From Eledone cirrhosa (Eukaryota): 64,000 nt of DNA. Below, one piece after another: positions 1 through 64,000 of the stretch; the stretch's first letter is position 1, and every line of letters begins with the position of its first letter. The translations under genes and the position numbers were made by a program. The stretch spans positions 286,254,001 through 286,318,000 of the forward strand of contig OZ024743.1 of assembly GCA_964016885.1 (NCBI GenBank), in the 5' to 3' direction. The notes below the pieces were generated by a model that worked only from the letters and a program-made list of their open reading frames with translations, made no database searches and was not told the origin of the DNA.

Positions 1-1515
1 TTCTCAGCAGTGCCACCGCTCCTTGGCTCACAGAACTGGGAATTCTCCCGTTCTGTTGCCAGTTGCAGTAGACGTCCGCCAAGAGGCCTCCGAACAAGTC
101 TGGCATCTGTACGTAAAGTTCATAGGGCAGACCATCCAAACCAGGCGATTTACCCCTTGTGCAGCCAGTCATTGCCTCCCGTACTTCAGCGGCTGTTATC
201 GGCTTTTCGCAACACTTCGCCTCAGTGGCCGAGAGCCGCGGCAGTCCGTCGAGGTAGACACTAAAGTCCATCCCTCTACCCGGCCCCCCGCTGCCACCGA
301 ACAGCTGAGCGAAGTGTCGCTGAAAAGCTTCACACATTTGCCCGGGATCGAGTAGCATGCGCCCGTCGTGGTCCACCAAAGACCGGATCGTGGCTTTGTT
401 GCCACGACGCGCCTCCGCCACTCGGGCCCATTGAACGGCTTTCGTCCCCTCGTGTCTGAGAGCACGCACCCTAGCTCTGACAACGCAGCCTTCGTGCTTT
501 GCATTGAAGAATTGGTCAAGGGCCAATTTCGCCGCAAGCACGTCGGTTCAATGCCTTTGCTAAGCGCCTCGTCTAATTTTCTAACTAGTTCTCCCTCTGC
601 TCTATTTTTCTCTATTGCTAAAGCCTTACTAAACCTAATCGATTCTATTCTAATCGCTCTTTTCAGAGCAAACCACCACTTGTTGTTGACGATGGCCCCC
701 GTCAACGCCCGCTTAACTAGTTCGCTAATCCGGTCTCTGTAGGCCTTGCGCGCTGGTAAGGACGCGTTTAGCTTCCAGTAGCCGGGTCCTCGTCTATGAA
801 GCCTATCTAAGTCAAGCACACAGATCACGAATTTGTGGTCCGTGTAGCTGACTATCTTGAATTGTGGACAGCCTATGCTAGACCTATCTATTTCCCTACA
901 AAATACTCTATCTAGATATGATCTGGATGACCCAATGCGGTTTGTCCAAGTCCACATTGGCACATTCGGGAAATCCAATCGGTACCTGTCAGACAGTTCA
1001 AAACGCCTGAGCAGGTTGGTGAGGCTCTTGCACCCTCCACCCCTATCCGCTAATCCCACACAGTCCCAGCGTGCATCTAAGATCCCGTTCCAGTCGCCCA
1101 CTAACACTAAAGAGCGGGACGTTCCAAGAAAGGTCTCCAGACGCCGGAAGAAATCAGGCCACCCTGCTCCTGTCGGGGCATAGACGGCCACTAGCCTGAA
1201 AGCTTGCCCGTCTCCGCTGGTCACGTCCAGCACCACCAGCTTACCCTCTGGGTCCAGGAAGATGGCCCGTATGGCGAGATCCAAACCTCTCCGAAAAAGC
1301 ACAGCAACTCCTCCACCCGATCCAGGACGGCTGGGAGATGCGTACACATCGTAGCCGCCGAAGATCGGTGCGAAGGCCCGTGCTTCGGAGATTCTGGTCT
1401 CGCTGATGGCCACTACATCTATGTTTAGTGACCTGAGGTCGTTGAGCAGGTGACCCTGCTTCCATGACGACCCCAAGCCACGCGCATTTATGCTGCCTAT
1501 TCTGAGTGAGGTCAT
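1..1515 (-). pseudogene. ORF2 (APE endonuclease + start of RT), frameshifted near 548
   Basis: MTSLRIGSINARG, VGDWN, SYLD and YTDH APE motifs; reading frame departs from the intact 1139-aa copies after KGI. Confidence 0.9.
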
Positions 1516-1550
1516 GTTTAAAATAGAGTGGAAAAGATGGGAAAGACCAC

Positions 1551-2671
1551 TTACCGTACTTTTGGTAGAGGAGGGATGGTTTTTACATCCCTTTTCACTT
1601 GATCGTCTGGTGAAGGGACCGTTGAATCGTGCACTCCTGGTTGGTTTGGATTAGCATCTCAATGGAGGAGCCGACCCAATCTTCTCTTACTTTTTTCTGT
1701 ACTTGCAGTACAGTTGTTTTGTCCTCGATTCCGACGAGGACAGACGCGGCCAGCCAAGAAGGGGTCATTCCGGGGGGGGGGCGTGGGTCAGTTTGACCCT
1801 CACAATTTTTTGCCCGCAGTAGGAGGGCACCAACACCATTTCCTCGCTCCTTAGGGTCACTACTGATTGGGCCTTTGCCTCCTGGGGTGTGGCAAAAAGT
1901 ACGTCTACGGTGGCGTATTTTTTGCCTCGGGTGATGTGCGTTTTCCTCTGCCACACAGACCCCAAGGCTTTTTGTATTTGGGCCTCTGTGGCTCTTTCCA
2001 CCCTACGGGATTTTGTACTTACTGTACGGTACGTGACCGTACAGTGCTCTTGGGTTTCGAAAAAATTTTTCCGCTGCCTTGCAGATTGCTCGGTGTCCGT
2101 TCTTTGTCACCATCTTCTTCGCTTCCTCTAATTCCTCATTTGTTATGAGGATTGTTTCCAAGTTTTTCGCAATACCTGCAAATGAGATTGGTTTTTCTCT
2201 GCTGTTGTTGTTGTCGTCAGAGCTGCTGGTACTTTTGTTGTTGCTGCAGGTACTACGACTACTGCCTCCGCCGCTGTTGCTGTGGTTGTTGTTGGTGTTG
2301 CTGCTGCTAATGCTGTTGTTGTTTATGCTGCTGGTGATGCTGTTGCGGCTGCTACTGTTGTTTTCATTGTCACTGTTGCTGTTGTTATTACGGCTGCTAC
2401 TGCTATTATTCCTGACGTCAGACGAATGAACTGGGTTTTCGTATTTCCCGCACACCTGTTTCGTCGCTGTCGTCGTCGTCGTGGAGAAACCTTGCACGCT
2501 TTGCACGAGACTTTTCTTTTCTTTCGTCGCTTGCGAAAGAGAAGGGAGGGAGAGAGACACATTTAAAGAAGGGAGGGAGAGAGACAATCTTCTCTCTGCT
2601 GTAGTGATGATTGAGGAAGAAGAAGACGGAATGAGTGGGAGTGACGTATGAAATTTCTTTTTCGTAGCCAT
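1551..2671 (-). pseudogene. ORF1 of family A copy 1, frameshifted and internally deleted
   Basis: MATKKKFHTS start; homopolymer frameshifts near 2060 and 1772-1781; junction at 1630/1631 lacks the segment equal to 16606-17584. Confidence 0.9.
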
Positions 2672-2886
2672 GTTGTTTTTTGTTTAAAATGAAATTTTGG
2701 GTACAAAACCCCAATAACTGGTTATTTAACCCCGAAGGGCCAAATAACGGACAGAAAGATCCCTCTCACGAGGAGGAGGGTGTCTTTATCAACAATTTGG
2801 TTCAAGTTTTAAACAATTTACAATTGTTTTAACGGTTAAAAATTACTATACCTTACAGAGCCGAGCCTCCGTCAACCATGGCATTC

Positions 2887-2904
2887 AATAATAATAATAA
2901 TAAT
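2887..2904. repeat. (AAT)6 spacer/target
   Basis: Read directly; lies between the A 5' end and the B 3' end. Confidence 0.98.
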
Positions 2905-3180
2905 GATTTCATTTATTGGCCACAAGGGCCGACATATAGGGGACAATACAAAAGACTGGGACAGTGGAGTTTTACAGAAAAATCGAGTAAACAATATGAA
3001 TAAAGAAAGTAACAATAACAAAGTAACAATAAAGTAACAAGAAAATTACAACAAGAAAAAATTCCCCAATAGGGGGGGATGACCACCTAGGGTTCGCTCA
3101 GGTACCCCACCAGTCCTGAACGACCCGACGCTTCGAGAGCACCCTGGAAGGGCACCCCTCTCCTCTTCAAATTTACCTAC

Positions 3181-6100
3181 CTACAGCCGCATGACTAGAG
3201 TAGGCCCACTCACACAGGCCATTCTCGCCACATTCACCCACCTTTCAGCAAATGTACTGGGGGGCAGCACTTCTCTCTCCACCCTCATCTTCCTTTCCAA
3301 GTGAAACTTGAAAAAGTTGATGAGGGATTGGCCGAAGAGAAAAGTGTCTGTCTTCAGTCCTTTCAACCTCCTCCACCATACAACCTCTTTCGCTACTGCC
3401 ACCAGACAGAGGAAAATTGCCTGCTCTTCCTGGCCAAAAGAAGGCGGCGGGTCGATCTTCACTATGGACTCGGCCGATAGCCGGATCTGTTCTACACGCG
3501 ACAACAGCTGTTCAACATAACTCCACAAGTCAGTAATGCACGGACACTGGACGAGTGCGTGCAGAACGGTTTCGTCGCTCTGCGCGCATCTCGGACAGGT
3601 CCGTCTGACAGCACTTCCGTGCCTGTAGAGCTTATGTCGAACCGGCAGTGTCCCCCGGTAGCACTGCCAAGCGAGGGATTTTTGGAAATTATCCATCGTC
3701 TTGGTTTGAAAGACCTCCGGTAGAGACTGGTTAGTTCGACTTCGTTGACTCCCAGGGCCTCTCCCAGTGCGTCGTCGCACTTGCCCACCACTAATCCTCT
3801 ATAGAACTCGAGAGTGGAAGTTCCACTGACCGCATTGCCCGCCTGGTAGAGGGCAGTGAGTGCCTGGCAACATTCCAGATGCCAGTCACCCAGTCTCGGT
3901 CTCTTCTTGACCCAAGACTGCAGCTCAGTCAAAGAAATGATCTGCGGAAAGGCCCGTCTGATAAACGGCGACCACACCTGTTCACCGTTGAGGCAGAATA
4001 TCTGGAGATGCCGCAGCCTCAGCGCGTGCCTGCGCATCATTAGCCACCGCATGCCCAGCCCTCCACGCAGAGGGTGCTGGCAGCGGATGGACCGCCTCAC
4101 CAGCGGAACCTGACCCCTCCACAAGAATTTGAAGAGGAGCCGCTCCAAGATGGCGAGGTGCGAACGGGGGCAAGGGACGACGGTCAGACGGTAGTAGATG
4201 ACGGACGCGATGTACGCGTTCGCCACCTCCGCCCGACCTTTCAGTGATAGCTTCATCCCAGCCCATTTCTGGGTGAGACTGATTACCCTGCCCGTCAGCT
4301 CGTCCCAATTCTTATCCACCTGGAGGTCTGGCCCGAACCAAACCCCGAGCAACTTTACCGGTCCGTCCGTCCAGCGCCTAACGACGCTGTTGGACGGCAT
4401 GGACTTGCCTCTCCAGGTGCCGAGTTGCAAGCCTACTGACTTTTCCGGGTTAAGTTTTGCTCCCGTCAACCTTTCATATTCCTCCAATAAGTTGCCGACC
4501 ACCTCGATTTCTGAGGTGTCCGACACCATCGCGGTGATGTCGTCCGCATAAGCCGACACAGCCTTTCCGCGTCCCGGTTCGAGCGGGATGCCCTGCAACA
4601 GCTCCAGCTTCCGCAGTAAAGGCTCGAGAGTCAATACGTACAGAAGGGAGGAGAGAGGGCACCCTTGACGGACCGATCGGGAGACCTGAAACGGTTCCGA
4701 GAGGTGGCCAATAATTTTGACCATCGAGCAGGTGCCGCTGTGCATTGCAGCGATCCAGCTTCTGAAGACGGGGCCGAAGCCAGCCGCCCTGAGAACAGCC
4801 TCAGGGTACCGATGGTCGACCCTATCGAATGCTTTCGATTGATCTAAATTGATCAAAGCCCCACCGAAGCCAGGTTTACACCCTACCCTCTCTATGATGT
4901 ATCGCATTAGGTGGAGGTTGTCGTGTATGGACCTGGTTGGGATTGCGCAAGTTTGAGCCTCCCCAACCAAATCCCCGACGACAAGCGCCAACCTCTTCGC
5001 TAACACCCTGGCCAAAATCTTAAACTCTGTGTTGAGCAGAGTTATGGGCCTGAAATTGTCTAATGTGTCCCTCTTGTTCTCGTCTTTCCTTATCAGCGTC
5101 ACTACGCCCCGGCTCACAGAACTGGGAATACTCCCGTTTTGCTGCCAGTTGCAGTAGAGGGCTTCGAGGAGATTGGAGAACAAGTCTGGCATATTTACGT
5201 AAAGCTCGTAGGGCAGACCATCCAAACCGGGTGACTTGCGCCTCATGCAGCCTACAAGGGCATCCTGAATCTCGGCTGAAGTAATTGGCCTTTCGCAGCG
5301 CCCAGCGTCAGCCGTCGAGAGTTGCGGCAAGCCATCGAGGTAAGGACTGAAGTCCGCCACCATCTCTGACCCGCCACTTCCCCCGAACAACCGAGCAAAA
5401 TGTTGGCGAAAGGCCTCACACATCCTCTTGGAATCGCTCAGCTCGTGCCCGTCTCTGTCCGTCAAAGACCGAATCGTGGTTTTATTACCACGCTGCGCCT
5501 CTGCCACGCGTGCCATCAAACAGCTTTGGTTCCCTCGTTTCTCAGAGCACGCGCCTTAGCTCTGACAATGCAACCTTCGTGTTTCGCATTGAAGAAATGG
5601 TCTAATGCCATTCTCGCCGCAAGCACATCAGTTGCAATGCCACTACCAATAGCCTCGTCTAACTTATCTACCAACTCCCCCTCCTTTCTATTTTTCTCTA
5701 ATGCTACTTCTTTGCTAAACTCCATCGACATTACTCTAATCTCTCTTTTGAGAGCCCTCCACCATCTATTTTTGACGATCCCCCCTGTCAACTTTTTCTT
5801 AACTAAATTGTTGACCTGGTCCCTGTAAGCCTTACGTGCCGGAAATGACATGTTTAGCTTCCAGTAACCAGGTCCTAACCTACGCGTCTTATCTAGGTCG
5901 ACCATACAGATCACAAACTTGTGATCTGAATAGGCGACCGTTTTAAAACGTGGACAGCTTACACTATTTCTGTCTATTTTCCTAATGAATATCCTGTCTA
6001 TATACGATCTAGATGACTCTATGCGGTTAGCCCAGGTCCACACTGGCGCATTAGGGAAATCTAGTCGGTACTTGTCAGACAGTTGGAACTGGCTGATCAG

Positions 6101-6593
6101 TCTCTTGAGGCTTTTGCAGCCCCCGCTCCTATCAGATACTCCCACACAGTCCCAGCGTGCGTCTAAAATGCCGTTCCAGTCCCCCGCTAACAGTAAAGGG
6201 CGAGACGTACCCAGAAAGGCTTCCAGGCGTCTAAAGAAGTCCTGCCCCAGTAGGAGCATAGACGGCCAGCAGTCTAAAGGCACCACCTTCATTATTGTTC
6301 ACGTCCAAGACCACCAACTTACCGTCCGGGTCCCGGAAGATCGACCTTACCTCGAGATCCAGGCCTTTCCTAAACAGCACTGCCACCCCGCCTCCCATTC
6401 CCGGCTGGCTAACAGATGCAAAGATCTGATAGTCGTCGAAAATGGGGGCTAGTGCGCGCGTGTCGGAAATCCTGGTCTCGCTGACTGCAATTACATCCAT
6501 TTCTATAGACCTGAGGTCGTTGAGCAGGTGACCCTGCTTCCAGGACGATCCCAGGCCTCGAACATTTAAACATCCTACTCTTAATACGGCCAT
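3181..6593 (-). pseudogene. Family B ORF2 (APE-RT-CCHC), split by frameshifts
   Basis: ORF pieces 6231-6593, 5516-6292, 3492-5519, 3181-3780 carry AGDWN, YSDH, QGCPLS, YADD, CPRC..H..C. Confidence 0.93.
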
Positions 6594-6624
6594 GTTGGCA
6601 GGTTAAACAGAGAGAGAGGAAGGT

Positions 6625-8588
6625 TTACTTACCTTCCGGGCTCTTGTGAAGGTCGGGTTGTTCGACCTCCATAGTTAGTGGGGTTTCTTTTGGGAACCCC
6701 TTTAAAAGTCTTGAAGTGGGTTTTACGTTCGGGGTTCCCACGTCCCGAGGAAAGCTATCTCGTATTTCTTTGAATATGTCGAGCGACATTCGCACCAGAA
6801 CCAAATCTTCCGGTACGCGAAATGTGCTCGATTTAAAAATTTTCCCCTCTTTTTGTATATTTTCACTTCGTGCTACGAGGGCCACCAGTTCCTTGTTGGC
6901 CCTCCTGACGAGCACGAAGTTTTGTATGTTTTGTTGGTGTGATTTTATTTGTTTGCGTGGCTGTGGTGGTGATGGTTTTGGTGGTGTTGTTTCGGTTGTA
7001 TCTGTGTTTGTTGTGAGTGCGGTGTCGGTGGTTTCAGATGTTTGTGTGTATATTTGTTCTTGCGTCTGTTTCGGTTGTTTGCGTTTGGGGGATTCTGGTG
7101 GTGTTGATGTTGGTGTTATTGGAGAGATGTTTGCGTGGGTGGTGTCTGCGTTTTTTTATTGTGGGTGCTTTTGTGCTTTGTTGAGTTTTTTTTTTCTTTT
7201 TGTGTTTCCTTTTTTGTATTTTGGGGGATTTGGGATTTCCCTCATCTTCACTACTGGTAGATGAGGGGTCTGTGTCTGTAAGTGTGTTTGTATGTATGTT
7301 TAAGGTTTTATTGGTGTGTGTATTTTGGTGGGGAGGGGGAATTTGACAGCTTTCCTCGTTTCCCCCCTGGGTGGTCAATGTTGGTGGTGGTTTTTCTATT
7401 GGTGTTGTTGTTGGTGGTTTTGCCGGTGCAGGTGTTGGTTGTGGTCCTCGCCCCCGGCGTCGGCAGCAGTGGAGCCTTTCGACCGCTTGTCTCTTTCAGC
7501 AGTTGAGGGCAGAAAGCTCGCAAATGGGTTTTTCCCCCACAAACAAAACACTGCGGCCTTTTGCCTTCGGTCATAATGTGAATGACAGTCCCATTCTGAA
7601 GTCGGATATGGTCTGGGATTGTCTTCACATTCTCGGGCCTGATCTGGAGAAGGATCTCCAGGTCAACCCCGAACCAGTCCTCTCTGGCCGTTCTGGTCAC
7701 TTCTATAGGGACTGTATCCGTCCCCCTCCACAATCACACATCCCAGAAGCCACCACATGTCAAGTCCTGGTGGGATTCTGGGAATGCGGAGACGGGCCGT
7801 TCTTTTTCCCATGTGGGAGGGGTACATTATGACCTTGCTGGTTTTGCAAGGAGTCATGGCGTGTTTCATCGCGAGGGCTTCTGACTTGAACAACACCGAA
7901 ATCGTGCCGTACTGTCTACCCCTCTCTATGTACTCGGTGTCTTCTCTGATGCACCTCAGCGCGACTTCGATATCTTCTTGTGGGATTAACGCTACCCTTT
8001 TGGTTTGTGCTGAGATGCATCTATAATGCACCGTTTTGCGCTCCACTGCCTCAATAGCTTCTACCGGGACAGTTAAGTTGGCCCAAGTTTGCTCTTGCTT
8101 GATGAGCTTCCATGCCTGGGCCAACTTTTCATCTTTGTTTGAGAGGTCCATGTTGAAGCATGGCCTCTTTTTTGCTGCTGCCGCAGCGAAAGTGGTCTTG
8201 TTTTCGTTGGGGGTGTTGTTGACGTTGTTCTTGTTGGTGTTGTTGTTAGCACTGTCGCTGTTATCATTGTTGTCTTTGTTGCCACCGTTGTTCTCGGTGC
8301 AGTTGGTATTGTTGCTGTTGGTGTTGTCGCTATTTGTTTTCATGTTAGTGGTGTTGATATTGTTGTATTTGTTATTTTTTTTTTGTTATCTGTATTTTCG
8401 TTGTCGCTGTTACTGTCATTTTTTTCAAAATTAGAGTTCTTATTGGTATCATTGGTGTCTTTGTTTACCTTGTTTGTGGTGGTGTTTGTGTTATCAATGT
8501 GTGTTAATTTCGCTGTAGCGCTCCTCTCAACTTCTACGTCGTTGTCGCACGACAGCCGACATATCGCTGGAAGGCGTGGCTCAGCCAT
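6625..8588 (-). pseudogene. Family B ORF1 (Asn-rich N-terminus, CCHC zinc knuckle), frameshifted
   Basis: Pieces 8340-8645, 7663-8343, 7308-7733 (CFVCGGKTHLRAFC), 7034-7378, 6625-6915; homologous to family A ORF1. Confidence 0.85.
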
Positions 8589-8792
8589 GTTTTTTTTCTT
8601 CGTAAATTTTTTAACATGTAAAAAAAATTCAAATATTTGGGCCAAAAGGCCTAAATATTATACTTTCCGCTTCACGGGGCAAAGTCTAAGGGCTTATATC
8701 CCATACACAACAAGAAATATTTAACAACAAATAATTTAAACAGGCAAATAAAGCGACTTACTGTGAGCGAGCAAAATACGTCCGCTTAGACC

Positions 8793-8860
<68 letters not shown>
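8793..8860. repeat. (AAT)n spacer/target
   Basis: Read directly; head-to-head junction between B and C. Confidence 0.98.
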
Positions 8861-8861
<1 letters not shown>

Positions 8862-11800
8862 TTCCCATCACTTCGGAGCTGGAGACCTCTCATAGCCGGA
8901 ATACTCCTACTGTTGGCCCTCCATGCTCACCACCAAGAAATCCAAAGAAAAAGAGAGAAAAATGGATGGTCAAGGGAAGATAATAAAGAAGTCCTTGAGG
9001 CTTTCTACACTGCCAAGTACTACCCATCAAATACATCGAATACAGAACAGACATATATCTACTGGAAAAAGAAACATCCCGAAAACAGAGGCTATATTGA
9101 CAGTAACAAACTAGCCAATATACGAAGAAATATTGTAAAAAAAAAGTTACTAACTGATATAGAAATTGATCAGATCAAGCTATTAGCACAAAGTCAGCGA
9201 AGGGAAAATGAAACATGTGTCAGTGAAAACGAGGTAAATTGTAACACTTCGAATCCCAGGGTTGGGGTGGAATCACTGACAACAGAACAAATTAAAGAAA
9301 GGATAAAAAAAGTGGAGGGAGTGCATGCTCAAGATGAAACTCAAAATGAAAACAATGAGATCGTAAATGATAAAGAAATGAATGAGAATGAACTTGCCAA
9401 CTTGAAGGATGAAATTATGATCGAATGGATGAAAATGAAAGAATCTGACATGGGGCAACGAGACACCCTCCCTAAGATCCAGAACTCCAAACAGAACCAA
9501 AAGATAATACACAAGACTAACATAATTCTCAAAAACATTATCATCACAAACAAACTAAACATTACTTATTTAAATCATCTCTATTATGCATCGGCTAAAG
9601 TCACCACTCACTTATGTGGAGTGAAAATGAAAAAACAAAGGAATTCCCACAAGAAATCTACTTGGCAAGAGAACATCAATCGCCAAATAAACCTTCTCCG
9701 ATCTGACATAGAAATTTTAACAAACTATAAAGTAGGTGAACATGTTAAACAAACTAAACTTAGAAAATTGAAAAGAAAGTACAGTATAAAATCAACAAGT
9801 GACATAGACATGCTGATAGAAATAATCAAGCAAAAAGTGTCAGCCAAAGCTGCTCGTATAAGGCACTTTGAAAAACGATCTAGATTCTATAAGGACAATA
9901 ATATGTTCAAAAACAACCAAAGAAACTTCTACAGAAAAATTGGTAAGTCAACAATAACTGCTAAATCAATACCACCCAAGGAGGAAGTGCAAGAATTCTG
10001 GGAAAAGATCTGGGCCGAAGAAAAAATTCATAATATACATGCCCCATGGATAGACAGACAAATGAAAGATACAGCTCACCTTGAGGAACAAATATGGGAA
10101 AATATAACAGTTGAACAGTTGCGTTTAGCTCTTAGAAAAACCAGCTAATGGAAATCACCAGGAAAAGACAAAATACAAAATTTGTGGATAAATGCCTTCA
10201 CAGAGTCTCATGAGCTGTTAGCCCAACTTTATAATGAAATAGTTAAGGAGCCAGAAAAGATACCTTCATGGCTAGTTAACATCATTACATTCCTGCTTCC
10301 GAAGAATGATGAGACAAACAATCCCCAAAATTACAGACCGATAACTTGCTTGACCACAATGTATAAAATGTTAACATCAGTCCTAACTGAATATACATAT
10401 GACCACCTGATAACAAATGGCCTATTTCCCATTGAGCAGAAAGGGTGTAAACGAGGCTCATATGGCTGTAAGGATCAGCTTTTGGTTAACAAAATGATAC
10501 TGGAAGATTGTCATAATAGACACAAAAATCTATCAATTGCTTGGATAGATTATAAAAAAGCATTCGATAGTTTGCCACACAGTTGGATTGAAAAATGTTT
10601 AGAGATTTTCAAAGTATCCCCCGTTGTCAGGAGGTTTTTGTCATTCAGTATGAAGACATGGAAAACGACACTCCTTTTGAATAGTGAAACAAAATCACTG
10701 GAAGCTGGAGAAGTTAATATTAATTGTGGAATTTTTCAGGGTGACTCTTTATCACCGCTTTTATTCTGCATCGCACTTATACCATTAAGTAAAATGCTCA
10801 ATGAAACAAAACATGGATATAAAGTCTATGACAAAACCATTAATCACTTGTTCTACATGGATGACCTGAAACTATTTGCAAAAAATTATGAACAATTGCA
10901 AGGGCTATTATCCACTGTGGAGCGGTTCAGTGATGACATTAAAATGGAGTTTGGACTAGATAAATGCGCCAAAGCAACGTTCACCAGAGGAAAGCTGCTG
11001 AAAAGTTCAGACATTAATCTTGATCGGGGGAGTGTGATAAGAGAACTTGATCAAGAGGAAACTTACAAATATCTAGGTGTTTGTGAAGGAGACGGAATCA
11101 AGCACTCGACAATGAGGGAAAATATAAGGAAGGAATGTTACCGCAGAGTAAGAGCAATCTTAAGAACGGAATTGAATGCAAGGAATAGGATCGATGCCAT
11201 AAACACGCTTTCCATACCAGTAGTAACCTACAGTTACAATGTCATGAACTGGTCAAGCACAGAGATCCGTAGGCTCGATACAAAAATTAGAAAATTCTTA
11301 ACCATGCACAGAATGCATCACCCTAAGGCAGATACAGATAGGATATATCTCCCTAGGAAAGAAGGAGGACGTGGGTTAATCCAGTTAGATATTGTGTTGA
11401 AAACTGCAACAATTGGATTATCTACATATCTAAGGGAATCACATGATTGGATGATCAAACTCGTTTTGAAACACGAAAACATCAACAGATCATACTCAAT
11501 TACAAAAGATGCACAAAGATACAGTAATGGACTACAAATTTCAGAAGTCCCATTTACTGCTGACATGGAAAACACAGAAAAAGCAAAGCAGGTAAAAGTA
11601 ACTGCAAAGAAAGAACTGCTACAGAAACTGGCTAAGAAATGGCAAGAAAAGCCTCTGTATGGAAGATACCCAGAAAGAGCTAACAATCCTGATGTTGACA
11701 AAACTTTAACCCATCAGTGGTTGGCATCCTCTGGACTGAAATCGGAGACTGAAGGACTGATTATATCAGCACAAGATCAGTGTCTGCTAACAAAAAATTA

Positions 11801-12547
11801 CCAAGCCAACATAATAAAAAATGGGTGCAGCCCATTATGCCGTGTATGTAAAAAACAACCAGAGACCATTGATCATATAATTTCAATGTGCAGTCCTATA
11901 GCTCCAACCGAATACCTAAACAGGCATGACAGAGCTGCACAATACACACATTGGATAATGTATAAGCATTTTGACCTGCCCCATCAAAAGAATTGGTGGG
12001 AGCATCAACCCCCTCCATACTTGAAAAAGATCACATCTCAATCTTGTGGAACTTTAGCATCCAAACAGACCGAAAAATAGATGCAAATAGACCTGATATA
12101 ATACTGAAGGACTTTAAAAAGAGGGTATGCCTGCTAATTGATATGTCTGTTCCAATAGACAAGAATGTATCTATAAAAACATTTGAAAAATTGAGCAAGT
12201 ATAAGGACCTGGAGATAGAAATTGTAAAAATGTGGAAATTGAGAACTAAAACAATACCAGTGGTTGTAGGCGCTCTATGAATGATACATAAGGGGTCTAA
12301 TGATTACTTATCGCAAATCCCAGGAAACCCGCGTATAGGAGAAATACAAAAGATAGTACTAATGGGAACTGCCCATATACTAAGGAAGATTCTGTCAATA
12401 TAAGTACATCACAAGTCTAAACACCTAAAGATGCATGTGTGAGTATGTATGTTCTTTCTTGAACATGGCGGACCTTGTTGTCTCTTGAGGTCACTGGTTG
12501 TGACTTGGTGATAACTCGTATAAACATAAAGCAAGATAAATGCAACT

Positions 12548-12548
<1 letters not shown>
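8861..12548 (+). mobile_element. R4/Dong-type RT-RLE retrotransposon family C, near full length
   Basis: Single long ORF with RT, zinc finger and PD..D endonuclease; 3' UTR ends GCAACTG|TAATAA. Confidence 0.92.
8913..12403 (+). pseudogene. Family C polyprotein (N-terminal domain, RT, CCHC, RLE) with two stops and one frameshift
   Basis: [37 protein letters not shown]; TAA at 10146 is AAA in the copy near 62745; stop at 12278 is GGA in the copy near 47108. Confidence 0.92.

Positions 12549-12579
<31 letters not shown>
12549..12579. repeat. (TAA)n spacer/target
   Basis: Read directly; tail-to-tail junction. Confidence 0.97.
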
Positions 12580-12580
<1 letters not shown>

Positions 12581-12763
12581 CTTTCTTTATTAACCACGAG
12601 GTTTTACATAAAGTAGACATTAAGGATAGTACGGGACAATACAGGACGGTACAAATGGGCATTTCTGCGAGTAAAAAAACAAAAACAGAGGATGTAACAA
12701 AAAATAACAATGAAAAATTCCCCAATAGGGGGCAGACTTCCGAGGGACATTTGTGGAGAAAGC
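12580..12763 (-). mobile_element. Severely 5'-truncated Tx1 A/F-type insertion (3' UTR only)
   Basis: Matches about 12808-13003 with substitutions; AAT tracts on both sides. Confidence 0.9.

Positions 12764-12807
<44 letters not shown>
12764..12807. repeat. (AAT)n spacer/target
   Basis: Read directly. Confidence 0.97.
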
Positions 12808-12809
<2 letters not shown>

Positions 12810-13070
12810 TTTCTTTATTAACCACAAGGGTTCACATAAAGTAGACATTAAGGACAGTGCAGGACAATGCAGGACGGTACGAATGGGCATTTCTGCGTGT
12901 AAAAAAAACAAAAACAGAGGATGTAACAAAAATAACAATGAAAATAACAATGAAAAATTCCCCAATAGGGGGGAGACTTCGGAGGGACATTTGTGGAGAA
13001 AGCCCAGTAAAAAGCCACAATGACCCTGACCACCAAGGCAAGTGCCCTCTCCCAGTTTTCCACCTTTAGT

Positions 13071-16000
13071 TTACAGATATATACTCAGAGTCGGCCCATT
13101 CACTCGGGCCATTCTTGCTTCTCTTACCCATCTTTCAACAAAATGCTGGGAAGAGAGCACTTCCTTCTCTACTCTGATTTTCCTTTTCAAATGAAATTTG
13201 AAAAAGTCAATCAGAGCATCACCGAAGAGGTAAGTGCTCGTCTTCAGCCCTTTCAAACGTGTCCACCATACTATCTCTTTCGCCATGGCCACCAGACAGA
13301 TAAAAACTGCCTGCCCTTCCCGGCTAAAGGAGGAGGGCGGGGCAATCCTCACGATAGACTCAGATGATAGCTGGATCCGTCCTAAACGCGACAGCAGGTG
13401 TTCGACATAAACCCACAAGTCAGCAATTTTCGGACACTGGACGAGTGCGTGCAGGACGGTTTCGTCGCCCTGCGCGCATCTCGGACATGCCCGGCTGACG
13501 GCACCTCCATGCCTGTAGAGTTTATCCCGAACTGGCAAGGCTCCTCGGTAGCACTGCCAGGCCAGAGATTTCTGGAAGTTGTCCATAGGCCCTGGCCCGA
13601 AAGTTCTTCCGAAGAGATTGGCTAGTTGATTTTCGTCGACGCCTAGAGTTTCCCCAAGTACGTCGTCGCTCTTCCCCTCCACTAATCCTCTATAGAACGC
13701 CGAGGTGGAGTTTCCACCGATCACATTGCCCGATTGGTCGAGGGCTGTGAGCGCCTGAAGACATTCCAGTCTCCAGGCGCTCCCTCTCGGTCTTCGCTTG
13801 ACCCAGGACTGCAGCTCCGTCAAGGAAACGAGCTGGGGAAAAACGCGTCTAGCAAACGGCGACCACACCTGATCACCGTCGAGGAAGAGGTGGAGATGTC
13901 GTAGCCTGAGCGCGTGCCTGCGCATCATCAGCCACGGCATGCCCAGCCCTCCACGTAGCGGGTGTTGACAACAGATGGACCGCCTGACCATCGGAGCACG
14001 TCCCTTCCACAAAAAGCGAAAGAGCAAACGCTCCAGCGCAGTCAGGCGAGGCTTAGGACAAGGTACGACGGTTAGGCGGTAGCAGATGACAGACGCGATG
14101 TACGCGTTAGCCACCTCCGCTCGACCTTTCAGGGATAGCTTCCTCTCCGCCCATTTCTGGGTGAGAGAAGCCACCCTGCTCGTCACCTCGTCCCAGTTTT
14201 TGTCCGTCTGGAGGTCCGGACCGAACCAGACCCCTAGCAATTTAACCGGTCCGTCCGTCCAGCGCCCGACGACGCTGTTGGACGGCATGGACCTGCCTCT
14301 CCAGGTGCCGAGCTGCAGGCCCACTGACTTTTCCTGGTTGATCATTGCTCCTGTCACCGCTTCGTATTCTCTTAGTGTAGTGCCGATCGCCTCGATGTGT
14401 TTGGCGTTCGACACCACTACGGTGACATCGTCCGCATATGCTGACACGGATCTTCCGCATCCTAGTTCGCGCGGGACTCCCCTCAACGTCTCCAGTTTGT
14501 GCAGTAATGGCTCGAGCGTCAATACGTACAAGAGGGACGAGAGGGGACATCCTTGGCGGACCGAGCGCATGATGTTGAACGGTTCCGACAGGTGACCGTT
14601 CACTCTCACCACAGAGCAGATGTCGCTGTGCATGGCAGCGATCCAGCCTCTGAAGACGGGCCCAAAGCCAGCCGCCCTCAGGACTGCCGCTAGGTAACGA
14701 TGGTCGACCCTATCGAAAGCTTTCGACTGATCTAAATTGATCAAGGACCCACCCGTGCCAGGTTCCCTAGCTACCCTCTCTACGATGTATCGCATGAGGT
14801 GGAGGTTGTCGTGGATGGATCTGTCGGGAATGGCGCATGTCTGCGCCTCTCCCACCAGACCACCAACGACAAGCGCCAACCTCTTTGCTAGCACCTTGGC
14901 CAAAATCTTAAACTCTGTGTTTAGCAGAGTTATGGGCCGGAAATTTTCTATGTTATCCCCCTTGTTCGGATCCTTTCTCAGCAGTGCCACCGCACCTCGG
15001 CTCACAGAACTGGGAATTCTCCCGTTCTGTTGCCAGTTGCAGTAGACGTCCGCCAAGAGGCCTCCGAACAAGTCTGGCATCTGTACGTAAAGTTCATAGG
15101 GCAGACCATCCAAACCAGGCGATTTACCCCTTGTGCAGCCAGTCATTGCCTCCCGTACTTCAGCGGCTGTTATCGGCTTTTCGCAACACCTCGCCTCAGT
15201 GGCCGAGAGCCGCGGCAGTCCGTCGAGGTAGACACTAAAGTCCATCCCTCTACCCGGCCCCCCGCTGCCCCCGAACAGCTGAGCGAAGTGTCGCTGAAAA
15301 GCTTCACACATTTGCCCGGGATCGAGTAGCATGCGCCCGTCGTGGTCCACCAAAGACCGGATCGTGGCTTTGTTGCCACGACGCGCCTCCGCCACTCGGG
15401 CCCATTGAACGGCTTTTGTCCCCTCGTGTCTGAGAGCACGCACCCTAGCTCTGACAACGCAGCCTTCGTGCTTTGCATTGAAGAATTGGTCAAGGGCCAA
15501 TTTCGCCGCAAGCACGTCGGTCGCAATGCCTTTGCTAAGCGCCTCGTCTAATTTTCTAACTAGTTCTCCCTCTGCTCTATTTTTCTCTATTGCTAAAGCC
15601 TTACTAAACCTAATCGATTCTATTCTAATCGCTCTTTTCAGAGCAAACCACCACTTGTTGTTGACGATGGCCCCCGTCAACGCCCGCTTAACTAGTTCGC
15701 TAATCCGGTCTCTGTAGGCCTTGCGCGCTGGTAAGGACGCGTTTAGCTTCCAGTAGCCGGGTCCTCGTCTATGAAGCCTATCTAAGTCAAGCACACAGAT
15801 CACGAATTTGTGGTCCGTGTAGCTGACTATCTTGAATTGTGGACAGCCTATGCTAGACCTATCTATTTCCCTACAAAATACTCTATCTAGATATGATCTG
15901 GATGACCCTATGCGGTTTGTCCAAGTCCACATTGGCACATTCGGGAAATCCAATCGGTACCTGTCAGACAGTTCAAAACGCCTGAGCAGGTTGGTGAGGC

Positions 16001-16490
16001 TCTTGCACCCTCCACCCCTATCCGCTAATCCCACACAGTCCCAGCGTGCATCTAAGATCCCGTTCCAGTCGCCCACTAACACTAAAGAGCGCGACGTTCC
16101 AAGAAAGGTCTCCAGACGCCGGAAGAAATCAGGCCGCCCTGCTCCTGTCGGGGCATAGACGGCCACTAGCCTGAAAGCTTGCCCGTCTCCGCTGGTCACG
16201 TCCAGCACCACCAGCTTACCCTCTGGGTCCAGGAAGATGGCCCGTATGGCGAGATCCAAACCTCTCCGAAAAAGCACAGCAACTCCTCCACCCGATCCAG
16301 GACGGCTGGGAGATGCGTACACATCGTAGCCGCCGAAGATCGGTGCGAAGGCCCGTGCTTCGGAGATTCTGGTCTCGCTGATGGCCACTACATCTATGTT
16401 TAGTGACCTGAGGTCGTTGAGCAGGTGACCCTGCTTCCATGACGACCCCAAGCCACGCGCATTTATGCTGCCTATTCTGAGTGAGGTCAT
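13071..16490 (-). CDS. ORF2, 1139 aa: APE endonuclease, reverse transcriptase, C-terminal CCHC
   Basis: Uninterrupted ORF; VGDWN, YTDH, KAFDRV, QGCPLS, YADD, CPRCAQGDETVLHALVQC. Confidence 0.97.
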   Translation of the reverse strand: MTSLRIGSINARGLGSSWKQGHLLNDLRSLNIDVVAISETRISEARAFAPIFGGYDVYASPSRPGSGGGVAVLFRRGLDLAIRAIFLDPEGKLVVLDVTSGDGQAFRLVAVYAPTGAGRPDFFRRLETFLGTSRSLVLVGDWNGILDARWDCVGLADRGGGCKSLTNLLRRFELSDRYRLDFPNVPMWTWTNRIGSSRSYLDRVFCREIDRSSIGCPQFKIVSYTDHKFVICVLDLDRLHRRGPGYWKLNASLPARKAYRDRISELVKRALTGAIVNNKWWFALKRAIRIESIRFSKALAIEKNRAEGELVRKLDEALSKGIATDVLAAKLALDQFFNAKHEGCVVRARVRALRHEGTKAVQWARVAEARRGNKATIRSLVDHDGRMLLDPGQMCEAFQRHFAQLFGGSGGPGRGMDFSVYLDGLPRLSATEARCCEKPITAAEVREAMTGCTRGKSPGLDGLPYELYVQMPDLFGGLLADVYCNWQQNGRIPSSVSRGAVALLRKDPNKGDNIENFRPITLLNTEFKILAKVLAKRLALVVGGLVGEAQTCAIPDRSIHDNLHLMRYIVERVAREPGTGGSLINLDQSKAFDRVDHRYLAAVLRAAGFGPVFRGWIAAMHSDICSVVRVNGHLSEPFNIMRSVRQGCPLSSLLYVLTLEPLLHKLETLRGVPRELGCGRSVSAYADDVTVVVSNAKHIEAIGTTLREYEAVTGAMINQEKSVGLQLGTWRGRSMPSNSVVGRWTDGPVKLLGVWFGPDLQTDKNWDEVTSRVASLTQKWAERKLSLKGRAEVANAYIASVICYRLTVVPCPKPRLTALERLLFRFLWKGRAPMVRRSICCQHPLRGGLGMPWLMMRRHALRLRHLHLFLDGDQVWSPFARRVFPQLVSLTELQSWVKRRPRGSAWRLECLQALTALDQSGNVIGGNSTSAFYRGLVEGKSDDVLGETLGVDENQLANLFGRTFGPGPMDNFQKSLAWQCYRGALPVRDKLYRHGGAVSRACPRCAQGDETVLHALVQCPKIADLWVYVEHLLSRLGRIQLSSESIVRIAPPSSFSREGQAVFICLVAMAKEIVWWTRLKGLKTSTYLFGDALIDFFKFHLKRKIRVEKEVLSSQHFVERWVREARMARVNGPTLSIYL

Positions 16491-16525
16491 GTTTAAAATA
16501 GAGTGGAAAAGATGGGAAAGACCAC

Positions 16526-18623
16526 TTACCGTACTTTTGGTAGAGGAGGGATGGTTTTTACATCCCTTTTCACTTGATCGTCTGGTGAAGGGACCGTTGA
16601 ATCGTCCCTTCGGCTGGTCGTCGGCTCTTCTAAGAGTATGTCTGAGTATACTCTTCGATTGATGGTTCCTCCTAGGTCCCTGAAATCACCAACTGCGTTG
16701 GGGAATTTCGTTTTAATGTTTGTGTATTGTTTCTGTGCTATTTTTAGCAGTCTTATGTTAGTTGGCGTTTTGATTGGTGCTGGTATTATGTAGTCCTGTT
16801 GTGAAATGTCTGTGTGTTCAATTATGTAAGTCATTAGTTTCTTGTTGTGTGTATTTATTGCCGTGCATTTGTTTTTCTGGGGGTGGGGTGTGGTTCTGCT
16901 ATTTTCTTGTCGTTGTTGCTGGGTGTGTGTGTTTTGTTGTTGTGTTTGCGATGTTGGTGCTTGTGGTGGTGGTGTTGAAGGTGTTGTTGGCGGTGGGGTT
17001 GTCGCCGGTGGTGATGGTGGCGCTAGTGTGGGTGGTGATGGTGTTGGTGTTGTTGCTGCTGTGGGTCTCTTTGCAGTAGACTTTACCCTTTTCTCATTTC
17101 TTTCCTCCCTTTTCAAAGGCGACGATGCGCTGCTTCTGCGTTTGTGCCTTCTTACGACCTTTTGCCATCTCTCTCCCACCTCACACTCCATGTCTGATTC
17201 TGTGAGGTCGGGGAGGGGTACCAGCTCCACTCTTTCACTTGTTGTTGTTGGTGATGTTTGCACTGGAGTCTCTGTTGCAGCTGCATTTGGTATTGCTGTT
17301 GTTGTTGTTAGTATTTCCCCTGCTGCTGCTGTTTTTGATTTCCGTGGAGTGGGTATGGGTGCCACGGGCCTATCGTTCCTGGTTGCCGCTTGTCCTGTTG
17401 CTGGTAGCCGTGGAGCCGGATTCGGAAGGAGGGGGGTTTTCTCCTTTCTCAGGGTCTTCTCATTGCAGAAGGCCCTGAGGTGAGTCTTCGATCCACAGCG
17501 AAAGCATTTCGGGCGTTTGCCCTCAACACTTATGGGCAGTTGAGTGCCGTTATCGAAGTCTATCACATCCGGGATAGCTTCGATGCACTCCTGGTTGGTT
17601 TGGATTAGCATCTCAATGGAGGAGCCGACCCAATCTTCTCTTACTTTTTTCTGTACTTGCAGTACAGTTGTTTTGTCCTCGATTCCGACGAGGACAGACG
17701 CGGCCAGCCAAGAAGGGGTCATTCCGGGGGGGGACGTGGGTCAGTTTGACCCTCACAATTTTTTGCCCACAGTAGGAGGGCACCAACACCATTTCCTCGC
17801 TCCTTAGGGTCACTACTGATTGGGCCTTTGCCTCCTGGGGTGTGGCAAAAAGTACGTCTACGGTGGCATATTTTTTGCCTCGGGTGATGTGCGTTTTCCG
17901 CTGCCACACAGACCCCAAGGCTTTTTGTATTTGGGCCTCTGTGGCTCTTTCCACCCTACGGGATTTTGTACTTACTGTACGGTACGTGACCGTACAGTGC
18001 TCTTGGGTTTCGAAAATTTTTTCCGCTGCCTTGCAGATTGCTCGGTGTCCGTTCTTTGTCACCATCTTCTTCGCTTCCTCTAATTCCTCATTTGTTATGA
18101 GGATTGTTTCCAAGTTTTTCGCAATACCTGCAAATGAGATTGGTTTTTCTCTGCTGTTGTTGTTGTCGTCAGAGCTGCTGGTACTTTTGTTGTTGCTGCA
18201 GGTACTACGACTACTGCCTCCGCCGCTGTTGCTGTGGTTGTTGTTGGTGTTGCTGCTGCTAATGCTGTTGTTGTTTATGCTGCTGGTGATGCTGTTGCGG
18301 CTGCTACTGTTGTTTTCATTGTCACTGTTGCTGTTGTTATTACGGCTGCTACTGCTATTATTCCTGACGTCAGACGAATGAACTGGGTTTTCGTATTTCC
18401 CGCACACCTGTTTCGTCGCTGTCGTCGTCGTCGTGGAGAAACCTTGCACGCTTTGCACGAGACTTTTCTTTTCTTTCGTCGCTTGCGAAAGAGAAGGGAG
18501 GGAGAGAGACACATTTAAAGAAGGGAGGGAGAGAGACAATCTTCTCTCTGCTGTAGTGATGATTGAGGAAGAAGAAGACGGAATGAGTGGGAGTGACGTA
18601 TGAAATTTCTTTTTCGTAGCCAT
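16526..18623 (-). pseudogene. ORF1 with a single +1 base in a G run
   Basis: G8 at 17726-17733 versus G7 in the intact copy; the two halves join to the 698-aa protein; CFRCGSKTHLRAFC knuckle. Confidence 0.9.
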
Positions 18624-18836
18624 GTTTTTTTGTTTAAAATGAAATTTTGGGTACAAAACCCCAATAACTGGTTATTTAACCCCGAAGGGCCAAATAACGG
18701 ACAGAAAGACCCCTCTCACGAGGAGGAGGGTGTCTTTATCAACAATTTGGTTCAAGTTTTAAACAATTTACAATTGTTTTAACGGTTAAAAATTACTATA
18801 CCTTACAGAGCCGAGCCTCCGTCAACCATGGCATTC

Positions 18837-18888
18837 AATAATAATAATAATAATAATAATAATAATTATTATTATTATTATTATTATT
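18837..18888. repeat. (AAT)n turning into (ATT)n; perfect palindrome 18843-18888
   Basis: Read directly; centre at 18865/18866. Confidence 0.95.
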
Positions 18889-19763
18889 GTCTCAAGTTTT
18901 CACAAAATGTTTAATGCCAATATTAAGAAAATATGTCAACACATATATTAAACATACGCGACTAACCGCTTTTTTCACTGATCAAACAAACTACAGTCTA
19001 TTCAACAAAATCAGTAACGACAACGCCATCACTATAGTCACCGCCGCCACCACTCCATCCATCATTGCTACCATTATCCCATCACCGCCGCCACCACTCC
19101 TTCATTGCTACCACCGCTATTCCCCCATTTCCTTCTGTTAACTTACGAAATGGGAAGGTGGCGGTATCACTAGACAATATTAATAAACAATATTAATATT
19201 TAATTTTGGATCAGGAATGTTGGAGTCGAAAAGGAGGAAAATGGCAAAATGACTAAATAGCTAAATAGCTAAAGATAATTTCACCACCAACACCACCACC
19301 ACTACGACGCTAAAAACTCTGGTCAAGTTGCCTCAACCTCTATTTCTACTTCAACTTCAACACCATCACTACAGTACTACGATCACATCACCACCACCAC
19401 TGCCTCATTATCACTACCGCCGCTATTCTCTCCCACTACCTCCTGCTAGGTACTACTAGTACAGCACCACCACCACCACCACTACCTCATTATCACTACC
19501 GCCGCTATTCTCTCCCACTACCTCCTGCTACATCGTAGTGTCCCCACTAAAAGAGGAAGGCATCAAAATATATAAATAGACTGAATTGATGACCCGGTCA
19601 AAATCAAAAAAACAAAATCAAAATCAAAGCAGCACAGCAACAACGAAAAACGTAAAGAAAAGAAAAATGAAGAGAAGAACAAACAGACGGACAGAGAAGG
19701 GAATGGAAAAACTAAGTCAGACATTCAAACATTACATTACAATGAAACTTATGCTTATTCATT

Positions 19764-19794
<31 letters not shown>

Positions 19795-19851
19795 GTTCTG
19801 TTTGTTTGTTTGTTTATTTATGTTCGTCTACAGCGTGATAATGCCATACAA

Positions 19852-19905
19852 AAATCACCGGGAGTGACGAAATCACTGGAGGTGATGAAATCACCGGTGG
19901 TTATG
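19852..19905. repeat. 3 x 18-bp imperfect tandem repeat
   Basis: AAATCACCGGGAGTGACG / AAATCACTGGAGGTGATG / AAATCACCGGTGGTTATG. Confidence 0.8.
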
Positions 19906-19943
19906 TAACCTAACATTCGCCAATCCTCGATAAGAGTGTTTAA

Positions 19944-22900
19944 ATGTCGAACCTAAACAGTTCGAATAACGGTGAAGTGGAGACTAGAATGTCATGTGAC
20001 AGACTCTCACCCAACAGGTGCTCCCTGGCTCAGCAGCAGGGACCTGGCTGTCAACCAAATACTGCTGGTGTCGGAGGAAGAAGAAGAAGGAAAGGGACCA
20101 GAACCAACTGGACGTAAGAATTGAATAGAACTGTTATGCAATGTTACCTGAAGAGTAACCCCAAGGAGAAAGGCTATAGGAAACGGATGCATAACATCTG
20201 GAACGAGATTGGTCTATTTAAATTAGATGAACAAAAATTGGCCGGGCAGGCTCGGGTAATTAGAACTAATGGGTGGATAAGCGAGCTGGAACTGGAGGAA
20301 CTGAGCAGAGAGATTAGCTTGGAAATGGAGAGTGGAGTATGCCAGGCAAACGAGTCAGTGGGAACTGAAGGTGAAGAGGTCGAGAGAACGGAGGAAGCAT
20401 CCGAAGCAGACAATGATCTGAATGCTGAAATAAATAATTGTTTCTACTTTAGGCACAAGGCCAGCAATTATCCAGTGCATTACTGGTACTTTATTTTATC
20501 GACCCCGTAAGGATGAAAGGCAAAGTCAACCTAGGCGGGAATGCTGAAATAAATAATACCTGGAACAGAGATACGGCCACTGAGGAGATGAATACTGACG
20601 GGCTAGGACAAGATTTGGTTGATATCCTAAACTTAGTGGTAGATGAATTGAACAATGATAGTGGGAAACCTATGAACCAAGATTTGTAGACAGGAAAAAG
20701 TTAAAAGAAACAACAGCTAAGGTAAACAAAGTCATCCCATACCTTGAGGCGAGGAGCCTTCACCAGTGCAACAATATCCGCAAAGCAACAGCAAATACGG
20801 TGAGGAAATGACTTGGTATAAAAGCGAGAGGAAACAACAAACAAGAAAGATCAGAGCCTTGGTGGAAGAAACGACTGAGTGGTCAAATCAGGGAAATGAG
20901 AAATGGCATTGGAAAGCTTGAGTCCCTACTGAATGGGACAATAAAAACATAGACACTAAAAATAGACTGGAAATAAAGTACAAAACTAAAGGGAAAAAGC
21001 TAAATATTATCATAGAGGAACTAAAGCAACGCATTGTAGCAAAGAGTACAAAAATCAGGCGATACGAGAACAGAGTCAGTCAGTATAGACAGAACCGCAT
21101 GTTTGACAACAACCAGAAGATGCTGTTTGGACAGCTTGAAGGGAAAGAAAGAGGCAACGACTTGATCCCTGAGGCGGAACAAACTAAAACATTCTGGAGA
21201 GGAATATGGGAGCAGGATGTTAAACATAATGACCAAGCAGTGTGGATTGAGACAGTACAAAAGGAGATTAGTGAACAGGCACACCAACAAACTGATTTGA
21301 GTATCACAGTTGAAACTCTTAAGGGGCAGGCCAAAAAACTAACCAACTGGAAATCACCAGGCCCAGATGGTGTGCAGGGGTATTGGATTAAAAATATAAC
21401 ATCCCTCCACCCGAAACTGACAACCATGTTCAATGACTGCTTGATGTCAGGTGAGGTAACAGAGTGGTTGACAAAAGGTAGCACAGTTCTGATAATGAAA
21501 GACCGAATCAAGGGTAATGATGTTACCAACTATAGACCTATCACATGTCTGTCCGTAATGTGGAAACTGTTGACAAGCATTATGTCTGAGGAAATCTACC
21601 ATCACCTCCGCACAAACAACTTGTTACCGGACGAACAGAAAGGATGCTGAAAGAAGTCCCGTGGTACAACGGACCAGTTACTTATTGATAAGATGGTAAT
21701 GAGGAATTGCAAGAGGAGACACACTGGTCTTGCCATGGGATGGATAGACTACAAAAAGGCATTTGACATGGTGCCTCATTCTTGGATCACCAAAAGCCTG
21801 GAGATCTTCAAGGTGGCAGATAACATCAGACAGTCGTTGGGCAAAAGTATGAAGTCCTGGGAAACAGAGTTAACATCAGCTGGAGAATCCTTGGGAAGCG
21901 TGAAGATCAAGAGAGGTATCTTCCAGGGAGATAGTCTGTCCCCTCTGTTGTTTGTCCTTGCCCTGATGCCCCTGACCAGTATACTGCGAAAAGTGAGAGC
22001 AGGATACAGGTTGGGAAAGGGAGGGCTTACCATCAATCACCTCCTCTTCATGGAAGATCTTTAGCTCTTCGGGAAGAGTGAGAAGGAGTTGGATGTGCTT
22101 GTTGACACTGTCCGTATTTTCAGCAATGATATATGTATGCAATTTGGTATTAGTAAGTGTGGAGTCCTTGTGATTAAGAGGGGTAAATTGAGCAGAAGTA
22201 ACGGAATCCAGGTACCAACAGGTGAGATGATAAAGGAAGTTGACACTGAAGAAGGATAAGAGTATTTGGGTGTTCTGCAGGCTGATGACATCAAGAACAA
22301 AAAAATGAAGGAATTGATAAGAACTGAATACATTCGGAGAGTAAGGAGCGTATTAAAGTCACATCTGAACAGTAGGAATGCCATAAGTGCAGTAAATTCC
22401 CGAGCTGTGTCTATTATTAGGTACAGTGCGGGAATTCTGAGATGGAATGTTGCTGAACAAAAAGAAATGGATAGGAAGACTAGGAAGCTGTTGACCATCT
22501 ACAATATGTTCCACAAGAGGAGTGATGTCGATAGACTCTACTTAAGGAGATCTGAAGGTGGAAGAGGTCTTATCAGCATAGAGGACTGTGTTCAGATGGA
22601 GAAAAACAACCTACACAAATACGTGACTGATAGTAAGGAGCCAATGCTCAGAACTGTACTGAAGGAGAGGACAATAGACCAGGGGATGTCCAAGGAGGAA
22701 ATAACATCAAGGAGAAAGAGCAGCCTTCAGGAAAAATCCCTTCATAGTACCTTCTTTGAGAAAACTGAATTCAGAGATTCACAGACATGGAACTGGTTGA
22801 AAAGAGGAGACCTTAAAAAGGCTACAGAAGGAATGTTAATGGCTGCGCAGGAGCAGGCCCTCAAAACGAAGTGGTTGAAACACCATATTTACAAGGAGGA

Positions 22901-23565
22901 GGCTAGCCCACTGTGCAGGATCTGTGGAGAGAGAGAGAGGAGACTGTGGCTCACATTGTATCCGAGTGTAAACACCTAGCCCAGACTCAGTATAATGGCT
23001 GGAGAGATGATGTGATGGGTAGGGTGATCCACTGGCATCTATGCAAAGTAAACAATTTACCACATTCTGAGAAGTGGTATGAGCATAAGCCAGAGTCGGT
23101 GATAGAAAACGATCAGGTGAAGTTGCTGTGGGATTTTAGGATACAGACGGACAAGAAACTGGAACACAATAGACCTGACCTGGTGGTTGTGGACAAAGAA
23201 AAAAGATCGTGTCTGATTGTGGATGTGGCTTGCCCATTCGACACGAGAGTGCAAGAGAAGGAGAGGGAGAAAATTAACCGATACCAGGACTTAAAGTGGG
23301 AGCTAAAAAGGATTTGGAACTGCCATGAAGTCAAAGTGATCCCGATTGTCATAGGCGCACTAGGGACTATCTCCAAAAGTTTCCAGGGATGGTTTAAGAA
23401 AATTGGCCCCTTTACGCTTTTTGGAACGCTTCAAAAGGCATGCTTGCTGGGAACAGCAAGAACCCTCCGATACGTCCTGAATATCTGAGGCTGCAGGTAG
23501 TGGCTTGATATTCATCTCAACAAACTTTCCAGTTAACTAACATCAATGACTGAGACTCAAAGAAC
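19944..23565 (+). mobile_element. R4/Dong-type family E copy 1, near full length, degenerate (5' boundary uncertain)
   Basis: ORF pieces from 20121 to 23488 with [26 protein letters not shown]; 3' end runs into (AAT)n. Confidence 0.9.
20439..20538 (-). mobile_element. 5'-truncated tRNA-derived SINE with 19-bp TSD
   Basis: GAATGCTGAAATAAATAAT at 20420-20438 and 20539-20557; insert matches the SINE starting at 36509. Confidence 0.93.

Positions 23566-23598
<33 letters not shown>
23566..23598. repeat. (AAT)11 spacer/target
   Basis: Read directly. Confidence 0.97.
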
Positions 23599-23600
<2 letters not shown>

Positions 23601-25979
23601 TTTCTTTATTGGCCACAAGGGCTGACATCAAGAAAAACATCACAGACGGAACAGGACGGTACGATGTGGGTTTTGTGCGTGTAAATATTTTTATTATTTA
23701 TATAAGAAAAGAAAAAAAACATAAAATATATATATATATAAACGATAAAATGAAAATTGAAACAATGAAAAATTCCCCAATAGGGAGGAAACCTCCGAGG
23801 GCTACTCGTGGCGAAAACCACAAAAAAGACCACGGCCACCCTGACCACCAGGGCAAGCGCCCTCTCTCAATTTTTCCATTTCTCAAACTACAGACGTATA
23901 TTCAGAGTGGTCTCGTTCACTCGGACCATTCTCGCTACATTCACCCACCTTTCAACAAACTTGCTAGAAAGCAGCACTTGCCTCTCCACCCTGATTTTCC
24001 TCTTCAAGTGAAACTTGAAAAAGTTAATCAGGGATTCGCCGAAGAGGAAAGTGTTTGTCTTTAATCCTTTTAACCTTGTCCACCACACAATCTGTTTCGC
24101 CATGGCCACCAGGCAGATGAAAACCGCCTGCCCTTCCTCCTCAAAGGACGACGGCGAGACCATCTGCACAATAGACTCAGTCGACAACCAGATCAGTCCC
24201 ACACGTGACAGCAACTGTTCGACATATCTCCACAAGTCAGCAATGCTCGGGCACTGAACGAGTGCGTGCACAACGGTTTCGTCGCTATTCGCGCATCTCG
24301 GACAGGCTCGGCTGACGGCACTTCCGTGCCTGTAGAGCTTATCTCGAACCGGCAGCGCTCCCCGGTAGCACTGCCAGGCCAGAGATTTTTGGAAGTTATC
24401 CATAGGCCCCGGGTTGAAAGTTCTCCGGAAGAGAGCAAGCAGCTGATCTTCTTCGACGCCCAGGATCTCTCCGAGAACGTCGTCGCTCTTCCCCTCCACT
24501 AGCCCTCTATAGAACGCCGAGGTGGATGTTCCACCGATACTGGTGCCCAACTGGGAGAGGGCAGTGAGCGCCTGGAGACATTCCAGTTTCCAAGCGCTAT
24601 CCCTCGGTCTTTTTCTGACCCAGGACTGCAGCTCCGTCAAGGAGACGAGCTGTGGGAAAATGTGCCTGGCGAACGGCGACCACACCCGTTCACCATCAAG
24701 GAAGCACCAGAGATGTCGCAGCCTCAGCGCATGTTTGCGCATCATCAGCCATGGCATGCTCAGTCCTCCACGCAACGGGTGTTGACAGCAGCTGGATCGT
24801 CTGACCATGGGAGCGCGTCCCTTCCACAAAAAGCGGAAGAGGAGGCGCTCCATTTTGGTGAGAGTTGGGCTGGAGCAAGGGACGACGGTGAGGCGGTAGC
24901 AGATGACGGATGCGATGTACGCATTCGCCACCTCCGCCCGGCCTTTCAGGGACAGCTTCCTCTCAGCCCATTTCTGGGTGAGGGAGGCCACTCTGCTCGT
25001 CACCTCGTTCCAGTTTTTCTCCATCTGGAGGTCCGGTCCGAACCAGACCCCGAGCAATTTACCTGGTCCGTCCGTCCAACGCCCCACGACGCTGTCGGAC
25101 GGCATGGACTTGCCTCTCCAGGTGCCTAGCTGCAAGCCCACCGACTTTTCCTGGTTTATCTTTGCTCCTGTCACCGTTTCGTATTCCTTGAGAGCGGTGC
25201 CGAGCATCTGGACGTGTCTGGTGCTCGACACCACCACGGTGACGTCGTCAGCGTAAGCCGACTCGTATTTCCTGCATCCTCGTTCTCGTGGGACGCCCCT
25301 CATCGCCTCCAGATTGTGCAGTAACGGCTCGAGAGCCAATACGTACAAGAGGGACGAGAGGGGACAACCCTGGCGGACTGAGCGCATGATGCTGAACGGC
25401 TGCGACAGGTGACCGTTCACCCTCACAACCGAGCAGATGTCGCTGTACATTGCTGCGATCCAACGCCTGAAAACGGGCCCGAAACCGGCTGCCTCGAGGA
25501 CCGCCGCCAGGTACCGATGGTCGACCCTATCGAATGCTTTGTATTGATCCAAGTTGATCAGGGCCCCACCCTTTCCAGGTTCCTGGCGAACGGCGACCAC
25601 ACCCGTTCACCATCAAGGAAGCACCAGAGATGTCGCAGCCTCAGCGCATGTTTATGTATTGATAAATGAGAAAGGGTCACTTACGTTGTTCGTGTTGTGA
25701 AGGGACAGTAGAACCGTCCCTTTCGCTGGTCATGGGTGTTTCCAAGAGGATGTCAGTGTATATCCTCTTGGTAACCGTCCCTCTGAAGTCTCCAACTGCG
25801 TTGGGGAATTTTTGTTTTAAAGGTTTGTATTGTTCTAATGAGATTTCGATGATACTTATGTTTGACGGGAGAGTTCTTGGTGTTGGTGGGGTGTAGTAAT
25901 TTTTTTCCGTGATGTCTGTGTGCTGCTTTATATATTTTATGAGCTCTTTTTTTGCTATGTTTATGGCTGTGTATTTTTT
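23599..25979 (-). mobile_element. Tx1 family D, 5'-truncated in ORF1 and internally rearranged
   Basis: RT C-half ORF 23888-25600 (YADD, CPRC); ORF1 C-terminus (KFPNAVGDFR...EQRK*) at about 25677-25979; APE missing. Confidence 0.9.
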
Positions 25980-26006
25980 AATAATAATAATAATAAGAAG
26001 AAGAAG
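25980..26006. repeat. Compound (AAT)n(AAG)n
   Basis: Read directly. Confidence 0.9.
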
Positions 26007-26377
26007 AAAACATTCAAAAGAGCTAAAAGAAGAGGATAAAATAAAACACGAAGCATGTAGTGTGTTGAGAACACGAAATATTTGGCTTTTACCCTTTAGT
26101 AGAACCTTGGAAATAATAGTCAGGATGTTAACAATAACTTACAAGCTTAACGTATGTTAGATAATATATGCATGCTTATGTAACTGTTTGTATAAATTGG
26201 AAGCCATGCTGCTGACATTTCGTTGTTCTATTGTGATATGTATCACCCAAGCCTTCTACAATAGCTTTATTTGGTTGCTTTGATGCAGCTGCTGTTCTTG
26301 ATTCTTGTTTTCTTTTGTGCATGTAATGCCTGTTTGTTTGTGTGTGCACATATGTGTGTGATTGTGTGTGATTGTGT

Positions 26378-26381
<4 letters not shown>

Positions 26382-26430
<49 letters not shown>
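26382..26430. repeat. (TG)n microsatellite
   Basis: Read directly. Confidence 0.95.
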
Positions 26431-26435
<5 letters not shown>

Positions 26436-26784
26436 CTATGCGAGGGCGTATATAAACGAAGAACGTTTATTCCGGAAGAAGTTTGATTATGTTTTTTGGC
26501 TTATTGGAAATAACCTGGTTCTCTTAAATAGCTAATGTATTTGCGAGTACGAATATGTATGTTTTTTTTTTTTTGTTTTTTTTCGTGTACAGGTATGCTT
26601 AACTATCCATAATAGAAGGTTTGATAGTGTCTAAATATGTTTAATCTACAATATGTTAATATATTGATACATTAATCTAGGAAAACAGCCAATGGTTCAG
26701 TCGATGAAATGAAAGACTGCCAGCTATTGTGTCAACAACATGAACGTTGGAATAACTTTGATTAATAAACAGCGCGAGTACTAC

Positions 26785-26823
26785 AAGAAGAAGAAGAAGA
26801 AGAAGAAGAAGAAGAAGAAGAAG
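26785..26823. repeat. (AAG)13 microsatellite
   Basis: Read directly. Confidence 0.95.
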
Positions 26824-27010
26824 AATTTACCACATTCTGAGAAGTGGTATGAGCATAAGCCAGAGGCGGTGATAGAAAACGATCAGGTGATGGTGCTGTG
26901 GTATTGAACCCTCCGATACGTCCTGAATATCTGAGGCTGCAGGTAGTGGTTTGATATTCATTTCAACAAACTTTCCAGTTAACTAACATCAATGACTGAG
27001 ACTCAAAGAG
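26824..27010 (+). mobile_element. Family E 3' fragment with internal deletion
   Basis: Matches about 23054-23135, then jumps to about 23461-23563. Confidence 0.88.
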
Positions 27011-27027
27011 TAATAACAACAACAATG

Positions 27028-27071
<44 letters not shown>
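27011..27071. repeat. (AAC/AAT)n spacer/target
   Basis: Read directly. Confidence 0.95.
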
Positions 27072-27073
<2 letters not shown>

Positions 27074-30000
27074 TTTCTTTATTAACCACAAGGGTTTACA
27101 TAAAGTAGACATTAAGGACAGTGCAGGACAATGCAGGACGGTACAAATGGGCATTTCTGCGTGTAAAAAACAAAAACAGAGGATGTAACAAAAATAACAA
27201 TGAAAATAACAATGATAAATTCCCCAATAGGGGGGAGACTTCGGAGGGACATTTGTGGAGAAAGCCCAGTAAAAAGCCACAATGCCCCTGACCACCAAGG
27301 CAAGTGCCCTCTCCCAGTTTTCCACCTTTAATTTACAGATATATACTCAGAGTAGGCCCATTCACTCGGGCCATTCTTGCTTCTCTCACCCATCTTTCAA
27401 CAAAATGCTGGGAAGAGAGCACTTCCCTCTCTACTCTGATTTTCCTTTTCAAATGAAATTTGAAAAAGTCAATCAGAGCATCACCGAAGAGGTAAGTGCT
27501 CGTCTTCAGCCCTTTCAAACGTGTCCACCATACTATCTCTTTCGCCATGGCCACCAGACAGATAAAAACTGCCTGCCCTTCCCGGCTAAAGGAGGAGGGC
27601 GGGGCAATCCTCACGATGGACTCAGATGATAGCCGGATCCGTCCTAAACGCGACAGCAGGTGTTCGACATAAACCCACAAGTCAGCAATTTTCGGACACT
27701 GGACGAGTGCGTGCAGGACGGTTTCGTCGCCCTGCACGCATCTCGGACATGCCCGGCTGACGGCACCTCCATGCCTGTAGAGTTTATCCCGAACTGGCAA
27801 GGCTCCTCGGTAGCACTGCCAGGCCAGAGATTTCTGGAAGTTGTCCATAGGCCCTGGCCCGAAAGTTCTTCCGAAGAGATTGGCTAGTTGATTTTCGTCG
27901 ACGCCTAGAGTTTCCCCAAGTACGTCGTCGCTCTTCCCCTCCACTAATCCTCTATAGAACGCCGAGGTGGAGTTTCCACCGATCACATTGCCCGATTGGT
28001 CGAGGGCTGTGAGCGCCTGAAGACATTCCAGTCTCCAGGCGCTCCCTCTCGGTCTTCGCTTGACCCAGGACTGCAGCTCCGTCAAGGAAACGAGCTGGGG
28101 AAACACGCGCCTAGCAAACGGCGACCACACCTGATCACCGTCGAGGAAGAGGTGGAGATGTCGTAGCCTGAGCGCGTGCCTGCGCTTCATCAGCCACGGC
28201 ATGCCCAGCCCTCCACGTAGCGGGTGTTGACAACAGATGGACCGCCTGACCATCGGAGCACGTCCCTTCCACAAAAAGCGAAAGAGCAAACGCTCCAGCG
28301 CAGTCAGGCGAGGCTTAGGACAAGGTACGACGGTCAGGCGGTAGCAGATGACAGACGCGATGTACGCGTTAGCAACCTCCTTCCGACCTTTCAGGGATAG
28401 CTTCCAGAGAAGCCACCCTGCTGGTCACCTCGTCCCAGTTTTTGTCCGTCTGGAGGTTCGGACCGAACCAGACCCCTAGCAATTTAACCGGTCCGTCCGT
28501 CCAGCGTCCGACGACGCTGTTGGACGGCATGGACCTGCCTCTCCAGGTGCCGAGCTGCAGGCCCACTGACTTTTCCTGTTTGATCATTGCTCCTGTCACC
28601 GCTTTGTATTCTCTTAGTGTAGTGCCGATCGCCTCGATGTGTTTGGCGTTCGACACCACTACGGTGACATCGTCCTAATATGCTGACACGGATCTTCCGC
28701 ATCCTAGTTCGCGCGGGACGCCCCTCAACGTCTCCAGTTTGTGCAGTAATGGCTCGAGAGTCAATACGTACAAGAGGGACGAGAGGGGACATCCTTGGCG
28801 GACCGAGCGCATGATGTTGAACGGTTCCGAAAGGTGACCGTTCACTCTCACCACAGAGCAGATGTCACTGTGCATGGCAGCGATCCAGCCTCTGAAGACG
28901 GGCCTAAAGCCAGCCGCCCTCAGGACTGCCGCTAGGTAACGATGGTCGACCCTATCGAAAGCTTTCGACTGATCTAAATTGATCAAGGACCCACCCGTGC
29001 CAGGTTCCCTAGCTACCCTCTCTACGATGTATCGCATAAGGTGGAGGTTGTCGTGGATAGATCTGTCGAGAATGAAGCATGTCTGCGCCTCTCCCACCAG
29101 ACCAACAACGACAAGCGCCAACCTCTTTGCTAGCACCTTGGCCAAAATCTTGAACTCTGTGTTTAGCAGAGTTATGGGCCGGAAATTATCTATGTTATCC
29201 CCCTTGTTCGGATCCTTTCTCAGCAGTGCCACCGCTCCTCGGCTCATAGAGCTGGGAATTCTCCCGTTCTGTTGCCAGTTGCAGTAGACGTCCGCCAAGA
29301 GGCCTCCGAACAAGTCTGGCATCTGTACGTAAAGTTCATAGGGCAGACCATCCAAACCAGGCGATTTACCCCTTGTGCAGCCAGTCATTGCCTCCCTTAC
29401 TTCAGCGGCTGTTATCGGCTTTTCGCAACACTTCGCCTCAGTGGCCGAGAGCCGCGGCAGTCCGTCGAGGTAGACACTAAAGTCCATCCCTCTACCCGGC
29501 CCCCCGCTTCCCCCGAACAGCTGAGCGAAGTGTCGCTGAAAAGCTTCACACATTTGCCCGGGATCGAGTAGCATGCGCCCGTCGTGGTCCACCAAAGACC
29601 GGATCGTGGCTTTGTTGCCACAACGCGCCTCCGCCACTCGGGCCCATTGAACGGCTTTCGTCCCCTCGTGTCTGAGAGCACGCACCCTAGCTCTGACAAC
29701 GCAGCCTTCGTGCTTTGCATTGAAGAATTGGTCAAGGGCCAATTTCGCCGCAAGCACGTCGGTCGCGATGCCTTTGCTAAGCGGCTCGTCTAATTTTCTA
29801 ACTAGTTCTCCCTCTGCTCTATTTTTCTCTATTGCTAAAGCCTTACTAAACCTAATGGATTCTATTCTAATCGCTCTTTTCAGAGCAAACCACCACTTGT
29901 TGTTGACGATGGCCCCCGTCAAGGCCCGCTTAACTAGTTCGCTAATCCGGTCTCTGTAGGCATTGCGCGCTGGTAAGGACACGTTTAGCTTTCAGTAGCC

Positions 30001-33000
30001 GGGTCCTCGTCTATGAAGCCTATCTAAGTCAAGCACACAGATCACGAATTTGTGGTCCGTGTAGCTGACTATCTTGAATTGTGGACAGCCTATGCTAGAC
30101 CTATCTATTTCCCTATAAAATACTCTATCTAGATATGATCTGGATGACCCTATGCGATTTGTCTAAGTCCACATTGGCACATTCGGGAAATCCAATCGGT
30201 ACCTGTCAGACAGTTCAAAACGCCTGAGCAGGTTGGTGAGGCTCTTGCACCCTCCACCCTTAACCGCTAATCCCACACAGTCCCAGCGTGCATCTAAGAT
30301 CCCGTTCCAGTCGCCCACTAACACTAAAGAGTGGGACGTTCCAAGAAAGGTCTCCAGACGCCGGAAGAAATCAGGCCGCCCTGCTCCTGTCGGGGCATAG
30401 ACGGCCACTAGCCTGAAAGCTTGCCCGTCTCCGCTGGTCACGTCCAGCACCACCAACTTACCATCTAGGTTCAGGAAGATGGCCCGTATGGCGAGATCCA
30501 AACCTCTCCGAAAAAGCACAGCAACTCCTCCCCCCGATCCAGGACGGCTGGGAATGCGTACACATCGTAGCCACCGAAGATCGGTGCGAAGGCCCGTGCT
30601 TCGGAGATTCTGGTCTCGCTGATGACCACTATATCTATGTTTAGTGACCTGAGGTCGTTGAGCAGGTGACCCTGCTTCCATGACGACCCCAAGCCACGCG
30701 CATTTATGCTGCCTATTCTGAGTGAGGTCATGTTTAAAATAGAGTGGAAAAGATGGGAAAGACCACTTACCGTACTTTTCGTAGAGGAAGGATGGTTTCT
30801 CCATCCCTTTTCACTTGATCGTCTGGTGAAGGGACCGTTGAATCGTCCTTTCGGCTGGTCGTCGGCACTTCTATGAGTATGTCCGAATATACTCTCCGGT
30901 TGACAGTCCCTCCTAGGTCTCTGAAATCACCAACTGCGTTGGGGAATTTCGTTTTAATGTTTGTGTATTGTTTCTGTGCTATTTTTAGCAGTCTTATGTT
31001 CGTTGGCGTTTTGATTGGTGCTGGTATTATGTAGTCGTTCTGTGAAATGTCTGTGTTCAATTATGTAAGTCATTAGTTACTTGTTGTGTATTTATTGCCG
31101 TGCATTTGTTTTTCTGGAGGTGGGGTGTGGTTCTGCTATTTTCTTGTTGTTTTTGCTGGGTGTGTGTGTTTTGTTGTTGTGTTTGCGATTTTGGTGCTTG
31201 TGGTGGTGGTGTTGAAGGTGTTGTTGTTGTTGGCGGTGGGGTTGTCGCCGGTGGTGATGGTGGTGCTAGTGTGGGTGGTGATTGGTGTTGGTGGTGTTGC
31301 TGCTGTGAGTCTCTTTGCAGTAGCCTTTACCCTTTTTTCATTTCTTTCCTCCCTTTTCGAAGGCGACGATGCGCTGCTTCTGCGTTTGTGCCTTCTTACG
31401 ACCTTTTGCCATCCCTCTCCCACCTCACACTCCATGTCTGATTCTGTGAGGTCGGGGAGGGTTACCAGCTCCACTCTTTCACTTGTTGTTGTTGGTGATG
31501 TTTGCAGTGGAGTCTCTGTTGCAGCTGCATTTGGTATTACTGTTGTTGTTGTTAATACTTCCACTGCTGCTGCTGTTCTTGATTTCCGTGGCATGGGTAT
31601 GGGTGCCACGGATCTATCGTTCCTGGTTGCCGCTTGTCCTATTGGTGGTAGCCGTGGAGCTGGTTTCGGAAGGAGGGGGGTTTTCTCCTTTCTCAGGGTC
31701 TTCTCGTTGCAGAAGGCCCTGAGGTGAGCCTTCGATCCACAGCGAAAGCATTTCGGGCGTTTTCCCTCAACACTTATGGGCAGTTGAGTGCCGTTATCGA
31801 AGTCTATCACATCCGGGATAGCTTCGATGCACTCCTGGTTGGTTTGGATTAATATCTCAATGGAGGTGCCGACCCAATCTTCTCTTACCTTTTTCTGTAC
31901 TTGCAGTACAGTTGTTTTGTCCTCGATTCCGACGAGCACAGACGCGGCCAGCCAAGAAGGGGGGGGGGGGTCAGTTTGACCCTCACAATTTTTTGCCCGC
32001 AGTATGAGGGCACCAACACCATTTCCTCGCTCCTTAGGGTCACTAAGGATTGAGCCTTTGCCTCCTGGGGTGTGGCAAAAAGCACGTCTACGGTGGCATA
32101 TTTCTTGCCTCGGGTGATGTGCGTTTCCCGCTGCCACACAGACCCTAAGGCTTTTTGTATTTGAGCCTCTGTGGCTCTTTCAACTCTACGGGATTTTGTG
32201 CTTACTGTACGGTACGTGACCGTACAGTGCTGTTGGGTTTCGAAAAACTTTTCGGCTGCCTTGCAGATTGCTTGGTGTCCGGTTTTCGTCACCATCTTCT
32301 TCGCTTCCTCTAATTCCTCATTTGTTATGAGGATGGTTTCCAGGTTCTTTGCGATACCTGCAAAGGAGATTGGTTTTTCTTTGCTGCTGCTGTTGTTGTT
32401 GCTGTTGTCGTCAGAGCTGCTGTTACTTTTGTTGTTGCTGCAGGTACTACGACTACTGCCGCCGCCGCTGTTGCTGTGGTTGTTATTGTTGTTGCTGCTG
32501 CTGCTAATGCTCTTGTTGTTTATGCTGCTGCTGATGCTGTTGCGGCTGCTACTGTTGTTTTCCTTGTCACTGTTGCTGCTTCTGCTGTTATTACGGCTGC
32601 TACAGCTATTATTCATGACGTCAGACGAATGAAATTGGTTTTCGTATTTCCCGCACACCTTTTTCGTCGTTGTCGTCGTGGAGAAATGTTGCACGCTTTC
32701 TACGTGATTTTTCTTTACTGGCGTCGCTTGCGAAAGAGAAGGGGGGGAGAGAGACACATTTAGAGAAGGGAGGGAGAGAGACAATCTTCTCTCTGATGTA
32801 GTGACAATTGAGGAAGAAGAAGACGGAATGAGTGGCAGTGACCTATGAAAATTCTTTTTCGTAGCCATGTTTTTTTCTTTGTTTAAAATAAATATTGGAC
32901 ACAAACCCCAATAAGCGGTTATTTAACCCCGAAGGGCCAAATAACGGGCAGAAAGGCCCCTCTCACAAGGAGGAGGGTGTTTTTGTCTACAATTTGGTTA

Positions 33001-33083
33001 AAGTTTTAAACAATTTACAATTGTTATAGCGGTCAAAATTTACAATACCTTACAGAGCCGAGCCTCCGTCAACCATAGCATTC
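27072..33083 (-). mobile_element. Tx1 family A copy 3, full length, more diverged, both ORFs broken
   Basis: ORF2 27333-30731 and ORF1 30767-32868 in pieces; both termini abut (AAT)n. Confidence 0.95.

Positions 33084-33119
<36 letters not shown>
33084..33119. repeat. (AAT)12
   Basis: Read directly; end of cluster. Confidence 0.97.
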
Positions 33120-33588
33120 TTAAATCTCTCTAGAGTTCAAACCTCCGGCGTTTATTAGTTTCAGTCATGTACTGGCCTATTTGATCGATAATCCGTAATA
33201 ATAGTTTTGATAATGTTTGAATAAGTTGTTTTAATTCGGGAATCATTAATCCGAGAAATTGTGAAAAATTAATAGTTTGATTAAAAATAAACAATCATGT
33301 TTCAAGCCTGGTCACATTCTGTGACTATAGACAAAGGATCCTAAAAATTACTTAACATTTACGTCCGGGATATGACCGGCCGCTTCCTTTTCGTGCCGGC
33401 CGCCATTGAAACATCAGGTGTCCTAATACTCGAACTGCCGGTATCCACTGCGAAATCGGGAGGAGTGTATCCCGCCCGATAAAGGAGCCCTATTAGATAG
33501 AGTTGCTGATGCAGCAGGTGTAATCGGTTCTTCTTTGTGGCAACACCTTCACCTTGTCTGAGACATAATTGAGATTTACCGTCTAGAC

Positions 33589-33906
33589 CAGGGGCATGTA
33601 AAAGGCGGCCCACGGGCCACAATCCGGTCCCCCAGACCAGTCAGAGTGGCCCGCAATGACCGTTTTTAATTTTTACTTCGTAGGCTTATTTAGAATTTTG
33701 TTCGTAACCGTAATACAATTTTCTGTTAGTTGACTGATACTAAAGGGCTTCACTAATAGGGTTATGTGTCTTATAATTTCCCAGTTCCATGTTATGGAAA
33801 GAAGTTGTGGTGAATCTTTGGAATAGACTTGATAAATATTAATGGCCCTAATAGTTGTTCCTATATTCAAAAGTGGCCCGTCAATGGAATATGTTGCACA
33901 CCCCTG
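33589..33906. mobile_element. Non-autonomous hAT (Charlie-like) DNA transposon
   Basis: Termini CAGGGG...CCCCTG; GCGGCCC/GTGGCCCG subterminal motifs; 8-bp flanks GTCTAGAC / GTTTAGAT. Confidence 0.8.
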
Positions 33907-34844
33907 GTTTAGATTATTGTTGTTTAACGACACATATATTCACGAAATGATAGAAACCTGTTTTGAAAAGGTTGGTGTGTGCCGATGACTAGTATATAAT
34001 AGATCATTACATTGCTAAATTAGACTTGGTTTATTAGAAACATCGGAATGATATAAAACTTAGGTAGAGTCTGCCGCTTCCTCGCCCTTTCCTTTACTTT
34101 CGTTATTTAATTTTTTTCTCGTTTCCGTTTTATTTTAAATATGTAAACATTGAGAATTGCAAATTTCTTTTGTTTTAAAATAAATCCGAAATTATGTTAT
34201 AAAAAAGTATATTTAATAGAACAAAATTAGTTCTTACATTTATAAGTTAATTATTTCGCTATAAACGTGAGTAAAGTGTGTGAACAAGAATATGGTGCAA
34301 TTGTATTCGGTGTCATACTACATCGTTGATGGTCTATAGCTTTGTTGAAGAAATAACGTTGCAGATTAAGTAATTCAGTGACTAGTAGGCACTTACAAAT
34401 ACTTTATTATGAATGGTAAATCTCTTAAGTCATTATCTGAATAGGCCCATTCACTGCAGTTGGTGAACCTAGACTTTAAACATTATTTTGAATAGAATAT
34501 TTGTTTTGGTTTCTAGCCAACAACTAACTGTAAGCGAACTGAAAGAGAATTCTGAAAAATTACTAAAATAAATTTAGCTACTACCTTGTTCTTCACACCA
34601 TGATTCTGTAACACACTTTTTGTAGTAAAGATAACTTCCAGCCATTACTTATGAGTGTACTTATATTGGTGTAACATAGTATAAAAGTAAAGAAAAGCTG
34701 AAAGAAATTAATTCGGAATTACTTTGAGGTAACCTTGTCTGGTCAACATTTTGATGTCATTTAGCAGATAACGTTAAGCTCTGCATACAGCATATACATT
34801 TTATAGTCATGCAAACCCACACGCATACCCTCCTCTCTCACACA

Positions 34845-34886
34845 CATACATACATACATACATACATACATACATACATACATACA

Positions 34887-34916
<30 letters not shown>
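34845..34916. repeat. (CATA)18
   Basis: Read directly. Confidence 0.97.
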
Positions 34917-34917
<1 letters not shown>

Positions 34918-35310
34918 TTATGCCTGTGATTATTGGAGCACTGGGATATGTTAGTAACTGCCTCAACACAAATCTTGAGAAGCTAGGCTTCACAGGAACA
35001 GAAAGAACACAACTAGTTAGGAAATTACAAGTACAATCCATTAATGGAACAGTAAAAATATGTAAAACATTCCAAAAATTTTGCATCTAATAACTGCATA
35101 TACACATGTACAGCTATTAAGCATATACACATGCACACATACAACTCAAAACATACACATCCACACATACAATAACATCCATATCTACACATGCATACAT
35201 ACATATCTACCTAGTTGATGTGTAAATTCTAATGAGAGAGTCTTGTGTCTATGTTAGAAACCGACTCTCTCTCTATTGGTAAAACTTTGTGAAATTATAA
35301 AACCAGAAGA
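34917..35310 (+). mobile_element. 3' fragment of an RLE-type non-LTR element (family G) inside (CATA)n
   Basis: [12 protein letters not shown]...GTVKICKTF* resembles the RLE C-terminus (IPIVIGALG..GTAR); CATA tracts on both sides. Confidence 0.75.
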
Positions 35311-35333
35311 ACATACATACATACATACATACA

Positions 35334-35367
<34 letters not shown>

Positions 35368-35387
35368 AATACATACATACATACATA
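35311..35387. repeat. (ACAT)n
   Basis: Read directly. Confidence 0.95.
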
Positions 35388-35488
35388 CAGAGTAACCCAA
35401 ATGTCATTAGACCATTTAAAATTTAATTCTTAATAAATAGAATAGCTATTATATTTTGAAATGGTATAGTGGCTTTTGGACTACCCTG
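35388..35488. mobile_element. Tc1/mariner-type MITE
   Basis: TA flanks; imperfect TIRs of about 30 bp, CAGAGTAACCCAAA... / ...TTTGGACTACCCTG. Confidence 0.7.
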
Positions 35489-35512
35489 TACACACACACA
35501 CACATACATACA

Positions 35513-36420
35513 ATGTAAACAGAGATTAACGTCAGGCTTAACGTCAGTTCAAACAGTTTTGAGTGTCGCATCATATCCCTCCGACATCTATGAACCACCA
35601 ATCATAGAAGCCCATCCATAAAACAAGTGTGTCTACATGAGGCAGTTAACATCATAAGAATTGGGAAGGAACTCTTTGAGAAATACTCCCTGCATGATAA
35701 CAAAAATCTCATATTCAGGGAAATTGCACAGCAATGCCGCAACGAAACCATGGATGAAATGTTGCATACCTATCAGCAAAAAATCATGTCTTATATTGCC
35801 AGAAAGTTTTAAAATGAGAGTAATATACAGATAAGCAAAGGACTAACAACTGGTATATAACTGAAGGATATGGTTTTGCAACCCAAGAACAGGAAATAAC
35901 AACGAAATACCTGATGCACAAAAGAGCTAAGGATGCAAGCAAAACACCTAGGTATGACAATAGATGCAGACTGCGGAATAAATGTCGAGGATGTCAGCCA
36001 CATCATAAGCAGCTGTCCAAAGATGTCATCACGATATTATCTACCTATAAGGCATGACGTAGGGGCCCAAAACATTATACAATGCAATTCGTAGAAAGGA
36101 AAGTACTAAGAATAAAAATATAAAACGTTAGTAATATGGAGAGTATATGCGTATATAATATGAAAGAGTACTGGTGGAATGTTCCAGTCAAAACCCCAAT
36201 AAAATGCAAACATACCAGACAAGGCATAATAATATAAGACAAAGAAATGAAGGTACGCAGAATAGTGGAAATAAGCTGCACAGCAGATGTCAATATAATG
36301 CTAGAGATTAGTGAAAAGGAGAACATTTATGCTGAACTAACGAGGAATCTGCAGATACTCCACCTTGACTATATCTTTAGATTTGTACCTATGATCATTG
36401 AGGCTGTTGGATATATTAAC
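35513..36420 (+). pseudogene. Decayed RLE-type retrotransposon fragment (zinc finger + endonuclease), G-like
   Basis: EDVSHIISSCPKMSSRYYLPIRHD, EYWWN, IVEISC, FVPMIIEAVGY; many stops. Confidence 0.75.
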
Positions 36421-36508
36421 TATAATAAAGTAAGGAGTGCGGGACTGCATCCAGAATATTTTTTTTATCCCGTTTGTAAAATAAGTTGGATTACTTTGAA
36501 TAAATAAT

Positions 36509-36693
36509 TGTTTCTACTTTAGGCACAAGGCCAGCAATTATCCAGTGCATTACTGGTACTTTATTTTATCGACCCCTTAAGGATGAAAGGCAAAGTCAAC
36601 CTCGGCGGGATTTGAACTCAGATCATAAAGGGACGTAACTATGCTTGAAAGCATGGCGTCCGACCCTCTACCGATACTGCCAATCCACCGCCC
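36509..36693 (-). mobile_element. Full-length tRNA-derived SINE (octopus-type) with 20-bp TSD
   Basis: A box TGGCAGTATCGG, B box GAGTTCAAATCC, core GCCTTTCATCC..GGGGTCGATAAA; GATTACTTTGAATAAATAAT at 36489-36508 and 36700-36719. Confidence 0.92.
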
Positions 36694-37060
36694 TTTTTTG
36701 ATTACTTTGAATAAATAATGAATGAATATTGCATAATTTATCTACTAAATTTCTTTATTCTTGATTAAATATAAATAATTTTATTACTTATTTTAAGATT
36801 CACTTCTTTAAAATGTTCAAATGTCAACACTTCCGGTTAGCGATCGCTTAAATAAACATTCATATATTTCCGTCACTAATTTTCTCCTAATGCAGTTTAT
36901 ATATAATATCGTCTTTTTTTAATATATCATGGATTACATAAGAGAGTGTAATGTAGACTTCGTTCAATTTCTGTGTATATTGTCAATTACGATTTCATTT
37001 GATGCATCATATCTACATGCATATATATTTGCATATAATATCAATATGCACACTACACAT

Positions 37061-37101
37061 ACTAGCAGAAAAACCACCTGAAGGGTGGTTTTTCTGCTAG
37101 T
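37061..37101. repeat. Perfect 18-bp inverted repeat with 5-nt loop
   Basis: ACTAGCAGAAAAACCACC-TGAAG-GGTGGTTTTTCTGCTAGT. Confidence 0.93.
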
Positions 37102-37130
37102 GTTACTAACTGCTTCAGTAAAAATCATAC

Positions 37131-37529
37131 TTACATACATACATACATACATACATACATGATGGCTGCCCCCTCGTTATCGAGTATGGCCATTGCACGA
37201 TACACCATTATTAATAATTATTAATTAATTCTAACGTGCAATGCCTGTGCGTGAAGATATTTTTTGAAGTGAGGAAAGGCTGTGCACTGAGCCAATCCCA
37301 CTCTCTGAGCGACAGTAGCTATAACCCGAAAAGAAGAAAAGATCAACATCATCGGTAACTACTGAGCTGCAGGTTTTATATCGGAGCTATCCCAGTTTCC
37401 TGAGTTGCCTTCTCCTAGAAGAATGCCCTGACAAAGGCTAGAGGTCCTTCACATACATACATACATACATACATACATACATACATACATACATACATAC
37501 ATACATACATACATACATACATACATACA
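37131..37529. repeat. Two (CATA)n tracts flanking an unclassified 290-bp segment
   Basis: CATA tracts at about 37131-37160 and 37450-37529; the insert loosely resembles RTE/SINE non-coding sequence. Confidence 0.55.
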
Positions 37530-37959
37530 GTGATGAATTTTATGTGCAGATGGGGTGCCCCAGGGCACGATGTTCAGTTCATCTGTGTTTATCATTGTTC
37601 TCAAGGTCATATACAATAATAAATGTACATTTAATCTCACTGTGAGTATTTTAAGCTGTAATCATATCACAGCTATATCCATAGTAAGAGCATCGTATAC
37701 ATGTATTTCAGAATTATTATTTATCATCAGCAACGCTTCCTAACGTCGAGATACCAAAGTACAGGCATTTAAAGTCTTACACTTTCGCTGAAAGCCTATT
37801 TATATATCTCGCATTTAATATCCTTCTTTCTAACATAGATTTTATTCTTTGCTTCTTCAAATTCTTAATTTTTGTATATTTAGGAACTGTACCCCTAGCT
37901 CCTTTGCTTCTTTTTAAATCAGCCACTGCAGCCCCTTCTCCAATTACCTGAAGTATTCT

Positions 37960-38218
37960 TATATAAGGAAAAATCCGCAAAGTGCACGGCTGATTGAACG
38001 TCGTACAGAGTTTTCTGGTCACTGCTACCGCACAAAAGATAAGATGGTTTCGGACCTCTTGCTGTGGGATATCTCCCTCCTCTGCCAAAAAAACTCAGAT
38101 ACCAGGATACCATAGCAAGAGACATTGGGATTGACAAGGAAGACCTACAAACTTTGATGGGAAGCAGAGACTGTTGGCGTGAAGTGGTGCTTGCTGTCTC
38201 ACCTATAGGCAATAGATA

Positions 38219-38219
<1 letters not shown>
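37960..38219 (+). mobile_element. RTE-type LINE 3' fragment
   Basis: LIERRTEFSGHCYR..DLLLW and DLQTLMGSRDCWREVV translate from the + strand. Confidence 0.7.
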
Positions 38220-38257
<38 letters not shown>

Positions 38258-38258
<1 letters not shown>

Positions 38259-39598
38259 CTCAGCAATGTCCAGTAGTGCTAAGTTTAATATTCTGATCGC
38301 AGATTTGATACGAGTGATGAAGAACGTGTCCCGCATGTGCGACCCAACAGAAATGGAAAGACACATCCAACACTTCATCAACCGCATGCAGTTCTCTGGC
38401 TACAACCAAAGAGACAGAGTCAGAGTATACGAAGCAGCCATGGAGAAGTATAAGACCCTCATAGAACTGGACATGAAAGGAATTTGCCCATTATACAGGA
38501 GCAAAGCATGGAATAGCTTAGATAAGGCTAGACATAAGATAGGGAAAGCCACCTCATAGTACGACAACCAGAGATACCAGAGTGTCATGCTTGTGGATGC
38601 TACCCCTGGAGGGAAATTAGCTAACCAGTGTAGAAAGGCCCTGAGAAAGACCCACTTAAAAATTAAGGTGGTAGAAAAGCCAGGAACCACCATAAAATCC
38701 CTGATCAGCAAAACCTACCCTTTTAAGAAAACCCACTGTACCAATAGGAAATGTATCATATGTAAGGTAAACCCCCGGATAAACTGTAAAACTAGAAACG
38801 TAGTCTATAGCATAAGATGTACAGAGGGTACCTGCAGAAACATGACAACAACATACATAGGTGAGACAGCTCGTAGCATAGGTGAAAGGAGAGACCAACA
38901 CTGGGGGGGGGGGGGAACTAAAAGGACGAAAAAACGGGTCAGTACTATACGAACATGCCAGACAACAACATGACGGTAACATAGAAAACATAGAAATTAG
39001 AATAATATCTAAACATAGAAATGACCCAGCAGATATGCAAATCAGAGAGGCCAGTGAAATAGAAATTAGAAGACCAAGACTAAACAGAAAGAATTAATGG
39101 AATAACAACAACACCCAAACAAACAACACTGACCTAAGAGAAGTATAAATAAGTAAATAAAATAAAATAAAATAAAATAAATAAATAAATAAATAAATAC
39201 ATACACAAGCACAATAACAACAAACACATAAACACACAGTCACCCAATCACGAACACACATCACACATCAAACAAAACACTATACATACACGCAAACGCA
39301 TGCGCAAAGAAGACAAAATAAAATAAACAAACAAGCAAATAAATAAATAAATATATAGACAGACTGAATAAAAATGGCGTAGCCATACAATTCAACAGGA
39401 GGAAACAATAGAACCACTGACGATATTGCAGATGTGCAACGAAAGATTTATGATAAACTATATATATGTGTTTGTGTCTATATTGTATGTGTATTATTTT
39501 TGACCGTCGGTCAGTCAATGGCAACATTGAGGACCGAGTATATTATATTATATTAGATTACCGATATAAAAGACACAGAAGCGAAAAGCGAAAACCAA

Positions 39599-39600
<2 letters not shown>
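38258..39600 (+). mobile_element. Penelope-like element 3' part (RT thumb, GIY-YIG), decayed, between (TA)n tracts
   Basis: NCKTRNVVYSIRC..YIGETARSIGER, QIREA; (TA)n at 38221-38257 and 39601-39655. Confidence 0.8.
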
Positions 39601-39657
<57 letters not shown>

Positions 39658-39821
39658 TAGGTAAATATACACGGGTGTGTATGATTGTGTATAGAAGATT
39701 ATATTAATAAGAGGAATTCCAACTTTGTCTGATTTACTCGTTTTATTTACAATCCTTTAAAATATATATAATGGTATTATAATAAAATAGTATGATAGAA
39801 TATTAAATTCTAAGTGTTAAT

Positions 39822-39860
39822 TGAACAAGTACTTTCATGCTTTCGCAATCTTCAGGTTCA
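39822..39860 (-). ncRNA. Minimal type I hammerhead ribozyme motif
   Basis: UGAAC CUGAAGA U UGC GAAA GCA U GAAA GUAC UU GUUCA: core boxes, 5-bp stem I, GNRA-capped stem II, palindromic stem III. Confidence 0.72.
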
Positions 39861-40241
39861 TGATATGTGGTGACAGTCGAGTTTGCAATTTTCAACTGTA
39901 ATGAGATGGGTAAATTTCCTACCTTTTATACATTTTATACAGAGAAAAGTGGCTCCAGAATGCAAAGCCCTGTAAACTGTATTTCGACCAATCAGTGTGT
40001 AGTTTCACTGAATTACTACAGCTGATTGGTTTAAGCGTCACGGCTGGTTGAGCATGCTAACGACCAATAGTCATATCCAACGTATCAATTGTTTTGCTTT
40101 TTTGAAATGATGAAAATAGCATTTTCTATTAATCATCACCATCAACATCACTTTTATTATTATTATTATTATTGTTGTTGTTGTTGTTGTTGTAAGTGGT
40201 CGTGGTCATAGTGGTAGTAGAAGTAACACCCCTAGGCGTTA

Positions 40242-41716
40242 TTATTGTTCATTTAGCTTGGGTTTGAATTTATCAATAAAATTATTTTCTTTGATTTTTC
40301 TCTTGATTTCACTTGGGCTGTGTAATTTGTAGAATGGGAATATTATAAATATTCCCTGACCACATGTTGCCAGGTGGCCGCTTAGGGGTATCTGACGGAC
40401 ATTTGGGTCTCTGATTTGTTGACGGTGTACCCGTGCACGTTCCGATAGTGCATTTCCAGTTTGACCGACATATAGTTCTTCACAATTCGGGCATTTAATG
40501 CAGTAAATTAGATTTCTGCTTTTGCAGTTCATATTTGCATTTGGGAATATTTTTCCAGTTTTTGTTTTCATATATTGACCGGCGTGTATGGATTGACATG
40601 TGCCGCATCGATTATCATTGCATTTAGATACAGTGAATGATTGGTCTTTGTTGTTAAGGTCAAACTTTGCTTTTGTTAGCAATTGCTTCAAATTTTTTGG
40701 CTGTCTTTTACTAAGAGTCAAAGATCGATCTGTGATTAAGCCTTTTAATTCATTACTTTGAGCAATGATCGGTAGGTTTGCTTTGGCAGTGTTGAAGATA
40801 TTCTGGTGACATGGGTTGTGTGTCATTATAAATGGTATGACCAGTTCTTGGTTTCTTCTTCCTTGGGTTGTTCTAAGTTGTTGTATAGGTATTTTTATAG
40901 CCCGCTGTATGCCATTTTCTATAAGTAGAGATGGGTATTTTTGTTTGAGCAAAAATTCTCTTAGTTCTGTTAGGCGTTTGTACCTGGTATTCGTATCTTC
41001 TACAATGGTACAAATTATTCTGGCTAGGCAGTATGGGATGTTGCGTTTTGTATGAGGTGGATGGCACGACTTAAAATTCAGATATTGATGGGTGTCTGTG
41101 TGTTTATAATATATATCCGTGGTAATGGTGGTGTCGTTTTTGATTATCATTATATCTAGGAATGGTAATTTGGTCCTACTCATCTCTTTTGTGAATTGGA
41201 GAGATGGGTGTAGGTTATTCAGGAGGATATTGAACTCATCCAGAGTATCTAGAGATTCTGTCCAGATGATGAAACAGTCGTCAAGGTATCTCTTCCAAGA
41301 TTTTTCAATGTACTTTCTAAAGTCAGTACTATATTTTTCCTCTATTTCTTGGTAGAGTTGTTGTTCTAAGTATCCCATTACAGAGTTCGCGTAAACGGGA
41401 GCAAACTTCGTCCCATCGCTGTGCCTCTAATTTGGATGTAATTCTTTCCATTGAAGAAGAAAGTGTTGTTTTCCAGAATAAGTTTAACTGCGTCTAATAT
41501 AAATGGCGCTGTGAATCTAATGGGAATCACTTCTCTATGTTTTTCCACCCAGTATTTAACCGCCTTTATTCCTAAATCATGTGTAATGTTGGTGTAAAGG
41601 CTTACCACATCAAAACTGAGTAGAAGTGAATTCGTTTCCGTGGTTTTGGGAAGATGGGACAGGAAGTCGATATCATCCCGGATGAAACTGGGTATGTGAA
41701 TACATAGTGGTTTCAA
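40242..41716 (-). pseudogene. Penelope RT/GIY-YIG ORF with one frameshift near 41400
   Basis: ORFs 41378-41716 and 40242-41378. Confidence 0.88.
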
Positions 41717-41832
41717 AATAATGTCAACAAAATTGCTTAGACGGTGAGTGGGGCATGTTGGACCAGCTATAATAGGTCTAAGTTTTAAGTCTTTTGGGTG
41801 TAATAATTTAATGTACTCACTGTTTTGTTCAC

Positions 41833-42597
41833 AAAACCGAATACTGTGATGGCTGGATAATCTTTAAGATTTTCCTCGATGAATCAGGAAAAATGCAGGT
41901 TTTCACCTAATGAATATTTTTTATGTGCATAATATGCCTTGAAATTTCGGGAAAATCGTCTAGACGTAACGCCTCCAAAAATCCCTAAGAAGCTGAAAAA
42001 ATGAAGTTTTTCACCTAATGCGGGCCCTAGGCCATAAGAAAGTTGGATTTCCTTTGCTCACGGTATGAAGAAGAGACTAACTAATACATAGTTACAATTT
42101 CAAGGAAATCGGTCTGACGTAACGCCCCCAAAAAACCCTAAAAAAATCTTTAAAAACGCAGTTTTTCACCTAGGAGATAAAAAAAGTTTAATGTAAAGTT
42201 TGAAAAAAATCGGTTGGGTACTTCTCGAGTTTTAGGGATTCAAACTCACAAACTCACAGACACACACAGACACACACACAGACACACAGACAGACATCCT
42301 CGGGGAAGTGACGTAGTGCAGACAGTCAGACATACAGACAGATATTATAAGGGCGCGACGTTATATGTATGTATCTATCTAAAAAGAGAAAGACTAAGAA
42401 TTATAGAGCGAGATCGCTAAATCGCCTAATGCGATCCCTAGGGCATTGAAAATTTGAAATTTCTTTTGCTCAGAACACTCCCTCAAACATAAGTATTACA
42501 TGTGTATAGTTTGAAAACAGTCGGTTGGGTGGTTCTTGAGTTTTAGGGATTCGAACTCACACACACAGACAGACATCCTCAGTTTTATATATATAGA
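41833..42597 (-). mobile_element. Probable non-autonomous Helitron-like repeat with internal duplications
   Basis: Minus strand starts TCTATATATATAAAA then GTCT/GT repeats; blocks near 42200-42300 and 42510-42580 are duplicated; no CTRR 3' end found. Confidence 0.45.
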
Positions 42598-42767
42598 CAA
42601 GGCCAGCAATTACCCAGTACATTACTGGTACTTTATTTTATCGACCCCGTGAGGATGAAAGGCAAAGTTAACCTCGGCGGTATTTGAACTCAGACCGTAA
42701 AGGGACGTAACTCCATGCTATGAAGCATGGTATCCGACTCTCTACAGATTCTGCCAATCCACCGCCC
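42597..42767 (-). mobile_element. tRNA-derived SINE, extreme 3' tail missing
   Basis: Colinear with 36526-36693; A and B boxes present. Confidence 0.88.
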
Positions 42768-43616
42768 TAATGTCTGTACGTAATGAGGGAGTGAGAGGGG
42801 AGAGAAAGAAAGGCAGAGGTGAAGTGACGAAGTGACTCTCTCCACCTCCTCCTCCTCCTCCTCCATCTCCCCATTCGTCACAGCGATAGAGGGGAGGAAT
42901 GTTAGTGTGTTACAAAGAGAAAGAGTGAGAGTGAGAGAAACAGACAGACTAAAAGAGAGGGATAGCTGGAGAGAGAGATAGCAACCACGTGCGCACGTGT
43001 TTCCGCTGTCGGACAGACAGACAGAGAAATTGCTGGTTATATATTATAAGGAGATATCTTTGATAATACAAAGCAATACAAGACTTTGTGTATTTTCCCC
43101 CAAAATACCCTGGGCGTGGGCTGGGGGTCATCCTTCTATTAGGGATTTTTTTTGCTGAAAATTTATTATTACATTTATACCATTTTCAGTCAAAAGTAGA
43201 AATTTACCAATGAAAACTAGAAATTTTTTGCTTTAAAAATTACTTCCATCACTACCACTTCCACTACGATCATGTTAAGAGAGAATTTGTGTTAATAATA
43301 TTGTGTTTTTTCTAAATAATAAAAAATAAAATACTCACGTGTACCTACCAAATAGTAGAGGCGTTGAAATAAAAGGGTTGAATAAGCGGGAGTGGGAATG
43401 TGTGGGGTGGAAATTCGGTAATTTTTCCAGGTTGTCTCTGTTGATTTTTTTAAAAACCAGAATTAGTCGTTTGGTTTACATATTGAGACCCCAACCCATC
43501 CTGTTTATTTTATAACATACGGGATTTCTAATAATGTACTTTTTTGTCATGTTTAATATCTTTTAATGTATAAAGAAAATTAATTGTCGCAGGAATGCTA
43601 CTACTTAAAATAAAAT

Positions 43617-44033
43617 TTCGCGAATACAAGCTGCCGAAATGGGATTCCTCCGAAGGGTCTTAGGAGTAACGTTACACGATAAAGTGTGGTGCTCAGAGCT
43701 CAGAGAGTCACTCCAGATAGAAATGCTACTTCTCCGAATTGAGAGATTACAGCTCCAATACTATGGGCATGTGGTTAGAATATCCCAGGAAACCCAGGGG
43801 TAGAACTCGAGCAAAATGGTTGCTTCTGACAGAACCCGCTGGAGGGAGTATTTGAGGACTCTGCCCCCAACGACCCTCACAGGAATAAGTGGGCGAAGAA
43901 GAAGAAGAAGAAGAAGAAGAAGAAGAAGAAGAAGAAGAAGAAGAAGAAGAAGAAGAAGAAGAAGAAGAAGAAGAAGAAGAAGAAGAAGAAGAAGAAGAAG
44001 AAGAAGAAGAAGAAGAAGAAGAAGAAGAAGAAG
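43617..44033 (+). mobile_element. RTE-clade (Rex3/Expander-like) 3' fragment with long (GAA)n tail
   Basis: SRIQAAEMGFLRRV..LLLRIERLQLQYYGHVVR; (GAA)n at 43895-44033. Confidence 0.8.
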
Positions 44034-44139
44034 CTTGAGATGGATTAGCAAAATTTAAGAAGCATGGTGGGGTGTGTGTGAAAAAAATCAAAAAAATTAA
44101 TAAGCGAGGGGTGATGATTATTCGAGACCCGAGACTAAA

Positions 44140-44342
44140 CGAGGGTCAGCTGAAAAGTTCATAGGCTGACTATGAAGGAGTGGTGGTATGAGATCTTGCA
44201 TTTCAACTATTCTTATTATTAACTGCATTGTTTCTTTCTTTTATAGGCCTCATTTTGGTCATTCCGTGAGAGTATCTCGGTCAGCCTATCCACTTTTCAG
44301 TTTCTGAACCTTTCAGCCTATGAACTTTTCAGCCAAACCTGG
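44140..44342. mobile_element. Mariner-type MITE
   Basis: TIR core GCTGAAAAGTTCATAGGCTGA at both ends; TA after the right end. Confidence 0.75.
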
Positions 44343-44624
44343 TAGGATTTTACACAAATCATTATATTTTCCCACTCTTAAGCTTCCTATTTAATTTCTT
44401 CACTTTGTTACTCTCCATCTCTATCTAATTTCCTTTCTCTATTTTACTTTCTTTTCATACTTTCTTTTTCATGAGGTTCGTCCCATATTTTATTCTGTCA
44501 GGACCACCTTGTTTCGTCCGAACATTCGAAATGTTTTTGCACTTGGAGAAATTAGAAATAATTTTATCATATGTATGCATTGCGCTGACCTAGGATGACC
44601 TCAGTCCAATCAAGGAAGAGCAGA

Positions 44625-44625
<1 letters not shown>

Positions 44626-44670
<45 letters not shown>
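44626..44670. repeat. (AAT)15, start of the last cluster
   Basis: Read directly; followed by A7. Confidence 0.97.
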
Positions 44671-44677
<7 letters not shown>

Positions 44678-47020
44678 TGTTAGACACAATGCCCAGGCAG
44701 GGTGGATTGAGACAGTACAGAGGGAGATCGGTGAGCAGGCACAACAACAAACTGATTTGAGTATCACAGTTGAAACTCTTAAGGGGCAGGCCAAAAAACT
44801 AACCAACTGGAAATCACCAGGCCCAGATGGTGTGCAGGGGTATTGGATTAAACATTTAACATCCCTCCACCCGAAGCTGACGGCCATGTTCAATGACTGC
44901 TTGGTGTCGGGTGAGGTGCCAGACTGGTTGACAAAAGGTACCACAGTTCTGATAATGAAAGACCGAATCAAGGGTAATGATGTTACCAACTATAGACCTA
45001 TCACATGTCTGTCCGTAATGTGGAAACTGTTGACGAGCATTGTGTCTGAGGAAATCTACCATCACCTCCACACAAACAACTTGTTACCGGACGAACAGAA
45101 AGGATGCCGAAAAAAGTCACGTGGTACAAAGGACCAGTTACTTATTGATAAGATGGTAATGGGGAATTGCAGGAGGAGACACACTGATCTTGCCATGGGA
45201 TGGATAGACTACAGAAAGGCATTTGACATGGTGCCTCATTCCTGGATCACCAAAAGCCTGGAGATCTTCAGGGTGGCAGATAACATCAGACAGTTGCTAG
45301 GCAGGAGTATGGGGTCCTGGGAGACAGAGTTGACATCAACTGGAGTATCCTTGGGAAGCGTGAAGATCAAGAGAGGTATCTTCCAGGGAGATAGCCTGTC
45401 CCCTCTGTTGTTTGTCCTTGCCCTGATGCCCTTGACCATTATGCTGCGAAAAGTGAGAGCAGGATACAAGTTGGGAAGGGGAGAGCTTACCATCAATCAC
45501 CTCCTCTTCATGGACGATCTTAAGCTCTTCGGGAAAAGTGAGAAGGAGTTGGATGTGCTTGTTGACACTGTCCGTATTTTTAGCAGTGATATATGTATGC
45601 AGTTTGGTATTGGTAAATGTGGAGTCATTGTGATGAAGAGGGGTAGGTTGAGCAGAAGTAACGGGATCCAGATACCAACAGGTGAGATGATAAAGGAAAT
45701 TGACTCTGAGGAAGGATACAAGTATTTGGGCGTTCTGGAGGCTGATGGCATAAAGAACAAAAAAATGAAGGAATTGTTAAGAACTGAATACATTCGGAGA
45801 GTAAGGAGCGTATTGAAGTCACATCTGAACAGCAGAAATGCCATAAGCGCAGTAAATTCCCGAGCTGTGTCTATTATTAGGTACAGTGCGGGAATTCTGA
45901 GATGGAATGTTGCTGAACAGAAAGAAATGGATAGGAAGACTAGGAAGCTATTGACTATCTACAACATGTTCCACAAGAGGAGTGATGTCGATAGACTCTA
46001 CCTAAGGAGATCTGAGGGTGGAAGAGGTCTTATCGGCATAGAGGACTGTGTTCAGATGGAGAAAAACAACCTATACAAATACGTGACCTATAGTAAGGAG
46101 CCAATGCTCAGAACTGTACTGAAGGAGGGGACAGTAGGCCAGGGGATGTCCAAGGAGGAAATAACATCAAGGAGGAAGAGCAGCCTTAAGGGAAAATCCC
46201 TTCATAGTACCTTCTTTGAGAAAACTGAATTTAGAGATCCACAGACATGGAACTGGTTGAGAAGAGGAGACCTCAAAAAGGCTACAGAAGGAATGCTAAT
46301 GGCTGCGCAGAAGCAGGCCCTCAAAACGAAGTGGTTGAAGCACCATATCTACAAGGAGGAGGCTAGCCCACTGTGCAGGATCTGTGGAGAGAGAGAGGAG
46401 ACTGTGGCTCACATTGTGTCCGAGTGTAAACACCTAGCCCAGACCCACTATAAGGGCTGGAGACACGATGTGATGGGCAGGGTGATCCACTGGCACCTGT
46501 GCAAAGTAAACAATTTACCACATTCTGAGAAATGGTATGAGCATAGGCCAGAGGCGGTGATGGAGAACAATCAGGTGAAGGTGCTGTGGGATTTTAGGAT
46601 ACAGACGGACAAAAAACTGGAACACAATAGACCTGACCTGGTGGTTGTGGACAAAGAAAAAAGATCGTGTCTGATTGTGGATGTGGCCTGCCCGTTCGAC
46701 ACGAGAGTGCAAGAGAAGGAGAGGGAGAAAATTAACCGATACCAGGACCTAAAGTGGGAGGTGAAAAGGATTTGGAACTGCCATGAAGTCAAAGTGATCC
46801 CGATTGTCATAGGCGCACTGGGGACTATCTCCAAAAGTTTCCAGGGATGGTTAAAGAAAATCGGCCCCTTCACGCTTTTTGGAACGCTTCAAAAGGCATG
46901 CTTGCTTGGAACAGCAAGAACCCTCCGATACGTCCTGAATATCTGAGGCTGCAGGTAGTGGCTTGATATTCAATCCAACGGACTTTCCAGTTAACCAACA
47001 TCAATGACTGAGATTCAAGG
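44678..47020 (+). mobile_element. Family E copy 2, 5'-truncated
   Basis: Colinear with about 21218-23563; ends GATTCAAGG|AAT. Confidence 0.94.
44757..46946 (+). CDS. Open 729-codon RT-CCHC-RLE frame (N-terminus lost by truncation)
   Basis: FMDD, CRICGEREETVAHIVSEC, RHD, RPDLVV, VDVACP, KINRY. Confidence 0.88.
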   Translation: MSITVETLKGQAKKLTNWKSPGPDGVQGYWIKHLTSLHPKLTAMFNDCLVSGEVPDWLTKGTTVLIMKDRIKGNDVTNYRPITCLSVMWKLLTSIVSEEIYHHLHTNNLLPDEQKGCRKKSRGTKDQLLIDKMVMGNCRRRHTDLAMGWIDYRKAFDMVPHSWITKSLEIFRVADNIRQLLGRSMGSWETELTSTGVSLGSVKIKRGIFQGDSLSPLLFVLALMPLTIMLRKVRAGYKLGRGELTINHLLFMDDLKLFGKSEKELDVLVDTVRIFSSDICMQFGIGKCGVIVMKRGRLSRSNGIQIPTGEMIKEIDSEEGYKYLGVLEADGIKNKKMKELLRTEYIRRVRSVLKSHLNSRNAISAVNSRAVSIIRYSAGILRWNVAEQKEMDRKTRKLLTIYNMFHKRSDVDRLYLRRSEGGRGLIGIEDCVQMEKNNLYKYVTYSKEPMLRTVLKEGTVGQGMSKEEITSRRKSSLKGKSLHSTFFEKTEFRDPQTWNWLRRGDLKKATEGMLMAAQKQALKTKWLKHHIYKEEASPLCRICGEREETVAHIVSECKHLAQTHYKGWRHDVMGRVIHWHLCKVNNLPHSEKWYEHRPEAVMENNQVKVLWDFRIQTDKKLEHNRPDLVVVDKEKRSCLIVDVACPFDTRVQEKEREKINRYQDLKWEVKRIWNCHEVKVIPIVIGALGTISKSFQGWLKKIGPFTLFGTLQKACLLGTARTLRYVLNI

Positions 47021-47030
47021 AATAACAACA

Positions 47031-47077
<47 letters not shown>

Positions 47078-47081
<4 letters not shown>

Positions 47082-47376
47082 CAATACCAGTGGTTGTAGG
47101 CGCTCTGGGAATGATACCTAAGGGGTCTAATGATTACTTATCGCAAATCCCAGAAAACCCGCGTATAGGAGAAATACAAAAGATAGTACTAATGGGAACT
47201 GCCCATATACTAAGGAAGATTCTGTCAATATAAGTACATCACAAGTCTAAACACTAAAGATGCATGTGTGAATATGTATGTTCTTTCTTGAACATGGCAG
47301 ACCTTGTTGTCTCTTGAGGTCACTGGTTGTGACTTGGTGATAACTCGTATGAACATGAAGCAAGATAAATGCAACT

Positions 47377-47377
<1 letters not shown>
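47078..47377 (+). mobile_element. Family C 3' fragment
   Basis: Matches about 12248-12548; AAT tracts on both sides. Confidence 0.92.
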
Positions 47378-47415
<38 letters not shown>

Positions 47416-47416
<1 letters not shown>

Positions 47417-47881
47417 GGCGGTGATAGAACACGATCAGGTGAAGGTGCTGTGGGATTTTAGGATACAGACGGACAAGAAACTGGAACACAATAGACCTGA
47501 CCTGGTGGTTGTGGACTAGGAAAAAAGATCGTGCCTGATTGTGGATGTGGCCTGCCCATTCGACACGAGAGTGCAAGAGAAGGAGAGGGAGAAAATTAAC
47601 CGATACCAGGACTTAAAGTGGGAGGTAAAAAGGATTTGGAACTGCCATGAAGTCAAAGTGATCCCGATTGTCATAGGCGCACTGGGGACTATCTCCAAAA
47701 GTTTCCAGGGATGGTTAAAGAAAATCGGCCACTTCACGCTTTTTGGAACGCTTCAAAAGGCATGCTTGCTGGGAACAGCAAGAACCCTCCGATACGTCCT
47801 GAATATCTGAGGCTGCAGGTAGTGGCTTGATATTCATTTCAACAAACTTTCCAGTTAACTAACATCAATGACTGAGACTCA
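47416..47881 (+). mobile_element. Family E 3' fragment
   Basis: RLE C-terminus + 3' UTR; AAT tracts on both sides. Confidence 0.92.
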
Positions 47882-47940
<59 letters not shown>

Positions 47941-48199
47941 TTTCTTTATTAACCACAAGGGTTTACATAAAGTAGACATTAAGGACAGTGCAGGACAATG
48001 CAGGACGGTACAAATGGGCATTTCTGCGTGTAAAAAACAAAAACAGAGGATGTAACAAAAATAACAATGAAAATAACAATGAAAAATTCCCCAATAGGGG
48101 GGAGACTTCGGAGGGACATTTGTGGAGAAAGCCCAGTAAAGAGCCACAATGACCCTGACCACCAAGGCAAGTGCCCTCTCCCAGTTTTCCACCTTTAGT

Positions 48200-51100
48200 T
48201 TACAGATATATACTCAGAGTCGGCCCATTCACTCGGGCCACTCTTGCTTCTCTCACCCATCTTTCAACAAAATGCTGGGAAGAGAGCACTTCCTTCTCTA
48301 CTCTGATTTTCCTTTTCAAATGAAATTTGAAAAAGTCAATCAGAGCATCACCGAAGAGGTAAGTGCTCGTCTTCAGCCCTTTCAAACGTGTCCACCATAC
48401 TATCTCTTTCGCCATGGCCACCAGACAGATAAAAACTGCCTGCCCTTCCCGGCTAAAGGAGGAGGGCGGGGCAATCCTCACGATAGACTCAGATGATAGC
48501 TGGATCCGTCCTAAACGCGACAGCAGGTGTTCGACATAAACCCACAAGTCAGCAATTTTCGGACACTGGACGAGTGCGTGCAGGACGGTTTCGTCGCCCT
48601 GCGCGCATCTCGGACATGCCCGACTGACGGCACCTCCATGCCTGTAGAGTTTATCCCGAACGGGCAAGGCTCCTCGGTAGCACTGCCAGGCCAGAGATTT
48701 CTGGAAGTTGTCCATAGGCCCTGGCCCGAAAGTTCTTCCGAAGAGATTGGCTAGTTGATTTTCGTCGATGCCTAGAGTTTCCCCAAGTACGTCGTCGCTC
48801 TTCCCCTCCACTAATCCTCTATAGAACGCCGAGGTGGAGTTTCCACCGATCACATTGCCCGATTGGTCGAGGGCTGTGAGCGCCTGAAGACATTCCAGTC
48901 TCCAGGCGCTCCCTCTCGGTCTTCGCTTGACCCAGGACTGCAGCTCCGTCAAGGAAACGAGCTGGGGAAACACGCGTCTAGCAAACGGCGACCACACCTG
49001 ATCACCGTCGAGGAAGAGGTGGAGATGTCGTAGCCTGAGCGCGTGCCTGCGCATCATCAGCCACGGCATGCCCAGCCCTCCACGTAGCGGGTGTTGACAA
49101 CAGATGGACCGCCTGACCATCGGAGCGCGTCCCTTCCACAAAAAGCGAAAGAGCAAACACTCCAGCACAGTCAGGCGAGGCTTAGGACAAGGTACGACGG
49201 TCAGGCGGTAGCAGATGACGGACGCGATGTACGCGTTAGCCACCTCCGCCCGACCTTTCAGGGATAGCTTCCTCTCGGCCCATTTCTGGGTGAGAGAAGC
49301 CACCCTGCTCGTCACCTCGTCCCAGTTTTTGTCCGTCTGGAGGTCCGGACCGAACCAGACCCCTAGCAATTTAACCGGTCCGTCCGTCCAGCGTCCGACG
49401 ACGCTGTTGGACAGCATGGACCTGCCTCTCCAGGTGCCGAGCTGCAGGCCCACTGACTTTTCCTGGTTGATCATTGCTCCTGTCACCGCTTCGTATTCTC
49501 TTAGTGTAGTGCCGATCGCCTCGATGTGTTTGGTGTTCGACACCACTACGGTGACATCGTCCGCATATGCTGATACGGATCTTCCGCATCCTAGTTCGCG
49601 CGGGACCCCCCTCAACGTCTCCAGTTTGTGCAGTAATGGCTCGAGAGTCAATACGTACAAGAGGGACGAGAGGGGACATCCTTGGCGGACCGAGCGCATG
49701 ATGTTGAACGGTTCCGACAGGTGACCGTTCACTCTCACTACAGAGCAGATGTCGCTGTGCATGGCAGCGATCCAGCCTCTGAAGACGGGCCCAAAGCCAG
49801 CCGCCCTCAGGACTGCCGCTAGGTAACGATGGTCGACCCTATCGAAAGCTTTCGACTGATCTAAATTGATCAAGGACCCACCCGTGCCAGGTTCCCTAGC
49901 TACCCTCTCTACGATGTATCGCATGAGGTGGAGGTTGTCGTGGATGGATCTGTCGGGAATGGCGCATGTCTGCGCCTCTCCCACCAGACCACCAACGACA
50001 AGCGCCAACCTCTTTGCTAGCACCTTGGCCAAAATCTTAAACTCTGTGTTTAGCAGAGTTATGGGCCGGAAATTGTCTATGTTATCCCCCTTGTTCGGAT
50101 CCTTTCTCAGCAGTGCCACCGCTCCTCGGCTCACAGAACTGGGAATTCTCCCGTTCTGTTGCCAGTTGCAGTAGACGTCCGCCAAGAGGCCTCCGAACAA
50201 GTCTGGCATCTGTACGTAAAGTTCATAGGGCAGACCATCCAAACCAGGCGATTTACCCCTTGTGCAGCCAGTCATTGCCTCCCGTACTTCAGCGGCTGTT
50301 ATCGGCTTTTCGCAACACTTCGCCTCAGTGGCCGAGAGCCGCGGCAGTCCGTCGAGGTAGACACTAAAGTCCATCCCTCTACCCGGCCCCCCGCTGCCCC
50401 CGAACAGCTGAGCGAAGTGTCGCTGAAAAGCTTCACACATTTGCCCGGGATCGAGTAGCATGCGCCCGTCGTGGTCCACCAAAGACCGGATCGTGGCTTT
50501 GTTGCCACGACGCGCCTCCGCCACTCGGGCCCATTGAACGGCTTTCGTCCCCTCGTGTCTGAGAGCACGCACCCTAGCTCTGACAACGCAGCCTTCGTGC
50601 TTTGCATTGAAGAATTGGTCAAGGGCCAATTTCGCCGCAAGCACGTCGGTCGCAATGCCTTTGCTAAGCGCCTCGTCTAATTTTCTAACTAGTTCTCCCT
50701 CTGCTCTATTTTTCTCTATTGCTAAAGCCTTACTAAACCTAATCGATTCTATTCTAATCGCTCTTTTCAGAGCAAACCACCACTTGTTGTTGACGATGGC
50801 CCCCGTCAACGCCCGCTTAACTAGTTCGCTAATCCGGTCTCTGTAGGCCTTGCGCGCTGGTAAGGACGCGTTTAGCTTCCAGTAGCCGGGTCCTCGTCTA
50901 TGAAGCCTATCTAAGTCAAGCACACAGGTCACGAATTTGTGGTCCGTGTAGCTGACTATCTTGAATTGTGGACAGCCTATGCTAGACCTATCTATTTCCC
51001 TACAAAATACTCTATCTAGATATGATCTGGATGACCCAATGCGGTTTGTCCAAGTCCACATTGGCACATTCGGGAAATCCAATCGGTACCTGTCAGACAG

Positions 51101-51619
51101 TTCAAAACGCCTGAGCAGGTTGGTGAGGCTCTTGCACCCTCCACCCCTATCCGCTAATCCCACACAGTCCCAGCGTGCATCTAAGATCCCGTTCCAGTCG
51201 CCCACTAACACTAAAGAGCGGGACGTTCCAAGAAAGGTCTCCAGACGCCGGAAGAAATCAGGCCACCCTGCTCCTGTCGGGGCATAGACGGCCACTAGCC
51301 TGAAAGCTTGCCCGTCTCCGCTGGTCACGTCCAGCACCACCAGCTTACCCTCTGGGTCCAGCAAGATGGCCCGTATGGCGAGATCCAAACCTCTCCGAAA
51401 AAGCACAGCAACTCCTCCACCCGATCCAGGACGGCTGGGAGATGCGTACACATCGTAGCCGCCGAAGATCGGTGCGAAGGCCCGTGCTTCGGAGATTCTG
51501 GTCTCGCTGATGGCCACTACATCTATGTTTAGTGACCTGAGGTCGTTGAGCAGGTGACCCTGCTTCCATGACGACCCCAAGCCACGCGCATTTATGCTGC
51601 CTATTCTGAGTGAGGTCAT
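48200..51619 (-). CDS. ORF2, 1139 aa APE-RT-CCHC
   Basis: Uninterrupted; GDWN, DH and YADD motifs present. Confidence 0.97.
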   Translation of the reverse strand: MTSLRIGSINARGLGSSWKQGHLLNDLRSLNIDVVAISETRISEARAFAPIFGGYDVYASPSRPGSGGGVAVLFRRGLDLAIRAILLDPEGKLVVLDVTSGDGQAFRLVAVYAPTGAGWPDFFRRLETFLGTSRSLVLVGDWNGILDARWDCVGLADRGGGCKSLTNLLRRFELSDRYRLDFPNVPMWTWTNRIGSSRSYLDRVFCREIDRSSIGCPQFKIVSYTDHKFVTCVLDLDRLHRRGPGYWKLNASLPARKAYRDRISELVKRALTGAIVNNKWWFALKRAIRIESIRFSKALAIEKNRAEGELVRKLDEALSKGIATDVLAAKLALDQFFNAKHEGCVVRARVRALRHEGTKAVQWARVAEARRGNKATIRSLVDHDGRMLLDPGQMCEAFQRHFAQLFGGSGGPGRGMDFSVYLDGLPRLSATEAKCCEKPITAAEVREAMTGCTRGKSPGLDGLPYELYVQMPDLFGGLLADVYCNWQQNGRIPSSVSRGAVALLRKDPNKGDNIDNFRPITLLNTEFKILAKVLAKRLALVVGGLVGEAQTCAIPDRSIHDNLHLMRYIVERVAREPGTGGSLINLDQSKAFDRVDHRYLAAVLRAAGFGPVFRGWIAAMHSDICSVVRVNGHLSEPFNIMRSVRQGCPLSSLLYVLTLEPLLHKLETLRGVPRELGCGRSVSAYADDVTVVVSNTKHIEAIGTTLREYEAVTGAMINQEKSVGLQLGTWRGRSMLSNSVVGRWTDGPVKLLGVWFGPDLQTDKNWDEVTSRVASLTQKWAERKLSLKGRAEVANAYIASVICYRLTVVPCPKPRLTVLECLLFRFLWKGRAPMVRRSICCQHPLRGGLGMPWLMMRRHALRLRHLHLFLDGDQVWSPFARRVFPQLVSLTELQSWVKRRPRGSAWRLECLQALTALDQSGNVIGGNSTSAFYRGLVEGKSDDVLGETLGIDENQLANLFGRTFGPGPMDNFQKSLAWQCYRGALPVRDKLYRHGGAVSRACPRCAQGDETVLHALVQCPKIADLWVYVEHLLSRLGRIQLSSESIVRIAPPSSFSREGQAVFICLVAMAKEIVWWTRLKGLKTSTYLFGDALIDFFKFHLKRKIRVEKEVLSSQHFVERWVREARVARVNGPTLSIYL

Positions 51620-51653
51620 GTTTAAATAGAGTGGAAAAGATGGGAAAGACCAC

Positions 51654-53750
51654 TTACCGTACTTTTGGTAGAGGAGGGATGGTTTTTACATCCCTTTTCA
51701 CTTGATCGTCTGGTGAAGGGACCGTTGAATCGTCCCTTCGGCTGGTCGTCGGCTCTTCTAAGAGAATGTCTGAATATACTCTTCGATTGATGGTTCCTCC
51801 TAGGTCCCTGAAATCACCAACTGCGTTGGGGAATTTCGTTTTAATGTTTGTGTATTGTTTCTGTGCTATTTTTAGCAGTCTTATGTTAGTTGGCGTTTTG
51901 ATTGGTGCTGGTATTATGTAGTCCTGTTGTGAAATGTCTGTGTGTTCAATTATGTAAGTCATTAGTTTCTTGTTGTGTGTGTTTATTGCCGTGCATTTGT
52001 TTTTCTGGGTGTGGGGTGTGGTTCTGCTATTTTCTTGTCGTTGTTGCTGGGTGTGTGTGTTTTGTTGTTGTGTTTGCGATGTTGGTGCTTGTGGTGGTGG
52101 TGTTGAAGGTGTTGTTGGCGGTGGGGTTGTCGCCGGTGGTGATGGTGGTGCTGGTGTGGGTGGTGATGGTGTTGGTGGTGTTGCTGCTGTGGGTCTCTTT
52201 GCAGTAGACTTTACCCTTTTCTCATTTCTTTCCTCCCTTTTCAAAGGCGACGATGCGCTGCTTCTGCGTTTGTGCCTTCTTGCGACCTTTTGCCATCCCT
52301 CTCCCACCTCACACTCCATGTCTGATTCTGTAAGGTCGGGGAGGGGTACCAGCTCCACTCTTTCACTTGTTGTTGTTGGTGATGTTTGCACTGGAGTCTC
52401 TGTTGCAGCTGCATTTGGTATTGCTGTTGTTGTTGTTAATATTTCCACTGCTGCTGCTGTCTTTGATTTCCGTGGAGTGGGTATGGGTGCCACGGACCTA
52501 TCGTTCCTGGTTGCCGCTTGTCCTGTTGCTGGTAGCCGTGGAGCCGGATTCGGAAGGAGGGGGGTTTTCTCCTTTCTCAGGGTCTTCTCGTTGCAGAAGG
52601 CCCTGAGGTGAGTCTTCGATCCACAGCGAAAGCATTTCGGGCGTTTGCCCTCAACACTTATGGGCAGTTGAGTGCCGTTATCGAAGTCTATCACATCCGG
52701 GATAGCTTCGATGCACTCCTGGTTGGTTTGGATTAGCATCTCAATGGAGGAGCCGACCCAATCTTCTCTTACTTTTTTCTGTACTTGCATTACAGTTGTT
52801 TTGTCCTCGATTCCGACGAGGACAGACGCGGCCAGCCAAGAAGGGGTCATTCCGGGGGGGACGTGGGTCAGTTTGACCCTCACAATTTTTTGCCCGCAGT
52901 AGGAGGGCACCAACACCATTTCCTCGCTCCTTAGGGTCACTACTGATTGGGCCTTTGCCTCCTGGGGTGTGGCAAAAAGTACGTCTACGGTGGCGTATTT
53001 TTTGCCTCGGGTGATGTGCGTTTTCCTCTGCCACACAGACCCCAAGGCTTTTTGTATTTGGGCCTCTGTGGCTCTTTCCACCCTACGGGATTTTGTACTT
53101 ACTGTACGGTACGTGACCGTACAGTGCTCTTGGGTTTCGAAAAAATTTTTCGCTGCCTTGCAGATTGCTCGGTGTCCGTTCTTTGTCACCATCTTCTTCG
53201 CTTCCTCTAATTCCTCATTTGTTATGAGGATTGTTTCCAAGTTTTTCGCAATACCTGCAAATGAGATTGGTTTTTCTCTGCTGTTGTTGTTGTCGTCAGA
53301 GCTGCTGGTACTTTTGTTGTTGCTGCAGGTACTACGACTACTGCCTCCGCCGCTGTTGCTGTGGTTGTTGTTGGTGTTGCTGCTGCTAATGCTGTTGTTG
53401 TTTATGCTGCTGGTGATGCTGTTGCGGCTGCTACTGTTGTTTTCATTGTCACTGTTGCAGTTGTTATTACGGCTGCTACTGCTATTATTCCTGACGTCAG
53501 ACGAATGAACTGGGTTTTCGTATTTCCCGCACACCTGTTTCGTCGCTGTCGTCGTCGTCGTGGAGAAACCTTGCACGCTTTGCACGAGACTTTTCTTTTC
53601 TTTCGTCACTTGCGAAAGAGAAGGGAGGGAGAGAGACACATTTAAAGAAGGGAGGGAGAGAGACAATCTTCTCTCTGCTGTAGTGATGATTGAGGAAGAA
53701 GAAGACGGAATGAGTGGGAGTGACGTATGAAATTTCTTTTTCGTAGCCAT
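51654..53750 (-). CDS. ORF1, 698 aa nucleic-acid-binding protein
   Basis: Ser/Asn-rich N-terminus, CX2CX4HX4C knuckle, Pro/Thr-rich linker. Confidence 0.93.
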   Translation of the reverse strand: MATKKKFHTSLPLIPSSSSSIITTAERRLSLSLPSLNVSLSLPSLSQVTKEKKSLVQSVQGFSTTTTTATKQVCGKYENPVHSSDVRNNSSSSRNNNCNSDNENNSSSRNSITSSINNNSISSSNTNNNHSNSGGGSSRSTCSNNKSTSSSDDNNNSREKPISFAGIAKNLETILITNEELEEAKKMVTKNGHRAICKAAKNFFETQEHCTVTYRTVSTKSRRVERATEAQIQKALGSVWQRKTHITRGKKYATVDVLFATPQEAKAQSVVTLRSEEMVLVPSYCGQKIVRVKLTHVPPGMTPSWLAASVLVGIEDKTTVMQVQKKVREDWVGSSIEMLIQTNQECIEAIPDVIDFDNGTQLPISVEGKRPKCFRCGSKTHLRAFCNEKTLRKEKTPLLPNPAPRLPATGQAATRNDRSVAPIPTPRKSKTAAAVEILTTTTAIPNAAATETPVQTSPTTTSERVELVPLPDLTESDMECEVGEGWQKVARRHKRRSSASSPLKREERNEKRVKSTAKRPTAATPPTPSPPTPAPPSPPATTPPPTTPSTPPPQAPTSQTQQQNTHTQQQRQENSRTTPHTQKNKCTAINTHNKKLMTYIIEHTDISQQDYIIPAPIKTPTNIRLLKIAQKQYTNIKTKFPNAVGDFRDLGGTINRRVYSDILLEEPTTSRRDDSTVPSPDDQVKRDVKTIPPLPKVR

Positions 53751-53989
53751 GTTGTTTTTTGTTTAAAATGAAATTTTGGGTACAAAACCCCAATAACTGG
53801 TTATTTAACCCCGAAGGACCAAATAACGGACAGAAAGACCCCTCTCACGAGGAGGAGGGTGTCTTTATCAACAATTTGGTTCAAGTTTTAAACAATTTAC
53901 AATTGTTTTAACGGTTAAAAATTACTATACCTTACAGAGCCGAGCCTCCGTCAACCATGGCATTCAATAATAATAATAATAATAATAAT

Positions 53990-54791
53990 GTTTTCTTTAT
54001 TAACCACAAGGGTTTACATAAAGTAGATATTAAGGACAGTACAGGACAATACAGGACGGTACAAATGGGCATTTCTGCGTGTTAAAAAAAACGGAGGTTG
54101 AAATAAAATAACAAAGAAAAATTCCCCAATAGGGGGGAGACTTCCGAGGGACATTTGTGGAGAAAGCCCATTAAAAGACCACAGTGGCCCTGACCACCAG
54201 GGCAAGTGCCCTCTCCCAGTTTTCCACCTTTAATTTACAGACACATACTCAGAGAAGGCCCATTCATTCGGGCCATACTTGCTTCTCTCACCCATCTTTC
54301 AACAAAATGCTGGGAAGAGAGCACTTCCCTCTCTACCCTGATTTTCCTTTTCAAATGAAATTTGAAAAAATTAATCAGGGCATCACCGAAGAGGTAAGTG
54401 CTCGTCTTCAGCCCTTTCAAACGTGTCCACCATACTATCTCTTTCGCCATGGCCACCAGACAGATAAAAACTGCCTGCCCTTCCCGGCTAAAGGAAGGGG
54501 GCGGGGCAATCCTCACGATGGACTCAGCTGATAGCTGGATCCGTCCTACACGTGACAGCAGGTGTTCGACATAAACCCACAAGTCAGCAATGCTCGGACA
54601 CTGGACGAGTGCGTGCAGGACGGTTTCGTCGCCCTGCGCGCATCTTGGACATGCCCGGCTGACGGCACCTCCATGCCTGTAGAGTTTATCCCGAACTGGC
54701 AAAGCTCCTCGGTAGCACTGCCAGGGATGTCTGTTTTTAATAACAAACCTTTGCGGAGCTCACGATGATACGATTTACTACGTAGGTCGCC
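53990..54791 (-). mobile_element. Internally deleted family F derivative retaining both termini
   Basis: 54739-54791 matches the F 5' end (about 60184-60236); 53990-54725 is the ORF2 end + 3' UTR. Confidence 0.88.
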
Positions 54792-54833
<42 letters not shown>

Positions 54834-54835
<2 letters not shown>

Positions 54836-54889
54836 TTTCTTTATTGGCCACAAGGGCTGACATCAAGAAAAACATCACAGACGGTACAG
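54834..54889 (-). mobile_element. 56-bp 3' tip of family D
   Basis: Matches 23599-23654; followed by one AAT unit. Confidence 0.85.
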
Positions 54890-54892
54890 AAT

Positions 54893-57800
54893 GTTTTCTT
54901 TATTAACCACAAGGGTTTACATAAAGTAGACATTAAGGACATTAAGGACAATACAGGACGGTACAAATGGGCATTTCTGCGTGTAAAAAAAGCAGAGGAT
55001 GTAATAAAAATAACAATGAAAAGTTCCCCAATAGGGGGGAGAGTTCCGAGGGACATTTGTGGAGAAAGCCCATTAAAAGACCACAGTGACCCTGACCACC
55101 AGGGCAAGTGCCCTCTCCCAGTTTTCCACCTTTAATTTACAGACACATACTCAGAGTAGGTCCATTCACTCGGGCCATACTTGCTTCTCTCACCCATCTT
55201 TCAACAAAATGCTGGGAAGAGAGCACTTCCCTCTCTATCCTGATTTTCCTTTTCAAATGAAATTTGAAAAAGTTAATCAGGGCATCACTGAAGAGGTAAG
55301 TGCTCGTCTTCAGCCCTTTCAGGATTTCTGGAAGTTGTCCATAGGCCCCGGCCCGAAAGTCCTTCCGAAGAGATTGGCTAGTTGATTTTCGTCGACGCCT
55401 AGAGTTTCTCCAAGTACGTCGTCGCTCTTTCCCTCCACTAATCCCCTATAGAACGCCAAGGTGGAGTTTCCACTGATCACATTGCCCGATTGACCCAGGA
55501 CTGTAACTCCGTCAAAGAGACGAGTTGGGGAAAGACGTGTCTAGCAAACGGCGACCACACCTGATCACCGTCGAGGAAGACGTGGTGATGTCGTAGCCTG
55601 AGCGCGTGTCTGCGCATCATCAGCCACGGCATTCCCAGCCCTCCACGTAGCGGGTGTTGACAGCAGATGGACCGCCTGACCATCGGAGCACGTCCCTTCC
55701 ACAAAAAGCGAAAGAGTAAACGCTCGTCACCTCGTCCCAGTTTTTGTCCGTCTGGAGGTCCGGACCGAACCAGACCCCTAGCAATTTAACCGGTCCGTCC
55801 GTCCAGCGTCCGACGACGCTGTTGGACGGCATGGACCTGCCTCTCCAGGTGCCGAGCTGCAGGCCCACTGACTTTTCCTGGTTGATCATTGCTTCTGTCA
55901 CCGCTTCGTATTCTCTTAGTGTAGTGCCGATCGCCTCGATGTGTTTGGCGTTCGACACCACTACGGTGACATCGTCCGCATATGCTGACACGGATCTTCC
56001 GCATCCTAGTTCGCGCGGGACCCCCCTCAACGTCTCCAGTCTGTGCAGTAATGGCTCGAGAGTCAATACGTACAAGAGGGACGAGAGGGAACATCCTTGG
56101 CGGACCGAGCGCATGATGTTGAACGGTTCCGACATGTGACCGTTCACTCTCACCACAGAGCAGGTGTCGCTGTTCATGGCAGCGATCCAGCCTCTGAAGA
56201 CGGGTCCAAAGCCAGCCGCCCTCAGGACTTCCGCTAGGTAACGATAGTCGACCCTATCGAAAGCTTTCAACTGATCTAAATTGATCAAGGACCCACCCGT
56301 GCCAGGTTCCCTAGCTACCCTCTCTACGATGTATCGCATAAGGTGGAGGTTGTCGTGAATGGATCTGTCGAGAATGGCGCATGTCTGCGCCTCTCCCACC
56401 AGACCACCAACGACAAGCGCCAACCTCTTTGCTAGCACCTTGGCCAAAATCTTGAACTCTGTGTTTAGCAGAGTTATGGCCCTGAAATTATCTATGTTAT
56501 CCCCCTTGTTCGGATCCTTTCTCAGCAGCACCACAGCTCCTCGGCTCACAGAGCTGGGAATTCTCCCGTTCTGTTGCCAGTTGCAGTAGACGTCCGCCAA
56601 GAGGCCTCCGAACAAGTCTGGCATCTGTACGTAAAGTTCATAGGGCAGACCATCCAAATCAGGCGATTTACCCCTTGTGCAGCCAGTCATTGCCTCCAGT
56701 ACTTCAGCGGCTGTTATCGGCTTTTCGCAACACTCCGCCTCAGTGGCTGAGAGCCGCGGCAGTCCGTCGAGGTAGACACTAAAGTCCATCCCCCGATCCG
56801 GCCCGCCGCTGCCCCCGAACAGCTGTGCGAAGTGTCGCTGAAAAGCTTCACACATTTGCCCGGGATCGAGTAGCATGCGCCCGTCGTGGTCCACCAAAGA
56901 CCGTATCGTGGCTTTGATGGCACAACGCGCCTCCGCCACTCGGGCCTATTGAACGGTTTTCGTCCCCTCGTGTCTGAGAGCACGCACCCTAGCTCTGACA
57001 ACGCAGCCTTCGTGCTTTGCATTGAAGAATTGGTCAAGGGCCAATTTCGCCGCAAGCACGTCGGTCGCGATGCCTTTGCTAAGCGCCTCGTCTAATTTTC
57101 TAACTAATTCTCCCTCTGCTCTATTTTTCTCTATTGCTAAAGCCTTACTAAACCTAATGGACTCTATTCTAATTGGTCTTTTCAGAGCAAACCACCACTT
57201 GTTGTTGACGATGGCCCCCGTCAACGCCCGCTTAACTAGTTCGCTAATCCGGTCTCTGTAGGCCTTGCATGCTGCTAAGGACGCGTTTAGCTTCCAGTAG
57301 CCGGGTCCCCGTCTATGAAGCCTATCTAAGTCAAGCACACAGATCACGAATTTGTGGTCCGTGTAGCTGACTATCTTGAATTGTGGACAGCCTATGCTAG
57401 ACCTATCTATTTCCCTACAAAATACTCTATCTAGATATGATCTGGATGACCCTATGCGATTTGTCCAAGTCCACATTGGCACATTCGGAAAATCCAATCG
57501 GTACCTGTCAGACAGTTCAAAACGCCTGAGCAGGTTGGTGAGACTCTTGCACCCTCCTCCCCTATCCACTAATCCCACACAGTCCCAGCGTGCATCTAAG
57601 ACCCTGTTCCAGTCGCCCACTAACACTAAAGAGCGGGACGTTCCAAGAAAGGACTCCAGACGCCGGAAGAAATCAGGCCGCCCTGCTCCTGTCGGGGCAT
57701 AGACGGCCACTAACCTGAAAGCTTGCCCGTCTCCGCTGGTCACGTCCAGCACCACCAACTTACCTTCTGGGTCCAGGAAGATGACCTGTATGGCAAGATC

Positions 57801-60236
57801 CAAACCTCTCCGAAAAAGCACAGCAACTCCTCCACCCGATCCCGGACGGTTGGGAGATGCGTACACATCGTAGCCGCCGAAGATCGGTGCGAAGGCCCGT
57901 GCTTCGGAGATTCTGGTCTCGCTGATGGTCACTACATCTATGTTTAGTGACCTGAGGTCGTTGAGCAGGTGTTCCTGCTTCCATGACGACCCCAAGCCAC
58001 GCGCATTTATGCTGCCTATTCTGAGTGAGGTCATGTTGAAATGGAGTGGAAAAGATGGGAAAGACCACTTACCTTACTTCTCGTAGAGGAAGGACGGTTT
58101 CTCCATCCTTTTCACTGCTTGTGGCCTCCTCAGGAAGGATGTCCTTATAAATCCTCCTGGAGAGTGCTTGTCGGAAGTCTCCGATGTCTTTGGGGAATTT
58201 TTGTTCTAGTGTCATGTACGTTTTCTGTGTGATGCGAGTGATTTGTATGTGTGGAGGTGGTGTGAATTTTTGGGTTGTTGTGTAGTCTTTTTCTGTGATG
58301 CTGGTGTTGTGTTGGATGTAGTGTAATAATTGGTTGTTGTTAAAATTTAATGCTGTGTAGTGTGTATCGTTTTGGTTGTTTTGTTTTGTTTGCGTTTGTT
58401 GTGGGTTTGTTTCTGTTTCGCATTTTGGTGACTTTTGTGGTGTAGGTGATGGTGGTATTGCGGTTAATGATGGTGATGGTGTTGGTGTTTGGGGTGATGG
58501 GGTTGGTGATGCTGGTGTGGATGGTAGCATGTTTTTCCTAACTTTTTTGTTTGATAGTTTATTTGTTTCCCTCTGTATTTTGTTTTTGGAGGGGGAAGGA
58601 AGAGAATTTTTTCTTTTTTGGTTTCTTTTTTTCTTTTTTCTGATACCGTTTCCCACTCCTCGTCGTCACAATCTGTCTCCAGTTGTGATAGGCCGGGGAG
58701 TGGAAAATCCTCCACAGGCGTTAGTTTTGGTTGTGGCGTGGTGGATGGTGTAGGCGCTGGTGCTAGTTCTGAAGCGTTGGGTGGTGGTGGTGTTGGGTTT
58801 GCTACTGTTGCTGGGGTTTTGCTTCTGTTGTTGCTGCTACAGTTGTTGCTGCCATCTCTGCTGCTGGTGGTGTTGATGGTTAAGTCACTGGGGTGGGTAG
58901 GAGAGGTGGCCTCAACCTTTTAGCCTGAGGGAAGAAAGCCCTTAGGTGGGTTCCTTCACCACAAACGACACACCTAGGCCTTCTGCCCTCGACAATTACG
59001 GTGAGGTGGCTGCCGTCAGTGAGGTCTATTACCTCTGGGATCTCCTCAATGCTTTTTTGGTCAGCTTGGATCAGGAGCTCCATCCCAGATCCGGACTAGT
59101 TCTCTTGCTTTTCTTTCGCTATTGCTATTATCTTGGTGTTGGCTTCGATGCCGGCGAGGACGGCAGCTATTAGCCAGGGAATTTCGATGGCCGGTGGAAC
59201 GAGGGTAACCCTGGTCTTTACGAGTCTCTAGCCACAAAAACTGTGGACAAGTGTGAAGTCGTCACTTCTTAATGGGGACATGGAGTGTTCTCAAGCCTCC
59301 TCTGGTGTTTCAAAGAACACGTCCACGGTTCCATACTTCTGCCCACGTCTGATGTGGGTTTTTCTTGCCCACACATGTCCCAAAGCTTTTGGGATTTGGG
59401 ACTCGGATGCCCGTTCCACTCGGCGCGATTTTACATTAATTGTTCGATACGACACGGTGCATAGGCGCCGATGCTCCATTTTATTAGGTGAGGGGGTAGG
59501 GTGAGGCTGACCCTGTACCCATCTTTCTTTACCATTTTTTTGGCATCTTCTAATTCCTCCTGAGTTACCTGAAATGCTTCGCACTGTTTTGCTACTCTGG
59601 CAAAACTCAGGGTGGTTTTCTTAATGTCATTGTTGCTGTTGTTGTTATCGTTATTTTTGTTATTATTTATTTTAGTTTCAGTTGTGGTGGTGGTGGCGTC
59701 AGTGATGTTCGGTGTGGAAGAGATCATTTTGGTTGAATTCATTTCGACATCACGAGTTAATTTATTTTTTTCTTTTGTTTCTGTTGTCGCGGTGGTGGTG
59801 GGGGTGGTGGTTGTCACGGTGGTGGTGGTGGTGGCGGCTTTAATACCTGCAGTCATTGGTAATGGCGGGAAATGAATGTCTGCCTGAGACAAATTTAAAA
59901 TATAGCTACTGCTTAAATTTTTAGTGTTGGCAAACGTAGTAATATTTAGAATGGTGGTGTCGGTGTTAGGTGTTAGTTTGTGAGGAAGGCTCTCAGTTGC
60001 TTGGTGCAGAGGTGAAGCAGCCATGATTTTTTCAAAGAAAATTTTTTGATAATCATAAAAGTTTAAATTTTGGGCACAAGGCCACAATCTTTTTGGGTGT
60101 CCTTTTCGGAAAACAATGTATGTGCGCTTATATACAGTTAACAATAAAAATTTTCCATAAATGGCAATTTTTTTACAAACGAAAATAACAAACCTTTGCG
60201 GAGCTCACGATGATACGATTTACTACGTAGGTCGCC
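54893..60236 (-). mobile_element. Tx1 family F: A-like ORF2 with a different ORF1/5' UTR; degenerate, with three ORF2 deletions
   Basis: ORF2 from 58034 near-identical to A; ORF1 58069-60024 only distantly similar (CVVCGEGTHLRAF); deletions near 55320, 55491, 55722. Confidence 0.92.

Positions 60237-60290
<54 letters not shown>
60237..60290. repeat. (AAT)18 spacer/target
   Basis: Read directly. Confidence 0.97.
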
Positions 60291-60295
<5 letters not shown>

Positions 60296-62575
60296 CCAGA
60301 AGATGCTGTTTGGACAGATTGAGGGGAAAGAAAGAGGCAACGACTTGATCCCTGAGGCGGAACAAACAAAAACATTCTGGAGAGGAATATGGGAGCAGGA
60401 TGTTAGACATAATGACCAAGCAGTGTGGATTGAGACAGTACAGAAAGAGATCGGTGAGCAGGCACACCAACAAACTGATTTGAGTATCACAGTTGAAACT
60501 CTTAAGGGGCAGGCCAAAAAACTAACCAACTGGAAATCACCAGGCCCAGATGGTGTGCAGGGGTATTGGATTAAACATTTAACATCCCTCCACCCGAAAC
60601 TGACGGCCATGTTCAATGACTGCTTGGTGTCGGGTGAGGTGCCAGAGTGGTTGACAAAAGGTACCACAGTTCTGATAATGAAAGACCGAATCAAGGGTAA
60701 TGATGTTACCAACTATAAACCTATCACATGTCTGTCCGTAATGTGGAAACTGTTGACGAGCATTGTGTCTGAGGAAATCTACCATCACCTCCACACAAAC
60801 AACTTGTTACCGGACGAACAGAAAGGATGCCGAAAGAAGTCACGTGGTACAAAGGACCAGTTACTTATTGATAAGATGGTAATGGGGAATTGCAGGAGGA
60901 GACACACTGATCTTGCCATGGGATGGATAGACTACAGAAAGGCATTTGACATGGTGCCTCATTCTTGGATCACCAAAAGCCTGGAGATCTTCAAGGTGGC
61001 AGATAACATCAGACAGTTGCTGGGCAGGAGTATGGGGTCCTGGGAGACAGAGTTGACATCAACTGGAGAATCCTTGGGAAGCGTGAAGATCAAGAGAGGT
61101 ATCTTCCAGGGAGATAGCCTGTCCCCTCTGTTGTTTGTCCTTGCCCTGATGCCCTTGACCATTATGCTGCGAAAAGTGAGAGCAGGATACAAGTTGGGAA
61201 AGGGAGAGCTTACCATAAATCACCTCCTCTTCATGGACGATCTTAAGCTCTTCGGGAAGAGTGAGAAGGAGTTGGATGTGCTTGTTGACACTGTCCGTAT
61301 TTTCAGCAGTGATATATGTATGCAGTTTGGTATTAGTAAGTGTGAAGTCCTTGTGAGTAAGGAGCGTATTGATGTCACATCTGAACAGCAGAAATGCCAT
61401 AAGCGCAGTAAATTCCCGAGCTGTGTCTATTATTAGGTACAGTGCGGGAATTCTGAGATGGAATGTTGCTGAACAAAAAGAAATGGATAGGAAGACTAGG
61501 AAGCTATTGACTATCTACAACATGTTCCACAAGAGGAGTGATGTCGATAGACTCTACCTAAGGAGATCTGAGGGTGGAAGAGGTCTTATCAGCATAGAGG
61601 ACTGTGTTCAGATGGAGAAAAACAACCTATACAAATACGTGACCTATAGTAAGGAGCCAATGCTCAGAACTGTACTGAAGGAGGGGACAGTAGGCCAGGG
61701 GATGTCCAAGGAGGAAATAACATCAAGGAGGAAGAGCAGTCTTAAGGGAAAATCCCTTCATAGTACCTTCTTTGAGAAAACTGAATTTAGAGATCCACAG
61801 ACATGGAACTGGTTGAGAAGAGGAGACCTCAAAAAGGCTACAGAAGGAATGTTAATGGCTGCGCAGGAGCAAGCCCTCAAAACGAAGTGGTTGAAACACC
61901 ATATTTACAAGGAGGAGGCTAGCCCACTGTGCAGGATCTGTGGAGAGAGAGAGGAGACTGTGGCTCACATTGTATCCGAGTGTAAACACCTAGCCCAGAC
62001 CCACTATAAGGGCTGGAGACATGATGTGATGGGCATGGTGATCCACTGGCACCTGTGCAAAGTAAACAATTTTCCACATTCTGAGAAATGGTATGAGCAT
62101 AGGCGAGAGGCGGTGATGGAGAACGATCAGGTGAAGGTGCTGTGGGATTTTAGGATACAGACGGACAAGAAACTGGAACACAATAGACCTGACCTGGTGG
62201 TTGTGGACAAACAAAAAAGATCGTGCCTGATTGTGGATGTGGCCTGCCCATTCGACACGAGAGTGCAAGAGAAGGAGAGGGAGAAAATTAACCGATACCA
62301 GGACTTAAAGTGGGAGGTAAAAAGGATTTGGAACTGCCATGAAGTCAAAGTGATCCCGATTGTCATAGGCGCACTGGGGACTATCTCCAAAAGTTTCCAG
62401 GGATGGTTAAAGAAAATCGGCCCCTTCACGCTTTTTGGAACGCTTCAAAAGGCATGCTTGCTGGGAACAGCAAGAACCCTCCGATACGTCCTGAATATCT
62501 GAGGCTGCAGGTAGTGGCTTGATATTCATTCCAACGGACTTACCAGTTAACCAACATCAATGACTGAGATTCAAG

Positions 62576-62576
<1 letters not shown>
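60291..62576 (+). mobile_element. Family E copy, 5'-truncated, internal deletion near 61355
   Basis: ORFs 60303-61436 and 61369-62502; lacks the segment equal to about 45634-45800. Confidence 0.93.

Positions 62577-62651
<75 letters not shown>
62577..62651. repeat. (AAT)25 spacer/target
   Basis: Read directly. Confidence 0.97.
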
Positions 62652-62652
<1 letters not shown>

Positions 62653-64000
62653 GACAGACAAATGAAAGATACAGCTCACCTTGAGGAACAAATATGGGAA
62701 AATATAACAGTTGAACCGTTGCGCTTGGCTCTAAGAAAAACCAGCAAATTGAAATCCCCAGGAAAAGACAAAATACAAAAGTTTTGGATAAATGCCTTCT
62801 CAGAGTCTCATGAGCTGTTAGCCCAACTTTACAATGAAATAGTTAAGGAGCCAGAAAAGATACTATCATGGCTAGTTAACGGCATTACATTCCTGCTTCC
62901 GAAGAATGATGAGACAAACAATCCCAAAATTACAGACCGATAACTTGCTTGACCACAATGTATAACATTTTAACATCAGTCCTAACTGAATATACATATG
63001 ACCACCTGATAACAAATGACCTATTTTCTATTGACCAGAAAGGGTGTAAACGAGGCTCATATGGCTGTAAGGATCAGCTTTTGGTTAACAAAATGATACT
63101 GGAAGATTGTCATAATAGACACAAAAATTTATCAATTGCTTGGATAGATTATAAAAAAGCATTCGATAGTTTGCCACACAGTTGGATTGAAAAATGTTTA
63201 GAGATTTTCAAAATATCCCCCGTTGTCAGGAGGTTTTTGTCATTCAGTATGAAGACATGGAAAACGACACTCCTTTTGAATAGTGAAACAAAATCACTGG
63301 AAGCTGGAGAAGTTAATATTAATTGTGGAATTTTTCAGGGTGACTCTTTATCACCGCTTTTATTCTGCATCGCACTTATACCATTAAGTAAAATGCTCAA
63401 TGAAACAAAACATGGATATAAAGTCTATGACAAAACCATTAATCACTTGTTCTACATGGATGACCTGAAACTATTTGCAAAAAATGATGAACAATTGCAA
63501 GGGCTATTATCCACTGTGGAGCGGTTCAGTGATGACATTAAAATGGAGTTTGGACTAGATAAATGCGCCAAAGCAACGTTCACCAGAGGAAAGCTGCTGA
63601 AGAGTTCAGACATTAATCTTGATCGGGGGAACGTGATAAGAGAACTTGATCAAGAAAAAACTTACAAATATCTAGGTGTTTGTGAAGGAGACGGAATCAA
63701 GCACTCGACAATGAGGGAAAGGATAAGGAAGGAATGTTACCGCAGAGTAAGAGCAATCTTAAGAACGGAATTGAATGCAAGGAATAGGATCGATGCCATA
63801 AACACGCTTGCCATACCAGTAGTAACCTACAGTTACAATGTCATCAACTGTCAAGCACAGAGATCCGTAGGCTCGATACAAAAATTAGAAAATTCTTAAC
63901 CATGCACAGAATGCATCACCCTAAGGCAGATACAGATATAATATATCTCCCTATGAAAGAAGGAGGACGTGGGTTAATCCAGTTAGATATTGCGTTGAAA
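62650..64000 (+). mobile_element. Family C copy 2, 5'-truncated, runs off the window
   Basis: Colinear with 10049 onward; YMDD; frameshifts. Confidence 0.93.

What the first reader, a model, noticed from the sequence alone, without database searches (positions are those of the whole stretch)
6593..6632. A consensus 5' splice site (GTAAGT) overlaps the ORF1 stop codon in all four Tx1 families
Seen: every ORF1/ORF2 junction has GTAAGT on the element strand. Family A reads CG|GTAAGT (1549-1554, 16524-16529, 30765-30770, 51652-51657), B reads AG|GTAAGT (6627-6632), D reads AC|GTAAGT (25679-25684) and F reads AG|GTAAGT (58067-58072). It always lies 35-39 nt before the ORF2 ATG and is followed by a pyrimidine tract. 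The A, B and D linkers are otherwise unalike, and the motif sits in two different codon phases (xGG TAA GT versus xGT AAG TRA), so protein constraint does not explain it. A and F share their linker by descent, so there are three independent linkers. Established: GTAAGT is the U1 snRNA-complementary donor consensus. Inference: these LINEs regulate ORF1 versus ORF2 output by splicing or U1 binding. I know of no description of this for Tx1 elements.
Basis: partly seen in the sequence, partly recalled or inferred. Interest (0 to 1): 0.85.

Follow-up and report, generated by a model that had tools for sequence, protein, structure and literature searches.

The report
Splice donor clamping a LINE's ORF2
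A large family of jumping genes (LINE retrotransposons), probably from an octopus-like animal, keeps a splice-start signal exactly where its first gene ends, inside a stretch predicted to pair with the RNA just behind its second gene; this likely lets it cut out the whole second gene to make extra first-gene protein, but no spliced RNA has been seen.

Summary
The hexamer is at all 7 stated junctions and overlaps the ORF1 stop. G|GTAAGT or a one-base variant recurs in 11 of 13 sampled lineages, in two codon phases. It is the only 7-mer shared at the junction by seven divergent lineages and pairs with this genome's U1 5' end, so it is under selection.

Corrections: the linkers are homologous, not independent. 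The window's D copy is rearranged, so its 'ATG at 35 nt' is not ORF2's start. The distance ranges from 27 to 54 nt.

The pyrimidine tract is predicted to be one arm of a long-range helix with the first ~50 nt after the ORF2 stop, with some compensatory changes. In D, the B group and E, joining the donor to ORF2's terminal TAG leaves ORF1's length within one residue. This fails in H and J, and A, F and G lack that AG.

No spliced genomic copy was found beside more than 4,100 intact junctions, and no RNA data were available. Best reading: a donor-plus-helix switch for an ORF1-only mRNA (0.5); rival, U1 docking without splicing (0.25). The scan noted this before at other loci of this genome.

The parts
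6627..6632 (-). Family B donor GTAAGT (AAG|GTAAGT), phase 1; ORF1 stop TAA at 6625-6627
6594..6632 (-). Family B ORF1-ORF2 linker (39 nt), 5' arm of the predicted helix; ORF2 ATG at 6591-6593
3181..6593 (-). Family B ORF2 (frameshifted copy), ending in TAG at 3181-3183, the candidate acceptor
3146..3180 (-). Family B 3' arm, purine-rich, complementary to the linker
16524..16529 (-). Family A donor (ACG|GTAAGT), phase 2; ORF2 ATG at 16488-16490
13071..16490 (-). Family A intact ORF2, 1139 aa (endonuclease, RT, zinc finger), ending in TAA
13037..13064 (-). Family A 3' arm; pairs across the whole donor
12888..12900 (-). Candidate 3' UTR acceptor (U-rich tract then CAG) of the A/F/G/J group
51652..51657 (-). 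Family A donor of the full-length copy 47895-53989
51654..53750 (-). Family A intact ORF1, 698 aa, no Pfam match, stop inside the donor
48166..48193 (-). 3' arm of the copy 47895-53989
1549..1554 (-). Family A donor, copy running off the window start
30765..30770 (-). Family A donor, degenerate copy; its 3' arm at 27299-27326
25679..25684 (-). Family D donor in a rearranged copy (break about 20 nt downstream; no ORF2 start)
23852..23890 (-). Family D ORF2 stop TAG (23888-23890) and 3' arm
58067..58072 (-). Family F donor (AAG|GTAAGT), phase 2; 3' arms at 55103-55130 and 54201-54228

Best explanation
The conserved G|GTAAGT at the ORF1 stop matches U1 snRNA and likely acts as a real 5' splice site that lets part of the element's transcripts lose the whole of ORF2 and become an ORF1-only mRNA, while a predicted long-range helix between the linker and the start of the 3' UTR would mask the splice sites and keep the rest full-length. 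Shown: conservation, U1 complementarity, two codon phases, and complementarity of the linker to the sequence behind the ORF2 stop. Inferred: U1 binds the donor while ORF2 is being transcribed; the 3' arm appears only 3.4 kb later, so splicing and helix formation compete and set the ORF1p:ORF2p ratio. The likely acceptor is ORF2's own TAG (D, B group, E; a CAG 7 nt earlier would serve H) or a U-rich CAG in the 3' UTR (A, F, G, J). The ORF1-only RNA makes no reverse transcriptase in cis and so would rarely be retrotransposed.
For: Donor conservation over 13 lineage representatives: G-1, T+2, A+3 and T+6 in 13 of 13; A+4 and G+5 in 12 of 13; G+1 in 11 of 13, the misses being single old copies of J and K (other J-like copies carry G+1). 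Four-fold identity between the deep groups is 0.51-0.59. Phase 2 in A, F, G, E, H and phase 1 in D, J, K and the B group. U1 duplex -8.1 to -12.3 kcal/mol in 12 of 12. Helix: -30 to -50 kcal/mol, z -2.0 to -6.9 against 300 shuffles in 10 of 10; the 3' arm is the best partner among about 1,180 windows of the element in 7 of 10; the best arm belongs to the linker's own group in 9 of 10. In the B group the consensus has 30 pairs, 4 with two-sided changes and 3 of 120 cells broken. The helix forms in the 3.2-3.8 kb minimum-energy fold in 5 of 9. ORF2 ends in TAG in D, B, B3, B1, B2, E, H and J. Joining the donor to it ends ORF1 at the same length or one residue shorter in D, B, B3, B1, B2 and E, through TAA, TAG or TGA stops that follow each lineage's phase, against 2 of 12 for the other phases of those six. 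A, F, G and most J copies, which fail that test, carry a 3' UTR CAG after a U-rich tract where D has CAC. Precedent: Ty1/copia Gag-only RNA (PMC5580714, abstract and section 8 read).
Against: No RNA evidence. No spliced retrocopy: A/F 0 for the 3' UTR acceptor and 0 of 15 deviant junctions against 3,156 intact; B group 0 for the TAG acceptor and 0 of 7 deviants against 1,020 intact; D 0; H 0 for the CAG acceptor; E not covered. The matched-stop pattern fails in H (4 of 5 copies give a tail of about 50 residues at the TAG) and J (about 12 residues), and A, F and G end in TAA; these include 5 of the window's 7 junctions. The rescue by other acceptors is post hoc. The TAG has no good pyrimidine tract (9-11 of 15) and no conserved branch point was seen. 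The helix is absent from the global fold in B, B2, H and J. The four B-group lineages are not independent. The compensatory arm for G's GTAATT donor was linked to a G linker in 2, an F linker in 3 and a B linker in 1 of the 6 informative copies among 20 fetched.
Confidence: 0.5

Rival explanations
1. The site docks U1 snRNP without being spliced. U1 shields the A-rich ORF1 and the long ORF2 from premature polyadenylation; the helix then displaces U1 once the 3' arm is transcribed, allowing 3' end formation and export of an RNA that would otherwise be held in the nucleus.
For: The donor is universal while no acceptor is. No spliced copies. In A, F, D and J the 3' arm pairs across the whole donor like U1's 5' end. 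AATAAA lies within 600 nt upstream of the donor in 10 of 12 lineages, against a shuffle probability of 0.28-0.63 each. Precedents: foamy virus U1-plus-structure switch (PMC3694450, abstract read); an unspliced 5' splice-site motif blocks export (PMC4380460, start of abstract in a listing).
Against: It does not explain the phase-matched stops after ORF2's TAG in D, the B group and E, nor why the donor is pinned to the ORF1 stop. The upstream AATAAA sites are mostly at non-homologous places, two of the regions counted (B1, B3) are partly rearranged, and A has no AATAAA inside ORF2. In B, E and H the helix leaves GTAA in an internal loop.
Confidence: 0.25
2. The helix is a translation device: it joins ORF2's start to its stop and gates reinitiation after ORF1. 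The hexamer is a protein- or ribosome-read termination/reinitiation signal that only resembles a donor.
For: The predicted helix runs from the ORF1 stop to the ORF2 AUG and starts at the ORF2 stop in D, B, E and H. In SART1 an RNA structure affects ORF2 initiation (PMC3894237, passages read).
Against: The motif shifts against the stop codon (two phases), matches the U1 5' end at -2 to +6, and its variants (CAG|GTAATT, AGG|GTAGGT) keep U1 pairing. It may coexist with the best explanation.
Confidence: 0.13
3. A 41-73 nt micro-intron from the donor to an AG 14-19 nt inside ORF2 removes the ORF1 stop and the ORF2 ATG and yields an ORF1-ORF2 fusion.
For: An in-phase AG exists near the ORF2 start in each lineage examined.
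Against: Two adjacent AGs cover both phases and lie in conserved codons. A fused RNA would carry RT in cis and should leave intron-less copies: 0 for A, 0 for D, and the single B hit is a microhomology deletion without GT-AG ends. H's intron would be 41 nt.
Confidence: 0.05
4. The hexamer is a neutral leftover of common ancestry plus stop-codon constraint.
For: All lineages are one clade. Only 1 of 25 distant L1-like metagenome loci has a donor-like stop.
Against: Flanks and linker length have diverged (27-54 nt), synonymous sites are near saturation, the reading frame has slid over the motif, and it is the only shared 7-mer.
Confidence: 0.03

Closest known systems
Ty1/copia subgenomic Gag RNA (Arabidopsis EVD; PMC5580714, abstract and section 8 read)
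   Same: A conserved U1-type donor near the end of the structural gene sets structural versus catalytic protein output; U1 also suppresses premature termination.
   Different: LTR element; short intron coupled to a premature poly(A) site. Here a non-LTR element, the putative intron is all of ORF2 (3.4 kb), no conserved internal poly(A) site was found, and a long-range helix is predicted.
Foamy virus major splice donor / RNA-structure switch (PMC3694450, abstract read)
   Same: U1 binding at a donor suppresses polyadenylation and an alternative RNA fold blocks U1.
   Different: Retroviral LTRs with the donor next to the poly(A) site; here the donor is about 3.7 kb from the terminal AATAAA and the masking strand is 3.4 kb away.
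Human L1 splicing and SpIREs (PMC5860796, abstract read)
   Same: L1-like LINE with splice signals in its RNA.
   Different: Those events lie in the 5' UTR and ORF1, harm the element and leave retrocopies; here the donor is conserved across lineages at the ORF1 stop and no spliced retrocopy was found.
Tx1-clade target-specific LINEs (Kibi, Koshi, Keno; PMC4494074, passages read) and the L1-Tx1 families listed for Octopus vulgaris (PMC13282606, one table passage seen)
   Same: ORF1 plus endonuclease/RT/zinc-finger ORF2; insertion next to a microsatellite, here (ATT)n.
   Different: The passages seen mention no donor at ORF1's end ('splic' occurs 0 times in PMC13282606); clade placement was not tested here.
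SART1 translational coupling (PMC3894237, passages read)
   Same: RNA structure near the ORF1/ORF2 junction affects ORF2 output.
   Different: Overlapping UAAUG stop-start and a local structure; here a 27-54 nt linker and a long-range partner.

Membership tests
L1-like APE-type LINE | ORF1 followed by ORF2 with APE endonuclease, RT and C-terminal zinc finger | tested here: met
   Pfam PF03372, PF00078, PF13966; best solved-structure match human L1 ORF2p, E 1.3e-52, against R2 at 1.9e-21
Tx1 clade | Target-sequence preference | tested here: met
   10 of 10 A-type 5' ends in the contiguous blocks follow at least two ATT units; several of these are the tails of preceding copies; E and H end in other repeats
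Tx1 clade | RT phylogeny groups with named Tx1 elements | not tested
U2-type spliceosomal intron spanning ORF2 | 5' splice site complementary to U1 | tested here: met
U2-type spliceosomal intron spanning ORF2 | Conserved 3' splice site with pyrimidine tract and branch point | tested here: inconclusive
   TAG in 8 of 11 lineages with a known 3' end, tract 9-11 of 15; a different CAG in A, F, G, J
U2-type spliceosomal intron spanning ORF2 | Junction reads in RNA | not tested
Ty1/copia shGAG strategy | Splicing coupled to a premature internal poly(A) site in an LTR element | tested here: not met
   Non-LTR element; no poly(A) signal conserved inside ORF2 (none in A, B2, E, H). It may work like it but is not a member
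SpIRE-type spliced retrocopies | Genomic copies with exact splice junctions | tested here: not met

The most novel reading that the evidence does not exclude
An autonomous LINE clade encodes its entire reverse-transcriptase gene as a retained spliceosomal intron, bounded by the ORF1 stop and the ORF2 stop (or a 3' UTR site), and uses a covarying 3.4-kb-range RNA helix as a timer that evicts U1 and chooses between an ORF1-only mRNA and the full-length transposition template.
Probability: 0.4. Interest if true: 0.85.

Novelty: new variant of a known kind. Interest (0 to 1): 0.62.

Why it matters
LINEs need far more ORF1 protein than ORF2 protein (recalled knowledge), and how ORF2 is expressed from bicistronic RNA is called an open question in PMC3894237 (passages read; 'splic' occurs 0 times there). 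A conserved donor plus a long-range helix would be a splicing-level or U1-level answer, convergent with Ty1/copia and foamy viruses, in a clade with over 4,100 counted junctions in this genome. It gives exact junctions and exact base pairs to test. Thousands of strong donors could also splice into host genes.

Tried and rejected
RNA support: none obtained, so splicing is untested.

Spliced retrocopies: none. The pattern misses exons with G at +5 or +7, which searches covered for two named acceptors; one search covered A only; E, G and J were not searched.

Matched stop in H: my first H representative was atypical and passed; four further copies failed, so H is counted as a miss at the TAG.

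Local hairpin over the donor: beyond linker shuffles only in B (0 of 300) and H (7 of 300) among 12 lineages; rejected as a general feature.

Eight-lineage consensus helix: the alignment is unreliable (18 of 120 cells broken) and was not used.

Second GTAAG at ORF2 nt ~270: found in A, F, B, B1 only, changed in B2 and not found in D, E, H; protein-coded.

Distant relatives: two searches of the genome with distant endonuclease queries returned only this clade (30 of 30 loci each), so the 'very distant relative' of earlier notes was not found. Of 74 metagenome loci, 25 with an ORF2 start were examined; 1 (L273) has a donor-like ORF1 stop and only a -12.6 kcal/mol duplex, compatible with chance.

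ORF1 homolog search: no hit. Atlas: only generic RT/endonuclease clusters.

Literature: searches listed no paper describing a donor at the ORF1 stop or an ORF2-bracketing helix in a LINE (listings seen; most subscription journals and Repbase reports are not in the library; no supplements read).

Full report
Setting. The window lies in a 3.0-Gb genome (G000, contig C4). A homolog search hit an Octopus sinensis gene model, so the host is probably octopus-like; nothing more was worked out. The window holds seven minus-strand junctions of L1-like LINEs. Family A has an intact 698-aa ORF1 and a 1139-aa ORF2 with endonuclease, RT and zinc-finger domains, closest to human L1 ORF2p among solved structures. 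A-type 5' ends follow ATT repeats in 10 of 10 cases, which fits a microsatellite-targeting Tx1-type element (PMC4494074, passages). Clade placement was not tested.

Observation. GTAAGT is at all seven coordinates and overlaps the ORF1 stop in two phases. Three details are wrong. The window's D copy is rearranged about 20 nt after the donor, so its ATG is not ORF2's; intact D reads AAG|GTAAGT (25 of 30 loci) with the ATG at 40 nt. The distance is 27-54 nt over 13 lineages. The linkers share ancestry.

Is it selected? I sampled lineages by their ORF2 start, not by the motif. Over 13 representatives G-1, T+2, A+3 and T+6 are invariant, A+4 and G+5 hold in 12 and G+1 in 11; the two misses are single old copies. 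Copy sets agree: B 27 of 30, H 14 of 14, and G has CAG|GTAATT in 10 of 12. Four-fold sites are 0.51-0.59 identical between deep groups, and 64 of 239 are invariant across seven lineages. In those seven GGTAAGT is the only shared 7-mer at the junction, while the 3' UTRs share only AATAAA and ATTTTT. The phase is 2 in A, F, G, E, H and 1 in D, J, K and the B group, which needs at least two shifts on the ORF2 tree. This genome's U1 genes begin with the canonical 5' end, and 12 of 12 donors pair with it at -8.1 to -12.3 kcal/mol. The motif is under selection at the nucleotide level, most simply for U1.

The pyrimidine tract is a helix arm. Earlier notes of this scan on the same genome pointed to an RNA clamp and to an acceptor at the ORF2 stop; I tested both. 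The linker pairs with the first ~50 nt after the ORF2 stop at -30 to -50 kcal/mol (z -2.0 to -6.9, 10 of 10). That arm is the best partner in the whole element for 7 of 10 (not B1, H, G), and the best arm is from the linker's own group in 9 of 10. Four further copies gave z -2.2 to -3.4. Two-sided changes number 4 of 30 pairs in the B group, 2 of 19 in the A group and 1 of 27 in E/H. The helix appears in the minimum-energy fold of the whole downstream RNA in A, D, E, F and partly B1, and not in B, B2, H, J. In A, F, D and J it covers the donor; in B, E and H GTAA sits in an internal loop yet stays invariant, so pairing alone does not explain the motif. An arm variant that would compensate G's donor occurs 157 times, but among 20 fetched copies 14 had no ORF2 start in range, 2 had a G linker, 3 an F linker and 1 a B linker: weak support.

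Where would it splice? ORF2 ends in TAG in D, B, B3, B1, B2, E, H and J, and in TAA in A, F and G. Joining the donor to that TAG ends ORF1 at the same length or one residue shorter in D, B, B3, B1, B2 and E, by different stop codons that follow each lineage's phase; the other phases of these six give a stop within two codons in 2 of 12. My first H copy also passed but was atypical; 4 of 5 H copies and the J copies fail. That is three of five independent groups. H has a CAG 7 nt before the stop that would end ORF1 on ORF2's stop, and A, F, G and most J copies have a U-rich CAG in the 3' UTR where D has CAC. This looks like acceptor turnover but is post hoc. The TAG has a weak tract (9-11 of 15 pyrimidines).

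Direct evidence is lacking. No RNA reads were available. Beside 3,156 intact A/F junctions and 1,020 B-group junctions, no exactly spliced copy was found. Fifteen and seven deviant junctions were small indels, point changes, an inversion or a fragment. Named junctions gave 0, and one B hit is a microhomology deletion without GT-AG ends. This weighs strongly against a fusion-making micro-intron, whose RNA would carry RT in cis. It weighs little against an ORF2-less RNA, which would not (inference from the recalled cis preference of LINEs).

Mechanism. Most likely (0.5): U1 engages the donor co-transcriptionally; some transcripts lose ORF2 and supply ORF1p; in the rest the helix forms when the 3' arm emerges, masks the sites and yields the full-length template. 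The main rival (0.25) is U1 docking without splicing, with the helix evicting U1 before polyadenylation and export. It fits the universal donor, the variable acceptor, AATAAA within 600 nt upstream in 10 of 12 lineages, and the precedents in foamy virus (PMC3694450, abstract) and for nuclear retention by 5' splice-site motifs (PMC4380460, listing). A purely translational helix (0.13), a micro-intron fusion (0.05) and neutral inheritance (0.03) follow. The first two are not exclusive: EVD uses both (PMC5580714, section 8).

Range and novelty. The feature was seen only in this clade: distant queries returned no other clade in this genome, and 1 of 25 distant metagenome loci had a donor-like stop. 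Seven literature searches listed no description of it for a LINE; the library lacks most subscription journals and no supplements were read. It works like the Ty1/copia or foamy-virus strategies but is a member of neither: a new variant of a known kind. Interest 0.62: strong sequence evidence for selection and for a helix, no RNA proof. The scan has noted the same feature at other loci of this genome; those notes are not counted as support.

Noticed in passing
window 58116 region (family F copy) and L226-L231, L246-L265: Families are mosaics: F has an A-like linker and ORF2 with a different ORF1, switching about 45 nt before the donor; G 5' halves carry A/F-type 3' ends. Recombination or template switching between subfamilies looks common.
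   Followed up: partly
window 2872-2886, 18822-18836, 53951-53965: Elements insert head-to-tail into each other's (ATT)n tails, giving tandem arrays with about 6-kb spacing; similar runs are seen on C1.
   Followed up: partly
P0035 residues 41-101; window 6317-6322, 30456-30461, 57758-57763: An Octopus sinensis tectonic-3-like gene model includes a piece of this endonuclease that ends exactly at the second GGTAAG site at ORF2 nt ~270, suggesting that the model uses that internal donor. It is a gene model only.
   Followed up: partly
window 3176-3183 (B) and E/H 3' ends: ORF2's stop is itself donor-like in B, B3, E and H (AG|GTAGGT, AG|GTGAGA and similar), so a spliced junction would recreate a 5' splice site; not so in D, B1, B2.
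   Followed up: no
L273 (metagenome contig), about 74 nt before ORF2: A distant L1-like element has GGG|GTGAGT overlapping its ORF1 stop; 1 of 25 loci, possibly chance.
   Followed up: partly
window 8790-12080, 20922-23600, 44673-47086, 60231-64000 (+ strand): Plus-strand RT elements of other LINE types; several minus-strand copies sit at the same place in their 3' ends.
   Followed up: no
window 40242-41426 (- strand): 394-aa ORF with a GIY-YIG domain, probably a Penelope-like element.
   Followed up: no
G000:C1128 and C2:180.97-181.0 Mb: Tandem arrays of U1 snRNA genes with about 2.67-kb spacing.
   Followed up: no
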